Positions 1 to 64,000 of a stretch of 64,000 nt of DNA are shown here, piece after piece. The position numbers and the translations under genes were made by a program. Below the pieces are notes generated by a model that saw nothing but the letters and a program-made list of their open reading frames with translations, did no database searches and was not told the DNA's origin. Source of the stretch: Cetorhinus maximus (Eukaryota); the NCBI RefSeq assembly GCF_964194155.1, contig NC_135903.1, positions 29,326,001-29,390,000 on the forward strand, in the 5' to 3' direction. Numbering within the stretch: position 1 is the first letter of the stretch; the number at the start of each line of letters is the position of its first letter.

Positions 1-772
1 CCTGAAACTCAATAGTTCTACTTATGGTTGCACCTGTCTATATGAATGTATTCATCTTCATGCAGAGAAAAGTAAAGACACATGAAACACCTGTGCATCT
101 TTTCCCCAGTTGACCTATGTAGTATGTGATATTTTTGCTGGCTAATATCAAGAATCCTTGCCGGTAATGCACATTCGCATATTGATATCTGACCATGCTG
201 CTCCAAGAACCTTCACTCCCCTTTCCCGTATTTGTAAATGGTTCTTACCAGACATCCTCAACAGGCAGTACCGTGTGTCTCACTGGAACATTGGGACAGT
301 TGCAGGTTTACATTCTATCTTAACACTAATTAATTCCACCAGGCAAAGAAGCCTTGATATGCAGGTAAGCTATCCATTCTGAAAAGGTTATCTTTGTGCT
401 AGCTGCATCTTTCATTTGTCATGCATCAATTCTTATCAACTGCTTTTGTGACTGCACTGGTTACTACTTTGGCTCCAGATCTAGTAATTACAGTGTAGAA
501 TTAAATCACTACATCTCCAGGGCTCAGCATAGAGGCCCATCACTTACACAGGCAGCAGCAAGCATCAGTTCAGACTGAATAGGAAAGTGAACTTCGATTC
601 ACTGTTATTATAGCAGTCACTGTTAACCCTTGAGCAAAGCAATATTTTACACCCAGGTAATAGCATATTCCCTGTCGGGCTGTAGTGATGCACTGAACTG
701 TTCTATAATCTTTAAAATAACCAAATTACAACCATTGATTAAAATAAATTAACCCATCCTCTGAAACAGTAA

Positions 773-2038
773 GGCCCAGAAATTCTGGAATCCCAATTCT
801 GGCAGTAGGGGGTGGGGTGGCAAACGGTAATCACCCTGCACCAGGATGGTGAGGACTGAAGCTCCCAAAATATTGAGCCTCAAACCTAATTGTAATAAAT
901 CCAATGTGGCACAACCGCATAGTGGAGAAAGGTCAGACTGCTGCTGTAAGTTGGCTCAGGGTTGGGTCAGGCTTGGGAATGGGGTTGGTGTGATTGAGAC
1001 CACTGTTAGGGGAAAATTAAAAATGCTAAAAGAGAACACTGTAAGAATTTACTGAAGAACACTTAAAACCTCCAGGCAGACATGGCTGCTAAGCATATTA
1101 AGAGTTGACAATTACCAGATGAACATTGCACAGCCTTGAGAGTCAGGCTAGAGACACAAGAAAGGGCATAAGTTACATTAGGCATACTCCCCTCTCACAT
1201 AGGGAAGGGGCAGATGGTTTTAGCTTAGATATGGGAAGATGAACAATGGACAAAGAGGGAGCTTTGATGAAACACAAACAGTCTTGAGTTGTGAGAACCA
1301 AGGTCTTTGCGTACGTGTTTTAATTTTGATTGGATAATATAATTATGTATACACCCTTTAGAATAATTGGTTAGCAAAATCACATGTTAATGTACTCAAT
1401 AGGATAATGTTAACATGGGACCTGTGTGTCGGTTACCGATTAGATGTATTCAAATGTACTCAAATGTATTGTGATAAGAAAAAGTACAAAAGTAATGAAA
1501 TGTAATCATTCTGGGAACTGGGTCTTTATTCTTACGAATGATTGCGGCTCCCTTGCATTTGCTTGAACAAAACCGGTTACAGGAAGCCTGAGTCTCCGTG
1601 GTCGCTGTGTGATCGGGGATTGTAACTTCTCCTCTTCAACTGGCCTATGTGGTAGTTGCAGGATTGGAGGGGGGACCTTCTTCACCACACAGGACAAGGG
1701 GTCTGAAGTTGTGAAGCTGGGAAAGGGAGATTGAGAGGCCAGGGATCTCAGGGCGCAGAGTTGGGAGGCCTGAGAGTGTGGGAGACCGTGATGGAGCTGG
1801 CTACTTGATGGTAAGCCTTTCTTGGAGAAAGGGCGTTAAACAGTTGCCTTTCCCCTTATTCACAAATACAAAAGGCCTTACACCTGCTAGGCACGTGTTC
1901 AAGGACATCCTTAACCAATCCTGGCGGTCAGCACATTTCCAACAAAAAGTGAGTGCAATCTACCTGCCTGCCATTTTGGGGCCCTACCGGCCTGCACAGT
2001 GCCCAAAAATAGATGCTAGATGACACCATTTCTAGGTC
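773..2038. mobile_element. Possible old non-autonomous TIR element (MITE-like), interrupted by an LTR-like insert
   Basis: Left end GGCCCAGAAAT (773); right end reverse complement GACCTAGAAAT (ends 2038), 9/11 match. No clean TSD. Confidence 0.3.
1004..1638 (+). mobile_element. Putative solo LTR
   Basis: Starts TGTTAGGGG and ends CCTCTTCA, resembling the termini of the LTR at 33718-34820. ACTG occurs at both junctions (1002-1005 and 1639-1642). The AT-rich interior with ATTGG boxes interrupts GC-rich flanks. Confidence 0.45.
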
Positions 2039-3954
2039 ACTGTGACCTGAAATCACAATAGTTAAGGGGCTCACATCACACTTTGCATTAGGGAAAAGAT
2101 GGTGAATCTTTTGGGAAATCTGACATTCTTACCTGAATGCCAATTTCAAACTCTATTTGATGGACCCTCTTGAAAAGTGCCAGGTAAAATCCAATATCTT
2201 TCTGCTTGTTATCTCGCTCAATAATAAATAGTAGAACAATCTGCCCTATAATTAAGACCAACTTTGATTCAAATACTGCAGAGCAGCATCACCTTATAGC
2301 CCCAAAGAAAATTGCTTTTACAGCCTAATGATACCTGATGCATTGATTCTGTTCTTATAATTAGCACATTCTCAAAATTGATGTGCAGGCAAGCTATCCA
2401 CTGTTTAGTAGAAGAGTTTATAAGCATAATCTTGGTTTTCAAAATGTGAGCTTCTATTAACATTTCTTGCTGTTTGGAAAGTGAATATTATTCTAACCCT
2501 TTCTCTTACATGGTGCAGTCAGTCTGCTGCACTGGAACACTGTAGAAGTAATATTATGACCCTTAGTATCTGACATGTTGTTGTCCATCAGGCATTATGG
2601 AGCACTGAGGTCCAATGAATTGGATATCGTTAAGTGGACAGCCTATGAGAGCCTGCAAACCTATCCTTTTCTAGACTCATTATGGCCCTGAGCTTTATTC
2701 AAATTAAGGGTCACTCCATTGTGCCATGGAAACACCTAATGAGTGCTCCTGAAACCCAATGCCCTAGAAATGGTTACTGCCAGCAAACCCCCATCCACTT
2801 TGTTGGATTCTTTAGTTTTCATGTGAGCTAGTTTTGACCAGTAGCTGCTCTGTATTTCTGTACTTCTTTGGCATTCACTTGTTGACATGTATATAATGCA
2901 GATGCTTTGCAGCAATTCAGCTTTCAGAAATTTCGTAAAGTTGGACACCATTTGCCTTTGTGCCTTCTGAAGCTTTTTGCCCTTTTGAAGCAGCTTCTTT
3001 TGAAGAGAGATGAAGATGCCTTATTTTGGATAGAGAAATCAAATCCATGAATTTAACGGAGGTAATGTAAGATGGATGTTTAGTGCCCCACAGGACTGAA
3101 ATGATGTGATTAAAGTATGATTTATATTACATGCAGCAAAAATGGACCTGTTCAATAATGCTTAAAGAGGATTATAAATAAGGGTAGATTTTGGAGCCCA
3201 TGGATGTGGTGAGATAACTCACACACAGTGAGCATGAATTAATAAATTATGAGCTGTGGGTCTGTTATTTTCTGATAATCAAAGTGTGCAAGAGATCCAC
3301 AGATTCACCCCTTAGAACCAACTATTCCAATTTATTTGCTTAAATACTTTTTCAAATCTAGGTTCAGGTAAGAGTAAACTCTTAGCACATGAGAACAGAT
3401 AAGAACTACCCGCCAAAGGCCACATAGCATTAGACATGTACTTTACACCAATTGGATTTGACAGTCATTTCACTTTGCATTATCTGTGTGTCTTTGAAAA
3501 TTGTTGACAGATGGAAATTTACCCAGAGTTCATTTTCCCAGGGCGCTTTGGGTGAACACCAATCAGTAAACTCCCCAGACATAGTCACAGCTACCTGTCA
3601 CATATTGATTTCTGGAAATACTCTACTGTGCACAAAGAAATAATTTGCAGGTAAATAAGCTCTCTCTCACCTCTGCTGGTTGGTTGTAAACACTGAGTTA
3701 CTTTGTTTTCTACATAGAAGTGACATCCTTATTAATAAAATTTATTTAATACTCAAATTATTCTGAATGACTTGCTCTTTGTTCTATCTTTTGGTGCTTA
3801 TATCCACATGTTTCAAACCCTTTACTGCCATAAAAGCTGTCAATTAAGAACTTTTATTCCAGTTGTAATCTGGCTAGATTTTAATGCTGCTTGTAAATTG
3901 GATGCAACCAAATGGAAGTATGGGCAGAGAATTGTGTAGGCCAGATCCCTTCCA

Positions 3955-4066
3955 TAATATTCATCACAACAGTGACAACAGTTCAAAAGTACTACATTGC
4001 TGGAAAAGTGTTTTGAAACACCCTGGGGCTGTGCAAGGTGCTATATAAATGCAAGTTTTTCTTTTA
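3955..4066 (+). mobile_element. SINE/L2-type 3' tail fragment (Deu-SINE-like)
   Basis: Ends GGTGCTATATAAATGCAAGTTTTTCTTTT; related tails recur near 43470, 46450 and 49140. Confidence 0.55.
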
Positions 4067-4253
4067 CCTGCATTTTCGGTTGACTACAAAAAGCTTCTAT
4101 TTTTGAAGCAAGCATGGACATCATTTTAATATGTTAATCGGCTGTCTGTGACTTTATTTGGATGATGACAGAATTTCTTGCTTTGGACCATGGAGAGACA
4201 GTCTTTGTCAATGCTATCCTTCCAGGATGGTGATCTGGGCTCATAGATTCTCT

Positions 4254-4825
4254 GGGCTGAATCTTCTGGCTGGCATGCGGGTGGCAGAGTCCGCATGCCA
4301 GCGCTTAAAATGTCACGCGCTGACATCGTGTAAGCGTCCCGACGTCAGCGCGCAGCATCGCGATGTTTCAGTCGGCGCGCGCGCTATGCAACGGGACGCA
4401 CGCCCGCCATTAATTAAAGGCCTTGTTAGGGCCATTAGCTTTTCAATCGGCCAGGGTTTTGAGGGGCCCGTGCAAACATCGGCTCAGCGCACGGGCTCAA
4501 CGGGCAGGCGGGTAAGTAATTTTTTTTACAAACCTCATCCAGTGGCGGGATGAGGTTTGAAATTGGAATTATAAAATTGTAATAAGGTTTTTGTGTATTT
4601 CATTAACATGTCCCATCTCATGTGATATTTTCACATGAGGGGGACATGTTAATGATTTTTTAAATTTTCTATTTTTCATGTTTCACTGCCTTTCAGTGAT
4701 CTCCCTGAGGCAGCCCTTAATTGGCCCCTCCACTTAAAATGGCAGCATGGACCCGATCGCGGGTGGCGATCAGATCCTCGCCCACACCCGCTCTCCCCAC
4801 CTCCCCACAACGGAAAATTCTGCTC
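4254..4825. mobile_element. Harbinger-type MITE, CpG-rich
   Basis: Left GGGCTGAATCTTC; right GAAAATTCTGCTC, matching the GGGCNGAAT TIR family of the large elements. Contains an internal 25-bp hairpin. TSD not preserved. Confidence 0.6.
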
Positions 4826-7421
4826 CATCACTTTCCCCATGGAAAACTGGCAATGGTGCAAAACAGTAAATAACGGGATTCTAAACAGTCCATGGCATCA
4901 TTGACTGAACCGACATGGCCTTATGTGCTTCCGCACACAATAGCTCTGCATTCATGCACCACCAAGGTTATCATTCCATCAATGTGCAGCTTTATCTCTG
5001 AACATCAGCCCAGGATGATGCAGGTAAATACAAACTTCCCAGCCTGTGCCTTCTATCAGTTAAAATCTACTGATGTCCTTTTTCTTTTTTGAGTGACACC
5101 TCAAAACCTCGCCTGGCTGTGACTACAGAAACCCTGACCAAAGGAGCACATAATAATACCCTGTGCGCAACGACTAAAGTTTTAGGGAAACACCCTGGAG
5201 GTACACTTGCTCTCCAGCAGAGCATTGGACTGGTTAGGAAACTTAACAAGTGTGACGACAGCCTTTGCTCCTAAAGCCACATGAAAGAAGAAGAGTGATG
5301 TCTTCGTATTGGAAAAGCCCTAAGAAATTCCAACACAGTGCAGACCTGATACAATGGAGCACAGACTAGAATTTCACAACGCAAATAGGCAGTTTAACAG
5401 CAATATTGCATAACTTATAACCCATTTTATAACCATTTCACTTACACAAAGCTAAGTACATCTTGATAGCAACAAATAAATTTGGAAGCTATTTGGTTAG
5501 GACACTTTGGTAGAGATTGAATTTGAATTGTCCCAATCATTAAATCGTTACTAAATAAAAACTATGAGCAGTGATATAAATGCATTCAGAATTCATTTTC
5601 ACTGAGGAAATCATCACAATTAAAGAGAAATCTCCCTTTAACAAGATTCCAACCACTTGTGTCAACTGTATACTACTTTCATTACAGGTCTGTCTCTTTA
5701 AATTTGAATGACAAATTGAATTTCACACCTGGGTGGTTCTTTGCAAATGAAATGCATGTATAGCAAATGTAATCTGACAGGAGCCGGACCAGAAGTAAAA
5801 ACACAAAAATACACAAGCGAGATGGAGACACATCTCCCCAACAACTTGAATTGGATTGAATTTAAGCATTAACATTTTTAAAAATTCTTTCCTTTGCTGA
5901 ATTTTATTCTCATCATGATGCCAGGTGTTGAGAAGTGGAATGTGTTCCCATTTCAGGCACCTTGTATCATTTCCTGGTGCTGCACAGCATAGGTGCAGAG
6001 CAAAGGTTCCCTCTACTCAGCTTGAACAATGAGCTTCTACACTGGGTGAGATTTTGCCCATGGGTTTCAGGAACCTGCCATCAGGCTCACATTGGGGTCA
6101 GAATCCAGCACTGTGTGGGAAACAATCACTCACCTGTGATTTTCCCCAAAAATCCCTCTCAGCAACAATGGATTACAGCCCCGAATTACTTATGGGCCCA
6201 TTGAACCTTTTAAGGGAGACATGTGTTTTTTTAAAAAAGACATACAAGCAAAGACGCTGACCAAAAGATGGCTGAGAATGTAAAGTAACCACTTTCTGGA
6301 AAATTCCTATGTGGATTATACTTGACCAACTAATCCCGAGAGAACCCAGAACGTCGCACCTAAAAAGATGTCAAGGTCTACTTCAGACAGAGACACTTGA
6401 AAGGAAGAGATGAAATGAAAAAGACTGAACTTTAATCTCCTGTGGTTGTGGAGGCAATGGAGACTGATTGCCACATCTGAGCAGACGTCCAAAACCCATC
6501 TCCTGTTGAGTTATGTCTCAGAATGTGGAAATGGTCTGAGTTGAAAAAAAATGGACTCTGGGTGAAAGACAAGTTTGTTTTTTTTTTCCCTTCCAGGAAT
6601 ACACAAAGGAATGGGCTAAAAAGTAGTGTACTAGTGTGCTGTGAGAGTGACAGCACAGGAAGATCAACTGGTCACCCCAGCAGTTTGCAGGCAAAGTCTC
6701 CCTCGCTCTGTTGCTGGAGGCAAGTCAGTAAAGCCACAATCAAAGAGGAAGGAGGACAGCTTCTTCAACAAACCTGCAGAACCAAGTGTCTCCAAATCAA
6801 CTGCTAAACTGCCAAAGTCATCTCTCCCAGAATCACACTCCTGTTCCTGGAAGTTATGCTGTGAGCTTTACTGGAAATTAACCTAAGATTTGTACTATCC
6901 TTTTCTTTATACTCTGTTTAATTATTCAAATAATTCAGTATCAATCTGGAAGCCCACAATTAATTCCCAATTATTTTCCCAATTAGAAGAACGAGGCACA
7001 GACACTTGTCACACCTTCAGGGTTTCTGAAATATATACTGAAACAAAAAATAAAACACTGAATATTGTCTCCCACCTGTGATGGACAGAACAATACTGTT
7101 GGCTAGACAGTGAACGGTGATGATACATTAAATTCAGCAGACCTTTACTATTAATATTTCCAAAACAAGCCACATTTCAATTAGGAATTTTGCAGAAGCC
7201 AAATTTACTGTAATGTGCAATTCATTCTGAAATGTCTGACTAGAAATCCAACTTTAACTCAAGGACCAGATGCCTTATCTTGGTTAAAAACACAGAGGTG
7301 AGCGTTCCATTCAGATTTAGCTTCACATCACAAAAAAAACCTCTGCTTGGAATTTACTTTTAGGTTAACTGAATTCCATCAAGTTTGAAGCTGGAATTTG
7401 ACCCGTTCAAAATCCAGAAAG

Positions 7422-8614
7422 GGGCAGGATTTTAAACCCTCAATGGGGCCAGGAATGGGAAACGAGAGAGCTAAAAATAGCCCCAGCATGCCAGTTCCCC
7501 AGCTCCACCATGGCCCAGGACAGTTTTTGCAGTGAGGGGGTGGCGGAGGGGCAGCAGGGTTACCCGCTCATACGCAAGGGTAGTTGACAAGGCTCATTAA
7601 GGTCTATTCAAGGCCATTTAATGGAGGCCAAGTTGGATTTTCCATTCAGCCTCCAGATTCCCGCAGGTAGCAGGGGTCAATTTAGGTGCAAGGTGGCGGC
7701 CTCCAGGCAGCAGACCTGGGGGGTGTGGGAAATACTCCAGGTGGTCCTACAGGCCCTCCCGGCTGGCTTAGAGTTGTGTGTTCTCCACTTTGTTGTTTAT
7801 TGTATATGTCTGATTTACCTCAGGATAATGCAGAGATGACGCTAAGTCTACAAACAGGTTTATTTACAGTGCTTTAAAATATTTCAGCAATTCTAAGAAC
7901 ACATGTTCACAGACCTGGCTTCTCAGGTCTTTCTGGAAGCTTCTGTTTACTTTAGCTCTTAAAGGTGACACCCAGCCTTAACCAATCAAGCACAGTGATG
8001 ATAGGACTTTAATAGCATGGTGACAGTCCAGGGCAGGGCACCATTTTAACAGTCAATTGCAATCGACAAAATTGTTTGTTATTAAATGCTGGTACTTCAA
8101 CTTGACATTGGAACCTGTGATCAAACACATAACTGTGGTGTCATTAACTAGGATATCACAGTCATGAGCTGTGATCAGTTAACATACTAACATACTCAAA
8201 CACAGATTAATTAAACTATTGAACATTACAACTAGGTGCTGTAGCAACCACAGGACACCCTGTAGAGGGGCTCCCCCCACCACAGTCCACAGTGGTGGAC
8301 TGTCTGCAGTAGTTTTTTTTTTACTTAGATTTTAAATAGTTGGAGAGAAGGCACTTCATCTTGAAGCGCCCTCTCTCTTACTTAACTCCCATTGCAGGCT
8401 GCTGCTCCTTTCAAGCTGGGAGGCCTTTGACTGGCACTTCAGCTTTGAGAGCCTGCTTGCCGTCCTTATTCGGACAGTGAGCCTTCCCTTTGGCCATTAA
8501 TTGGCCACTCTTCGGAAAATCATAATGAATAGCTATTTACCACACGGTGTGGGCTTCTGACCCACATTTCAGCCTGATGACAGGACTCTGAAGCCCCAAG
8601 GGAAAATCCTGCCC
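7422..8614. mobile_element. Harbinger-type MITE with a nested AT-rich insert (~7776-8230)
   Basis: Perfect 12-bp TIR GGGCAGGATTTT / AAAATCCTGCCC; 3-bp flanks AAG / AAT. Confidence 0.7.
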
Positions 8615-8639
8615 AATCCTGCTTACAGTTCAAAACACA

Positions 8640-10051
8640 GGCTCAGATTTTCACTCCAGGGTCGGGAGCGCAGAATTGGGACATTTTCCTGTTTCACAAA
8701 CCTGACCCAGGGAAATGGTGTCCTGGAATTTGTGTTTTTCGTTCTGAGGTGGCGGAATGAATGCGGAAGCAACTGGGTGGAGAGGTGGGCTGGGTGGTAA
8801 GCCTGTCTCTGTGCTCCAGCACAGTCTCCAAGATTTTAAAGAAAGCAATAAAACAAAAAAAAAAATGCCCTCCAGCCTCACCCCTCACACCGTATCAGGC
8901 CCCCCCACACACTCCACATGTCCCAAAAATGCTATCCTCATGCCCTCTTCCACGCCCTTAGCCCCTCACCCTCCATTCCAACCCATGCCCCTTTACTCTC
9001 CCTCCATGGCCCTTTATAGTCCCTATTCCAACTTATTGCTAACACATGCCAACCCATTCCCCCACCCATCACCCTTTGCCCTTACACCTACCATTATCCA
9101 CCATGGGAAAACCTCAAGACCCATGCTGAAATTGAATAAAGTTTCACGTGTCTATTGCAGACTTTATTTTTATAAAACATTTGTGCATAAAAGGCCATTC
9201 GCCACTTTTACATTCCTTCAACTGCATCCTTATAAAAACAAATATTTCATTCAAGTGCTTAATGCCTCATAAAAATAATCATTGGCATTTATAGTCTCAC
9301 TTCAAAGCGTCTATAACCATTTGGAGCTGTCAATCAATCTTTGAAATGTAAGGCAACCTACCGTGATAATGGAAAGTTGTGAAGTTAGTCATGCAGCACT
9401 AATACAGCAATGATAACCCTCAGGATTATGTCAATAGACAGAGTGAAATAGCAAGCAATAATTTATTTTCAAACACTCCAGACATTTTTTCAAAGATTTA
9501 AAAGGCAGGAGTGTTAAATACCTTGTCAGCTTGACAGTTGCCTTTGACAGTTCATTTTGACACTTTTGACAGTTGCTTCTAACAGTTCATTTTGACATCT
9601 TTGGCAGTTCTAATGACCTTGAAAATTAATGAGTTTATGTACTTTTTACACACATTCATGCCTAATTTTAACAATCCCAAGGGGCTTCTGACTTCTCCCA
9701 AGTGTTTCTCCTGGAACCATATGCAAAGGGATATCCTATCTCTCAAAAAGGGCACCCTACCTCTCCAAAGGACTCCACAAAGCTTAGGCTTGCTCCTACC
9801 AGGCCTGACCTGCTCATGTCATGTTTCACACACCTGGGTCATCAAAACTAGACATGTATGGAGGCAGCTGTTGATTTATATGGGCAGCTGCCTCCATAAA
9901 ATGCGCGTGTGCAAATGCTGATCCTAGCCCATTCCCGCCCCTGTGAAAATGATAGGGGCCATATTAGGGGGCGGGACTTCTAATTTTCAGCCTCTTCTGC
10001 CATTTTTGCAATGACGGAGAGGTTCGGCCCCTTGTTGTGAAAATCCAGGCC
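8640..10051. mobile_element. Non-autonomous Harbinger-type TIR element
   Basis: TIR GGCTCAGATTTTCAC versus right-end reverse complement GGCCTGGATTTTCAC; 3-bp TSD ACA at 8637-8639 and 10052-10054. Confidence 0.72.
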
Positions 10052-10914
10052 ACATATTCTCCCAAGGGTTGTCACTGGAGGAAGTATTACACCAACATTT
10101 GCACTTTCATTTTCTTGAGTTAGAATCATTCATGACAGAACTTTCTAAATTCTAAACAATGATTTCCATAATCTGAACCTTCACGGAATTACAATCCAAT
10201 TCTCTTAGACTGACTGGTTTCTGCGATGAGGTGATCATACATTTTATTCTTCCCAGAAAATCAAGATATGAAACTACAAAGCGTGAGAGCGAGAAATATT
10301 CCAAGATAAAAATTGTCCATACACTGACTGAAACTGATTGCATTTGCTTTTATCATAAATTAAATCCAAACTCCTTGGGGCCTGAAATTGTTCCTTTGAT
10401 ACATGGGTCTAAATTCAAAACAACAGATTGCAAAGCTGCGAACTCAACACAGTCCGTTTTCAGTATGAATATGATGAACTTAAATGCCAAAACTGGCAGT
10501 TGCTTTGAAACCTAAGTGTGGTGATATTTTTGCTCCCAACTATGGCAGATTTAGTTGTCGGTTAAGGTCTCTACAGACCTGCCTTTGATATTCGTGCTAC
10601 TGCAAAATGCAATGGTGCTGAAACTGAAGAGAGAGGAACAACATGACAGGTGCACTGGAACCATAGAAAATGACACTACTTTTTTACTCTCGCTGCTACT
10701 TTACAAGTGCTCTGGGATTGCTAAGTCCTGTCAAGCTTTCAGATCAGGAATCAATATACTTCACTTCAATGCATATCCACAGAAATAAGGTTAAAGGCAT
10801 TAATATAAGAAATTTGGAGAAGCACAAGTTAGAGTTAAAACCTCTAGCATCTTGTAATTTCTTCACTAATTTGTCTATGGTAAAGAGAGACATACATATG
10901 TACGTACATACTAT

Positions 10915-10987
10915 AATGCTCAAGTCTCTGAAGTGGGACTTGAACCCATAACCCTCTGGTGAAAATTCTACCACTTCGCCAAGGCTG
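10915..10987 (-). mobile_element. tRNA-derived SINE head fragment
   Basis: The reverse strand reads GGGTTCAAGTCCCACT (box B-like), the same head as 22430-22487. Confidence 0.5.
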
Positions 10988-11912
10988 CCACCTGAATAGG
11001 AATAAACCTGAAACTATGTCCTTGAAATTGGGTCATATTTAGATTGGTGCATGATTTCAGTGCAGCAGACGATGAATGAAGCTGGCAGAAGGACCACAGC
11101 AAATTATACCATCGGCCTTATTAGGATAGTACCGGCAAATTGCAGAGGTATAAGATCACCCACTGATATGTCACCGAGGGCCTAAGGTACGGCCGGATGA
11201 GGAGGGGGAGGAGCGGTGGCTTGCAATGTTAATAAGGAGCTGTTACAGATGCTACAAAACTCACACATTTGATGGGGAATTTAAAATATTTAAGTGTCAA
11301 TTGCAAATTAGCATTAATGGCAACTTGCCATAAAAATGGATAGAAATATGGCTGCTAAATTGACTTGTTGCCAATAAGTAGACTGTAAGCAAGACATCCT
11401 TCAAACTTTGTAAATTGGGAGGCAGCCAAATTAGCCGCCTGCATTTCCAGATTTTAAAGATGGTCCAAAGGTCACTCTCAGATAAGAAATATGTTTTTAG
11501 AAATATACAATAAACGATAGAAATCTTTTTGGCCGATGTTAAAATTTCTATTAAAAAGACACATGGTGAAGGACACATTTTAGTCAGCAGTCAGCCATCT
11601 TTCAGCCATCCTTGGGCAGAGGTTGAGTCCGAGCTTAGATCGGATTCCTGGGGCAGAATCATCCCAGATTTGCACGAAGTGCGGTAGCAGGCGGGAGAAA
11701 TGACGTTTTGCCCGCCAGCTGCAATGGTGGCAGCATTACCCCAATCCCACCACATTAATTATACATACCTGGGAAACATGCCATTTTGAAGGCGAGTGGA
11801 CAGTCATTCACCTGCCACACCATCATCTTGCCGCTACATCACGCCGGTCGCCATATTTAAAGTGCAGCCGCTCGCACACCTCTCATTGCTTCCAGCCAAC
11901 AACTGCTGAGAC

Positions 11913-13494
11913 ATGGCCCTGAAAGGCAAAAAGACTGCAGCCACAAGGTGTAATGGTGCGTCCTTCGAGTGTCTTTTGGATGCAGTGGAGGTCCGCTGTG
12001 AGGTCCTCTACCCCTGCTCTGGCCGCAGGATGGGCAGCAACATCACCAATCCGGCATGGGAGGCAGTGGCAGCGGTGGTCAGTGCCATTACCCTACAAAA
12101 GAGGACAGCCAGCCAGTGCCAAAAGAGGGTGAATGATCTCCTCCATTTGACCAGGTTAAGTCACTTTTCTCATCACTCTCAACTCACACACTCACAAACC
12201 CATCACACATCCACAGGGCCCTCACTCACTACCAGTTCAAGGGACATCACCATTCATTCTATCACACTCATCTTCACTGTCCTCATTCCATCCATGGGAG
12301 CACTCACCACCCCCACATGCCAAGTATACTTACCATCTGGCCTGGCAGATGTCCTGCTTACAATCCCTCCACCTCTATTCATGCAGGAAAAGCTGTCACA
12401 CAACAAGAGGGCAAGCTTGCAGACTGGTGGAGGAATGCTTGAAATCAAGGTCCTCATGGACTTTGAAAATAGAGCCATCCAGCAGGCCATTGAGAATCTG
12501 GACCGGTCCTGTGCTGATGGTAAGGTTGGTGGTGCTCTACCAAGTGAGGGTCCAGCAGTGCAACATCTATCAGACAACCGTGCTGTGAGTGACGTGTCCT
12601 CTTTCACAGGCCACGGCCGTGCACTAATTATCTCTCCTTGCTTTCACGGGCATATCTGCCAAACAGCTGATGGAGTCCATGACACAGGGCCTCCAATCAA
12701 GCCCCAAAGAAACCTCTGAAGAGGAATCTGAAAGTACCTTCATTGAAGTCCCGTCACAGCGCTCACCCACACCCTCCACCAGCACAGAGACACACACCTC
12801 GGTGGGACCTAGCTTTAGAGTAGCCTTGGGATCACAATCTGGTGAGCACATCGCACTTTCTGATCCACAGCAGGCAGCGGCAGGGACTTCTGAGGTGTGT
12901 GGTACTTGGAGGGCTGCTGGAAGCCAGAAATTTGCTAAGTCCAAGTCAGATGATGAGCCTCTGGTAACGGTCATATCACAGTTGCTGGAGCTGCAAAGGC
13001 AAGCTCGGGAACATCAGGAAGGGATGTCCACAGCACTCCTCAGGTTGCAAGGCAAAACGGAGGAATCCGTCTGCCTTCTGGCTCAGGTGATAGCGCCGGT
13101 ATGTCAACGTACTGAGGTCAACATTGGTAGGATTATAACTGCCGTGGAGACCTTGGTCCAGGGCATCGCTACTGCACTGCTGCACGGGCTAAACTCCATC
13201 GCTGATGCCATAGTTGGCCTCCTACAGTCTGTATGTGAGAGAGGTGCGGGGCAGCTCGATCTCACTACAGCTACCCCTTCTCCTCAAGGAGTCAGCCAAG
13301 GGACCTTGAGAGGATGCCTGCCAAGGTCATCCCACACAGGGAGTAGCAGTCAGCAGGCTGCCTCTACCTTCTCTGTGGATGTCCATGGAGCACCAATACA
13401 TAGCGGCAGGGTTAGGAAGGTTATGGAGATGTGGTTGTACAGCCTGGGCACGGGAGTTAATCACTTGTACATAATGAGCACTATTGTAAATAAA
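11913..13494 (+). pseudogene. Harbinger Myb/SANT-like DNA-binding protein gene, 3 exons (11913-12155, 12387-12543, 12650 onward)
   Basis: MALKGKKTAA...AWEAVAAVVSA...KRTASQCQKRVNDLL trihelix motif. Exon phases are consistent (0, then 1). The intron-1 donor is GT>TT and the intron-2 acceptor is AG>GG relative to copy B. AATAAA at ~13489. Confidence 0.85.
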
Positions 13495-14146
13495 CTCCCA
13501 AGAATGTCGCCCTGCCTATGGCTCCTTGTTCTGATGAGCAGTGTTCGTGTCACTAAGATGTGAAATCTTTCTGCACAAGATAAAGGGAGGTGTCTCAGTC
13601 CAGGGTTTCTTCCCTGTGCTTTGTGCAGCCTTCAGATACAATGTCCGACCTCACTCCCTGGACACATCACTCGTGCCTGCACCTCGACAGTGCTTGTCAT
13701 GGCTGCCAGAATGTTGTGGGCAGGCGCCACAGAGTTTCATCATTCTCTCAGTGTGCTCTCAGCACATTTATGATGGGGCTGGTCCCCATCTCTTCAGCAT
13801 CTGTGACCACTGATGCTGTGCTCCTGAAGGAGTCAGGTGCTGAAGGCTGACAAAGGATCAGGTGCTTTTAAAGTTTCATGGTGGTGTCTCCATGATATGA
13901 CCCTGGTCACAGAGCACAAGCGAGCTGCCCTCGGCCAAACAGGAGTCAGACATTCACAGAGGTTACGTGAAGATCTATGGAGTGTTCTCACTGCATGTCA
14001 TCATCATCCTCCTGGAATCGAGGGACTATTAGGGCCTCCACTGCATCTCCATGGCAGGAACCTTATCACAGAGGGTATATGCACTGCCATCAGCCAGACT
14101 GGAGTCAAACGTTCATAGGTGCAATGTGAGGATCTATGGTGTTTCC

Positions 14147-15371
14147 TCACTGCATGTTGTCATCATCATCCACAAATCTAGCAGCTATGAATTGCTCCTG
14201 AGAATTCCAGCCTTGTCTGGTCAGTGCGATGGCCTCATCACCATCACTGTCACCTTTGAGGACCTCCTCACCTCATCCCCGTTGACACCCTCCTCATCAG
14301 AGGAGACTGTCAGCTCCTCCATCTCTTCCTCAGCCGGCTCCTCTGCCCATTGCAGAGCCAGGTTGAAAAGGGCGCAGAAGATGATGACGATGCGTGACAC
14401 CCTCTGCGGACTGTATTGCAGGGCTCTACCAGACCGGTCCAGGCACCGGAACCTCATTTTCAGCATCCCAAAGGTTTGCTCCACCAAGTTGCGAGTTGCA
14501 GCAGGAACCTCATTATACCTTCGGTCTGCTGCTGTCTGAGGCCGCCGCGCGGGTGTCATCAACCATGTACTCTGCAGGTAGCCCTTGTCCCCAAGGAGCC
14601 AACCCTGCAGCCTTTGTGGACCTTGGAAGATGTCAGGGACCTGTGACCGACTGAGAATGTAGCAGTCATGGACACTTCCTGGAAACCAAGCCAGACCTGC
14701 AGGATGTGTTTGTGGTGGTTGCACACCAGCTGCATATTCAGCGAATGAAAGCCCTTGTGGTTGACATAGTTGACCGCTTGTTGCGAAAGAGATTTGAGTG
14801 CCATGTGAGTGCAGATGATGGCACCCTGCACCTGTGGGAAACCATATATCTAGGCAAATCCAACCACTCTTGCATCCTGGCTTTCCTGGTCTCGAGCGAA
14901 ATGCTCCAAGTTGTGTGCTCTCGCAAAGATGGCTTCCATGACAACATGCATGCGTTTGTGTGTGGGAGCTTGTGATATCCCGTAGAGGTCAACTGTGGAA
15001 CCCTGAAAGGAGCGTACAAATTGAGCGCCACTTTCATGGCCACAGGTAGTGGATGCCCTCCATGTCCCCATGGCGCCATACCCTGCAGCAGCTAGCAGAT
15101 GTGACCGACCAGTTCCCTGGACATGTGCAGTCTTCCGCAACACTGGTTCTCAGTCATCTACAGGAATGAAAGGCGACACCTATGGACCTTGGGTCTAGCT
15201 AGGTGCTGCCCAGCAATGGCTCTTCAGCATTGTGTGCGGGAATCCAGCCGCCTCTTCTTTCAGAGGGTGCTGCTCCTACCTCTGTGCAGCCGGGCACCTC
15301 AGTCGGTCTGTTCTCCATCGTCTCAGCTCTCTTTATACCACAAGACATACAGTTACCTCACCAGGCTCCAT
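14147..15371 (-). pseudogene. Harbinger (HARBI1-like, DDE_Tnp_4-type) transposase, disrupted
   Basis: Pieces in different frames: GSFQG..DLYGISQ, QGAI(I)CTH, KGFHSLNMQLVC, FPGSVHD, WLLGDKGY, RNLVEQTFGMLKMRFRCL and an acidic tail. ATG at 15371 follows a ttcatcctgcag acceptor. Frameshifts and stops present; first catalytic D lost. Confidence 0.92.
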
Positions 15372-17254
15372 GCTCCTGATATATTCTGCCTGCAGGATGA
15401 AAGAAAGAGATGCAATGGTAGCTTGGGCGTTCTAAGCACCTCTCTTGGTTAAGTCTGACAGCCCCTTAACACATCCCGGAAAGTGCTGGCCATCACTTGG
15501 ATGACCTGAGTTTAGTGCACTGAATGGCTGCCCAAATCCCCACCCACCTCCGCCCCACATCACCTGACCAATTGGCAGCAGCTTTTCCCAGTGGACTGCA
15601 TGTTGTGCTCTTAGCTCAGGTGCAGGCATTCTCCTAACCTACGCTGCAAGGCTGCACTGTTTGCTAGAACCATCAGGGAGACAGGTCCAAAGCAGAAAGA
15701 TGACTTTGCAAGGGGCTGTGAGCACCTCCACCAGAGCCTGCTCTATGATCAGCTTTCACAAGGAGATTATACAATGTGCCCAGTCATCCGACTGTTCCAC
15801 AGTCCACTAAAACGCTCATTAGTTTGCAATCTGTGCCCGAGGTGGGGAAAGCTCTGGAGCACTTGGTGGCACTTTGATGCCTCTGTGTTGCTTGTGTGGG
15901 CAGATAAGCTAGAGACCTGACTCCAAGCATGTCAATGTGGCTGCGTTTGAACTATCTCAGCTATACAGGAATGGTTACTTTATACGAGATTTCCCTAATG
16001 CATGGCCACTTCCCTCCCCCACACCCTGCACATGCTTGTGCGCTACCACAAACCACAGGGCAAACCTTGCCCCCCCCCCGCAACGCTCGCCTCAACCACA
16101 GGGGAGTTCTTGCCGTCCCCGCAACTCACCTCAACCGCAGGGCAGCCGTTGCCCCGCTCAACTTGCATCAACCTTGAAATCCAACAAGCCACCCTCATGA
16201 GCGCTGCGCACCGTTACCATGCACTCACCTCCGAGTTCCCCTCAAAGTGCAGCTCGCCAAGTCCATGCCTTATATATGCTGTTGTGAAACACGTTGGCAT
16301 AGTGCTCAGGGCGTACCAGCTTGGCGGGATAATTCCGTCGGTCTGGCCTTGTAATGATATGCAGATGCACTACAGTGAGGTTCCCAACATCCAAGGGCAG
16401 GAAACGCGGCCTGCCATTGACGGGCAGACGATTGCAAACTGGTTTCACGATTTTTGGCCTTCTCAGCATATTGCCCGCTCACGCTGTCCAGCGGGCATGG
16501 AAAATTCCGTCCCCTATCTTCTTGAGGCAAAGACCCTTCTAATTAAGCAATCATATTGGGTTCTGAGTATAATCTTTTGAAATCAATATTTGTTTGACTA
16601 TCCAACAACATTGCTGACTACACTGGATTCAAAAATTGCATGTATTTTAAAACGTTATTGGCATGTTATGATTAGCTTTAATTACCATCTATAATCCTTT
16701 TATATAAACTGTAATCTAGAATTGGTTTTAATTAAAAAAAAAATGTATTAATGAAGCCTACAAGGGGTTGTGGTCTCAAATCTATATTATCTCGAGGGCC
16801 CTCATAATCACACCACTCTCGGAATCTGAGTTAGACTTCTAAGGGCTGATGTTGGGGAATTCAACAATGATTCATTCTGCTATAACGTACCTCCATGTAA
16901 GTTCTGTCCTAAAATAACTTGGTTATATCAGAGACTCCTGGGGGAGAGGACTTTGTATTTGAGGACAGAGTGTAAGACTATGGGCAGAATCGTCCCAGAT
17001 TTGCACTAAGTGAGGTTGCAGGCAGGTAAAATGATGTTTTACCCCAGCCGCAATGGTGGCTTTTCACGCCGTATCGTCCCAAACCCACTGCATTAATTAT
17101 GCATTTCCCTGAAACATGCCGTTTGCACGGCGGGTGGGATGGTTCACCCTCCACACCATCACCTTGCCTCTTCATTACACCAGGCACAATATTTAAAGTG
17201 CAGCCGCACACGCACCTCTCAGAGTTTCCAGCTCACGACTGCTGCACAGAACAC

Positions 17255-18636
17255 ATGGCCCTGAAAGGCAAGAAGACTGCAGCCCCCACGTTCAATGACA
17301 CATCCCTAAAGCTCGTTTTGGATGCAGTGGAGGCTCACCGTGATGCCTTTTAACCCCGCTCTAGCTGCAGGATGGGCAGCCACATCGCTAATCTGGCTTG
17401 GGAGGTGGCAGCAGCGGTGGTCAGCGCCAATGCCCTGCAAAAGAGGACAGCCACCCAGTGCCGCTACAGGGTGAATAATCTCATCCGTTCCGCCAGGGTA
17501 ACTCACTCTTCTCATCACTCTCAACTCTCACACCCACAAATCGGTCACATGTCCATCAGGTTCTCACACCTCAAGGGACAACACCACTAACTCTCACACA
17601 CACCCTCACACCTCCACCAGGCTCATATCCTCTCGAGCACGCATCCTCATCCTNNNNNNNNNNNNNNNNNNNNNNNNNNNNNNNNNNNNNNNNNNNNNNN
17701 NNNNNNNNNNNNNNNNNNNNNNNNNNNNNNNNNNNNNNNNNNNNNNNNNNNNNNNNNNNNNNNNNNNNNNNNNNNNNNNNNNNNNNNNNNNNNNNNNNNN
17801 NNNNNNNNNNNNNNNNNNNNNNNNNNNNNNNNNNNNNNNNNNNNNNNNNNNNNACAGGGAGCTCTGCCAAGCGACTGACACCCTCAGCCAGCCAGTCCCT
17901 CAGCTCCATCCAGGTCCTCACCTCCAGCCAAGAGGACACCACCTCCACTGAAGAGCTGGAAATAAGCAGCCTGGATGACCCATCACAGCGCCTACCCACA
18001 CCCTGCACCAACACAGAGTCACACACCTCGGTGGGACCGAGTTTTAGAGCAGGTTCGGGTTCACAATCTAGTGGTCACCGCACGGACACATGTCCACAGC
18101 AGCAGGTGGAGGCAGGTTCGTGAGACCTCCCCGGCACTCGGAGGACTGCTGGGGAAGAGGCATCTGTGAGGTCCGAGTCAGATGACGAGCCTCCAGATTT
18201 GGCCTTCCAACTTATCCTGGGGAGTCAGCAGAAGGTGTGGGAACATCACGCAGAGCTGTTGGAAGCCCTCAACAGAGTGGCACGTGAGTTGGAGGAGTGC
18301 GTCCACCTGCTCTCTGATGAAGTGGTGCCCACATGTGCCTGTATGGAGGTCTCCATGGGGAGGATGGCAGACGCCATGGAGACCCTGGTCCAGCAGAACG
18401 CGGAGATGTGTTCAGACCTGCACTCCCTCACGGGAGCCATGGGTGAGTTCCTGCAGTGGCAACGTGAGAGGGAAATGGACACTTCGATGTCCCTCCAGGT
18501 GCTCCTTCCCCTCAAGGAGTCAGGCCGGGACTCCCAGGCACCTGAGGGGAGGAGGAGTGGCAGCTGGATACCCCTGGGTCATCCACTCAGGAATCTCAGA
18601 GGCTGTCCTCTCCCTCCGAGTCCCCTTTGCCTGTGA
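17255..18636 (+). pseudogene. Harbinger Myb/SANT-like gene of a sister subfamily, disrupted, spanning the assembly gap
   Basis: MALKGKKTAAPTFNDTSL...AWEVAAAVVSANALQKRTATQCRYRVNNL, donor CAGG|GTAAC; exon 3 acceptor ACAG|GGAGC at ~17857; helical C-terminal part SESDDEP...METLVQQ is homologous to copy A. Confidence 0.8.
17654..17853. other. Assembly gap (200 N)
   Basis: Run of N in the sequence. Confidence 0.99.
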
Positions 18637-18989
18637 GCCCCTCAACCTCATCCTCTGTCACCACAGAGGGAGCAGCTGGCCAACGAGTGATTCTGGAGGG
18701 AGAAGTGTGTATATGGCAGGGCCTTTCGGGAGCCTCTTGCAAGTACTCTCCCACGCACATGGATCCTTCATGCATCATACTCACCTTAATTCCCTGAGCG
18801 TTTTCAATGCTGTCTGTTGAGGTTCGTTTTCAGTTGTCCATCTGAGCTGACCTGCATCTCCGCCCACCCAACGATAACACCCCCATGCAGCACCTGATCT
18901 CACCCACCACGACTATTGTTCCACTTTTGATTTGGACAGCATAGTCTTGATTCGGGTTTTTGCAAGCTCCCAGTCTTTTCCTTTCCCGC

Positions 18990-19875
18990 AGTCACCCATT
19001 TCCATTCCCCCATCACCGTTGCCCCCCCGGCAATACCTTCCACCTCCCCTCCATGACCTACCAGCCACAACCCTTTTCCTTCAGGGATGTCCAGATCAAT
19101 GTGCACGTTCCCTTCCTTCCCAAAAATCCCACCCCCATCCACATTCACCTCCCCGACCTCCTTCTTCCCACCCCCAGGGTCCGCGTCTGCCTCTGAGTCC
19201 CCACCAACCACCCTCACCGTCCCTTCTACAGCTACCGTCAAACCCTCACCCTCCCACCCTACCGCCTCACTCTGCCCTTGGTCATTCTCACCATCTCCCT
19301 CGTTCCACATCCATCCTCAGTTTGCTCCTCAGGAGGCAGTCATGGAATCATCAGAGCCCTTCCTTGCATGTTCACCTGAACATCCCCCACAATGGACTTC
19401 TTCCCCCACCCTTGGAACCCCCCTCCCCCTGCCCCAGACTCCACCCCCACTTAGTTCTTTCTCTTTCCTGACTCCTACAGACACCTTTACTTCTTCCTCC
19501 AGCCTTACCCCCTCTGTTCTCCACACTCCTTCCTCCCCACGGACTTCCTCCCCTTTCTGCACTCCTTCCCCCCTCTGAACCCCTTCCCTTACACCTTACA
19601 CCCCCCCTTAAACCTACCTCCCCTGTTGCCATCTTCTCCCGTTAACCCCCTCCTCCCGCCGTACTCCTTTCCCCCTCCCAACCTCCTCCCCAACATCTTC
19701 ATTCCCCCTCTTCCAAGCTCACCCCATCCTGACACCTTCATTCCCTCCTAGCCTCACTCCATCCTGACACTTCTTCCTCTCCCAGTCGATCCCAGACTTC
19801 CTATTTCACGCCCTGGTACATCTTCCTCTCCCAAACACAGCTGGATCTTCCTCTCTCCTCCCTCAACCATCATCC
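18990..19875. repeat. C/T-rich low-complexity tract inside the Harbinger derivative
   Basis: Dense CCCC/CTCC runs; the overlapping ORFs are Pro/Ser-biased. Confidence 0.85.
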
Positions 19876-20989
19876 ATTGTGAGAAGATCCTCAATAGTGA
19901 CTTTCCAACTTCTGTGGGTTGCTTTGCAGCAGAGCCATGTCTAGGAGAATTGACCCAGCGTGCCATGGGTTCCTCCAGTGTGCTGTTGGTGTCGGGCTCC
20001 AGCATCTTCTGCTCCTCGGATGTCTGTGATGTGGGCAAGGCCCTGGCGGTAAGTCCTGACTTCTGCGTGTTACACTTGTCAAGACATGCACTGGCTTGCC
20101 ATCACACCGATGTGGACGGACAATCCAGTGAGGTGGGGGATGAGTCCGGCAGGCTGGCCTTATAGTGATATGCAGATGTATTACATTGAGGTCCCCGACC
20201 TCCAACGGCAGGGAACGCGTCCCGCTATTGATGGGCTGAGCGGATGATCACAAACTGGTTTCACGATGTCATGAAACCAATTTCTGGCCTTCTCACCATA
20301 TTGCCCACATATGCCGCTGAGCACGCCCGATGCCAGCGGGCATGGACGATTCCGCCCTATGTTCCTTTACTACTTGGAAATTTCTTTCAGTTGAGATTCT
20401 AAGATAGCAATAAGTTCTAGGGAACAGGTTTAACTTGCCAGGGGTTAAAGATAGTAGAACCATTAACAGAGCTGAGGAAGGTCCTCCTGGTTCCATATAA
20501 AGGTTTGGAGCGGTTTCCATTCCTTAAGGACCATTGGGTAAGCTGCAAATAGACCTGCTCATCCTGAATTCAGCAGGGCCAAGCTAGGGCAAATCAATTC
20601 CTGATTTGGGCCCTAAAAGAAGCATAAAACCTCTTATATTTCAGGAGCCTAATGCCCAGTGTTAGTTGCTTTCAGGGGCTCCTCCATATTGACTGAACGA
20701 TTGTACCGTTTTGTTTAGCGCATGAGTGGTTTGTCCCATAAATTGAGCCGCTTTATATCCGTTTCTGAAAAATAGGCACAACAAATTCTAATTTCAGTCT
20801 GTCCATACTTCACAGACTGAACCCCATTGTGAAGAAACGTTTCTCAACTAAACTGAGTTATGTTACATCAGGATCCAAAATAAAGGATTATACTGTAGGC
20901 CAACAAAAGCTGTGCAAAATCATTATGATCTATATTCACAGCCAATTTGATTTAAGAGAATCTATCCCCTGCCAATAATGCACAAATTC

Positions 20990-21260
20990 AAAATAATTGG
21001 CAAAAGGATGTGAGGAAAAATGTTTTCACCCAGAGGGTGGTTGGAGTGTGAAACAAACTTCCTGTAAGAGCGGTGGAGGCAGGTTCGATCAAGGTATTCA
21101 AAAGGGAATTGGTTTGCTACCTGAAAAGAGAGAATGTGCAAGGTTATGGGGATAAGGCAGGGGAGTGGGACTAGGTGGAATGTTCTTCCAGAGAGCCAGT
21201 GTAGACTTGATGGGCTGATTGGCCTCTTTCAGCACTGTAAAGATACTGCGATGCTGTGCA
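20990..21260 (+). mobile_element. CR1 LINE 3' fragment
   Basis: TTTTCACCCAGAGGGTGGTTGG (FTQRVV..W) end of ORF2, then a 3' UTR containing GATGGGCTGATTGGCCT. Confidence 0.8.
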
Positions 21261-22104
21261 TGCTTTATCCACTTAATTTATTGACTGAATTCCACATGAA
21301 GTGACGTGTTCTATTCTTGTATAATGCTAGAAATGATTACTGGAAATTATAGTGGAGAAACATATCAACATATGATAGACCTCTGCTATTGTGAGAAAGT
21401 TGCTAACCTATTGGTTTTAAAATGGACAGCTTGATGTCTCCATTAAAGTAGCAGAGAACAGCAAAGTCTCATGTGTTCATCAACAATTATCGCTATTGGT
21501 AGTTTGTAGCCTACATTTTTGTTCAAAATTACAATTCTCCTTCAGTTTAGAGAGAACGTGATTGCACTTTCAGGTGCAGGTGGATGAGACAGAAAATTTT
21601 AAGATGGGCCAAAGGCTGATATAGCTGGATTACTGTCTACGATTTTAGTTCAAACTTCAAACTGGAAAGACAATTTGAGCTCTGGCAGACTGGAAACTGA
21701 CTGAAATGAAAAGACTAGCCATATGCTTTTGAGAATTGGATGTAGTCCATGAAACTGAGATCAACATGTTTTAATAGACTTCGCTTGAGTAATTCTTTTG
21801 CTAGATTCCAATCTATTTTAATATTAAGTCGGTAGATGCTGTTACACTAAACAATAGTATCTGAGCTCAGTCAGCCTTAGTTTCCCTAGGAACCTAAATT
21901 TTCCATTTTGGTTTCAGTTTCAGTTTCCATAGAAACCTGGGCATTCAGTTTCCCTTTCAGTCAGACTGTAGCCTAAAAAATACAAGCTTTGAAACCAGGG
22001 TTCGTGCACCCAACTGAACTTTTGACAAGTCATCTGTTCAGACAACAGCTCACACTTGGTCTCTCGCTGATCCCATAAACCATTGATTCCATCACAAGCC
22101 CATG

Positions 22105-22487
22105 AAATACTTTGAAGTGTAGTCACTATTCTAGTTTAGGGAACATGGCAGCCAATCTGTGCACAGCAAGCTTCCACAGACAGCAATGAGATAATGCCAA
22201 AATAATTTGATTAGGGATGTTGATTGAGTGATAAATATGAATCAGAGCTCTGGGAATAACTCCTCTCTGTTTTTTCAAACTGTGCCATTTGATATTTTAT
22301 GCCTACCTGAGAAAGCAGGCCGGTCCCTGGTTAATGTCTCAGTGGAAAGATTGCACCTTTAACAGTACAATGCTCTTTCAGTACTACACTGAAGACTCAG
22401 CTTTGATTTTTGTGCCCAAATTGCCAAAATGGGACTTGAACCCACAACCTTCTGATGCAGAGGTGAGACAGCTACCAGCTGAGCCAC
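22105..22487 (-). mobile_element. tRNA-derived Deu-domain SINE (SacSINE1/AmnSINE1-like)
   Basis: The reverse strand has TGGCTCAGCTGG (box A), GGTTCAAGTCCC (box B), then the CAGTGTAGTACTGA...GAGACATTAACC...CTCAGGTAGGCATAAAATATC core also seen at 43183-43490. Confidence 0.7.
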
Positions 22488-24319
22488 GGTTGGCATTCAT
22501 GCACTTGATGCACCGGAAACTTCATTTCCTGTTGTCACAATTTTTAATGCCAATTTTTTTTTTAATGGGAATGAACTATCCATCTGTCATTGCAGGGCTG
22601 TCACAATTCTGGAATCCATCCAGTAGGCAGCATTCGGCTGCTCCCCTTTGGGTCTCCCTGCTATTTAGGTTTTAGTATCAATAATCAAGGGATCCATTCT
22701 GCTGCAGCCTCAGTCTTGGAAATTCTAATTTTTTCAGAAGCATCTTGTGAAATACTGGCAAGCACCACTAGCAATACCATCGAATATTTTCTAGGTCTTT
22801 ATTATTTTTCCTTTCTTCTCGGTTTTTAAATATTATGTCATTTTATGCCTTTGTCTCACTTTCTTTGATCAAGTTATTCTTTTAATAATTTTCAGCTTAA
22901 TTTATTTGGCAAAGTATTCTCTTTCCATAATTTTTCCGCCTTCCTTGATACTTTCTTCCTGTGGTTTATTCTTCTTGCTTTCTGCCCTTTCACGGACATG
23001 AACTCCCCTCAAGATCCTAATCCTCAGTCAGGAGCAGCTACAGTCTTTGGAGATAATCCTTAAAACAGAAGATAAGGATTGACAAGCAGCAGATGGCCCA
23101 TTGTGAGGAAATGTAGCTGTATCAGTGCCTTTATTGCCTGCAGCATAGAAAGAAGTCATTTGGCCCATCAGGTCTGCCCTGGCCCTTTTGAAGAACAATC
23201 CAGCTAGCCCCACTCCCCCCTTTCTTTCCCCATAACCTTTTTCTTCTTCTCACCAAAGATTAATTATCGAACTAGTTTCTGTCATCTGCCTGTCCACACA
23301 CTGACATCTTATCACTGAAATAGCCAGTTGCCAAAGAAAGCTGATGACGAACTATTTCCAGTTAATTTGTTGTCACCATGTGAGTAGTTCCAGATGGGCT
23401 GCCTTGCTGGATACCTCTTGGTTACACTCTACCACAGTACAACAGTTGTCATTTGTTCAGGATCGCAGAGGATATTAAATGAAATAAGCCTAGAGATAAA
23501 CTCAGATATTAAGTAGACAAGTTCCCGTGACATCTGCTATTCTAACATAGGTGTTAACTTGTTTATTTTAAATGGGTTAACCCGTTTGACACTATTGTCA
23601 ACAAATCATTTCTAGCCTACAAATATCTAAGTTACTAAATGAATGAAGAATCACCAATAAAAAAAAACATGCATTTATATATGCCCGTGTCTCAAAAATT
23701 CTCAAATACTTTTGACATCGACTGAATGCCTTTGCAGTGCAGTCATTGCTAAGATGTAGAGGAGCATTTATTATGTTGTGTCAAACAGTGCTGAACAAAA
23801 TGCTAATATACACCTTTGACATGAACAGTTGTGGCAGCATTATAAACTTAACATGGATTTCTTTTCAAAAAAAGTTTAATGATTGATTTGATCACGGGTT
23901 GTTTATTTCAGCTATCATCACACTGGCAGAGGCTGAAAAGAATGCAAAATAATCTCCCTCTTCAGACACACCCGTAATTAGTGCCAACAATGAAAGAAAA
24001 TGATTCTCCCAATTGCCTTTGTGATATAGTGCGTTGTAGGTCTCTCTCTCTCTCACTGAATAGCAGAAGATGTAAAAGCTGTCTGCTCTCTTTTACTGTT
24101 GGGAGCACCGCATGATCATGCCGCATGTTAACTGATTTCAAGGGACAGAAAATGATGGGCGCTGGGCCTGTGATTTTGCAATTCTTGTTGTCGTGGTTGA
24201 ACTTCCATGCTGGCTGCTTGTAGTCAGCAAATTGCTCTATTATGTTAATCAGAGCAAGTTGATGCAAATTGCCTTAAGCTCATGATTTAATAAGTGGTGT
24301 CATGATAATTTGTTTGAAT

Positions 24320-24630
24320 TTGCTCTCGGGATGTGGATGAAGCTGAAGCAGGATTTTAGTTTCCCCAGGAAGGTGGCACTGGGTCTTCTACTTGAACAAC
24401 TGCAGTTTTTGACTCAGTTACGTAACCATTATTTGCAGCTGAATATCTTAAGAGTCAGCCACATATAAGTTGAGATCAGACTGGCTGGGGTTGCAGGTCC
24501 CCTTCACTATATCATATCCGTTTTTTATGATAACGCTTAGATGATATTTTTCCTCTCAATTAGTACGAGTTTCCAAATTTATTGAATTCAGTTTCAAAAT
24601 TGTCATGCTTGGTTTTGAACTCATGTCATC
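24320..24630 (-). mobile_element. Degenerate copy of the SINE family at 29403-29770
   Basis: GGGATGTGG tail, TTAAGAGTCAGCCACAT body and TTTGAACTCATGTC box B remnants occur in the expected order. Confidence 0.5.
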
Positions 24631-24674
24631 CATGTTTTGGGACCATACCATGCTGTACCATAGCTGCTACAATA

Positions 24675-25428
24675 CTGAACCCCACTCCTCCGACTACCCT
24701 CCCGAAACCCCCACTCCCTGAACACCCGACACTCCCCTCATATCCCCTGGATACCCTCCTGACCCACCCATACCCTCCTGACCACTTGACTCCCTTTTCC
24801 TCACCACCTGACCTCGCCCCCTCCTCACCCCGCCCGCACCCCCCCCCACCACCCTCCCCACATACATCCCCTCCACACCCCGGATGTCCTTCCCACTCTC
24901 CCAAACCACCCCCCACCACACCTTCCACTACCCTTCCTATGCCCCCTCCGACTATCTAACCCCCATTCCCCCGACTACCCGAACCTCCTCACCCCGACCA
25001 CCTGATCGATCCCCAACCATCTGAATTCCCCCACCCGAACCCCTCTCCTGGCCAGCCGAACCCCCACTCCCGCAACCCCCTGACCACCCCACCCCCTGAC
25101 TATCTAATCTCTCACCCACTTATCTTACACATTTGCCTTCTTCCTGGCTTCTCAAAGTGTTCGGGACCTTTAACCTTATCTGGATTATGGCAGCTAGTGC
25201 TGTAAAAAGGTGGTGTGGAGTGGTGGCTTCACATCCCCCCGACGCTGCTATACTACACAGGAAGGACTCTGGGTCAGCCGTGTTGCAGATTTCTCAGCAG
25301 CCCTGGGATGGAATCCCGGGTAAGAAATGTGCAGCTCCAGGCAAAGGGGTGGAGAGGCAGTCCGACAGTGATGGCTATTCCACGGAAGTTCTGGCCAATC
25401 TCTCCTGTGCTGGGAATCTTACTCCACT
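24675..25428. repeat. C-rich degenerate tandem tract (ACCCCCCGACC-like units) plus a probable MITE remnant
   Basis: Low-complexity C-rich sequence from 24675 to 25120, followed by GC-rich sequence ending GGAATCTTACTCC. Confidence 0.5.
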
Positions 25429-25726
25429 GAGATATAATAAAGCCATAAGAATGCTAATATTATTCAAAATAACCCTCTAACCACAGACTGGACACATTAG
25501 CAGAAGATATAAAGAATAATTCTTGCAGTGATCAACTCCATTAGTACACACATTCAAAAAACCTGTTGGAATATTCTACACCCGAGCATAAAATGCAGGC
25601 CAACCTTTTGGTGATAACAAATAAGGTTAAATAGGCAGTAACTACATAAACTTGTGTGCATGAGCCTTGAAGTTTTAGATTAACTACAAATGGGCTTGGA
25701 GGCATGCAATACTTCACATCGTAATT

Positions 25727-28492
25727 AGACTAGTTGAGCAACAGCCTGACATAGTCATTCTCATGGAATTACAGATCATGCCCCAGACACCACCATCACC
25801 ATCCCTGGGTCTGTCCTGTCCCATTGGAAGGACAGACCCCGCAGAGGTGGTGGCACGGTGGTATACAGTTGGGATGGAGTTGCCCTCGAAGTCCTCAACA
25901 TCAACTCTGGACTCCAAGAATTCTCATAGCATCAAGTCAAACATGGGCAAGGAAGCCTCCTGCCGATCATGACATACCACCGCCCCGCCACCCTTAAACT
26001 GATGAATCAGTGCTCCTCCATGTTGAACACCACTTGGAGGAAGCACTGAGGGTGGCAAGGGCACAGAATGTACTCTGGGTGGGGGATTTCAATGTCCATC
26101 TCAAAGAATGTCTCAGTGGCACTAATACTGACCGAAATGGCTGAGTCCAAAAGGGCATACCTGCTAGACTGGGTCTCAGGCAGGTGATGAGGGAACCAAC
26201 AAGAAGGAAAAACATACTTGACCTCATCCTCTCCGATCTACCTGCCGCAGATGCATCTGTCGATGACAGTATCGGTCGGACTGACCACCGCACAGTTCCT
26301 GTAGAGATGAAGGTCCTTCTTCGCATTGAGGATACCCTCCATCATGTTGTGTGGCGCTACCACTGTGCTAAATAGAATAGATTTCGAACAGATCTAGCAA
26401 CTCAAAACTGGACATCCATGAGGCGCTGTGGGTCATCAGCAACCCCAGAATTGTACTCAAACACAATCTGTAACCTCATGGCCCAGAATGTCCCCCACTC
26501 CGCCATTACCATCAAGCCAAGGTATCAACCCTGGTTCAATGAAGAGCACAGGAGGGGTTGCCAGGAGCAGCACCAGACATACTTAAAAATGAGGTGTTGA
26601 CCTGATGAATCTATAACATAGGACTACTTGTGTGCCAAAAAGCCTACGAAACATGCAAGTGACAGAGCTAAGTGACCCTACAACCAATGGATCAGATCTA
26701 AGCTCCGCAGCCCTGCCACATCCAGCGGTAATGGTGGTGAACGACTAAACAACTAACTGGAGGAGGAGGCTCCACAAATATCCCCATCCTCCCAGCACAT
26801 TAGTGCAAAAGACAACCATCTTCAGCCAAAATTGCCAAGTAGATGATCCATCTCGCCCTCCTCCTGAGGTCCTCAGCATCACAGATGCCAGTCTTCAGCC
26901 AATTCGATTCACTCCACATGATATCAAGAAATGGCTGAAGGCACGGGATACTGCAAAGGCTATGGGCCATGACAACATTCCAGCAATGGTACTGAAGACT
27001 TAGGCTCCAGAACTAACCATGCCCCTAGCCAAGCTGTTCCAGGATGGCTACAACACTGGCATCTGCCGGCTATGTGGAAAATTGCTCAGGTATGTGCTGT
27101 CCACAAAAAGCAGATAAAATTCAACCCAGCCAATTACTGTCCCTCAGTCTACTCTTGTTCATTAGCAAAGCGATGAAATGTGTCATTAACAGATTGTCAC
27201 CTAACCAACAATAACGTGCTCACTGATGCTCAGTTTGGGTTCTGCTAGGCCTACTCAGTTCCTAACCTCATTACAGCCTTATTTTAAACATAGACAAATG
27301 ATCTGAACTCAAGAACTGAGATGAGTATGACTGCCCTTGACATTAAAGTTGCATTTGACCGAGTGTGGCATCAAGGAGCCCTAGCAAAACTGGAGTCAAT
27401 GCAAATCAGGGGGAAAACTCTCCGCTGGTTGGAGTCATACCTAACACAAAGGAAGATGGTTTTGGTTATTGAAGGTCAATCATCTTAGTCCCACAACATC
27501 ACTGCAGGAGTTCCCCAGGGTTGTGTCCTAAGTCCAACCATCTTCAGATGCTTTATCAATGACCTTTCCTCCATCATAAGGTCAGAGATGGGGATGTTTG
27601 CCGATGATTGCACAAGTTTCAGCACCATTTGTGTGTCCTCAGATACTGAAACAGTCCATGTCCATATGCAGCAAGACCTGGTCAATATTCAGGTTTGAGC
27701 TGATAAGTGGCAAGTAACATCCATGCCACACAAGTGCAGATAATGACCATCTTCAACAAGAGTGAATCTAAGCATCTCACCTTGACATTTAATATCATTG
27801 ATGAATCCCCCACTATCAGCATCTTGGGAGTTATCATTGACCAAAAAATGAACTTGAGCAGCCTTATAAGTACTGTGGTTACAAGAACAGGTCAGAGGCT
27901 GGGAATTCTGCAGTGAGTAGCTCACCACCTGACTCCCCAGAGCCTGTCCACCATCTAGATGGCACAAGTCAGGAGTGTGATGGAATACCCTCCACTTGCT
28001 TGGATGAGTGCAACTCCAACAACACTCAAGAAGCTCAACACCATCCAGGACAAAGTAGCCCACTTGATTGACACCCCATCCACTACAATAAACATTCACT
28101 CCCTCCACCATCAATGGTGCACAGTAGCAGCAGTGTGTGCCATCTACAAGATGCACTGCAGCAACTCACCAAAGCTCCTTTGACAGCGCCTTCCAAACAT
28201 GTGCTCTCTACCATCTAGAAGGACAAGGGCAGCAAACACATGGGAACACCACCACTGGCAATTTCCCTTCCAAGCCACTCACCATCCTGACTTGGAAATA
28301 TATCGCCGCTCCTTCACTGTCGCTGGATCAAAATCCTGGAACTCCCTCTCTAACAGCACTGTGGGTGTACCTACACCACATGGACTGCAGCGGTTCAAGA
28401 AGGCAGCTCACCACCATCTTCTCAAAGGCAACTAAGGATGGGCAACAAATGCTGGCCTAGCCAGCGATGCCCACAAGGATGAATAAAAAAAA
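25727..28492 (+). mobile_element. 5'-truncated APE+RT LINE (CR1/L2/Jockey group), decayed
   Basis: APE motifs QQPDIVIL.E, WVGDFNVH, EPTR..NILDLIL, DH; RT motifs AFDRVWH, GVPQG.VL.P, FADD; 3' tail GGATGGGCAACAAATGCTGGCCTAGCCAGCGATGCCCAC..GAAT plus poly(A). Colinear with 56805-59467. Confidence 0.92.
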
Positions 28493-29402
28493 CTTCTCTT
28501 GTTATTGGATAGAAAACAGGAATGTCACTTCTTAGAAATTAAATATAAGGAGAAGTAAGTTGATAAAGTTCCATGCAAGTCAAAGGAAACTAGTGGAAAC
28601 TTCCAAATTTTATGTTGACATCAAACTATTTGTTACACGCTGCCCACTGCATGGCACAAATGATGTCAGAGTGCCTACTGGAGGCAGGCTCACTGCTCTT
28701 GATTCAGGGAGGACAGAGGAGTAAGTGACCTGTCCACATAAAGGCTGCAACAGGTAAAGGGGCAGCAGCGGCAGTGCCTCGGGGTTGCAGCACGACAGGA
28801 AGATAGAGCAGAGACTACAAGCACTGCGCCATGCTCTCTGTCAACTTGGAGCTTAACTCCCCCATGCTCCTTCATGGTGACAGGGCGCTGTCTGGCAGAC
28901 CAATCAATGCACCCTGTGTCCCAGCATGCCTGTCCATCAGCAATCTCCTGTAAGCCACTCCATTAAGGCCCTCGTTGGAGACCACTACAGCGTAACTCTT
29001 CTACAACTGCACCCTCTGGTGAGCCGGCAAACAAACCATCCTTTACCTCTGGTCTGGCTGCAGCCCACTCATGCTGATCACAACTCTATATTAGCCTCCA
29101 AGGTACGTGCAGTGCCAGTATCTGAGCTGGTGGCTGCGAGTGTGAGAGCAAGGAGGAGAAGGCTGGTGTGAGAGAAGTGGGTAGCAAGAGGTCCATGCTC
29201 ACAGCATCAGCAGCTTGCTTATCCTACCACATCGCAGGATGAGGATCTGCTGGGAGTTGTTAAGGGGAATAACATGTTGTATCCTCACTATTCTCAGCGA
29301 TGCCAGGGACCCTGTCACATCTGACCCCATGATGAGGACAACCTCTCCTCCATAAGGCTCAGGAAATTCAAGTGCCCTGGTCCTCTGCTGTGCCTCCTTT
29401 GA

Positions 29403-29770
29403 TTTTTTTAATTATTCATTCATGGGGTGTGTAGGCGTCGCTGCCTGGGTCAGCGTTTATTGCCCATCCCTAACTGCCCTTGTTCAGAGGGCAGTTAAGA
29501 GTCAACCACATTACTGTGGGTCTGGAGTCACATGTAAGCCAGACCAGGTAAGGATGGCAGATTTCCTTCCCTAAAGGGCATTAATGAACCAGATGGGTTT
29601 TTACAATAATCGATAATGGTTTCATGGTCATCATTAGACTTTTAATTTCTGATTTCTTAATTGAATTCAAGTTCCACCATCTGATGTGGCAGGATTCGAA
29701 TCCGGGTCCCCAGAGCCTAGGTCTCTAAGTTATTAGTCCAGCGACAATACCACTATGCCATCGCCTCACC
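29403..29770 (-). mobile_element. Full-length tRNA-derived SINE, partner of the APE+RT LINE
   Basis: Reverse strand: box A TGGCATAGTGG, box B GATTCGAATCC, body AAAAACCCATCTGGTTC...GGAAGGAAATCTGCCATCCTTACC, tail AAGGGCAGTTAGGGATGGGCAATAAACGCTG...ATGAATGAAT plus A-rich end, shared with the LINE 3' end. Confidence 0.9.
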
Positions 29771-29799
29771 ATAATGTGCCACCTTGTCCTGCAAAAAGG

Positions 29800-29888
29800 A
29801 AAAAAAGAGGGGAATGAGACTGACTGGATTACTCTACAGGGAGATAGCATGGACTCAATGGGCTGAAGGGCCTCCTTATGATTCTATG
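29800..29888 (+). mobile_element. CR1 3' UTR tail fragment
   Basis: ATGGGCTGAAGGGCCTCC followed by TATGATTCTATGA. Confidence 0.7.
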
Positions 29889-32668
29889 ACCCTAATGTCA
29901 GAGATTGTGTTGCGCTGTTTAGATAATGCACCTGCCACAGCTGAATAGCAACGAGAGGCATGTGTGGCATTGGCAGCATCAAAAGATGTTCAAGAGTGAG
30001 CTGGAGTATCTGGATGTTAGACATGGGTTCTGAGTGGCAGGGAGTGCTGCTGAGTGATTGATAGGTGTGTGGTGCGTTGAACAGCATGAGAGCTCGGTGG
30101 TGCAGTGGGAAGGAGATGGTCATGTAAAGATGCATTCACTGACATTGACCACTTGCATGAAGCCATTAGGTTTCTTGTGGTACTGTGGCCAAGTGCTCTG
30201 TTCCAGCCTCCAGGGATGACCTCCCTGGCTCCCTGCACCCACTCCTTAGTGAAGATAGTCCTGGAGGGCCTTCTGAGCCCTCAGAGGAACCATGGTACCT
30301 CTACACCTGCCCTCTTCTACTACTAATGCCTCCAGGATGACATCCATCACCCTGGAACTCTCTCTTTGACCAAGTGTTCACTTTGCCATCATTTAAATCA
30401 TTTAAAAAGCAGTAATATTCTTCCGTGTAGCTTCCCTTTTAAGAGAGACAGGCTGCCTTTAAGAAGAGCCACCTGGCTATTTCTGAGCCACGCTACTGGG
30501 TTCTTCTGCTGAGCGCAGAGGCAGCCAGCAGAGTTAGGAGGAAGACGACAGTGCAAGACCTGCTCGGCCAGATATTACAATCAAAGATGAAGTGGGTGCA
30601 CCAAATTTGCAAGCTGCCTACTTCCATCTGAACGGCCTCAGACAAGACGCAAAATGTGACCCAATTTCTAGACCCTAGTGTTGCGAGATTTGTTTCTTTT
30701 TATTGGTATATTGCTGTAAAAACTTTATTACATTTTTTAAACCTTATAACAAAGTAACTAAAAGGAACATTTTCTGGCTCCTTAACACTCAGTTGTTACT
30801 ACCTTAAAGAATTGTTCCACATAACTGTGCTTTCACTTTAAAAAGTGACTCAGAGAAGACGATCGATTACAATTTGGACAACAAGTCCATCTGATTACTG
30901 TAGACTTAAATGCATATGGTTCCCAAATTCTCTCTGTAATGTGGCGCAATTATAATAATATTACCCTTAATTTCTGAATCCTCTGAATTTTCAATATTTA
31001 GCACATTGAGACACACAAGACAATATTACATTACTATGTAAATGCCTGTAAAATGCAATGGTTATACTATTCTCCAGGCCATGTCGTTATCCAGATGATA
31101 TTCATTTTTTGACTGAAGCCCATTAGATCTAAATTACACGTAATGCAAAACTAATTCCATACATTTTTAATCAATATTTGTTTACCGGCACAGTTATATG
31201 AAACAATTCTTTAAGGTAGTAACAACTGCATTTGAGGGGAGGTTTTGAGTCAGGTTTTGAGAAGCACACAGTCATGATTCTTTTTAATTCTTCAAACTGA
31301 CAGCTCTGTTGCTAGAAACTTCTAATCATGGGATTTTATTTGGCCATTTGTGTTCAGCTCACCATCAACCACGTACAAATCTAATCAGATGGTTCCATGG
31401 TCACGGATAGCTACATAATTAACATCTGGATTTCAATTCTGTTTGGTTTATTACCTGAGCCATGATCTGATAGTCTATGCTCCCCTGCTGCTTAAAGAAG
31501 AGAAGGACATGATATATTTAATAAGCTGAGGTACAGTGACAAGAGTTTCTCTATTTGTCTCTCAGGTCACGCTACAATTAACTATTGAACAGGAGAAGGA
31601 ACATTGGCTCATAAGAGATGTGCGGTGCGTATACTTGTGTTGTCAGTGATGCTAAACGCAAGAAAATATTTTGTGTAAAAACCTAATTCTGGAACAGTGA
31701 TTAAAATCTTTTTGTCCTTTAATAGATCATCATTTAGGATTTTAAAAAATCATTTTCAGAATGCGCATTTAAGAATCATTTTGAAGGAGTCCATTCAATT
31801 AATTCAGTCTGTTCAGCCAGAGATTGACGTGTTTGGAAAGAAAACATGCTGCTCTGCACTCATGATTGATTTCTGCTATTAAGAGTTGCCTAAGGCACTT
31901 CAGACAAGGAGGGATCTCACCTTGATGTGATACAAAACAACTCCTGTATAGTACGTGGCACACGTTAAAAAGGCTGCAGCAACTACCCACACAACCCAAA
32001 TTCTGCCAAGATGATGCTTCTGTGGGAGTGACAGTCTCTCCATTAGCTGCGCCAATCTGACCATTTTAAATCCTTGCCAAATCGAGCCAATTAATTGACT
32101 GTACAATTAGACAAATTGTATGCATTTGTACTGGCCCAAAGAGATCCTGGGTGGAATTTTCCATGTCCTGGCGTTGGGCGTGTTCAGCAGCGTGAGTAAA
32201 CAATATGGCGAGAAGGCCGAGAATCAGTTTCACGACGTCGTGAAACCAGTTTGCAATCGTCCGCTCTGCCCGTCAATGGTGGGCCACATTCCCCAACATT
32301 GGATGTCGGGAACCTCATTGCAATGCATCTGCATATCTTTATAAGGCGAGCCCGTTGGAATCATCCCACCACACTGAGTTGTCCGAGCACGTCGGCGTGA
32401 TTTCACGCTGATGGGTTTTACAATAGCATACATAAGGCATGCACTTGGCGGGCTGCGCTTTGAGGGGAACTCGGAGGTGAGTGCACAGTAATGTTGCACA
32501 GCACTCGTGAGGGTCGCCTGTTGGACTTTAAGGTTGAGGCGTGTTGGACAGGAGAGGGGGCATGGGCTGCCCTGCAGTTGAAGTGACTTGGGGGTTGGGG
32601 GGAGGTGCAAGGGCTGACCTGCGGTTGAAGCTAGTGCACAAGAATGTGCAGGGTTGGTGGGGGGAGGA

Positions 32669-33680
32669 TTCCTGCAGATGACTGACAACCAGTGTCGCTG
32701 AAGACTGTGCATGTCTAGGGAACTGGTCGGTCGCATCTGCCAGCTACTACAGGATTTGGTGCCATGGGGACATGGAGGGCATCCCATGTCCATGAAAGTG
32801 ACCGCAGCGCTCGATTTTTATGCCAGTGGCTCCTTTCAGGGATCCATAGATGACCTCTGTGGGATATCACAAGTCTCCACCCACAAACGCAACCATGAGG
32901 TCACATGAGGGCACACAAATTTGTGCATTTCACCCGGGACCAGGAAAACCAGGATGAAGGAGCGATTGGATCTGCCCAGATCTCGGGTTTACAACAGGTG
33001 CAAGGTGCCATCGACTGCACTTACTTGGCGCTCAGATCTCCATTGCAACACATGGTCAACTATGTCAACTACAAGGGCTTCCATTCGCTGAACATGTGGC
33101 TGGTGTGCGACCACCATAAATGCATCCTGCAGGTCTGCACACCATTTCCACGGATTGTCCATGACTGCTACATTCTCATTCGGTCACAGATCCCTGATGT
33201 CTTTCAGGGTCCACAGAGGCTGCAGGGTTGGCTCCTCGGAGACAAGGGCTACCTGCAGAGGATGTAGCTGATGACACTCGTGCAACGGCCTCAGATTGCA
33301 GCAGAGCGAGGCTATAATGAAGCTCATGTTGCAACTTGCAACTTGGTGGCGCAAATCATTGGGATACTGAAAATGAGGCTCTGGTGCCTGGACCAGTCTG
33401 GTGGAGCCCTGCAATATAGTCCACAGAGGCTGTCATTCATTGTCATCGCCTGCTCCGCCCTTTACAACCTGGCACTGCAATGAGGAGAGGAGCTGGCTGA
33501 GGAGGAGATGGAAGAGCTGGAGGTCTCCTCCATTGAGGAGGACGTCAATGGGGATGACAGTGACAAGGTCCTCGAAGGCGATGATGACGGGAATGAGGCC
33601 CTCGCACTGGCTAGATGAGGCAGATGCACACAGGAGGGCCTCACAGCTGCAAGATTTGTGGACAATGAATGTAGTGGGGA
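32669..33680 (+). pseudogene. Harbinger DDE transposase, N-terminus deleted, disrupted
   Basis: ENQC..RL.MSRE-like start, ALDFYASGSFQG, QVQGAIDCT, KGFHSLN, LLGDKGY, LV(A)QIIGILKMRL.CL. Stops and frameshifts present; catalytic E lost. Confidence 0.92.
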
Positions 33681-33717
33681 GACTCCATAGATCCTCACAT
33701 TGCATCTATGAACGTTT

Positions 33718-34820
33718 TGAAGGGGTCTCAAAATTCCCACATTTTTCATATCAACAAGGATATGACTTTTGGACTTTTACCTGAAACCAGACAACAAGAG
33801 GATACAGAATACGCATTCTTCCCTTTAAAACAATCAACACGAAACTAAAGCCCATCAATATCTTGCATAAATAATTGCTACTTACTACGGGGGCAGGAAG
33901 ACCACAATCAATGTAATTATGCGAACCCATCAATACTCCACACATACAATGGCTTTCAGTTCAAGACTAGTTACGGGGGAGGAAGACAATGATAAACATC
34001 ATGCGGGCCCATTAAAAACAATGAGATATCAATCACCTAGGGAAGCCCACCAAAATCAAATAAAGAACTAACCTTGATTTGGATTGAGATAAGAAATTCG
34101 AAAAAAAACAGTATAACTGGGCCAGCAGATCAGGAGTGAGCAGTTTGTTTTTGGGCAGTGAGGAGTTTAAGCAGGGAGCTGAGCCAAGCAGAGGAAGGAG
34201 ATCTGGAGGTTTGCAGGCCCGCAGGCAACATCACGGCGAGGGGCACGGGGTGGCAGGCTCAACCGAAGACAACAAGGCCACAACCGCAGCCCTCCATGAA
34301 GATCGACCACCCACAACTGCGCCCTCCACCCAACTGAAGAACCCTCGCAGATTCCACATACCAGGATACCAGGACCACGTGGGGACGGCAGGCCCCAGAG
34401 GACACAAAGAGCATACCCCAAAACTGCAACCGGCTTACCCAGCTGGATTTCGAACTGTCAAGGAACCCTGGTTGGTGAGCATGATCCCTGACCTCTCCTA
34501 GTTCAATTTAGTTAGGTTTTGGGGGTGAGACAAAGGTAAGGGGATTAGTAGCGTGATTTTCCCTCATTATGCCGTGTGTTCCCCATTCTTAACTAAGTGT
34601 ACTTTGTAGGTCTGTATAATCTCAGTGTAATCCTAATGTTATAAATTCATTTGTGACTTCAATAAACTCAGTTATTATTTTCTTGCACCAAATCCAGTTG
34701 TCTGCTGCACTTTGTCACAACCCCCAAATAAGTCCAAGGTCTAGAACCCAGGGAGTGAGAGCAATTCGAACCGCTCGGAAGTCAGAGGTGGAGCTGACAC
34801 ACATACCACTACCCCCTACA
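33718..34820 (+). mobile_element. Solo LTR (1103 bp; ERV1/Gypsy-type 4-bp TSD)
   Basis: Termini TGAAGGGG...CCCCTACA; TSD GTTT / GTTG; the empty site GAACGTTTGACTCC is visible in copy A (reverse complement of 14101-14114). TATAA at 34112 and AATAAA at 34661. Confidence 0.88.
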
Positions 34821-36097
34821 GTTGGACTCCAGTCTGGCTGACATCAGCACACATACCCTCTGTAATAAGGCTGCTGCCATGGAGATGCAGCGGAGGCCCT
34901 AATAATCACTCGATTCCAGGAGGATGATGACGGCATGCAGTGAGGACACTACATAGATCTTCACATTGTCTCTGAGAATGTCTGAATCCTGCCTGGACAA
35001 GGGCAGCTCGGTTGTGCTCTGTGATCAGGGTCATATCATAGAGACGCAGCCATGAAACTTTAAAAGCACCTGACCCTTTGTCCACCTTCAGCACCCGACC
35101 CCTTCAGGAGCACAGCGTCACTGGTCACAGATGCTGAAGAGATGGGGGCCAGCCCCACCTCAAAGGTGCTGAGAGCACACAGAGAGAATGATGGAACTCT
35201 GTGATACCTGTCCACGACATTCTGGCAGCAATGACAAGCACCATTGACGTGCAGGCATCAGTAATGTTTCCAGGGAGTGTGAGGCCGGACCATCACTTTG
35301 GTCTGAAGGCTGCACAAAGCACAGGGAAGAGGCCCTGGACTGAGGCACCTGCCTTTATCTTGTGCAGGAAACAAGTTTTCACATCAGAGTGACACGAACA
35401 CTGCTTATAGATCAATGAGCCAAAGGCAGGAAGACATTCTTGAGAGTTAATTTACAATAGTGACCATTATGTACAAGTGATTAACATCTGTGCCCAGGCT
35501 GTGCAACTAATTATTCTTAACTTTTCTAACCCTGCCGCTATGTCGTGGCACTGCCCAGCCATCCACTGCAGAGGTAGAGGCAGCCTGCTGATTGTTGTAC
35601 GTGATGACCTTGGTGGGCATCCTCTGGAGGGCTAAGACCTGGAGGGCCCTGGCCTGTATTCAGGGTCCTGCTGTGTGGCAGTGGCACCCTCCTTGGCCTG
35701 TGGAGCTGGAGCTGCCGGGGTCACAGGAAGAGGCGATTCGGATGGGCTCGACTCTCCCGGAGTCACTTGGATGGATGGCCCGGGGTGTGCACTAGCTTAT
35801 CCTCCTCCTGATGGGTGCCCAAGGGCCCCGGGCCGACTCCTTGAGGAGAAGGGGAAGCTGGTGTGAGATTGAGCTGCCTTGCACCCCTCTTGCGTACAAA
35901 CTGTTGGAGGCCAACCATGGCATCAGCGATGCAGTTCAGCCTATGCTGCAGTGCAGGAACAATGTCCTGGACCAAGGTCTCCATGGTGGCCACCACCCTC
36001 AGTGTTGGCCTCAGTGCATTGGCATGCCGGCGCTATCACCTCAGCCTGAAGGCAGATAGACTCCTCCATCGTACCTTACAGTCTGAGGTGAGCAGCA

Positions 36098-36298
36098 ATG
36101 TCTTTTAAATCTCTTCAATTGAAATGGAGAGGGGTAGTCAATCAACACCTGGGAAGACCATTTATATTTTAAGTGACTCCCCGATATACATCCAGACATA
36201 TTTCACCTCATTTCTCTATTTCCTTAGTTCTGCTGAAGAGTCATACAGACTCGAAACATCAACTGTATTCCTCTCCGCAGATGCTGTCAGACCTGCTG
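36098..36298 (+). mobile_element. Penelope-like retroelement terminal fragment nested in the Myb-like gene
   Basis: Absent from copy A. Contains a hammerhead-like motif followed by CTCTCCGCAGATGCTGTCAGACCTGCTGA; related sequence lies on the minus strand at 46170-46285. Confidence 0.65.
36226..36264 (+). ncRNA. Degenerate minimal hammerhead ribozyme motif
   Basis: AGTT-CTG(C)TGA-A-GAGTC-ATACA-GACTC-GAAA-CATC-AACT: helix I AGTT/AACT, 5-bp helix II, core CUGANGA with one substitution, then GAAA. Confidence 0.6.
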
Positions 36299-38209
36299 AC
36301 ATCCCTTCCTAATGTTCCTGAGCTTGCCTTTGCACCTCCTGAGGTAACCCTGAGTCTAGAGCCTTATCATCTGACTCGGACTCAGCACCTTTCTGGCCTC
36401 CAGCAGTCCTTCGAGTGCCAGAGACCAGGGAAGTCCCTGCTGCCGCTTGCTGTGGATCAGAACGTGTGAAGTGCTCACCAGATTGTGATCCCGAGGCTAC
36501 TCTAAAGCTCGGTCCCACCGAGGTGTGTGTTTCTGTGCTGGTGGAGGATGTAGGTGAGCGCTGTGACGGGACTTCAAGGAGGATGCCTTCAGATTCTTCT
36601 TCAGAGGTTTCTTTGGGGCTTGACTGGAGGCTCTGGGTCGTGCACTCCGTCAGCTGTTTCCCAGATGTGCCTGCGAAAGCAAGGAGAGATAATTAGTGTA
36701 TGACAGTGGCCTGTGAACACATCACTCAAAGCATGGTGTCTGATGGATGTTGCACTGCTGGATCCTCCCTTGGTAGAGCAGCGCCGACCTCACCATCGGC
36801 ACAGGAATAGCCCAGATCCTCGTCGCCCAGCTGGATGGCTCTGTTTTCAAAGTCCATGAAGACCTTGATTTCAGGCATTCCTCCACCAGTCTGTGACCTC
36901 TCCCTCCTGTTGTGTGCCAGGTCGTCCTGCATAGAGATGAAGAGAGCGTAAGCTGCCAAACCAGATGATAAGTATGCCTGGCCTGTGGGGGTGGTGAGTG
37001 ACCCCCGTGAACGGGGTGAGGATACTGAAGGTGAGTGTGGGAGAGTGAACGGTGATGTCCCTTGAACTGGTAGTGAGCGAGGGCCCTGTGGATGTGTGAT
37101 GGGTTTGTGAGTGTGTGCGTTGAGAATAATGAGAAGGGTGACTTACCCTGGCGGAACAGATGAGATCATTTTTCCTTTTTCCGCACTGGGAGGCTGTCTT
37201 TTATGCAGGGCTTTGGCACTGACCAGTGCAGCCACCGCCTCCCAAGCTGGATTAGTGATGTTGCTGCCCATCCTGTGGCCGGAGTGGGGGTAGAGGATAT
37301 GGCGGGCCTCCACAGCATCCAAAAGATGCTCAAGGGACACGTCATTAAACCGAGGGCTGCAGTCTTCTTGCCTTTCAGAGCCATGTCTTCCATGCAGCAG
37401 TCGTGGACTGGAAGCACTGAGAGTTGCACGCATGGCTGCACTTTACATATGGCACATGGCATGGTGAAGCGGCGAGGTGATGGTGTGGCGGGTGAATGAG
37501 AACCCGCCTGTTATCGAACTGGCGTGTTTTCCAGGAATGCATAGTTAATGTGGGAGGATTGCGATGCTATGACATGACAAGCCTCCATTGCGGCCAGTGA
37601 GTAAAACATCGTTTTTCCCACCCGCTAATGCACTTAGTGCAAGTCTGGAATGATTCTGCCCTCTGTTTCAGGTAGAAAAATACCCATTACAATGGACTGT
37701 CTTGTTTACTTCTCTTTGGACTGTCATAATTGCATTCTAAATAAAATTAGCTGGATGGATTACAAAAAAAAAGATTTTCTGCATCTACGAGCTTACAAAA
37801 TCTATTTTGTATCAGAAAGAATTGTTTAACTTTACAACTGAAATATAATATTTAACAAGGGCATATCAGATGCCTGCAACATGCTGCCAACAGTATTATT
37901 GGGAAACACTGGCATATACACTAGGGCAAATATAGAATTTTCAGGAAATTATGGTTTCTGAAATGGCTAAGGTTACAATGGAGGCATCTTCCTCCTCATC
38001 AAATTTCAGAACAAGGACTGGGAGGCGTGCAGTCTGCAAACTACGCAAAGTTAATTTAGTGGAAAATAGTTAAGATTGAGGGAATTTTTCTTCAAGTTAT
38101 AAAAATGAACCGTGTGCTGTCAGGACCTTTGCCGATGCTGGAGACCCAGAGAATGTGCGATTAATTGCTCATTAATATTTCATAACAGCATTCACCACAT
38201 TGACGACCG

Positions 38210-38300
38210 TGCATGTCACCACCACCTCCTCAATGACAACCGGGTATGGGCAATAAATGCCAGCCTTGTTAATGACAGCCCCATCCCACGAATGAATTAC
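38210..38300 (+). mobile_element. 3' tail fragment of the APE+RT LINE family
   Basis: CACCACCACCTCCTCAA...ATGGGCAATAAATGCCAGCC...CATCCCACGAATGAAT. Confidence 0.7.
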
Positions 38301-38754
38301 TTTTTAAAAGCAGTCTCATGTACTGTGTCCTTGATTGTAAGCGATTGAAAGCTTTATTCTCTGAAGGCCATTGAAACCTCATAAAACAGGAGCTTTCCTG
38401 CAGCTCATGGTATGAGGGCAGTGAATTCTTCATACCAGGGAGCTTTTGTCATCCAAGTGCAACATCTCATCCTGAAGGAGTATGAAAGGGAAAATCAACT
38501 GTTTCATTTAGATATGGCTTTCTGACAAGCCACTTCGAAATGAAACAGTCAGGTTTTCTCTTTCATATTATTTCAAGATTCAATTTTGCACTTGAATGAC
38601 AGGAACAAAGTTATGTATTAAATTCTTATGTTAATTTTCCACCTTTGGAAGTGTTATGGGAACATGCACATGCTAAAATAAGACAGGGGAGAGACGGTAG
38701 AGGTACTATTACGATAATACAATATGTAAAAAAAAATCATTAAAAAAGGGAATA

Positions 38755-39610
38755 GTGCCAAAGAATTGACAGATAGATAATGTGATTCCAATATTTAAAA
38801 AGGGACAAAGAAGTCCAGGGAACTATATATAATTAGTTTAACATTGGTGGTAGTGAAGATAATGGGATCCTTACTCAAAGAGGTAGTGGAAAAACATCTC
38901 GAAACTGAAAATATAGTAAAGAAGGGTCAGTGCAGATTTCAAAAGTAAGGTCATGCTTGACCAATGTTGTTGAGTCCTTTGAAGATGTAACAGAAAAGGT
39001 GGATGGGGTAATATAGTCGATATATTTGCATTTTCAAAAGCTTTGATAAGGTACATAAAAACAGTTTTTGTGTGCAGTTTTGGGCTCCCTACCTAAGAAA
39101 GAATATACTTGCCATAAAGGGAGTGCTTCGAAGGTTCACTAGTCTGATACCAGGGATGGCAGGACTGTCGTATGAGGGGAGATTGGTTCGACTGGGCCTG
39201 TATTCATTAGAAAAATGAGAGGGGATCTGATTGAAACATATAAAATTCTAACTGGGCTAGACAGACTAGGTGCGTAGGTGATGTTTCCTCTGGTTGGGGA
39301 GTCTAGAAGCAGGGGCCACAATTTCAGGATATGGGGCAGGCCATTCAGGACTGAGATGAGGGAAAATTTCTTCACTCAGAGGATGGTCAAGCTGTGGACT
39401 TCTCTACCACAGGAGGCTGTGGCGGTGGGGTCACTGAGTATATTCAAGAAAGAAATTGATAATTTTTGGGATATTAGGGGCATAAGGAGTATGGAGAGAA
39501 AGCAGGAATATGGTTTTGAGATACAGGATCAGCCATGATCATGTTGAATGGTGGAGCAGGCTCGAAGGGCCGAATGGCCTACTCTTGCTCCTAGTTTCTA
39601 TGTTTCTATG
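38755..39610 (+). mobile_element. CR1 LINE fragments (RT remnant plus 3' end)
   Basis: Remnants of PIFKKG..PGNY and SCLTN..FQKA; then MFPLVGESRSRGH...FFTQRMVKLW and a TTTCTATGTTTCTATG tail. Confidence 0.85.
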
Positions 39611-40364
39611 ACATGAGAAATAGGAGCAGGAGTAAATCATATAACTGCTCGAACCTGCTCTACATTTAATATAAACATGGCTGATCTTCTGCCTCAACTC
39701 CACCTACCCAGCCACTCCCAATATTCCTTGATTTCCTGAGACCCCATGCATAGTAGATTCATGACTGTGCCCAATGATAAAGACATGTTTATGTATGAAT
39801 TAATACTCAGAATTTATTTATCCTATTCACTAAAATTATATAGCGTGTCTGCCATACTTCAGGTGGCAAAATTCAAAATGCCAAAAGTATAAAAAAGTGA
39901 AACGCAATCACTTTAGTCTGATTTTCTCTGACATGGAGCCAGGAAACTACAAACCATGCTCATTAATAGCAATTAATCTCTAAATGGCCTCAGGATGCAT
40001 GTACTTTTAGCAAATATAGTAAAAAGATGGCTATTTTAAAACCAATCCACGGCCATCTCCTTTCAAGGCATGCTCCTAGGTATTCTTTCCTCTTGAGGAG
40101 TGGACAGAGGGGTAATGTCAATACCAAACTTTTTGTTATATTGCAGTTTTTCCATTCATCTGTCACAACTTGCATAATCTCCCATATTCTTTTTATTTGC
40201 AAAGTCCTTTGCTCCACTATGGCCATTTTAAAAATCTTACTTATATGGAGCAAGTAAATATTTAACTTCGTAAAAAGGATAAGTAATTTCTATATTAACT
40301 CTTTGACTTCTGAACGAATATAGAGTCTATAGTTGCTCTTTAGGTTTTATTTAGAGGCCTCACA

Positions 40365-40765
40365 GAATCATAAAATTAGTACAGTGCAGAAGGAAGCCAT
40401 TCAGCCCATTGTGTCTGCACCAGCTCTCTGAATGGGCAATGCACCTAGTGCCATTCCCCTCTCTTCTCTCCATAACCGCAGCAGTTTTTTTCCCTATCTA
40501 CTCTGTCCAGACCCCTCTAATATCTCTATTAAATCTCTTCTCAACCTTCTCTTCTTCAAGGGAAACAGCCTCAATTTTTCCAATCTAAGTAACTGAAGTT
40601 CCATCCATGGAACCATTCTCATCAATCTTTTCTGCACTCTATCCAATGCTTTCACATCTTTCCTAAAGTGTGGCACCCAGAACTGGACGCAAAGCTCCAG
40701 TTGAGGGCAAACCAGTGTTTTATACAAATTTAACGTAACCTCCTTGTTTTTGTATGCTTTATTAA
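40365..40765 (-). mobile_element. CR1 LINE fragments
   Basis: YKTLVCPQLELCVQFWVPHFRKDVKAL (ORF 40494-40727) plus a 3' UTR piece. Confidence 0.85.
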
Positions 40766-40857
40766 TTCCTTTAAGAATTCTAATGCAACTCCCCAGAGGG
40801 GTGTAGACTATTAAATTATTGAGCTATAAAGACTAAGATTGTCCCAGGCTCAATACC

Positions 40858-41608
40858 TGGGCTTTGCTCAGCAAATTGATGGAGCTGCGGGCTGGCAAGT
40901 CTTCGGGTCCTGATGGATTACATCCTAGGGTCGTAAAAGAGGTGGCTAATGAGGTAGTCAATGTGCTGGCGTTAATTTTCCAAAATTCGCTAGATTCTGG
41001 AAAGGTTCCATCAGATTGGAAGGCAGCAAATATAACCCCTCTGTTCAAGAAGAGAGGGAGGCAGAAAACAGGAAACTATAGGCCAGTTAGCTTGATGTCT
41101 GTCGTGAGGAAGTTATTAGAATCACTCATTAAGGAGGATATAGCTGGGCATTTAGAAGAGCTCAAGGCAATAGGGAAGAATGAACATAGTTTTGTGAAAG
41201 GAAAATCATGTTTATCCAATTTATTGGAGTTTTTTGAAGGAGTAACTTGCACTGCGGATAAAGGGGAGCCTATAGACGTACTGTACTTGGATTTCCAGAA
41301 GGCATTTGATAAAGTGTCACATCAAAGATTATTACAGAAAGTAAAAGTGCATGGTGTAGTGGGTAACATATTAGCATGGATAGAAGATTGGCTGGCTGGC
41401 AGAAAGCAGTGAGTATGCATCAATAGGTCTTTTTCTGATGTGACAAGTGGAGTCCCACAGGGGTCTGTACTGGGGCCTCAACTTTTTACGATTTACATCA
41501 ATGGCTTAGATGAGGGGAGTGAAGACATGGTAGCTAAATTTGCAGATGACACAAAGATAGGGAGGAAAGTATGTTGTGAAGAGGACATGAGGAGGTTGCA
41601 GATGAATA
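40858..41608 (+). mobile_element. CR1 LINE reverse-transcriptase fragment
   Basis: KSSGPDGLHPRV, WKAANITPLFKK, NYRPVSL, YLDFQKAFDKV, SGVPQGSVLGP, KFADDTK; one stop. Confidence 0.93.
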
Positions 41609-41616
41609 GAAATTGT

Positions 41617-42030
41617 AAAAAACCTAGAGGGGGAGGAAATGTAGTAATTTAAGGTACAGCCTCTCCTTCTGTCTATCGGGGTCACGTGAAGGACCCCCTA
41701 CATGACCAAACGTGCCTGGGAGGAGGTGGCGGAGGTGGTGAGCTCCCACGATGTGGTACAGCGCACCTGGATCCAGTGCTGCAAGCGCTTCAACGATTTG
41801 TTAAGGCTCCGACCAGTAAGCCCTAAGTGCGGGCAACCCTGGGGGTGGGGCTTCCTGTCGAGAGTCCAGATCGAGCATGTAGCACCTGGAAAGCTCTCTG
41901 TAATAAAGTTTATCTGTTCCTTGTTGAAACCTGTCCACTCTATTGAGTCAGTACAAGAACCCAGGTTATGGAAGTGATAAATTGGCCAGTTTATCAGCCT
42001 CTGATTACACGTGAGGGACCCCTTACTGAA
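41617..42030 (+). mobile_element. LTR-like / Harbinger Myb-fragment chimera
   Basis: Purine tract AGAGGGGGAGGAAA then TGTAGT (41640); AWEEVAEVVSSHDVVQRTWIQCCKRFNDLLR (41702-41815) followed by GTAAG; AATAAA at ~41903; AGTACA at ~41955. Confidence 0.5.
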
Positions 42031-43182
42031 AGTGCATGAGCGTGAATGTTGATGGAATAGTGGATTGGATTCAACGATGATGTCCTCCAGTAGCTGACTG
42101 GCATTCACCAGGCCCTCATATCAATCATGTCCACTTGGAATGAAGCACCAATGGTGCCTGCTTCCTGAGAAGCCATGCACCAGTAAGAGAAGACAGTCAG
42201 GAGAGATGTACTGGGGAGAAAGCTGCAGCGAATAAAAAAAATGCTGCATTCATAAAGCCCTGACATCAAATAATACTGCAAATAAATTTTTGTTAAAGTT
42301 CCTACAAATCAAATATTACTCAGGAACATGCAAATGCACACTTTAAATTTTGGGATGTTTAAGATTCATTAGACCGGAGCTTTCAGACAGCCCATTGTTG
42401 CACATGTTATGGTGGTGACAGATGAGTTCTCCTTCATTCTTAATGGATGTGAGGCAGGCTTGGATGCTGCTGATGGGGTATTTAAGTGAGCGCAGAACAA
42501 TAATGCTGCAGCCTAATTACAGGTTATTTTCAGAAGTACTCTCCTTACACCAGCTCAGTCCTGATTGCGCTTTCTGAACACTGTGCACTGGAGCTTCAGT
42601 ATGACTTGTTCTGTTCCTCGGAGTGATGGATTTCAATTCTCTGTAAAATGCATCTGTTGTTAAAGGAGACAGGAAACATCGCTCTTTTATTTCTTTCTCC
42701 TGTTTCCCCAGCTTTCCATTGCTTCCATGATCATTAATTTTCTGATGGGATTGATCATCAAATAAACCGCTACCATTTCACAATTTTCAACCAACCCTAG
42801 GTTATGCTAGAGTGTAATTTAGATCCAAGAACTCTCCTTTTAAAAATCATTTTCAAAAGTCTGTGTTATGCTTTGGGTTTTTAATGCTCATTTGCTTTCT
42901 GGGAGTGGAGGGTGGAGGGGACTCTGTTCCATTGTCCACTCCCATAGCGAACCTCATGACCCCTACAAATTGGAGCATGCTTCAACCTGCCCAATACAAA
43001 TGCAAGTTATAGCAAAACCCACGGATCATAACAGAGAACTCTGTGTTGCCACATCATCATTCTCTCTTCAAGTAGTGGACTAAATATTCTAGCAGACAGA
43101 GCTTGGAGTTCTGAATCAGCAGTTGTTTTTATTTACATGGTTACACTGTAAAAGGCTGTCAGATACAAATCTAGGCTAACGC

Positions 43183-43490
43183 TCCAGTAGAGTACTGAGG
43201 GAGAGCTTTACTGTTGAAAGTGTTGTCTTTCAGATGAGATGCTGAACTGAGACCCACTCTCTCAGGTCAACGTAAAAGATCCCATAGCAATATTCAAAAA
43301 AAAAAGTACAGGAGTTCTTCCTGGTGTTCTGGCCAAGATATGTCCCTCAAACAGACTATCTGGTCACTATGTTCATAGGACCTTATTGTGTACAATTGAT
43401 TGCCTGCAACAAAGTGACTACACTTCAAAAGGCTTTGGGGAAGCCTGACGTTAATATAAAAGGTGCTATTTTTAAGGGAAGTTATTTTTC
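43183..43490 (+). mobile_element. Deu-domain SINE body
   Basis: CCAGTAGAGTACTGAGGGAG...TCTTTCAGATGAGATG...CTCTCAGGTCAACGTAAAAGATCCCAT. Confidence 0.7.
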
Positions 43491-43535
43491 TTTATTCCAA
43501 TGCTGTCTTCAATATATAACTAACGGACAACTTAT

Positions 43536-45020
43536 CATTGCAACCAGAGGGTAAAACATCGTTTTTCACCCCGGCTACCTTATTTGCATCAGGTGTCATG
43601 GTGGACTGGGGGGGGTGGGGGCGGGAGGGGCAAAAATCGGTTTCACGCCGACGTAAAATCACAGCCGGGTCATCTGATGGGGTCCGCCATCGCGAATATC
43701 GCTGGAGGCCAGCAGGAACCTGATTTACATCCCACAAATGGGATGAAAAGTGAGGCCCGACCGGAATTAGCCTCCCATGCCCGATTTACCATTACGCCAG
43801 CGGGAAAACGCACCGGCCCAGAACATGTCTGGACAAGCATGTCGTGCAGAAGTTGGGACTTACCTTTAGGGCCTTGCTCAGATCGCAGGTATCTGAAGAG
43901 AAGATGATGCTGGAGGCCTACAGCTACCAGACCCTGGAGGAAGACGTGCATCGCATGGTGGGTGGACCATCATGCACTTGGCTCCACCGCGAAGCAGCTC
44001 TCAGAAGGTGGGAGGTCTCCAAACAGCAGCTTCGACTTTGCTGAGGCGTCCGAACTTCATGGGCTTTGCCATGGACTCACACCGTCTTCCATGGCCTCTT
44101 ATTGCTTTGGACCTACTTCGGAGCTTCACAGACTTCGCCATGGCCTGGTATGGAGGATCGATGAAAGGGGGGTTGATGCGGTTGGAGAGGAAGATCTAGA
44201 TGTGAGTGGGAGAGGAAGGTGTACCGGGAGGGGGGTTGAGGTTGGAAGGGGGGAGGGCGAAGGTTTTAGGGAGGGAGGGGCCAAGGTGTCGGGGGGGTGT
44301 GAGGTTGGGATGGAGTGAAGGTATTGGGGGAGTGAGTTTGGGAGAGGGAGGGTGTCCGGGGAGAGAAGGGAGTTCAAAGGGGGCAGGGTGTCTTGATTGG
44401 GGGGGGGGGGGGTGGTGGAGGGAGTCCGGAGGGGAGGTGTCTGGTGGGAGGGTGAGGGAGTCTGGAGGGAGGAGGGAATCCCACTGAGATGTGTGTCGCT
44501 GCGCGTGTCTGTGATGGTTTTCCAGGCTGCTTATTTCCAGCTCTTCAATGGAGGAGGTGTCCTCTTGGCTGAAAGTGAAGACCTTGATGGGGCTGAGGGA
44601 CTGGCTGGCTGAGGGTGTCGGTCACTTGGCAGAGCTCCCTGTGAACCAAAGTAGAGATAAGTAGTGCATGGCAACAGGGTCAAAAGCAGGAAAGAGAGCA
44701 CTCACACTTGTGTTGAGGGAGGGGTGATCTAGTGCAGGATCCTCATGTGGGTGTTCGCCACCAACCTCACCATTGCTGCAGGCACAGTCTACGTTCTCAC
44801 CAGTCAGCGCGACGGTACGCTCCTCAAAGTCAGTGAGGGATGGGTAAATCTGTGCCTGTCCACTAGCGATCTGGCGTGTTTTCCGTGAATGCATTATCAA
44901 TGAAGTGGGACATGCCGGGAAGCAGACGATATAGCGCGAAAACCCGCCATTGCGACCGGTGGGTAAAACATCGTTTTTCACCCCGGCTACCGCACCCATT
45001 GCAATTTAGGAATGATTCCC
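43536..45020 (-). mobile_element. Internally deleted Harbinger derivative (same subfamily as 16982-20357)
   Basis: 44570-44645 is the reverse complement of 17854-17930; 43860-44020 is homologous to the reverse complement of 19900-20055; right end GGAATGATTCCC is a damaged TIR. Confidence 0.8.
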
Positions 45021-45614
45021 AGAGTTTTACCTGAGCACGAGAGCCTAGTATAAACTCGTAATTGACAAACTCTGGACCTCAAAAGAGAACTACAACTGAT
45101 TAATGATTTTGTTCCCTTCTCTCAGGTCTTGGACACAGCCGTCAATCAGATAAACACCAGGCTGGACTGCATTCTTTGATCTGTGTCCATGTGGCAATGT
45201 GCCTACTCATGTTTACCAACAGAAATATGATCCAAAGCCCTTTGAAGCTGCACTGAAAGAAAAAGCTGCATTTCCTGTGTCAATGATAGCATTGACAATA
45301 GCAAAGCTCTTTGTCCTCCAATGAAAATACATCCGTATTAATTAGAACTAAATGTGTCTGCACTTGGTCTGCATTAACATTTCGCAGAGCCCACCACCAA
45401 ATGCATTTTAATTAATCCTAATGTATTTTCTGTACCTTGCAGACTTCAGTTCACATAAACCACAATTAACCTCACAATTCCTAGCAGTAAGACTCTACAA
45501 ATTAAAAACAATATCTTGCATTTATGTGCACTTTTAAAATAGAATTGCTCACAAGGTGTGAGGATGAACACTGAATCAAAGAAGGAGTGATTTGATAGAT
45601 TTGTTTAAAATTAT

Positions 45615-45966
45615 GAATGTTCTCAATGAGAAGCAGCCTTCAGTGACAGGGAATTGGAACAAGAGGGCACAGATTTAGAATTGGCAAAAGAACCAGAAGT
45701 GGTGTGAGAAAACATTTTTTATTTACACAGCACGTTGTTGTGATCTGGGATGTGCTGTCTGAAAGGGCTTTGGAAGCAAATTCAATAGTAACATTCAAAA
45801 AAATAATTGGATGAATACCTGATGGGAAAAGCTTTGCAGGGTGATGGGGAAAGAGCAAGAGAGTGGGATTAATTGGATAGTTCTACCAAAGAGCCAGCAG
45901 CATAGATACACGAGAGAAAACGGCCTCGCTCTGTGCCATGTTATTCAACAATCCTATGATTCTATT
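45615..45966 (+). mobile_element. CR1 3' fragment
   Basis: AACAAGAGGGCACAGATTTAG...TTTACACAGCACGTTGTTGTGATCTGG; ends ATCCTATGATTCTATT. Confidence 0.8.
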
Positions 45967-46169
45967 ACAAGGTCTGGCCAAAGGTTTGGTCAAAGTGGTG
46001 GGTTTTGAAGAGGATCTTTAAAGGGGTGAGGGAACTGGTGAGGTTTAGGGATCAAAACCCAGAGAGTGGGACCTGCAATTTTACCATTAAACTTCCCTCT
46101 GCTGGAGAAAACATTTTGCATTTCTCTGTTTCAATGCCTTTGTGCAGAAATTAATTAAGTTAAAAAAAA

Positions 46170-46285
46170 TTAACAAAAAGCAAAAAAATCTGAAAATATA
46201 AACAGAAAAAGCTGGAAATACTCAAATCAGCAGGTCTGCCAACATCTGTTGAGGAAAAGAAGTCAGTAAATGAATGCTTCAGGTT
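46170..46285 (-). mobile_element. Penelope-like terminal-repeat fragment
   Basis: GCTGGAAATACTC..CAGCAGGTCTGCCAACATCTG is a reverse-complement homolog of 36275-36298. Confidence 0.55.
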
Positions 46286-48080
46286 TTCCATCTTTCCTCA
46301 GGAAATTTTCAGGTCAGTATCCTTTTGTTTGTCTTCTTAATTAAAAAGGTTCCTTGGTGACTGAAACGCTGCTTTGAATGTTAATATGTGTAACTGGCAG
46401 GTAGAGACTAGAACTTTGCAGTCACTCCGATGCTTTAGTGTGTTAAAGGTGCTGTACAAATGCAAGCTGTTGTTTTTAAAGAAACAATGTGAATGGCAAT
46501 ATCCAAACATAAACAGGAAATTTAACAGATCTCACACTTTGCGTGATGACGTGTTAATGTCACAGAAATGTCACTTCCAAGCGATGAATTGAATTTTGGT
46601 TTCTTAATGGTACATTCTTTCCAGAGGCCTAGGCTCTGAAATTTCTTGGGTTTCTCCTGTCAAAACACCAGTGGAACCATCAGAGAAATAGCATTGAGCC
46701 AGCTTGGGAGACAGGGAAAATCCCCATGCAATTTCACAGCCTCTGTCTCTTTAGTGCATTGAATGCGATTGATCCACCTGCACAACATCACACCTTGAAG
46801 AATGCAACCTAACTATGCCATCCAGAAGTTCTGTTGCTTATTGGCCTGCCTAGTGCATAATATTTTTAAAAGGTCATATCACCCCTATTTTAATTGTTTT
46901 AAGTAAGGTGCTGTTTCATCATCTTGCTGTCTCTGATAGCTTTGGACAATTTAACCTGTAAATAAATCCTATTTTCTAGTTGAACCTGTTGGGATGATTT
47001 TTTTTACTTTCAGAAGGAACAGGTGAACATGGTGAGCATCTATGCATTTTTCCAACCAGAAACAACAGATATAAGCCTGCAGGTATCGGTTCACAGTGGG
47101 CTTGATCTGCTTAGGTAAGCTGCCTTTTCGACAAGAGTGCAAGGTAAGAATCTGGGAAAATTGTCAGAACTGTGATACTTCATTTTAACTTGCAATTAGA
47201 AATTTGAGAATTGAAGAGTCTGAGTTACATGGAACAAAGTGTGATGACCACCAAAAAGCCTCATGTCCTTTTTTGTGCACATTTTATTGCCTTTTCTCGA
47301 AGCAATTAGCAAGTTTCTGATGGAAGAATTGAAAAGTCACTGTTGAAAATCTCAAAGCATTCTGTATTTTCGTCAAGGTTGTCCACATTGTCAGTTTTCT
47401 TTATTTTCCCTTACAATTTTCTCATTTGAATACCATTGTCTTCTCTTTCCTTTATGAAAATTTAAACAGGCCAGGAGCTTTCTGCTCCACTGCTTTCACA
47501 CAAAACCCTTGTCACCTGGTCAAGAGCCAATTAAAATGCTGTTGTCAGGTAGCTCCCTTGGTCCAGGACTCTTTTCCGGCACCATCCTGTCTTTCATGGC
47601 ACACTCTGTTCCAGGACTGCAACATTGTATCTATTTCTCATCCTGTTCCAGTGGACATGTCTTTTAAACTGCAGCCATTGTAATTCTAATCCATAGTCCA
47701 ACAGAAAATAAAAAGATATGTCCTTTACAACAGTCCAACAGAAGTAAAAAGATATATTCCCTACACAGCTTTGTTCTCTTATTCCTCCTCGTACAGTTGT
47801 ATCTTTCTTGGGTAACTTCCCTGGGCTTCAACAGTCCTGATCTCCCACCCAAAGTAGGTGATTTGGGGCATTGCCCTTAATATTTGACAACTGCCTTTTA
47901 GATTTCTCAAGAATTTTGCTACTTTCTCTGGTTTTCAGGAGAACTCTCCATCTACTGCTGATGGATTAACTGTTATCACTTATTTGAGGAACTGTTCACA
48001 TCTGTTGTTTTATTATCACCTGCTTTGTTCTATCTGTCCCTTTAAATAGAGCAGTAAAAGCCAGAGCCAAAAGACACAAT

Positions 48081-48620
48081 GGGCTGGATTTTAGCAGCCC
48101 TCTAGGTATAGGCAGCGAGGATAATGGGGAGGGGAACAAAAGAAGGCAGGGGTCAAGGGTGGGGAGGGGGCTTGCCTGCCCTCTTCCTGCTGCCATACCA
48201 TTATACCAGCGTTGGGGGAAGGTGGAGGATGGCCAGTTGAAAAATTGGTCACTAAAGTGGCCAATTATGGGACTCTTCCAATTGTTGAGGAGACCACCTG
48301 GCAAACCTTGGCCTCTGTGTGGGCTGAGGAGTGGGGGCCCTCCTATTCAGGCACCCTGTGGCCCATGGAGGGGCCCGGTGTTGACAAAAGCCATCACACG
48401 TTGCCACATACCCTCACAAACCACGCCCCCATCCCCTTGCTAGCATCTGCCTGACAGGCCCCGCCAGCCCCAGACTCCATTCACCTGGCTGTGAGGGGGG
48501 TATGCTTCAATGGCATCCTCTTCCTCCAGCTGCAGCGCCAGCAGCAGCCACTGCTCCCGGTGGTACTGCAGAGACTGCCCAGTTACCAGTGCCCCCTGCT
48601 GGACCCCTGTAAAATTCCAT
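48081..48620. mobile_element. Harbinger-type MITE
   Basis: Left end GGGCTGGATTTT; partial right end GTAAAATTCC; internal similarity to 63380-64000. Confidence 0.55.
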
Positions 48621-48624
48621 GATA

Positions 48625-49160
48625 TTTTTTAAAGAAGTCCAGGGGAGTTCTCTCAGCTTCCTGGTCAACATTTATCCTTCATGCGGATACACTTAATCTA
48701 TTTGCTGTTTGTGGGTTACTGCAGATTCTCACCTATCATCAACAACTGTAGTTCAAAAGTAAGTCACTGCCTGTGAAGAATTTTGGAATATCCTGAGGAT
48801 TTGAAAGGTGGTACATGAATACCCAGTTCTTTTTTTCTGTAACTTTATCTACAAGCTATTTATACAAAAGTAATAACATATTCTGGTCCTGAATAAACTA
48901 AAGTCCCACCTGCTGTCTCAGGTGATTATAAAAGATCCCTTAAACTTTTCAAAGAAGAGCAGGGGCATTTTCCTGACGTCCAGGCCAATGCTAATCCTTC
49001 AAGCATCCTCACTAAAGCCAGTTTGCAGTTTACAGGATTTTGCTGTGCACAAATTGGCTGCTGCATTTCCCTACATTACAATAGAGGCAACATTTCGAAA
49101 CTGCTTAAAATTGCTGTGAAAATTTGTTGTGAAAACGCTTTATAAATACAAGTTTCTTCT
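48625..49160 (+). mobile_element. Two tandem degenerate Deu-SINE 3' halves
   Basis: AAGAAG..CAGGGGAGTTCT...AACATTTATCC and CTCAGGTGATTATAAAAGATCCC...GCTGTGCACAAATTGGCTGC, each with a tail. Confidence 0.6.
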
Positions 49161-50059
49161 ATCGCTTGTCATTCTCCCATCCGACAGTTCTGTCTTCCTC
49201 TTCCCATTCACACTTTCATTGATCACGAATGTCTCTCCTGCCTCACTCAATCTTGTTAATTGTTAAATGTGTCTCTAATCGGAATATCCTCGATATAACA
49301 CTAAACTGCTTAAGTAAATAACTTCCATTTAACCTGTGCTACTAAAAACAGAAAATTACTAATAACGGTTTATAATCAGTTTATCATCAGTATAGAGATT
49401 TTCCCAGAACTGTACAGCTCTGTAATGGCAGTAGTTCTGACTTCTCATTGGAAGTGATTCTGCAGTCAGCTATTCAACAAAATGCCATTTCAAATAATGC
49501 CTGACAAGAATATTTTTGTTTCAATTGCCAAATGTAATAATAAAAGCTTATTTAGATACAAGAAGGGTCAGCGTGAGTTTGTCGATAATTTTATGTGATC
49601 TTCTTTGAAATTGTTATTCACCCTTGGGATATGGGCATCACTAGCTGTTATATTGGTGCATATGGTACCCCTTAAGAAGCCAAGCCTGGATTCCTGAAAA
49701 TTTGTAAATACGTGTGGTGCCAAATGGGCTCTTCTTCAGTGGTGTAGTGGCAAATTTTGAGTTGCAGGAGCTCTAAGAAAATGTGTTGGCCAAATCATTT
49801 CTAAATCTACTATTATGTTGTTTTCCTATGTATTAATCATTTGAGTCTCCAAAAATCAGTAAACTATGCTTTTGAAGTGAAAAATATTAGTGTTAGTAGG
49901 TGGTTGGCACTTAATTTTGAACTGTGTGGTATTTTGAATCACTAGTCTTTAGCTTGGCTAGAATTTAATTATACAAGTTTAATTATTTAATTCAACCCTA
50001 TTAAAAACAAATTACAGAAAACTTTACTTACTCCTTCTGACTGGGGAATGGTATATAGA

Positions 50060-51135
50060 GGGACCACTGCTTTTCTTGATTTATATTAATACCCAGATCT
50101 GGGTGTGCAGTACATTTTTTCAAAATTTACAGATGATACAAGACTTCAAGGTATTGTGAACTGTGAGGAGGATAGTGAAAGACTTCAAGAGGATATAGAC
50201 AGGCTGGTGGAATGGGCAGATGAAATTTGATGTAGAGAGGTTGAAGTAATACATTTTGGGCAGAAGAACGAGGAGAGGTGACAAAATAAAGGGCACAATT
50301 CTAAAAGAAATGCAGGAGCAGAGGGACCTGGGTGTACATTCGCACAAATCATTGAAGGTGGCAGGGCAGGTTGGAAAAGCAGTTAATAAATTATGCTGAA
50401 TCCTGGGTTTTATAAAAAGGGGCATAGAGTACAAAAGCAAGTGAGTTATGAACCTTCATAAAATATTGGCTCAGCCTCAACTGGAAGGATGTGAAGGTTT
50501 TAGCGAGGGTGCAGAAAATATTTACAAGAGTAGTTCTGAGGATGACTTCAGTTACTTAGATAGATTGGTGAAGCTTGGGCTGTTCTCCATGGAGAAGAGA
50601 AGGTTGAGAGGAGATTTGATAGATGTGTTCAAAATCATGAGGGTCTAGATAAAATAGATGGGGAGCAACTGTTCCCATCGGCAGAAGGTCAAGAACACGA
50701 AAGTGATTAATAAAAGAACCAGAGGTGAATGAGGAAAAGCTTTTTTATGCCAACAGATGGTTTGGCTCTGGAATGCACTGCCTGAAAGTGTGGCGGAGAC
50801 AGTTTAAATTGTAGTTTTCAAAAGGGAACCGGATAATTATTGGAAGAGAAGATTTTACAGGGCTACATGGAATAAGTGGAGGTGTGGGACTAGCTGAGTT
50901 GTAGTGGCAGAGAACCAACACAGAGATAATGTGCTAAATAGCCTCCTTCTGTGCTATAACTATTCTATGATTCTGGTACATTTAAGGTACTTGACAAACA
51001 AACGAGGAAGAAAAAAGCTGAAGGTTACCCTGATATTGTGATCAAGAAGGGTGGGAGGAAGCATATGTGGAACATAAACACCAGCATAGATGGGGTGGCC
51101 AAATGGCCTGCTTTTGTGCTGTAAATTCCATATAA
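50060..51135 (+). mobile_element. CR1 LINE 3' portion plus a second short CR1 tail
   Basis: Remnants of KF.DDT, LQEDIDRLVEW and KLGLFSMEKRRLRGDLIDVFKIM; TATTCTATGATTCT tail at ~50961-50974. Confidence 0.88.
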
Positions 51136-51221
51136 AACTGCCAGCAGGGAATACAAACACTACACCACGTTTCACATCCTCAGGCCATCACAGCCAAGGA
51201 ATTAATGTGAATCACTTTCAT

Positions 51222-53000
51222 TCCCCCACACTGTCTACCCGTCCAAACACTCTTTCCACCCTCTACACACTCTCCCCCCAACAACCTCCACACTCTATTC
51301 CCCCAACTGCCCCCACACTCTTTCCAAAAAACACCCCAAACTCTCCACCTCTCCCTCCGCCCCCACACACTCCCCCTCCCTCTCCAACCTCCACCCTCTC
51401 CCCCTCCCATCCCCACGCTCTCACCCTCCAACTCCCACACTTGCCCCCTCTGCCTCTACCCCCACACTCTCCCCCGCCCCCTCTACACCCGCAGTCTCCC
51501 CTACCCCTTTACCCCCATGCTCTCCCCCTCTACCCCTCTATCCCCACACTCTCTCCCCTATCCCACACTCTCCCCCACCCCCTCAATATTCCCCTCCACC
51601 CTCACACTCTCTCTCCCTCCACCCCCACACTCTCCCCCTCTCCCCTCCACCCCCGCACTCTCCCCCTCTTCCCTCCACCCCCAACACTCTCCCCTCCACC
51701 CCCCACACTCTCCCCCTCTCCCCTCCACCCCCACACTCTCCCCCTCTCTCCTCCATTCCCACACTCTCCCCTTCTTCCCTCCATCCCAACACTCTCCCCC
51801 CTCTCCTCCACTCCCCACCCTCTCCCCTCCCCTCCATTGCCACACTCTCCCCACTCTCTCCCCCTCAATATCCCCTCCACCCTCACACTCGCTCCCCCCA
51901 CACTCCCACACACTCCCCCTCACCCCTCCACCCCTCACACTCTCCCCCTCTCCCCTCCATTGCCACACTCTCCCCCTCTCCTCCCCACTCTCTCCCCCTC
52001 AATATCCCCTCCACCCTCACACTCTCTCTCCCTCCACCCCCACACTCTCCCCCTCTCCCCTCCACCCCCGCACTCTCCTCCTCTTCCCTCCACCCCCAAC
52101 ACTCTCCCCTCCACCCCCCACACTCTCTCCCTCTCCCCTCCACCCCCACACTCTCCCCCTCTCCCCTCCATTCCCACACTCTCCCCTTCTTCCCTCCACC
52201 CCAACACTCTCCCCTCTCTCCTCCACTCCCCACCCTCTCCCCTCCCCTCCATTGCCACTCTCTCCCCCTCTCCTCCCCGCTCTCTCCCCCTCAATATCCC
52301 CTCCACCCTCACACTCGCTCCCCCCACACTCCCACACACTCCCCCTCACCCCTCCACCCTTCACACTCTCCCCCTCTCCCCTCCATCTCCCACACTCTCC
52401 CCCTCTCCCCTCCATCCCTCACACCCTCCCCCCTCCCCTTCGCCCTCAAACTCTCCCCCACCCCTCCACCCCCACACTCTCCCCCTCCCCCTCCCACACT
52501 CTCCCGCTCACCCACAACCTCCCACACTCTCCCACTCCCCCTCCACCTCCCACACTCTCCCCTCCCCCTCCACCTCCCATAATTTCCCCATCCCCTCTAC
52601 CTCCCATACTCTCCCCATCCCCCTCTACACCCACATACCCCCTCAATATTCCCCTCCACCTTCACAGTTCTCCGACCATACTCCCCACACTCTCCTCCTC
52701 TCCCCTCCGCCCCTCACACTCTCCCCTTCTACTCCACCTCTCACACTCTGCCCGTCCACCACTCTCCTCCTCCAGCTCCCACACTCTCTCCTCCCCCTCC
52801 CACACTCTCCCCTCCCCCAACACTCTCCCCTACCCCTCCCATACTCTCCCCTCCAGCTCCCACACTGTCTCCCTCCCCCTTCAGCCCCGCACACTCTCAC
52901 CACAACCCCCCCGCACACTTCCCCTCCATACCCAACACCCCACACTCCCTCTCTCCGCCATCCTCACTCTCTCGCTCCTGCCCCCACACTCTCTCCCCTG
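51222..53000. repeat. C-rich minisatellite (CCCCACACTCTCCCCCT-like units) with a higher-order duplication
   Basis: The marker CCCCTCAATAT(T)CCCCTCCACC recurs at ~51579, 51861, 51995, 52287 and 52640; the + strand is almost devoid of G. Confidence 0.93.
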
Positions 53001-54080
53001 GAGATGGTTCCTCCATTGCCTAACACCCTGGATTAACCCATATCTTGTTCTCACTTACTATCCTACAACCAGTGCACTTTCCAACATAGAGGAAGCAGAC
53101 ATCAGTCACCAGCAGGACTCCTGATTTTTTTTTTTGATCCACTTTGCTCAAACTGAAGCAATTTGTAGTGCCCTTGTCTCTGTCCCAACTGACATCAACT
53201 ATTTATTATTTACCAGTAAGGTGTCCTGGGACCTTCCTTCATTGCAAGGCACATTCTGTATGTATTCATGAAGTCTGTATTTAAAAATAGTCAACATTGC
53301 AACAAATTAACAAGCGACATAGCAATGTAGCAAGACCGTAGCTAATATTCAGAACCAAATAAATTTAATTTGTTCATTATATTTTACTGACATTTATTTT
53401 AAAATTAATAGTTGAAGAATATTGTTTTAAAGTGCAAAAACATGTTTTTTTACTGAAGTGAAGCAGTGAATGTATGTTTTCAATCCAGCCAATAATAGAA
53501 CTAACATGTGAAATACTTGCAGAAGAAATACTATCTACTGCATCACTGCTATTACTATATTCTAATTTCCATTTACATCAGTTCACAGATGAGGCACACG
53601 AATGTTAAAGAAGTATTACAGACAACTGCACACAAAGAGTGCACCTAACTTTTGTAACTTATATCATGAGGAAAATAAGCTGCATTTTGTAAATAAATCA
53701 AATGTACTAACCGACAGAAGAAAGATAATTCATGTGTTTAATAAACAGTGGACATCAGTCCCAGAAAAAAAATCCGGTTAGTGATTTTTTTTAACAAGTC
53801 AGCCACGGGTCCTGGTTGGAGGTGCAGGAGCGGCACACCAGTGTATTCTGGCAGCACTACACTGCTGCTTTTCTTATTTTCCTCCTCGGGGAGGACTGGT
53901 AAGCCTGGAGCTGATAATAATGGCCTATTTTTCTAGCCTCTACACCATCACGGCTAACCAAAAAGTGCCCAAGATGGGTGCCCACCAGAGCCATCTAAAT
54001 GAGTTGACCTTCCCCTGACATTGTGGATGCTCATTCTGCACTGAGATCAATTGTCAATCAGTAACGGAATCAAGATGGAA

Positions 54081-54190
54081 GGTCCTGTGGCCCAGTGGGG
54101 AGCGTCCCTGCCTCTGAGCCAGAAGCTTGGTTTCGAGTCGCTCTCCAGGGCTTGATAGCCAAGGAAGGTGTGTTCATAATGCATGGACCC
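54081..54190 (+). mobile_element. tRNA-derived SINE head
   Basis: TGGCCCAGTGG (box A) ... GTTTCGAGTC (box B-like). No clean cloverleaf. Confidence 0.5.
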
Positions 54191-54258
54191 AGATTATGAC
54201 ATGCATGTTGCCAAAGCAACTCGGATTCCCTGAGTGATCTGTAACACCACCACGACCA

Positions 54259-54380
54259 AGGGATATGGGGTTAAGGCTGAAAAAGTGGAGTAGAAGTTTA
54301 GTGGCAATTTTATTGAATAGTGCAGCAGGCTTGAGGGGCCTACTCCTGCCCCTATTTCTTATTTATTATGTTCTTATGAT
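54259..54380 (+). mobile_element. CR1-type 3' tail
   Basis: AGGGATATGGGG...GCAGGCTTGAGGGGCC...CCTATTTCTT...TTATGTTCTTATG. Confidence 0.65.
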
Positions 54381-56364
54381 CCCACAAGCTCTGATGGGGG
54401 TCAGTGGCGGAGGTGACAAATGGGTGTGGTCCTGGTATGAATAGCAAGAAATGCTGGTTTGTCGCTTTTCGGGCCATTAAACCTTTCTCAAGACATCTCA
54501 AAAGGGGGAAAAACAGACACAGGAAAAATTTGATTGTAATCTGGGAATAGTCTGGTTAACCATTGCTTCACTTGATAAAACAATAAAGAGGAAAAGCAGA
54601 AAGCCAACGTGGTTTTTGGTTTAATTTGCTTTATAAATATAATTAATACGCTGTATCAGATAAAGTAGTGCCATATGTCCCTGATAACTGATGCTTAATG
54701 AAAAACAAGGAAGAGTTGATAGCCAGTTTAAAATAAAATTAATATTTTATTTATTTTGCCTCCCTCGGTGCTCCTAGATACATCATGAAAGCTTTTTAAC
54801 CCAGTGGATTTATAAGGACTGAACTATTTTTCACCACTGTTGATTTTTGGATTCAAACTGGCTGTCATGTGATTTACAGTGGGATCACACTTTATTTGTG
54901 ATTAATCACACTTTTCTTCTGAGGGCAGTAATCATCTTTTGGCACTTTGCAATATTCTGAAAGAAACAGGAGAATGCTTTTGAAGTAAATTGCTTCATTC
55001 TGGGCATGGGGTAGATTTAGGAACTTGTGGCAGCAATCACCTTACTATAGAGTCATGATATGGTCTACAAAGGCTGACTGTAACTTTGCATCAAGCTGAA
55101 AGTATTCCAGAGGAACAGAGGGTTAAAATGGAGGGCGGGTCCTTCCTCTGGGTTTTTGCCGGCCGCCAGTTTAACAGCAGTGTTCATGCAGCATGCGAGC
55201 CCTTGCCATAGAACCTTGTAAATATACAGAAGTCAGGATGCTGTGGTGCACATTGAACCCTGCCATGACTTTAACATGCAGTCATGCAAGTGGTGCCCTG
55301 TGCAAGAGTCACCAGCAGAAACTGGCATTGGAAAGGGCCCAGAAAGTAGATTTTTATTTTTAAAAAATGTTTTGGGTTTCCTTTGGGCCAGGAGGAATGC
55401 TCCAGACCCTGCACAAGACTCCTGCCGCCCAAAATGTTGTTCCCTCCCCTCGGCCAGGTAGTGGTTCCTGTTGGGATCAGAGAGAAATTCATCTGGAAGT
55501 TGGTAATGGAGCCCGGGAGTTAAACCGGCCCAGGTCTCACTCCAGTGTGGCCCATGTGCGACATTGACATTATTTCCGACAACATGGCACTTTGAGCCCA
55601 TGCCCAGAGTTTAAATTAGGACTTACATTTCTTCTAATAGTATTCTCATTCCGGGGAAGAGAGTCTGCCTCCTGTATCCTAGACTAGAAAACTTCTAGCC
55701 TATTGACCTTCCTTCCCTCTCAGCTTTTCTCCTTTCCTCTTGTAAATCATTGAATAGCAATCAGGAACAAAATCCTGCCTGATTCTCTCCAAGCCCTAAT
55801 TCATATATGGCTAATACTCTGTTGCTGTTGCTGCTGAGGTTAGCTGACTCAATGCAGAATCATGTCTATCTTGTATGTTGTGAGTGTAAGTTACTGTGAC
55901 TGACAAATTTCTATACTGTCAAAATATGAGAAGAGTCAGCGAAATGACCTAAAATGGTGCATTAAGCACTCTTTCAATGCTATTTATCTTGTCTTCCTAC
56001 ATTACTGATGGTATTCAGCTCTACAACTTTCAAGTATCAGTGAATGGTTGGTCGCTTACTAGTGCATACAGTAAAGAAAGGTAAGTGGCTGAATACTTTG
56101 TCTGGCATGATAATAATAAGGAAGACAGCCAAGCGTGACTACATGATCTGTCTTGAATATATGAGGAAAAATATTTAATCACTAGCAGGTTGCCTGTGAC
56201 ATTGTTCACAAGTTGGTTGATGCACTATTTAATGAGGACAGGAATGTATTGCTATCTAATGTATAATGCAGTGTGCACTTGCATCTTTAACCAGACCTTA
56301 TCCTTTAAAGCCACTATTGCTGTAATTAAAAGACCCTATGATCAATTAGTGATTAAATACAGAA

Positions 56365-59300
56365 GGGGAGATGGTGGCAAAGTGTAAGATCACTGGACTA
56401 GAAATCCAGAGGCCCAGGCTAATGCTCTGGGGACATGAGTTCAAATCCTGGTGGAATTTAAATTCAATTCATAAATCTGGAATCAAAAGCTAATGATGAC
56501 CATGAAACATTGTTGATTACCGTAAAAACCCATCTGGTTCACTAATGCCCTTTAGGGAAGGAAATCTGCCATCCTTACCTGGTCTGGCTACACATGACTC
56601 CAGACCCACAGCAATGTGGTTGACTCTGAAATGGCCTAGCAAGCCACTCAGTTGTATCAAACCAGTAAAAAGTCTCAAAGGAATGAAAATGGATGGACCA
56701 CCCAGCATCGACCTAGGCAATGACACACCCAGCACTGTTGACCCTCCAAAGTCCTCCTTACTAACATCTAGGAACTTGTGCCTGGATGGGAGAGCTACCC
56801 ACAGACTAGTCAAGCAACAGGCTGATATAGTCACACTCACAGAATCATACCTTACAGTCAATGTCCCAGATATCACCATCCCTGGGTATGTCATGTCTCA
56901 CTGACAGGACAGACATATCAGAGGTGGTATACAGTCAGGGGGGATATGCCCTCTGAGTCCTCAACATTGACTCTAGACCTATGTAGTCCCATCAGGTCAA
57001 ACATGGGCAAGGAAACTTCTTACTGTTTACCTCCTACCATCCCCCCCTCAGCTGATGAATCAGTGCTCCTCCATGTTGAACACCATGGAGGAAGCACTGA
57101 GGGTGGAAAGGGTGCAGAGTGTACTCTGGGACTTCAATGTCCATCACAAAAAGTGGCTTGGTAGCACCACTACTGACCCATCTGGCTGACTCCTAAAGGA
57201 CACAGCTGCTAGACTGGGTCTTCAGCAGCTGGTGAAGAAAAAACCTACTTGTCCTCATCGTCACCAATCTACTTGTCGCAGATGCATCTGTCCATGACTG
57301 TATTGGTAGGAGTGACCACTGCACAGTCCTTGTGGAGATGAAGTCCCGTCTTCACATTGAGGATACTCACCATTGTGCTGTGGAGCACTACCAACGTGCT
57401 AAATGGGATAAGATTCTGAACAGATCTAGCAACTGAAAACTGGGTATCCATAAGGCGCTGTGGGCCATCAGCAGCAGCAGAATTGTGTAAACCACAACCT
57501 GTAATCTCATGGCCTGGCATATCTCCCACTCCACCATTACCACCAAGCCAGGGGATCAACCCTGGATCAATGAAGAGTGCAGGAGGGTATGCCAGGAGCA
57601 GCACCAAGCACACCTAAAAATGAGGTGTCAACCTGGTGAAGCCACAACACAGAGCTACTTGCATGCCAAACAGCAGAACTGCATGCAATAGACAGAGCTA
57701 AGCGATCCCACAATCAACAGATCAGATCTAAACTCTGCAGTCCTGCCACATCCAGCTGAGAATGGGTGTGGACAAGTAAACAATTCACTGGAGAATGAGG
57801 CTTTGCAAATATCCCCATCCTTAATGACGGATGAGTCCATCATATCAGTGCAAAAGATAAGGCTGAAGCATTTGCAATTACCTTCAGCCAGAAGTGTTGA
57901 GTGGATGATTCATCTCGGCCTCCTCCTGAGGTCCCCAGCATCACAGATGCCAGTCTTCAGCCAATTTGATTCACTCCAAGAATGGACCCTGAAAACATTC
58001 CAGCAAAAGTACTGAAGACTTGTGCTCCAGAACTAATGCCCCTAGTTAAACTGTTCCAGCTACAACACTGTCATCTACCGGCAATGTGGAAAATTGCCGA
58101 AGTATGTCCTGTCTACAAAAAGCAGGACAAATCCAACCCGGCCAATTACCGCCCCATCATTGTATTCCCAATCATCAGTAAAGTGATGGAAAGTGTCGTC
58201 GACAGTGCTTTCAAGCAACATTTACTCAGAAATAACCTGCTCACTGACGCTCAGTTTGGGTTCCTCTGGGGCTACTCAGCTCCTGACCTCATTACAGCCT
58301 TGGTCCAAACATGGACATAAGAGCTGAGTCAAGAGGTGAGAGTAAGTGCCCTTGACATAAAGGCAGCATTCAACTGAATGTGGCATCAAGGAACCTGGGC
58401 AACCCTGAAGTCAATGAAAATCGGGGGGAAAACTCTCTGCTGGTTGCAGTCATACCTAGCACAAAGGAAGATGATTGTGGGTTTTGGAGGTCAATCATCT
58501 CAGTCCCAGGACATCATTGTAGGTGTTCCTCAGGGTAGTGTCTTCGGCCCAACCATCTTCAGCTGCTCCCTCAATGACCTTCCCTCCATCATAAGGTCAG
58601 AAGTGGGGATGTTGCTGATGAGTGCACAATGTTCAGCACCATTCGCAACTCCTCAGATACTGAAGCAGCCCATGTCCAAATGCAGCAAGACCTGGACAAT
58701 ATCCAGGTTTGGGTTGACAAGTGGCAAGTAACATTCATGCCACACAAGTGCCAGGTAATGACCAACCCCAACAAGAGAGAACCAACACCTCTTGACATTC
58801 AATGGCATTACCATCGCTGAATCCCCTACTATCAACATCCTGGGGGTTACCATTGACCAGAAACTGAACTGGACCAGCCATATAAATACTGTGGCTATGA
58901 CAGCACATCAGATGCTGGGAATTCTGCAGAGTATAACTCACCTCCTGACTCCCTGAAGCCTGTCCACCATCTACAAGGCACAAATCAGGAGTGTGCCGGA
59001 ATACTCTCCACTTGTGTGATTGCAGCTCCACCAGCACTCAAGAAGCTTGACACCATCAAGAACCAAAGCAGCCGCTCGATGGGCACTCCATTCACCATCT
59101 TAAAAATTCACTCCCTCTACCACTGATGCACAGTGGCAGTAGTGTGTGCCATCTACAAGATCCACTGCAGCAACTCACCAAGGCTCCTTCAACAGCACCT
59201 TCGAACCTCTACCATTCAGAAGGACAAAAGTGGCAGATCCATGGGAACACCACCACCAGCAAGTTCCCCTCATGCTATACACCATCCTGTCTTTTTGAAA

Positions 59301-59467
59301 TATATTGGTGTTTCTTCATTGTCGCTGGATCAAAATCCCAGAATTCCCTTTCTAAGAGCACTGTGGGTGCATCTACACCACACGGACTGCAGCAGTTCAA
59401 GAAGGTGGCTCAGCAATCAGGGATGTAGGCCAGTGACACCCACATCCCATGCATAAATAAAAAAAAA
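56365..59467 (+). mobile_element. Apparently full-length APE+RT LINE with a tRNA/SINE-like 5' end and no ORF1, decayed
   Basis: Box A TGGCAAAGTG (~56375), box B GTTCAAATCC (56439), SINE-shared body to ~56630; APE from ~56745 (HRLVKQQ.DIV.LTESYL); RT (WKIA.VCPV.KK, NYRPI, GVPQGSVFGP); tail CCCACATCCCATG..AAT plus poly(A). Confidence 0.9.
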
Positions 59468-62400
59468 TGTTGGTTTGTAGATTTGCAAGTGACCCAGATA
59501 GGGTGCTTCAATAAAAGCTATGTTTTTTGAAGGAAGAGTAGGAGTGCTCCTCCAACTCCACAGCCATTGCAACTGTCACAATCCTCCAACATTGCCAGCT
59601 CAAACCCCTCCTACTAAACCTGACCTTCAAACAGCTGCCAGTGAGGCAAGCACATCATCATTTGTGCTGTTCCAATGCAGGAGGTGGCTCTGGATGTTTC
59701 ATAGGCAATGCCAACTTGCATGTAAAATGTAATTGAGGTCTGAGGCCCAATTTAGGGTTATCCTTTGGCTGTGCTGTGTGCTGCTTGTGGAGCTCTCATT
59801 CTGGACCCAGACGTATTTCAATCCCTATACTCTTGCTGTAAACTGCAGGGTAGAATTAGCATTGAAAAGGACAAGTAGAAAGGACAGTCATTGCCCACAG
59901 AGCATTAACAACAATGACTGGATTGGTTCTTAGCTGAAGATCATGGCTCAGGCAATGGCTCAGTCACATCCTTGCTTTGCACTTTGTCCTGTTTGTCTCC
60001 TAGAGACTGTTTCCTATTACTTTCTCGCACACCTCTCTTGAATGGAATATCATAGATCATACAGGACCCATCACTATTTTGAACACTTTCTCTCATGCAT
60101 ACTTTAATGCACTGCCAAAGAGACCCAGACAACAGACTTGTTGTTTCAAGACTCAAAAATATTATTCAGTGAACACCTTGGTTTTAGCACTGAGCTTCAT
60201 TGTAATGCTCCTCAGACCTATTGGTTGTCATGGTGATGGGTTGAAGAAAATAGCCAGAATCCTCTAGTGACCATTCATTCAGCTTGCTATCATCCGAGAG
60301 CAAATCCTGAATATTGGAATATTACAAGTTGCAAGAGTCATGGCAGCTCCCAGGATACCTGGTATTAATTTGGATGGTACTTTTTTGGCCTGTTGACTCA
60401 GTAATACCGTTCTAAAGCTATGCCTGATGGGGCCTGAACAGACATGGGCAAGCGTTTGATAATACACTCCATCCTTGGGATACTAAGAATATCAAAGCTA
60501 CTTGTCATCTGATCTCTGCTGCAGTATCTAAAGTGTCAAAGTGCATATGGTTACATGCAGACCTTAGCAAAGCTTTGGTGACATTTTAAATTCCTTTGTG
60601 CCGCACTCACATTATTTATTTTCTAGCACAAAATTAATTTAAACAGTGGCTGGAGCATTTAAGTAGAAAACAACAAAGGGCATAGTCATTGGAACAAGTC
60701 AGATCGAGAAATGGAGGTCTTAGTTCCGAGATTGCTGGTTTAAGCTTACATTAAAATATTATTTTGATGGTACAGGAAATAATAAAAACAATTTTAACCT
60801 AACTTGTCTAGCAGGATAGAACGGGCTTGGGTCAGTCACTCATTTTACAACCCATCCAGTGGATGAAACGTAACGCTGGGATTGGACCAAAACCTGACCT
60901 ATTCCCATTGGGCAGGTTAGGTTGAATGGATAGGTGTATGAGATTGAGTGAACTTAAATGAGAATTGCATTCTATTCATGTACTTCATGTAAAGTAAACC
61001 AGCTCATTGGTTCTCAGTTAACCCCAGAGCATCCAGTGTTAAAAAGTTCAGAGACTGCAAATGGTGACACGTGCATGACCACAGAAACAAAGCATCTTTT
61101 TGCCACCGTCCCTGTGGTCACACCATTGTTTAACTAAATATTGGGCATCAAAGATGCTCTGTTTTATAGGGATTGCAATGGTTGTTTAGTGACCAATGAT
61201 TCTGAATGCAAGAGAATATCTATACAGATTTAAATTTCTAATAATTTCCAATAACATTTCCTAATAGTCTACTAAAAGAAGAATTGCATTCATTATCCTA
61301 GTTATGGGAAGGAAGATGCTTGGTCCTTTTCTCTGTTGAACTGGTGGGAACAGTTCATCCCTATTGGAATTTTGTGGTGACTGTGTATCTAGTCCCTGTT
61401 TGTCTGTCTCATGACATTATGGAAGTTTTGATGGTGAGGATGTGGGGGCATTGCACAGAAATTGCAGAGCTGCTCATCTTGTGCGATGTCATGAATTAGA
61501 CTTTTTTTTAACCTAACCTTTAGGATCATGTTATTTCTGTGCCATAAATTGCTGGGTAAGATATTTGAATACACCATTGCAATGGCAGTAAGGCATCTGC
61601 GACTTCTTAAACATCGGGTCCAATAGTCTATCCTTTAACTAATTTAAGAATAGAGAGAGAAACAGAACAAATAATGTTAAAAGAAATAGACTGAGTTAAA
61701 GTCAAAGTGGATACAGAATGAGAAATAAAGAAAGGGAATGGAGGAGTGAATTGAGAGGGAGAAAAAGATACATTTTAAATTTAAAAAGCTCTAAGAACAG
61801 TTTACTACTACTTTACAAATTAACTTCTGTCTACTATCAGTAAAATGATCCCTTTTAGGACCAGTCTGGAAACTCCACAACTTCAATTGTTCCCTTTGTG
61901 GATCTCCAAGGGTGAGTGGCATGTCAAGACCATAAAATGTACCACCCACTGGGTCCTTACTGTAGTCATTTTAATCTTCAAAAAAGTACTTGATGTTATT
62001 ACTATCTGATCAGTCAGGAGAACTGCAACCAAATACGCTGGAATGTTGAGTTGAATCAGAGTTTAAGATTAAATATATCACATATGTTACACTGCAAATG
62101 CATAGGACAGTGACAAGCAGCAAGTACAGGTCAGATCGGGCAGGACAGTTGGCATGCTCTTAACTTTTTTCTTTCTCAGTGTCTCACGTCTTTATGACTT
62201 TTCAAACTACATAGATCTACCATTAAGAGTTTCTCTTCACTGTCTACCTCACCAAGGTCTCCCCAAGCCTCCTACAGCCTTTTTGAGGGGAGGCCTTGGA
62301 TGGACTATTGACAGGCCCTTTTCACCTTATAAAGAGTTACTTTATTTAAAAATTCCCTGTAAAAGGTTGTGTTCTTTGTCTGAACCTTTGTTTGAAAACT

Positions 62401-63379
62401 CTGCCTTTAATGTCATCCTCTGCCACTAGCTTCTTGAGCCTTCACACATACCATCAATCTTTGATCAATCACTTTTACCTCATCTTTTCCTACTCGCCCC
62501 TCAAGCTGTTCTCCCTGTCCAGTTCCATCTTTTCCAATAATATTCCATCTCCGGCATCAAGCAAACTCCCAAAAGCTCTTATCACCATTTATTTATACCC
62601 AAAGCTGTTCATAAGGTCTGTGAATGAACTGTATATAATGACTATCCAATCCAGTGTCCTTGTTTGATATTAAACTGTTGAACCATGGAGTGATTTCCTA
62701 AATTAACCTCTGTTAATGGACTTATGTATTTCAGTAAGTATCTTAGGCAGTTAAATGAAGAACTTAATGCAGTTTTGTGATATGGTTGTTTGCTTTAAGT
62801 GTCTACCAGTTGCTCTCCCACTATTGCAGAGAATTAGTCGGTCCATGGGCCCCTTTCTGAGCTAGTAACAGCAGTCATCATTTAAGAATAATCGTTCCAC
62901 TGTCGCCTGTTTTCTTAATTGTAGGTATTAGGCAGCAAAGTAAATTGAGATTTTGTGTCAGTTTGAACACAGAACGGGCTATATTTTCCAATTGCAATTT
63001 AATTGGTTTGAAATCATAATTCCTGTTACTGTAAAACTCAACCAATAGGTTACAGTCCACAGCAAGGCATATTTATACTGATGAGGAAATGGCTCTCCCT
63101 CTCTGTCTCAAACTGCCCACGGATAGAGACTTCTATACCACATAAACACATCATAACAGGACTCAGGAAAATTTCCAAGAGCACTGATGATAAATTGTGA
63201 GCAGAGTAAGAGAACAATCCCCTCTGATTGTGAAGTTGGATTGCAATCTCGAAAGCTGCATCCAATTCAACATGCATTCAACTTTGATTGTCTTTTGGAC
63301 CATGGGAGCCTAGCTACAACTTAGAAACCCATCTTCAGTATCTGTTGTTGCACCAAGGTCTTGGAAAAGCAGGCATTAT

Positions 63380-64000
63380 GAGCGGAATTTAATGCCCTCC
63401 CCCGTGGTGCGTTCGATGGCGAGGGGCATTTAATCAGGTGGGAGAGTAGCCAGTCAGGATCCCACCACCTTCCCTCCTCTACCCAAATGAAGTCTGTGGT
63501 GGGATGGCCTATGTGCAGCCTTTCTGCCTTGCCGCCAGTCGAGACCCTTAAAATTGAGCAAATAATACCCACTTAATAGCCTCATCTTGCTGCCGTTGGT
63601 ATTCACCCAGCTGCAGACATAAGTCTCGCCTTGCGGGATGCTCAAAAAGCAAACCTTATTGAAATTGCTTGCTGGCTTCCTGGGGGACAGGCACTTAAAG
63701 GCACTAAGTGCATGATTGAGCGACTTGGCATTGGGAAGGGAAGGGGGCACTATGAGCCATGCCACCTGCCCAAGCGGTTGAACCCTCCTGCCCTTGCTGC
63801 TGACCCTCCTCCCCTGTGACTCCCCCACCCCGCGACAACCCCTCTCACCCCCTTGGCTGGCTCCAAGGTAATCTGGCCTCGGGTGGGTGTAGTACTGGCA
63901 GCAACCATCACCTCCTGGGTGGCGCTGCCGAGCAATGAAGAGCTACCAGCCTCTGACTGACAGGCAGCTCTCAGCAGGAGGGACACCAGCCTCCGGGGCT
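63380..64000. mobile_element. Harbinger-type MITE running off the window end
   Basis: Starts GAGCGGAATTT (TIR-like); GC-rich; shares a segment with 48540-48580. Confidence 0.55.

Follow-up and report, generated by a model that had tools for sequence, protein, structure and literature searches.

LINEs are usually treated as coding elements transcribed by Pol II and SINEs as non-coding elements transcribed by Pol III, as set out in the accessible part of PMC5786205. The locus described here raises the question of whether a LINE can be transcribed in the manner of a SINE. Within the window (the whole 64,000-nucleotide stretch of Cetorhinus maximus DNA that was analysed), an earlier note had drawn attention to two LINE copies that are almost devoid of sense-strand runs of four or more T (T≥4), and had suggested selection for Pol III read-through of a coding RNA. 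If true, a very abundant shark and ray LINE would break the LINE/SINE polymerase split and stand as a naturally occurring long mRNA made by Pol III. Were that RNA also translated without cap or AUG from its SINE-type leader, the conserved SINE body would have a role in binding ribosomes, and one deletion in such a LINE would yield a SINE. Two questions would be opened to reporter assays, namely whether Pol III RNAs can be efficient vertebrate mRNAs and what role conserved SINE bodies play. The family has already been catalogued; what is new is a controlled statistic for the T-run loss and an account of how the start codon stands in different lineages.

The element at 56365..59467 on the plus strand is a degraded member of the elasmobranch Zenon LINE family, which is laid out as a tRNA-like head with A and B boxes, a 290-nt leader, one APE-RT ORF and a poly(A) tail. 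The head occupies 56365..56448, with the A-box at 56375-56385 and the B-box at 56438-56448, and we take it to be the head of SacSINE1. Both boxes are worn in this copy and exact in the family consensus, where they lie 64 nt apart and each fits a type-2 Pol III promoter box, as judged against the patterns that we take to be the type-2 box consensus. The remainder of the ~290-nt leader (56449..56630), common to the LINE and to a SINE considered below, is probably a Deu-type body. It is followed by ATG-GCC-TAG (56631..56639), in frame with the single decayed ORF at 56640..59417 (975 codons in the consensus, with no ORF1). The APE endonuclease begins at ~56760 and the reverse transcriptase (RT) spans ~57980-58870; natural family copies match PF14529 (APE) and PF00078 (RT), and the N-terminus of the ORF product is basic. 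The 3′ tail (59418..59467), also common to LINE and SINE, ends in poly(A) and is partly deleted here. A second plus-strand copy at 25727..28492 is 77% identical to the first when aligned and is 5′-truncated, lacking the first ~480 nt, such that only the copy at 56365-59467 bears a head. A lone 3′ tail of the same LINE/SINE family lies at 38216-38297.

The headed copy carries a T4 run at 58482..58485 and a T5 run at 59292..59296, and the headless copy has T4 runs at 27282 and 27460, all located as the earlier note had described them. The two-copy comparison on which that note relied is borderline alone, with 2 runs against 6.3 expected (P 0.04) and 2 against 5.4 (P 0.08) in base shuffles, and one of the two copies is headless. 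A family consensus was assembled from own-genome searches, in which the best 40 of 55,406 and the best 40 of 10,954 candidates were considered. Of 40 loci fetched, 29 near-complete ones were aligned with the two window copies to give a 31-copy consensus; the 11 partial loci were left out, and L002 was dropped as a duplicate of L100. The resulting consensus comprises 3,281 nt plus poly(A), with a short tail. According to the accessible text of PMC8466645, the shortest sequences that terminate vertebrate Pol III are TTTT and TVTTT, and the sense strand of the consensus contains neither T≥4 nor TVTTT, against 22 on the antisense strand, and only six TTT. All four runs in the window copies are absent at their sites in the consensus and are private, post-insertion mutations, and the claim that the ancestor lacked T≥4 over ~3 kb holds across the 3,281 nt.

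No T≥4 run was present in a 100-copy consensus, nor in its young (12 copies) and remaining (76 copies) subsets. The raw consensus of the old subset (12 copies) has one T4, at a CpG-decay hotspot where TTTCG becomes TTTTG; this change is found in 10 of the 31 copies, also creates an in-frame stop, and marks the sole recurrent T4 site. Altogether 48 T≥4 runs fall within the 98,585 nt of the 31 copies, or 0.49 per kb, and some of these lie in DNA that flanks truncated copies; the window as a whole has 5.7 per kb. Among copies L061-L100 and L295-L324 the diagnostic sites are mixed rather than nested, which, as expected, fits many source elements or recombination.

The T content of the consensus is 20%. 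Against the absence of T≥4 in the ORF, 4.9 runs are expected with uniform synonymous codons (P 0.005), 3.7 under another null (P 0.013), 3.5 in a base shuffle (P 0.026), 2.1 in an own-codon shuffle (P 0.09), 1.2 in a dinucleotide shuffle (P 0.27) and 1.1 under a CpG-preserving null (P 0.28). With expectations this low (1.1-4.9), the loss of T≥4 was rejected as proof in itself: it does not carry the claim because it is not significant under the dinucleotide, own-codon and CpG-preserving nulls, although these strict nulls absorb part of the very bias under test. When TVTTT is counted with T≥4, none is observed against 4.4 in a synonymous shuffle (P 0.004), 3.3 under the CpG-preserving null (P 0.018) and 6.4 in a base shuffle (P 0.001). 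Runs of at least three T number 4, against 12.9 (synonymous), 10.2 (CpG-preserving) and 18.2 (base shuffle), with P≤0.0003 in all three, 9.3 in a dinucleotide shuffle (P 0.014), and 9.3-23.9 across all nulls with P≤0.014 in each. What reaches significance is the broader shortage of TTT and TVTTT, not that of T4 alone. Thus the depletion of T4 runs as such lies within what dinucleotide and codon usage predict (P 0.09-0.28), and it is T4 with TVTTT (P 0.001-0.018) and TTT that go beyond it.

The depletion concerns T alone and the sense strand alone. On its antisense strand the ORF carries 19 terminators, matching expectation, and in synonymous shuffles neither A, C and G runs nor pyrimidine tracts were depleted; AATAAA and ATTTA counts were too small to show anything. 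All four TTT in the ORF are Phe codons with non-T neighbours, and none spans a codon junction. Moreover, the TTA codon is never used in the consensus ORF, and Phe makes up 1.8% of it, the lowest value among 134 LINE ORFs. The TA dinucleotide is also low (0.64). Shared T-gains created TTT in 0 of 23 cases and rare T-gains in 152 of 1341, a weak test at about P 0.06. TTT itself is no terminator, and its strong loss exceeds the needs of strict terminator avoidance.

Consensuses of two CR1 families from the same genome, constructed in the same manner as that of Zenon, served as controls; a 4-copy CR1 cluster was too small to weigh. The first family has 14 T4 in 2,805 nt of ORF2 against 14.4 expected, with a mild T3 deficit (37 against 44, P 0.02), and the second (T 22.5%) has 8 T4 in 2,316 nt against 8.6 expected. 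The earlier note had contrasted the LINE copies with a CR1 RT fragment outside the element at 40858..41608 (+). The five runs counted there are present, but the piece is not a matched control, being decayed and more T-rich (5 against 2.7 expected); its family consensus has 14 T≥4, and the consensus-level controls agree with the contrast. A search of the same genome with PF09004 for Rex1/L2 controls gave no match and was uninformative.

An outside panel comprised 157 LINE ORFs from 160 public contigs, three contigs having no ORF of 250 codons; four distant RTs from viral contigs were left out of the control set. The observed-to-expected ratio for T3 is 0.31 in Zenon against at least 0.73 (median 0.97) in the 157 ORFs. 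None of the 74 panel ORFs of at least 2,400 nt is without T4, and the longest terminator-free stretch in the panel is 893 nt. In an RT tree built without named Zenon references, Zenon falls in a clade of single-ORF relatives adjoining the CR1 branch (FastTree 0.90-0.93). Three ORFs with DNA share this clade: L131, which has no recognisable head and 20 T4; L216, with 28 T4; and L215, of equal T content and with its 5′ end missing, which has a single T4 over 2,859 nt and avoids TT mildly, but holds 15 T3 and 4 TVTTT (5 terminators when its T4 is included). L215 is the result that speaks most against the Pol III read-through reading. T≥4 loss was also seen in L290 (ORF 3878-5911; 1 against 8.7 expected), L271 (4 against 11.4) and L254 (0 against 4.9), elements of other hosts with missing 5′ ends and no known head; their TTT is near-normal, as are the flanks of L290 and L271. 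The controls are CR1 families of the same genome or LINEs of other hosts, with no headless sister family from the same genome among them. Dozens of intact animal-type LINE ORFs, in the series L215-L294, came from contigs filed as bacterial or archaeal MAGs, most likely as host contamination.

The prediction that LINEs without the head would not show the depletion was borne out by the two CR1 families, the 157 outside ORFs and L131. In the available part of PMC13343379, the published headless hagfish and coelacanth Zenons have T4 runs within the first 400 nt when inspected by eye, and the seven headed elasmobranch ones have none. The T-run loss is real and specific to the Zenon family.

The head is likewise part of the element and forms the fixed 5′ end of the family. 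Among 30 copies picked with a foreign protein, 17 have their start no more than 6 nt from one common first G and the others begin further in; upstream of this G no family-wide common sequence was found in the 30 copies. ARAGORN and Rfam made no tRNA call on the head, ARAGORN found no tRNA in 37 of 80 metagenome loci, and the A/B-box pattern upstream of the 157 control ORFs gave one chance-like match, in L156. The SINE at 29404..29770, on the minus strand, combines the LINE's first 290 nt with its last 77 nt, the junction lying immediately ahead of the ATG. Over 30 copies, the SINE and LINE consensuses are 97% identical in the first part and 95% in the second. The SINE is the same RNA with its middle removed. 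Of the traits of a SINE2, the element at 56365..59467 has the A/B-box head at its 5′ end; it is neither short nor non-coding (3.3 kb with a 975-codon ORF).

The Zenon LINE tail carries AATAAA and poly(A), as in Pol II transcripts, and this counts against the Pol III reading. A T-run just before the A tail is present in 26 of 94 LINE tails and 4 of 25 SINE tails, and could give some copies a Pol III stop of their own. These runs were not counted as evidence for a built-in terminator, since T-run growth at short A tails is known to follow insertion; the available text of PMC8466645 describes such growth at the start of short A tails in T+ SINEs (B2, Dip and Ves). Contigs of presumed RNA runs and of one DNA-like run (organisms A-F) cover the element and are uninformative on strand, start and polymerase; one X17 contig bridges the leader and the ORF start.

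The Zenon ORF has been kept under purifying selection. Variants shared by at least 12% of copies have an N/S of 28/42 (0.67), against 3330/1076 (3.1) for rare variants, and the low value for shared variants indicates that the source elements were translated. The consensus leader contains 10 upstream AUGs, and the only in-frame upstream AUG lies at its end in good context. At codon 3, counting this AUG as the first, 32 of 48 copies have TAG, 6 CAG, 3 GAG and 7 another codon; codon 9 reads TAA in 29 of 66 copies. Most lineages thus meet one stop or two within nine codons of the AUG. The same TAG of ATG-GCC-TAG stands, by eye, in six of the seven published elasmobranch Zenon consensuses in the accessible material of PMC13343379. 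The youngest subset (12 copies, 3.6% from its own consensus) is open from AUG to stop. Since the AUG is mostly closed and the in-frame Met that follows it comes only after the endonuclease, most lineages depend on a non-AUG start or on help in trans.

Two other ways of starting the ORF were considered. A −1 frameshift from an out-of-frame AUG near consensus position 421 was rejected, as no canonical slippery site was seen by eye and the basic N-terminus, common to relatives, lies in the main frame. Read-through of TAG-CAA as a general start is weakened because many copies have a further stop at codon 9. A pseudoknot or tRNA mimic was also considered at the ORF start, where several short stems could form. 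Work cited in the available part of PMC5703244 holds Pol III able to make functional mRNA.

Selection for Pol III read-through, by whichever route the protein is made, appears to be the best explanation of the T-run loss, with a probability of about three in four. What speaks for this proposal of the earlier note is the T- and strand-specific depletion, the exact boxes and the purifying selection, not the T4 runs alone, which stay within the strict nulls. That low T content (20%) and codon usage suffice by chance is very improbable: the strictest nulls do expect only 1.1-2.1 T≥4, but the losses of T4 with TVTTT and of T3 remain significant with protein, codon usage and junction CpG held fixed, and L215, at equal T content, has its 5 terminators and 15 T3. 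It is also distinctly unlikely that the element is a Pol II unit throughout, with a captured SINE serving as its 5′ UTR and with U-runs shunned on account of RNA processing, decay, U-rich RNA sensing or an RT mutational bias. LINEs are regarded as Pol II transcription units (the available sections of PMC5786205), AATAAA and poly(A) stand at the 3′ end, L215 has a milder TT avoidance, TA is low too, and the TTT loss reaches past true terminators. Against this, pyrimidine tracts are undepleted, the effect is absent from the 157 outside ORFs and both CR1 families of the same genome, and the boxes are exact in a consensus whose full-length copies start at the tRNA-like +1.

Within the read-through reading, labour may be split, with Pol III making only the copied 3.3-kb template, in effect a giant SINE-like RNA, and the protein coming from capped Pol II transcripts, either of host read-through across a copy or of a minority of open-AUG copies. 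This would account for the T-run loss without cap-independent translation, and both the stops close to the AUG in most lineages and the open frame of the youngest subset are in its favour. We nevertheless consider it unlikely: purifying selection would be maintained more readily by a copied RNA that encodes its own protein, the TAG seen by eye at codon 3 of six of the seven published consensuses (PMC13343379, available portion) speaks for closed-AUG lineages being the usual, long-lived form, and a capped RNA would still meet the 10 upstream AUGs. The chances are about even that the source elements, with their intact tRNA-type promoter and no sense-strand Pol III stops, made one Pol III RNA that also served as mRNA; the closed AUG (codon 3 mostly TAG, codon 9 often TAA) counts against this mRNA role. 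The fuller proposal of an autonomous retrotransposon with a Pol III-made 3.3-kb coding RNA, cap- and AUG-free translation and a SINE-type leader acting as the ribosome entry site is tentative and rather doubtful.

If one Pol III RNA does serve both ends, Pol III would start at the first G of the head, read through the whole 3.3-kb RNA and terminate in a T-run at or beyond the tail. T-runs would likely be shunned because an internal one would end the RNA before the 3′ tail on which copying depends. Probably the same RNA would serve as mRNA too; its translation would need no cap, and initiation, guided by the leader, would in most lineages dispense with an in-frame AUG. The protein product would then copy its own RNA.

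Several known systems resemble the element in part. The elasmobranch Zenon LINEs of Stuart et al. (2026; PMC13343379, seen in part), namely CarCar, HypSab, RhiTyp, ScyCan Zenon-1 and SquAca Zenon-1/-2/-3, are likewise about 3.3 kb with a single APE-RT ORF, no ORF1 and poly(A). Compared by eye over their first 400 nt rather than aligned at full length, they share the head, leader, ATG-GCC-TAG and ORF start, and two short window motifs each match six rows of the available supplement of that paper. In the portions available, its main text contains neither ‘tRNA’ nor ‘polymerase III’ and its supplement does not contain ‘tRNA’, and the head, terminator loss and closed AUG are undiscussed.

SacSINE1 and other Deu-type tRNA SINEs of cartilaginous fish (Luchetti et al., 2017; PMC5499810, in part) also have a tRNA head, a conserved body, a LINE-shared tail and a Pol III-type promoter; however, what SacSINE1 has in common with its LINE, L2-2_CM, is the 3′ tail alone, whereas here the LINE itself bears head and body. 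The Persaeus SIDE, like the SINE here, is a short partner made from both ends of a Zenon LINE, that of Lepidoptera, but according to the accessible text of PMC6740152 it lacks both tRNA homology and a Pol III promoter. RTE-1_DAn and related elements (Kojima, 2018) are LINEs that contain a tRNA-like sequence, yet they belong to the RTE clade, and the available part of that paper (PMC5786205) gives no position, function or Pol III claim for it. The T+ SINEs B2, Dip and Ves are Pol III RNAs with AATAAA, poly(A) and tail T-runs, as here; unlike Zenon, they are short and non-coding and have a fixed terminator in the consensus, which the Zenon consensus lacks (PMC8466645, in part). Literature searches, with subscription journals and Repbase notes outside their coverage, returned no report of Pol III transcription of Zenon or of any LINE.

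Two inverted, decayed copies of a DNA transposon occupy 11651-15167 and 32238-37661 of the window, with shorter pieces of the same transposon at 16086-18197 and 20101-20364. From their motifs, we take the frames of the two longer copies to be a Harbinger-like transposase and a Myb-like protein. A C-rich tandem array with extreme GC skew is found at 51224-52999.
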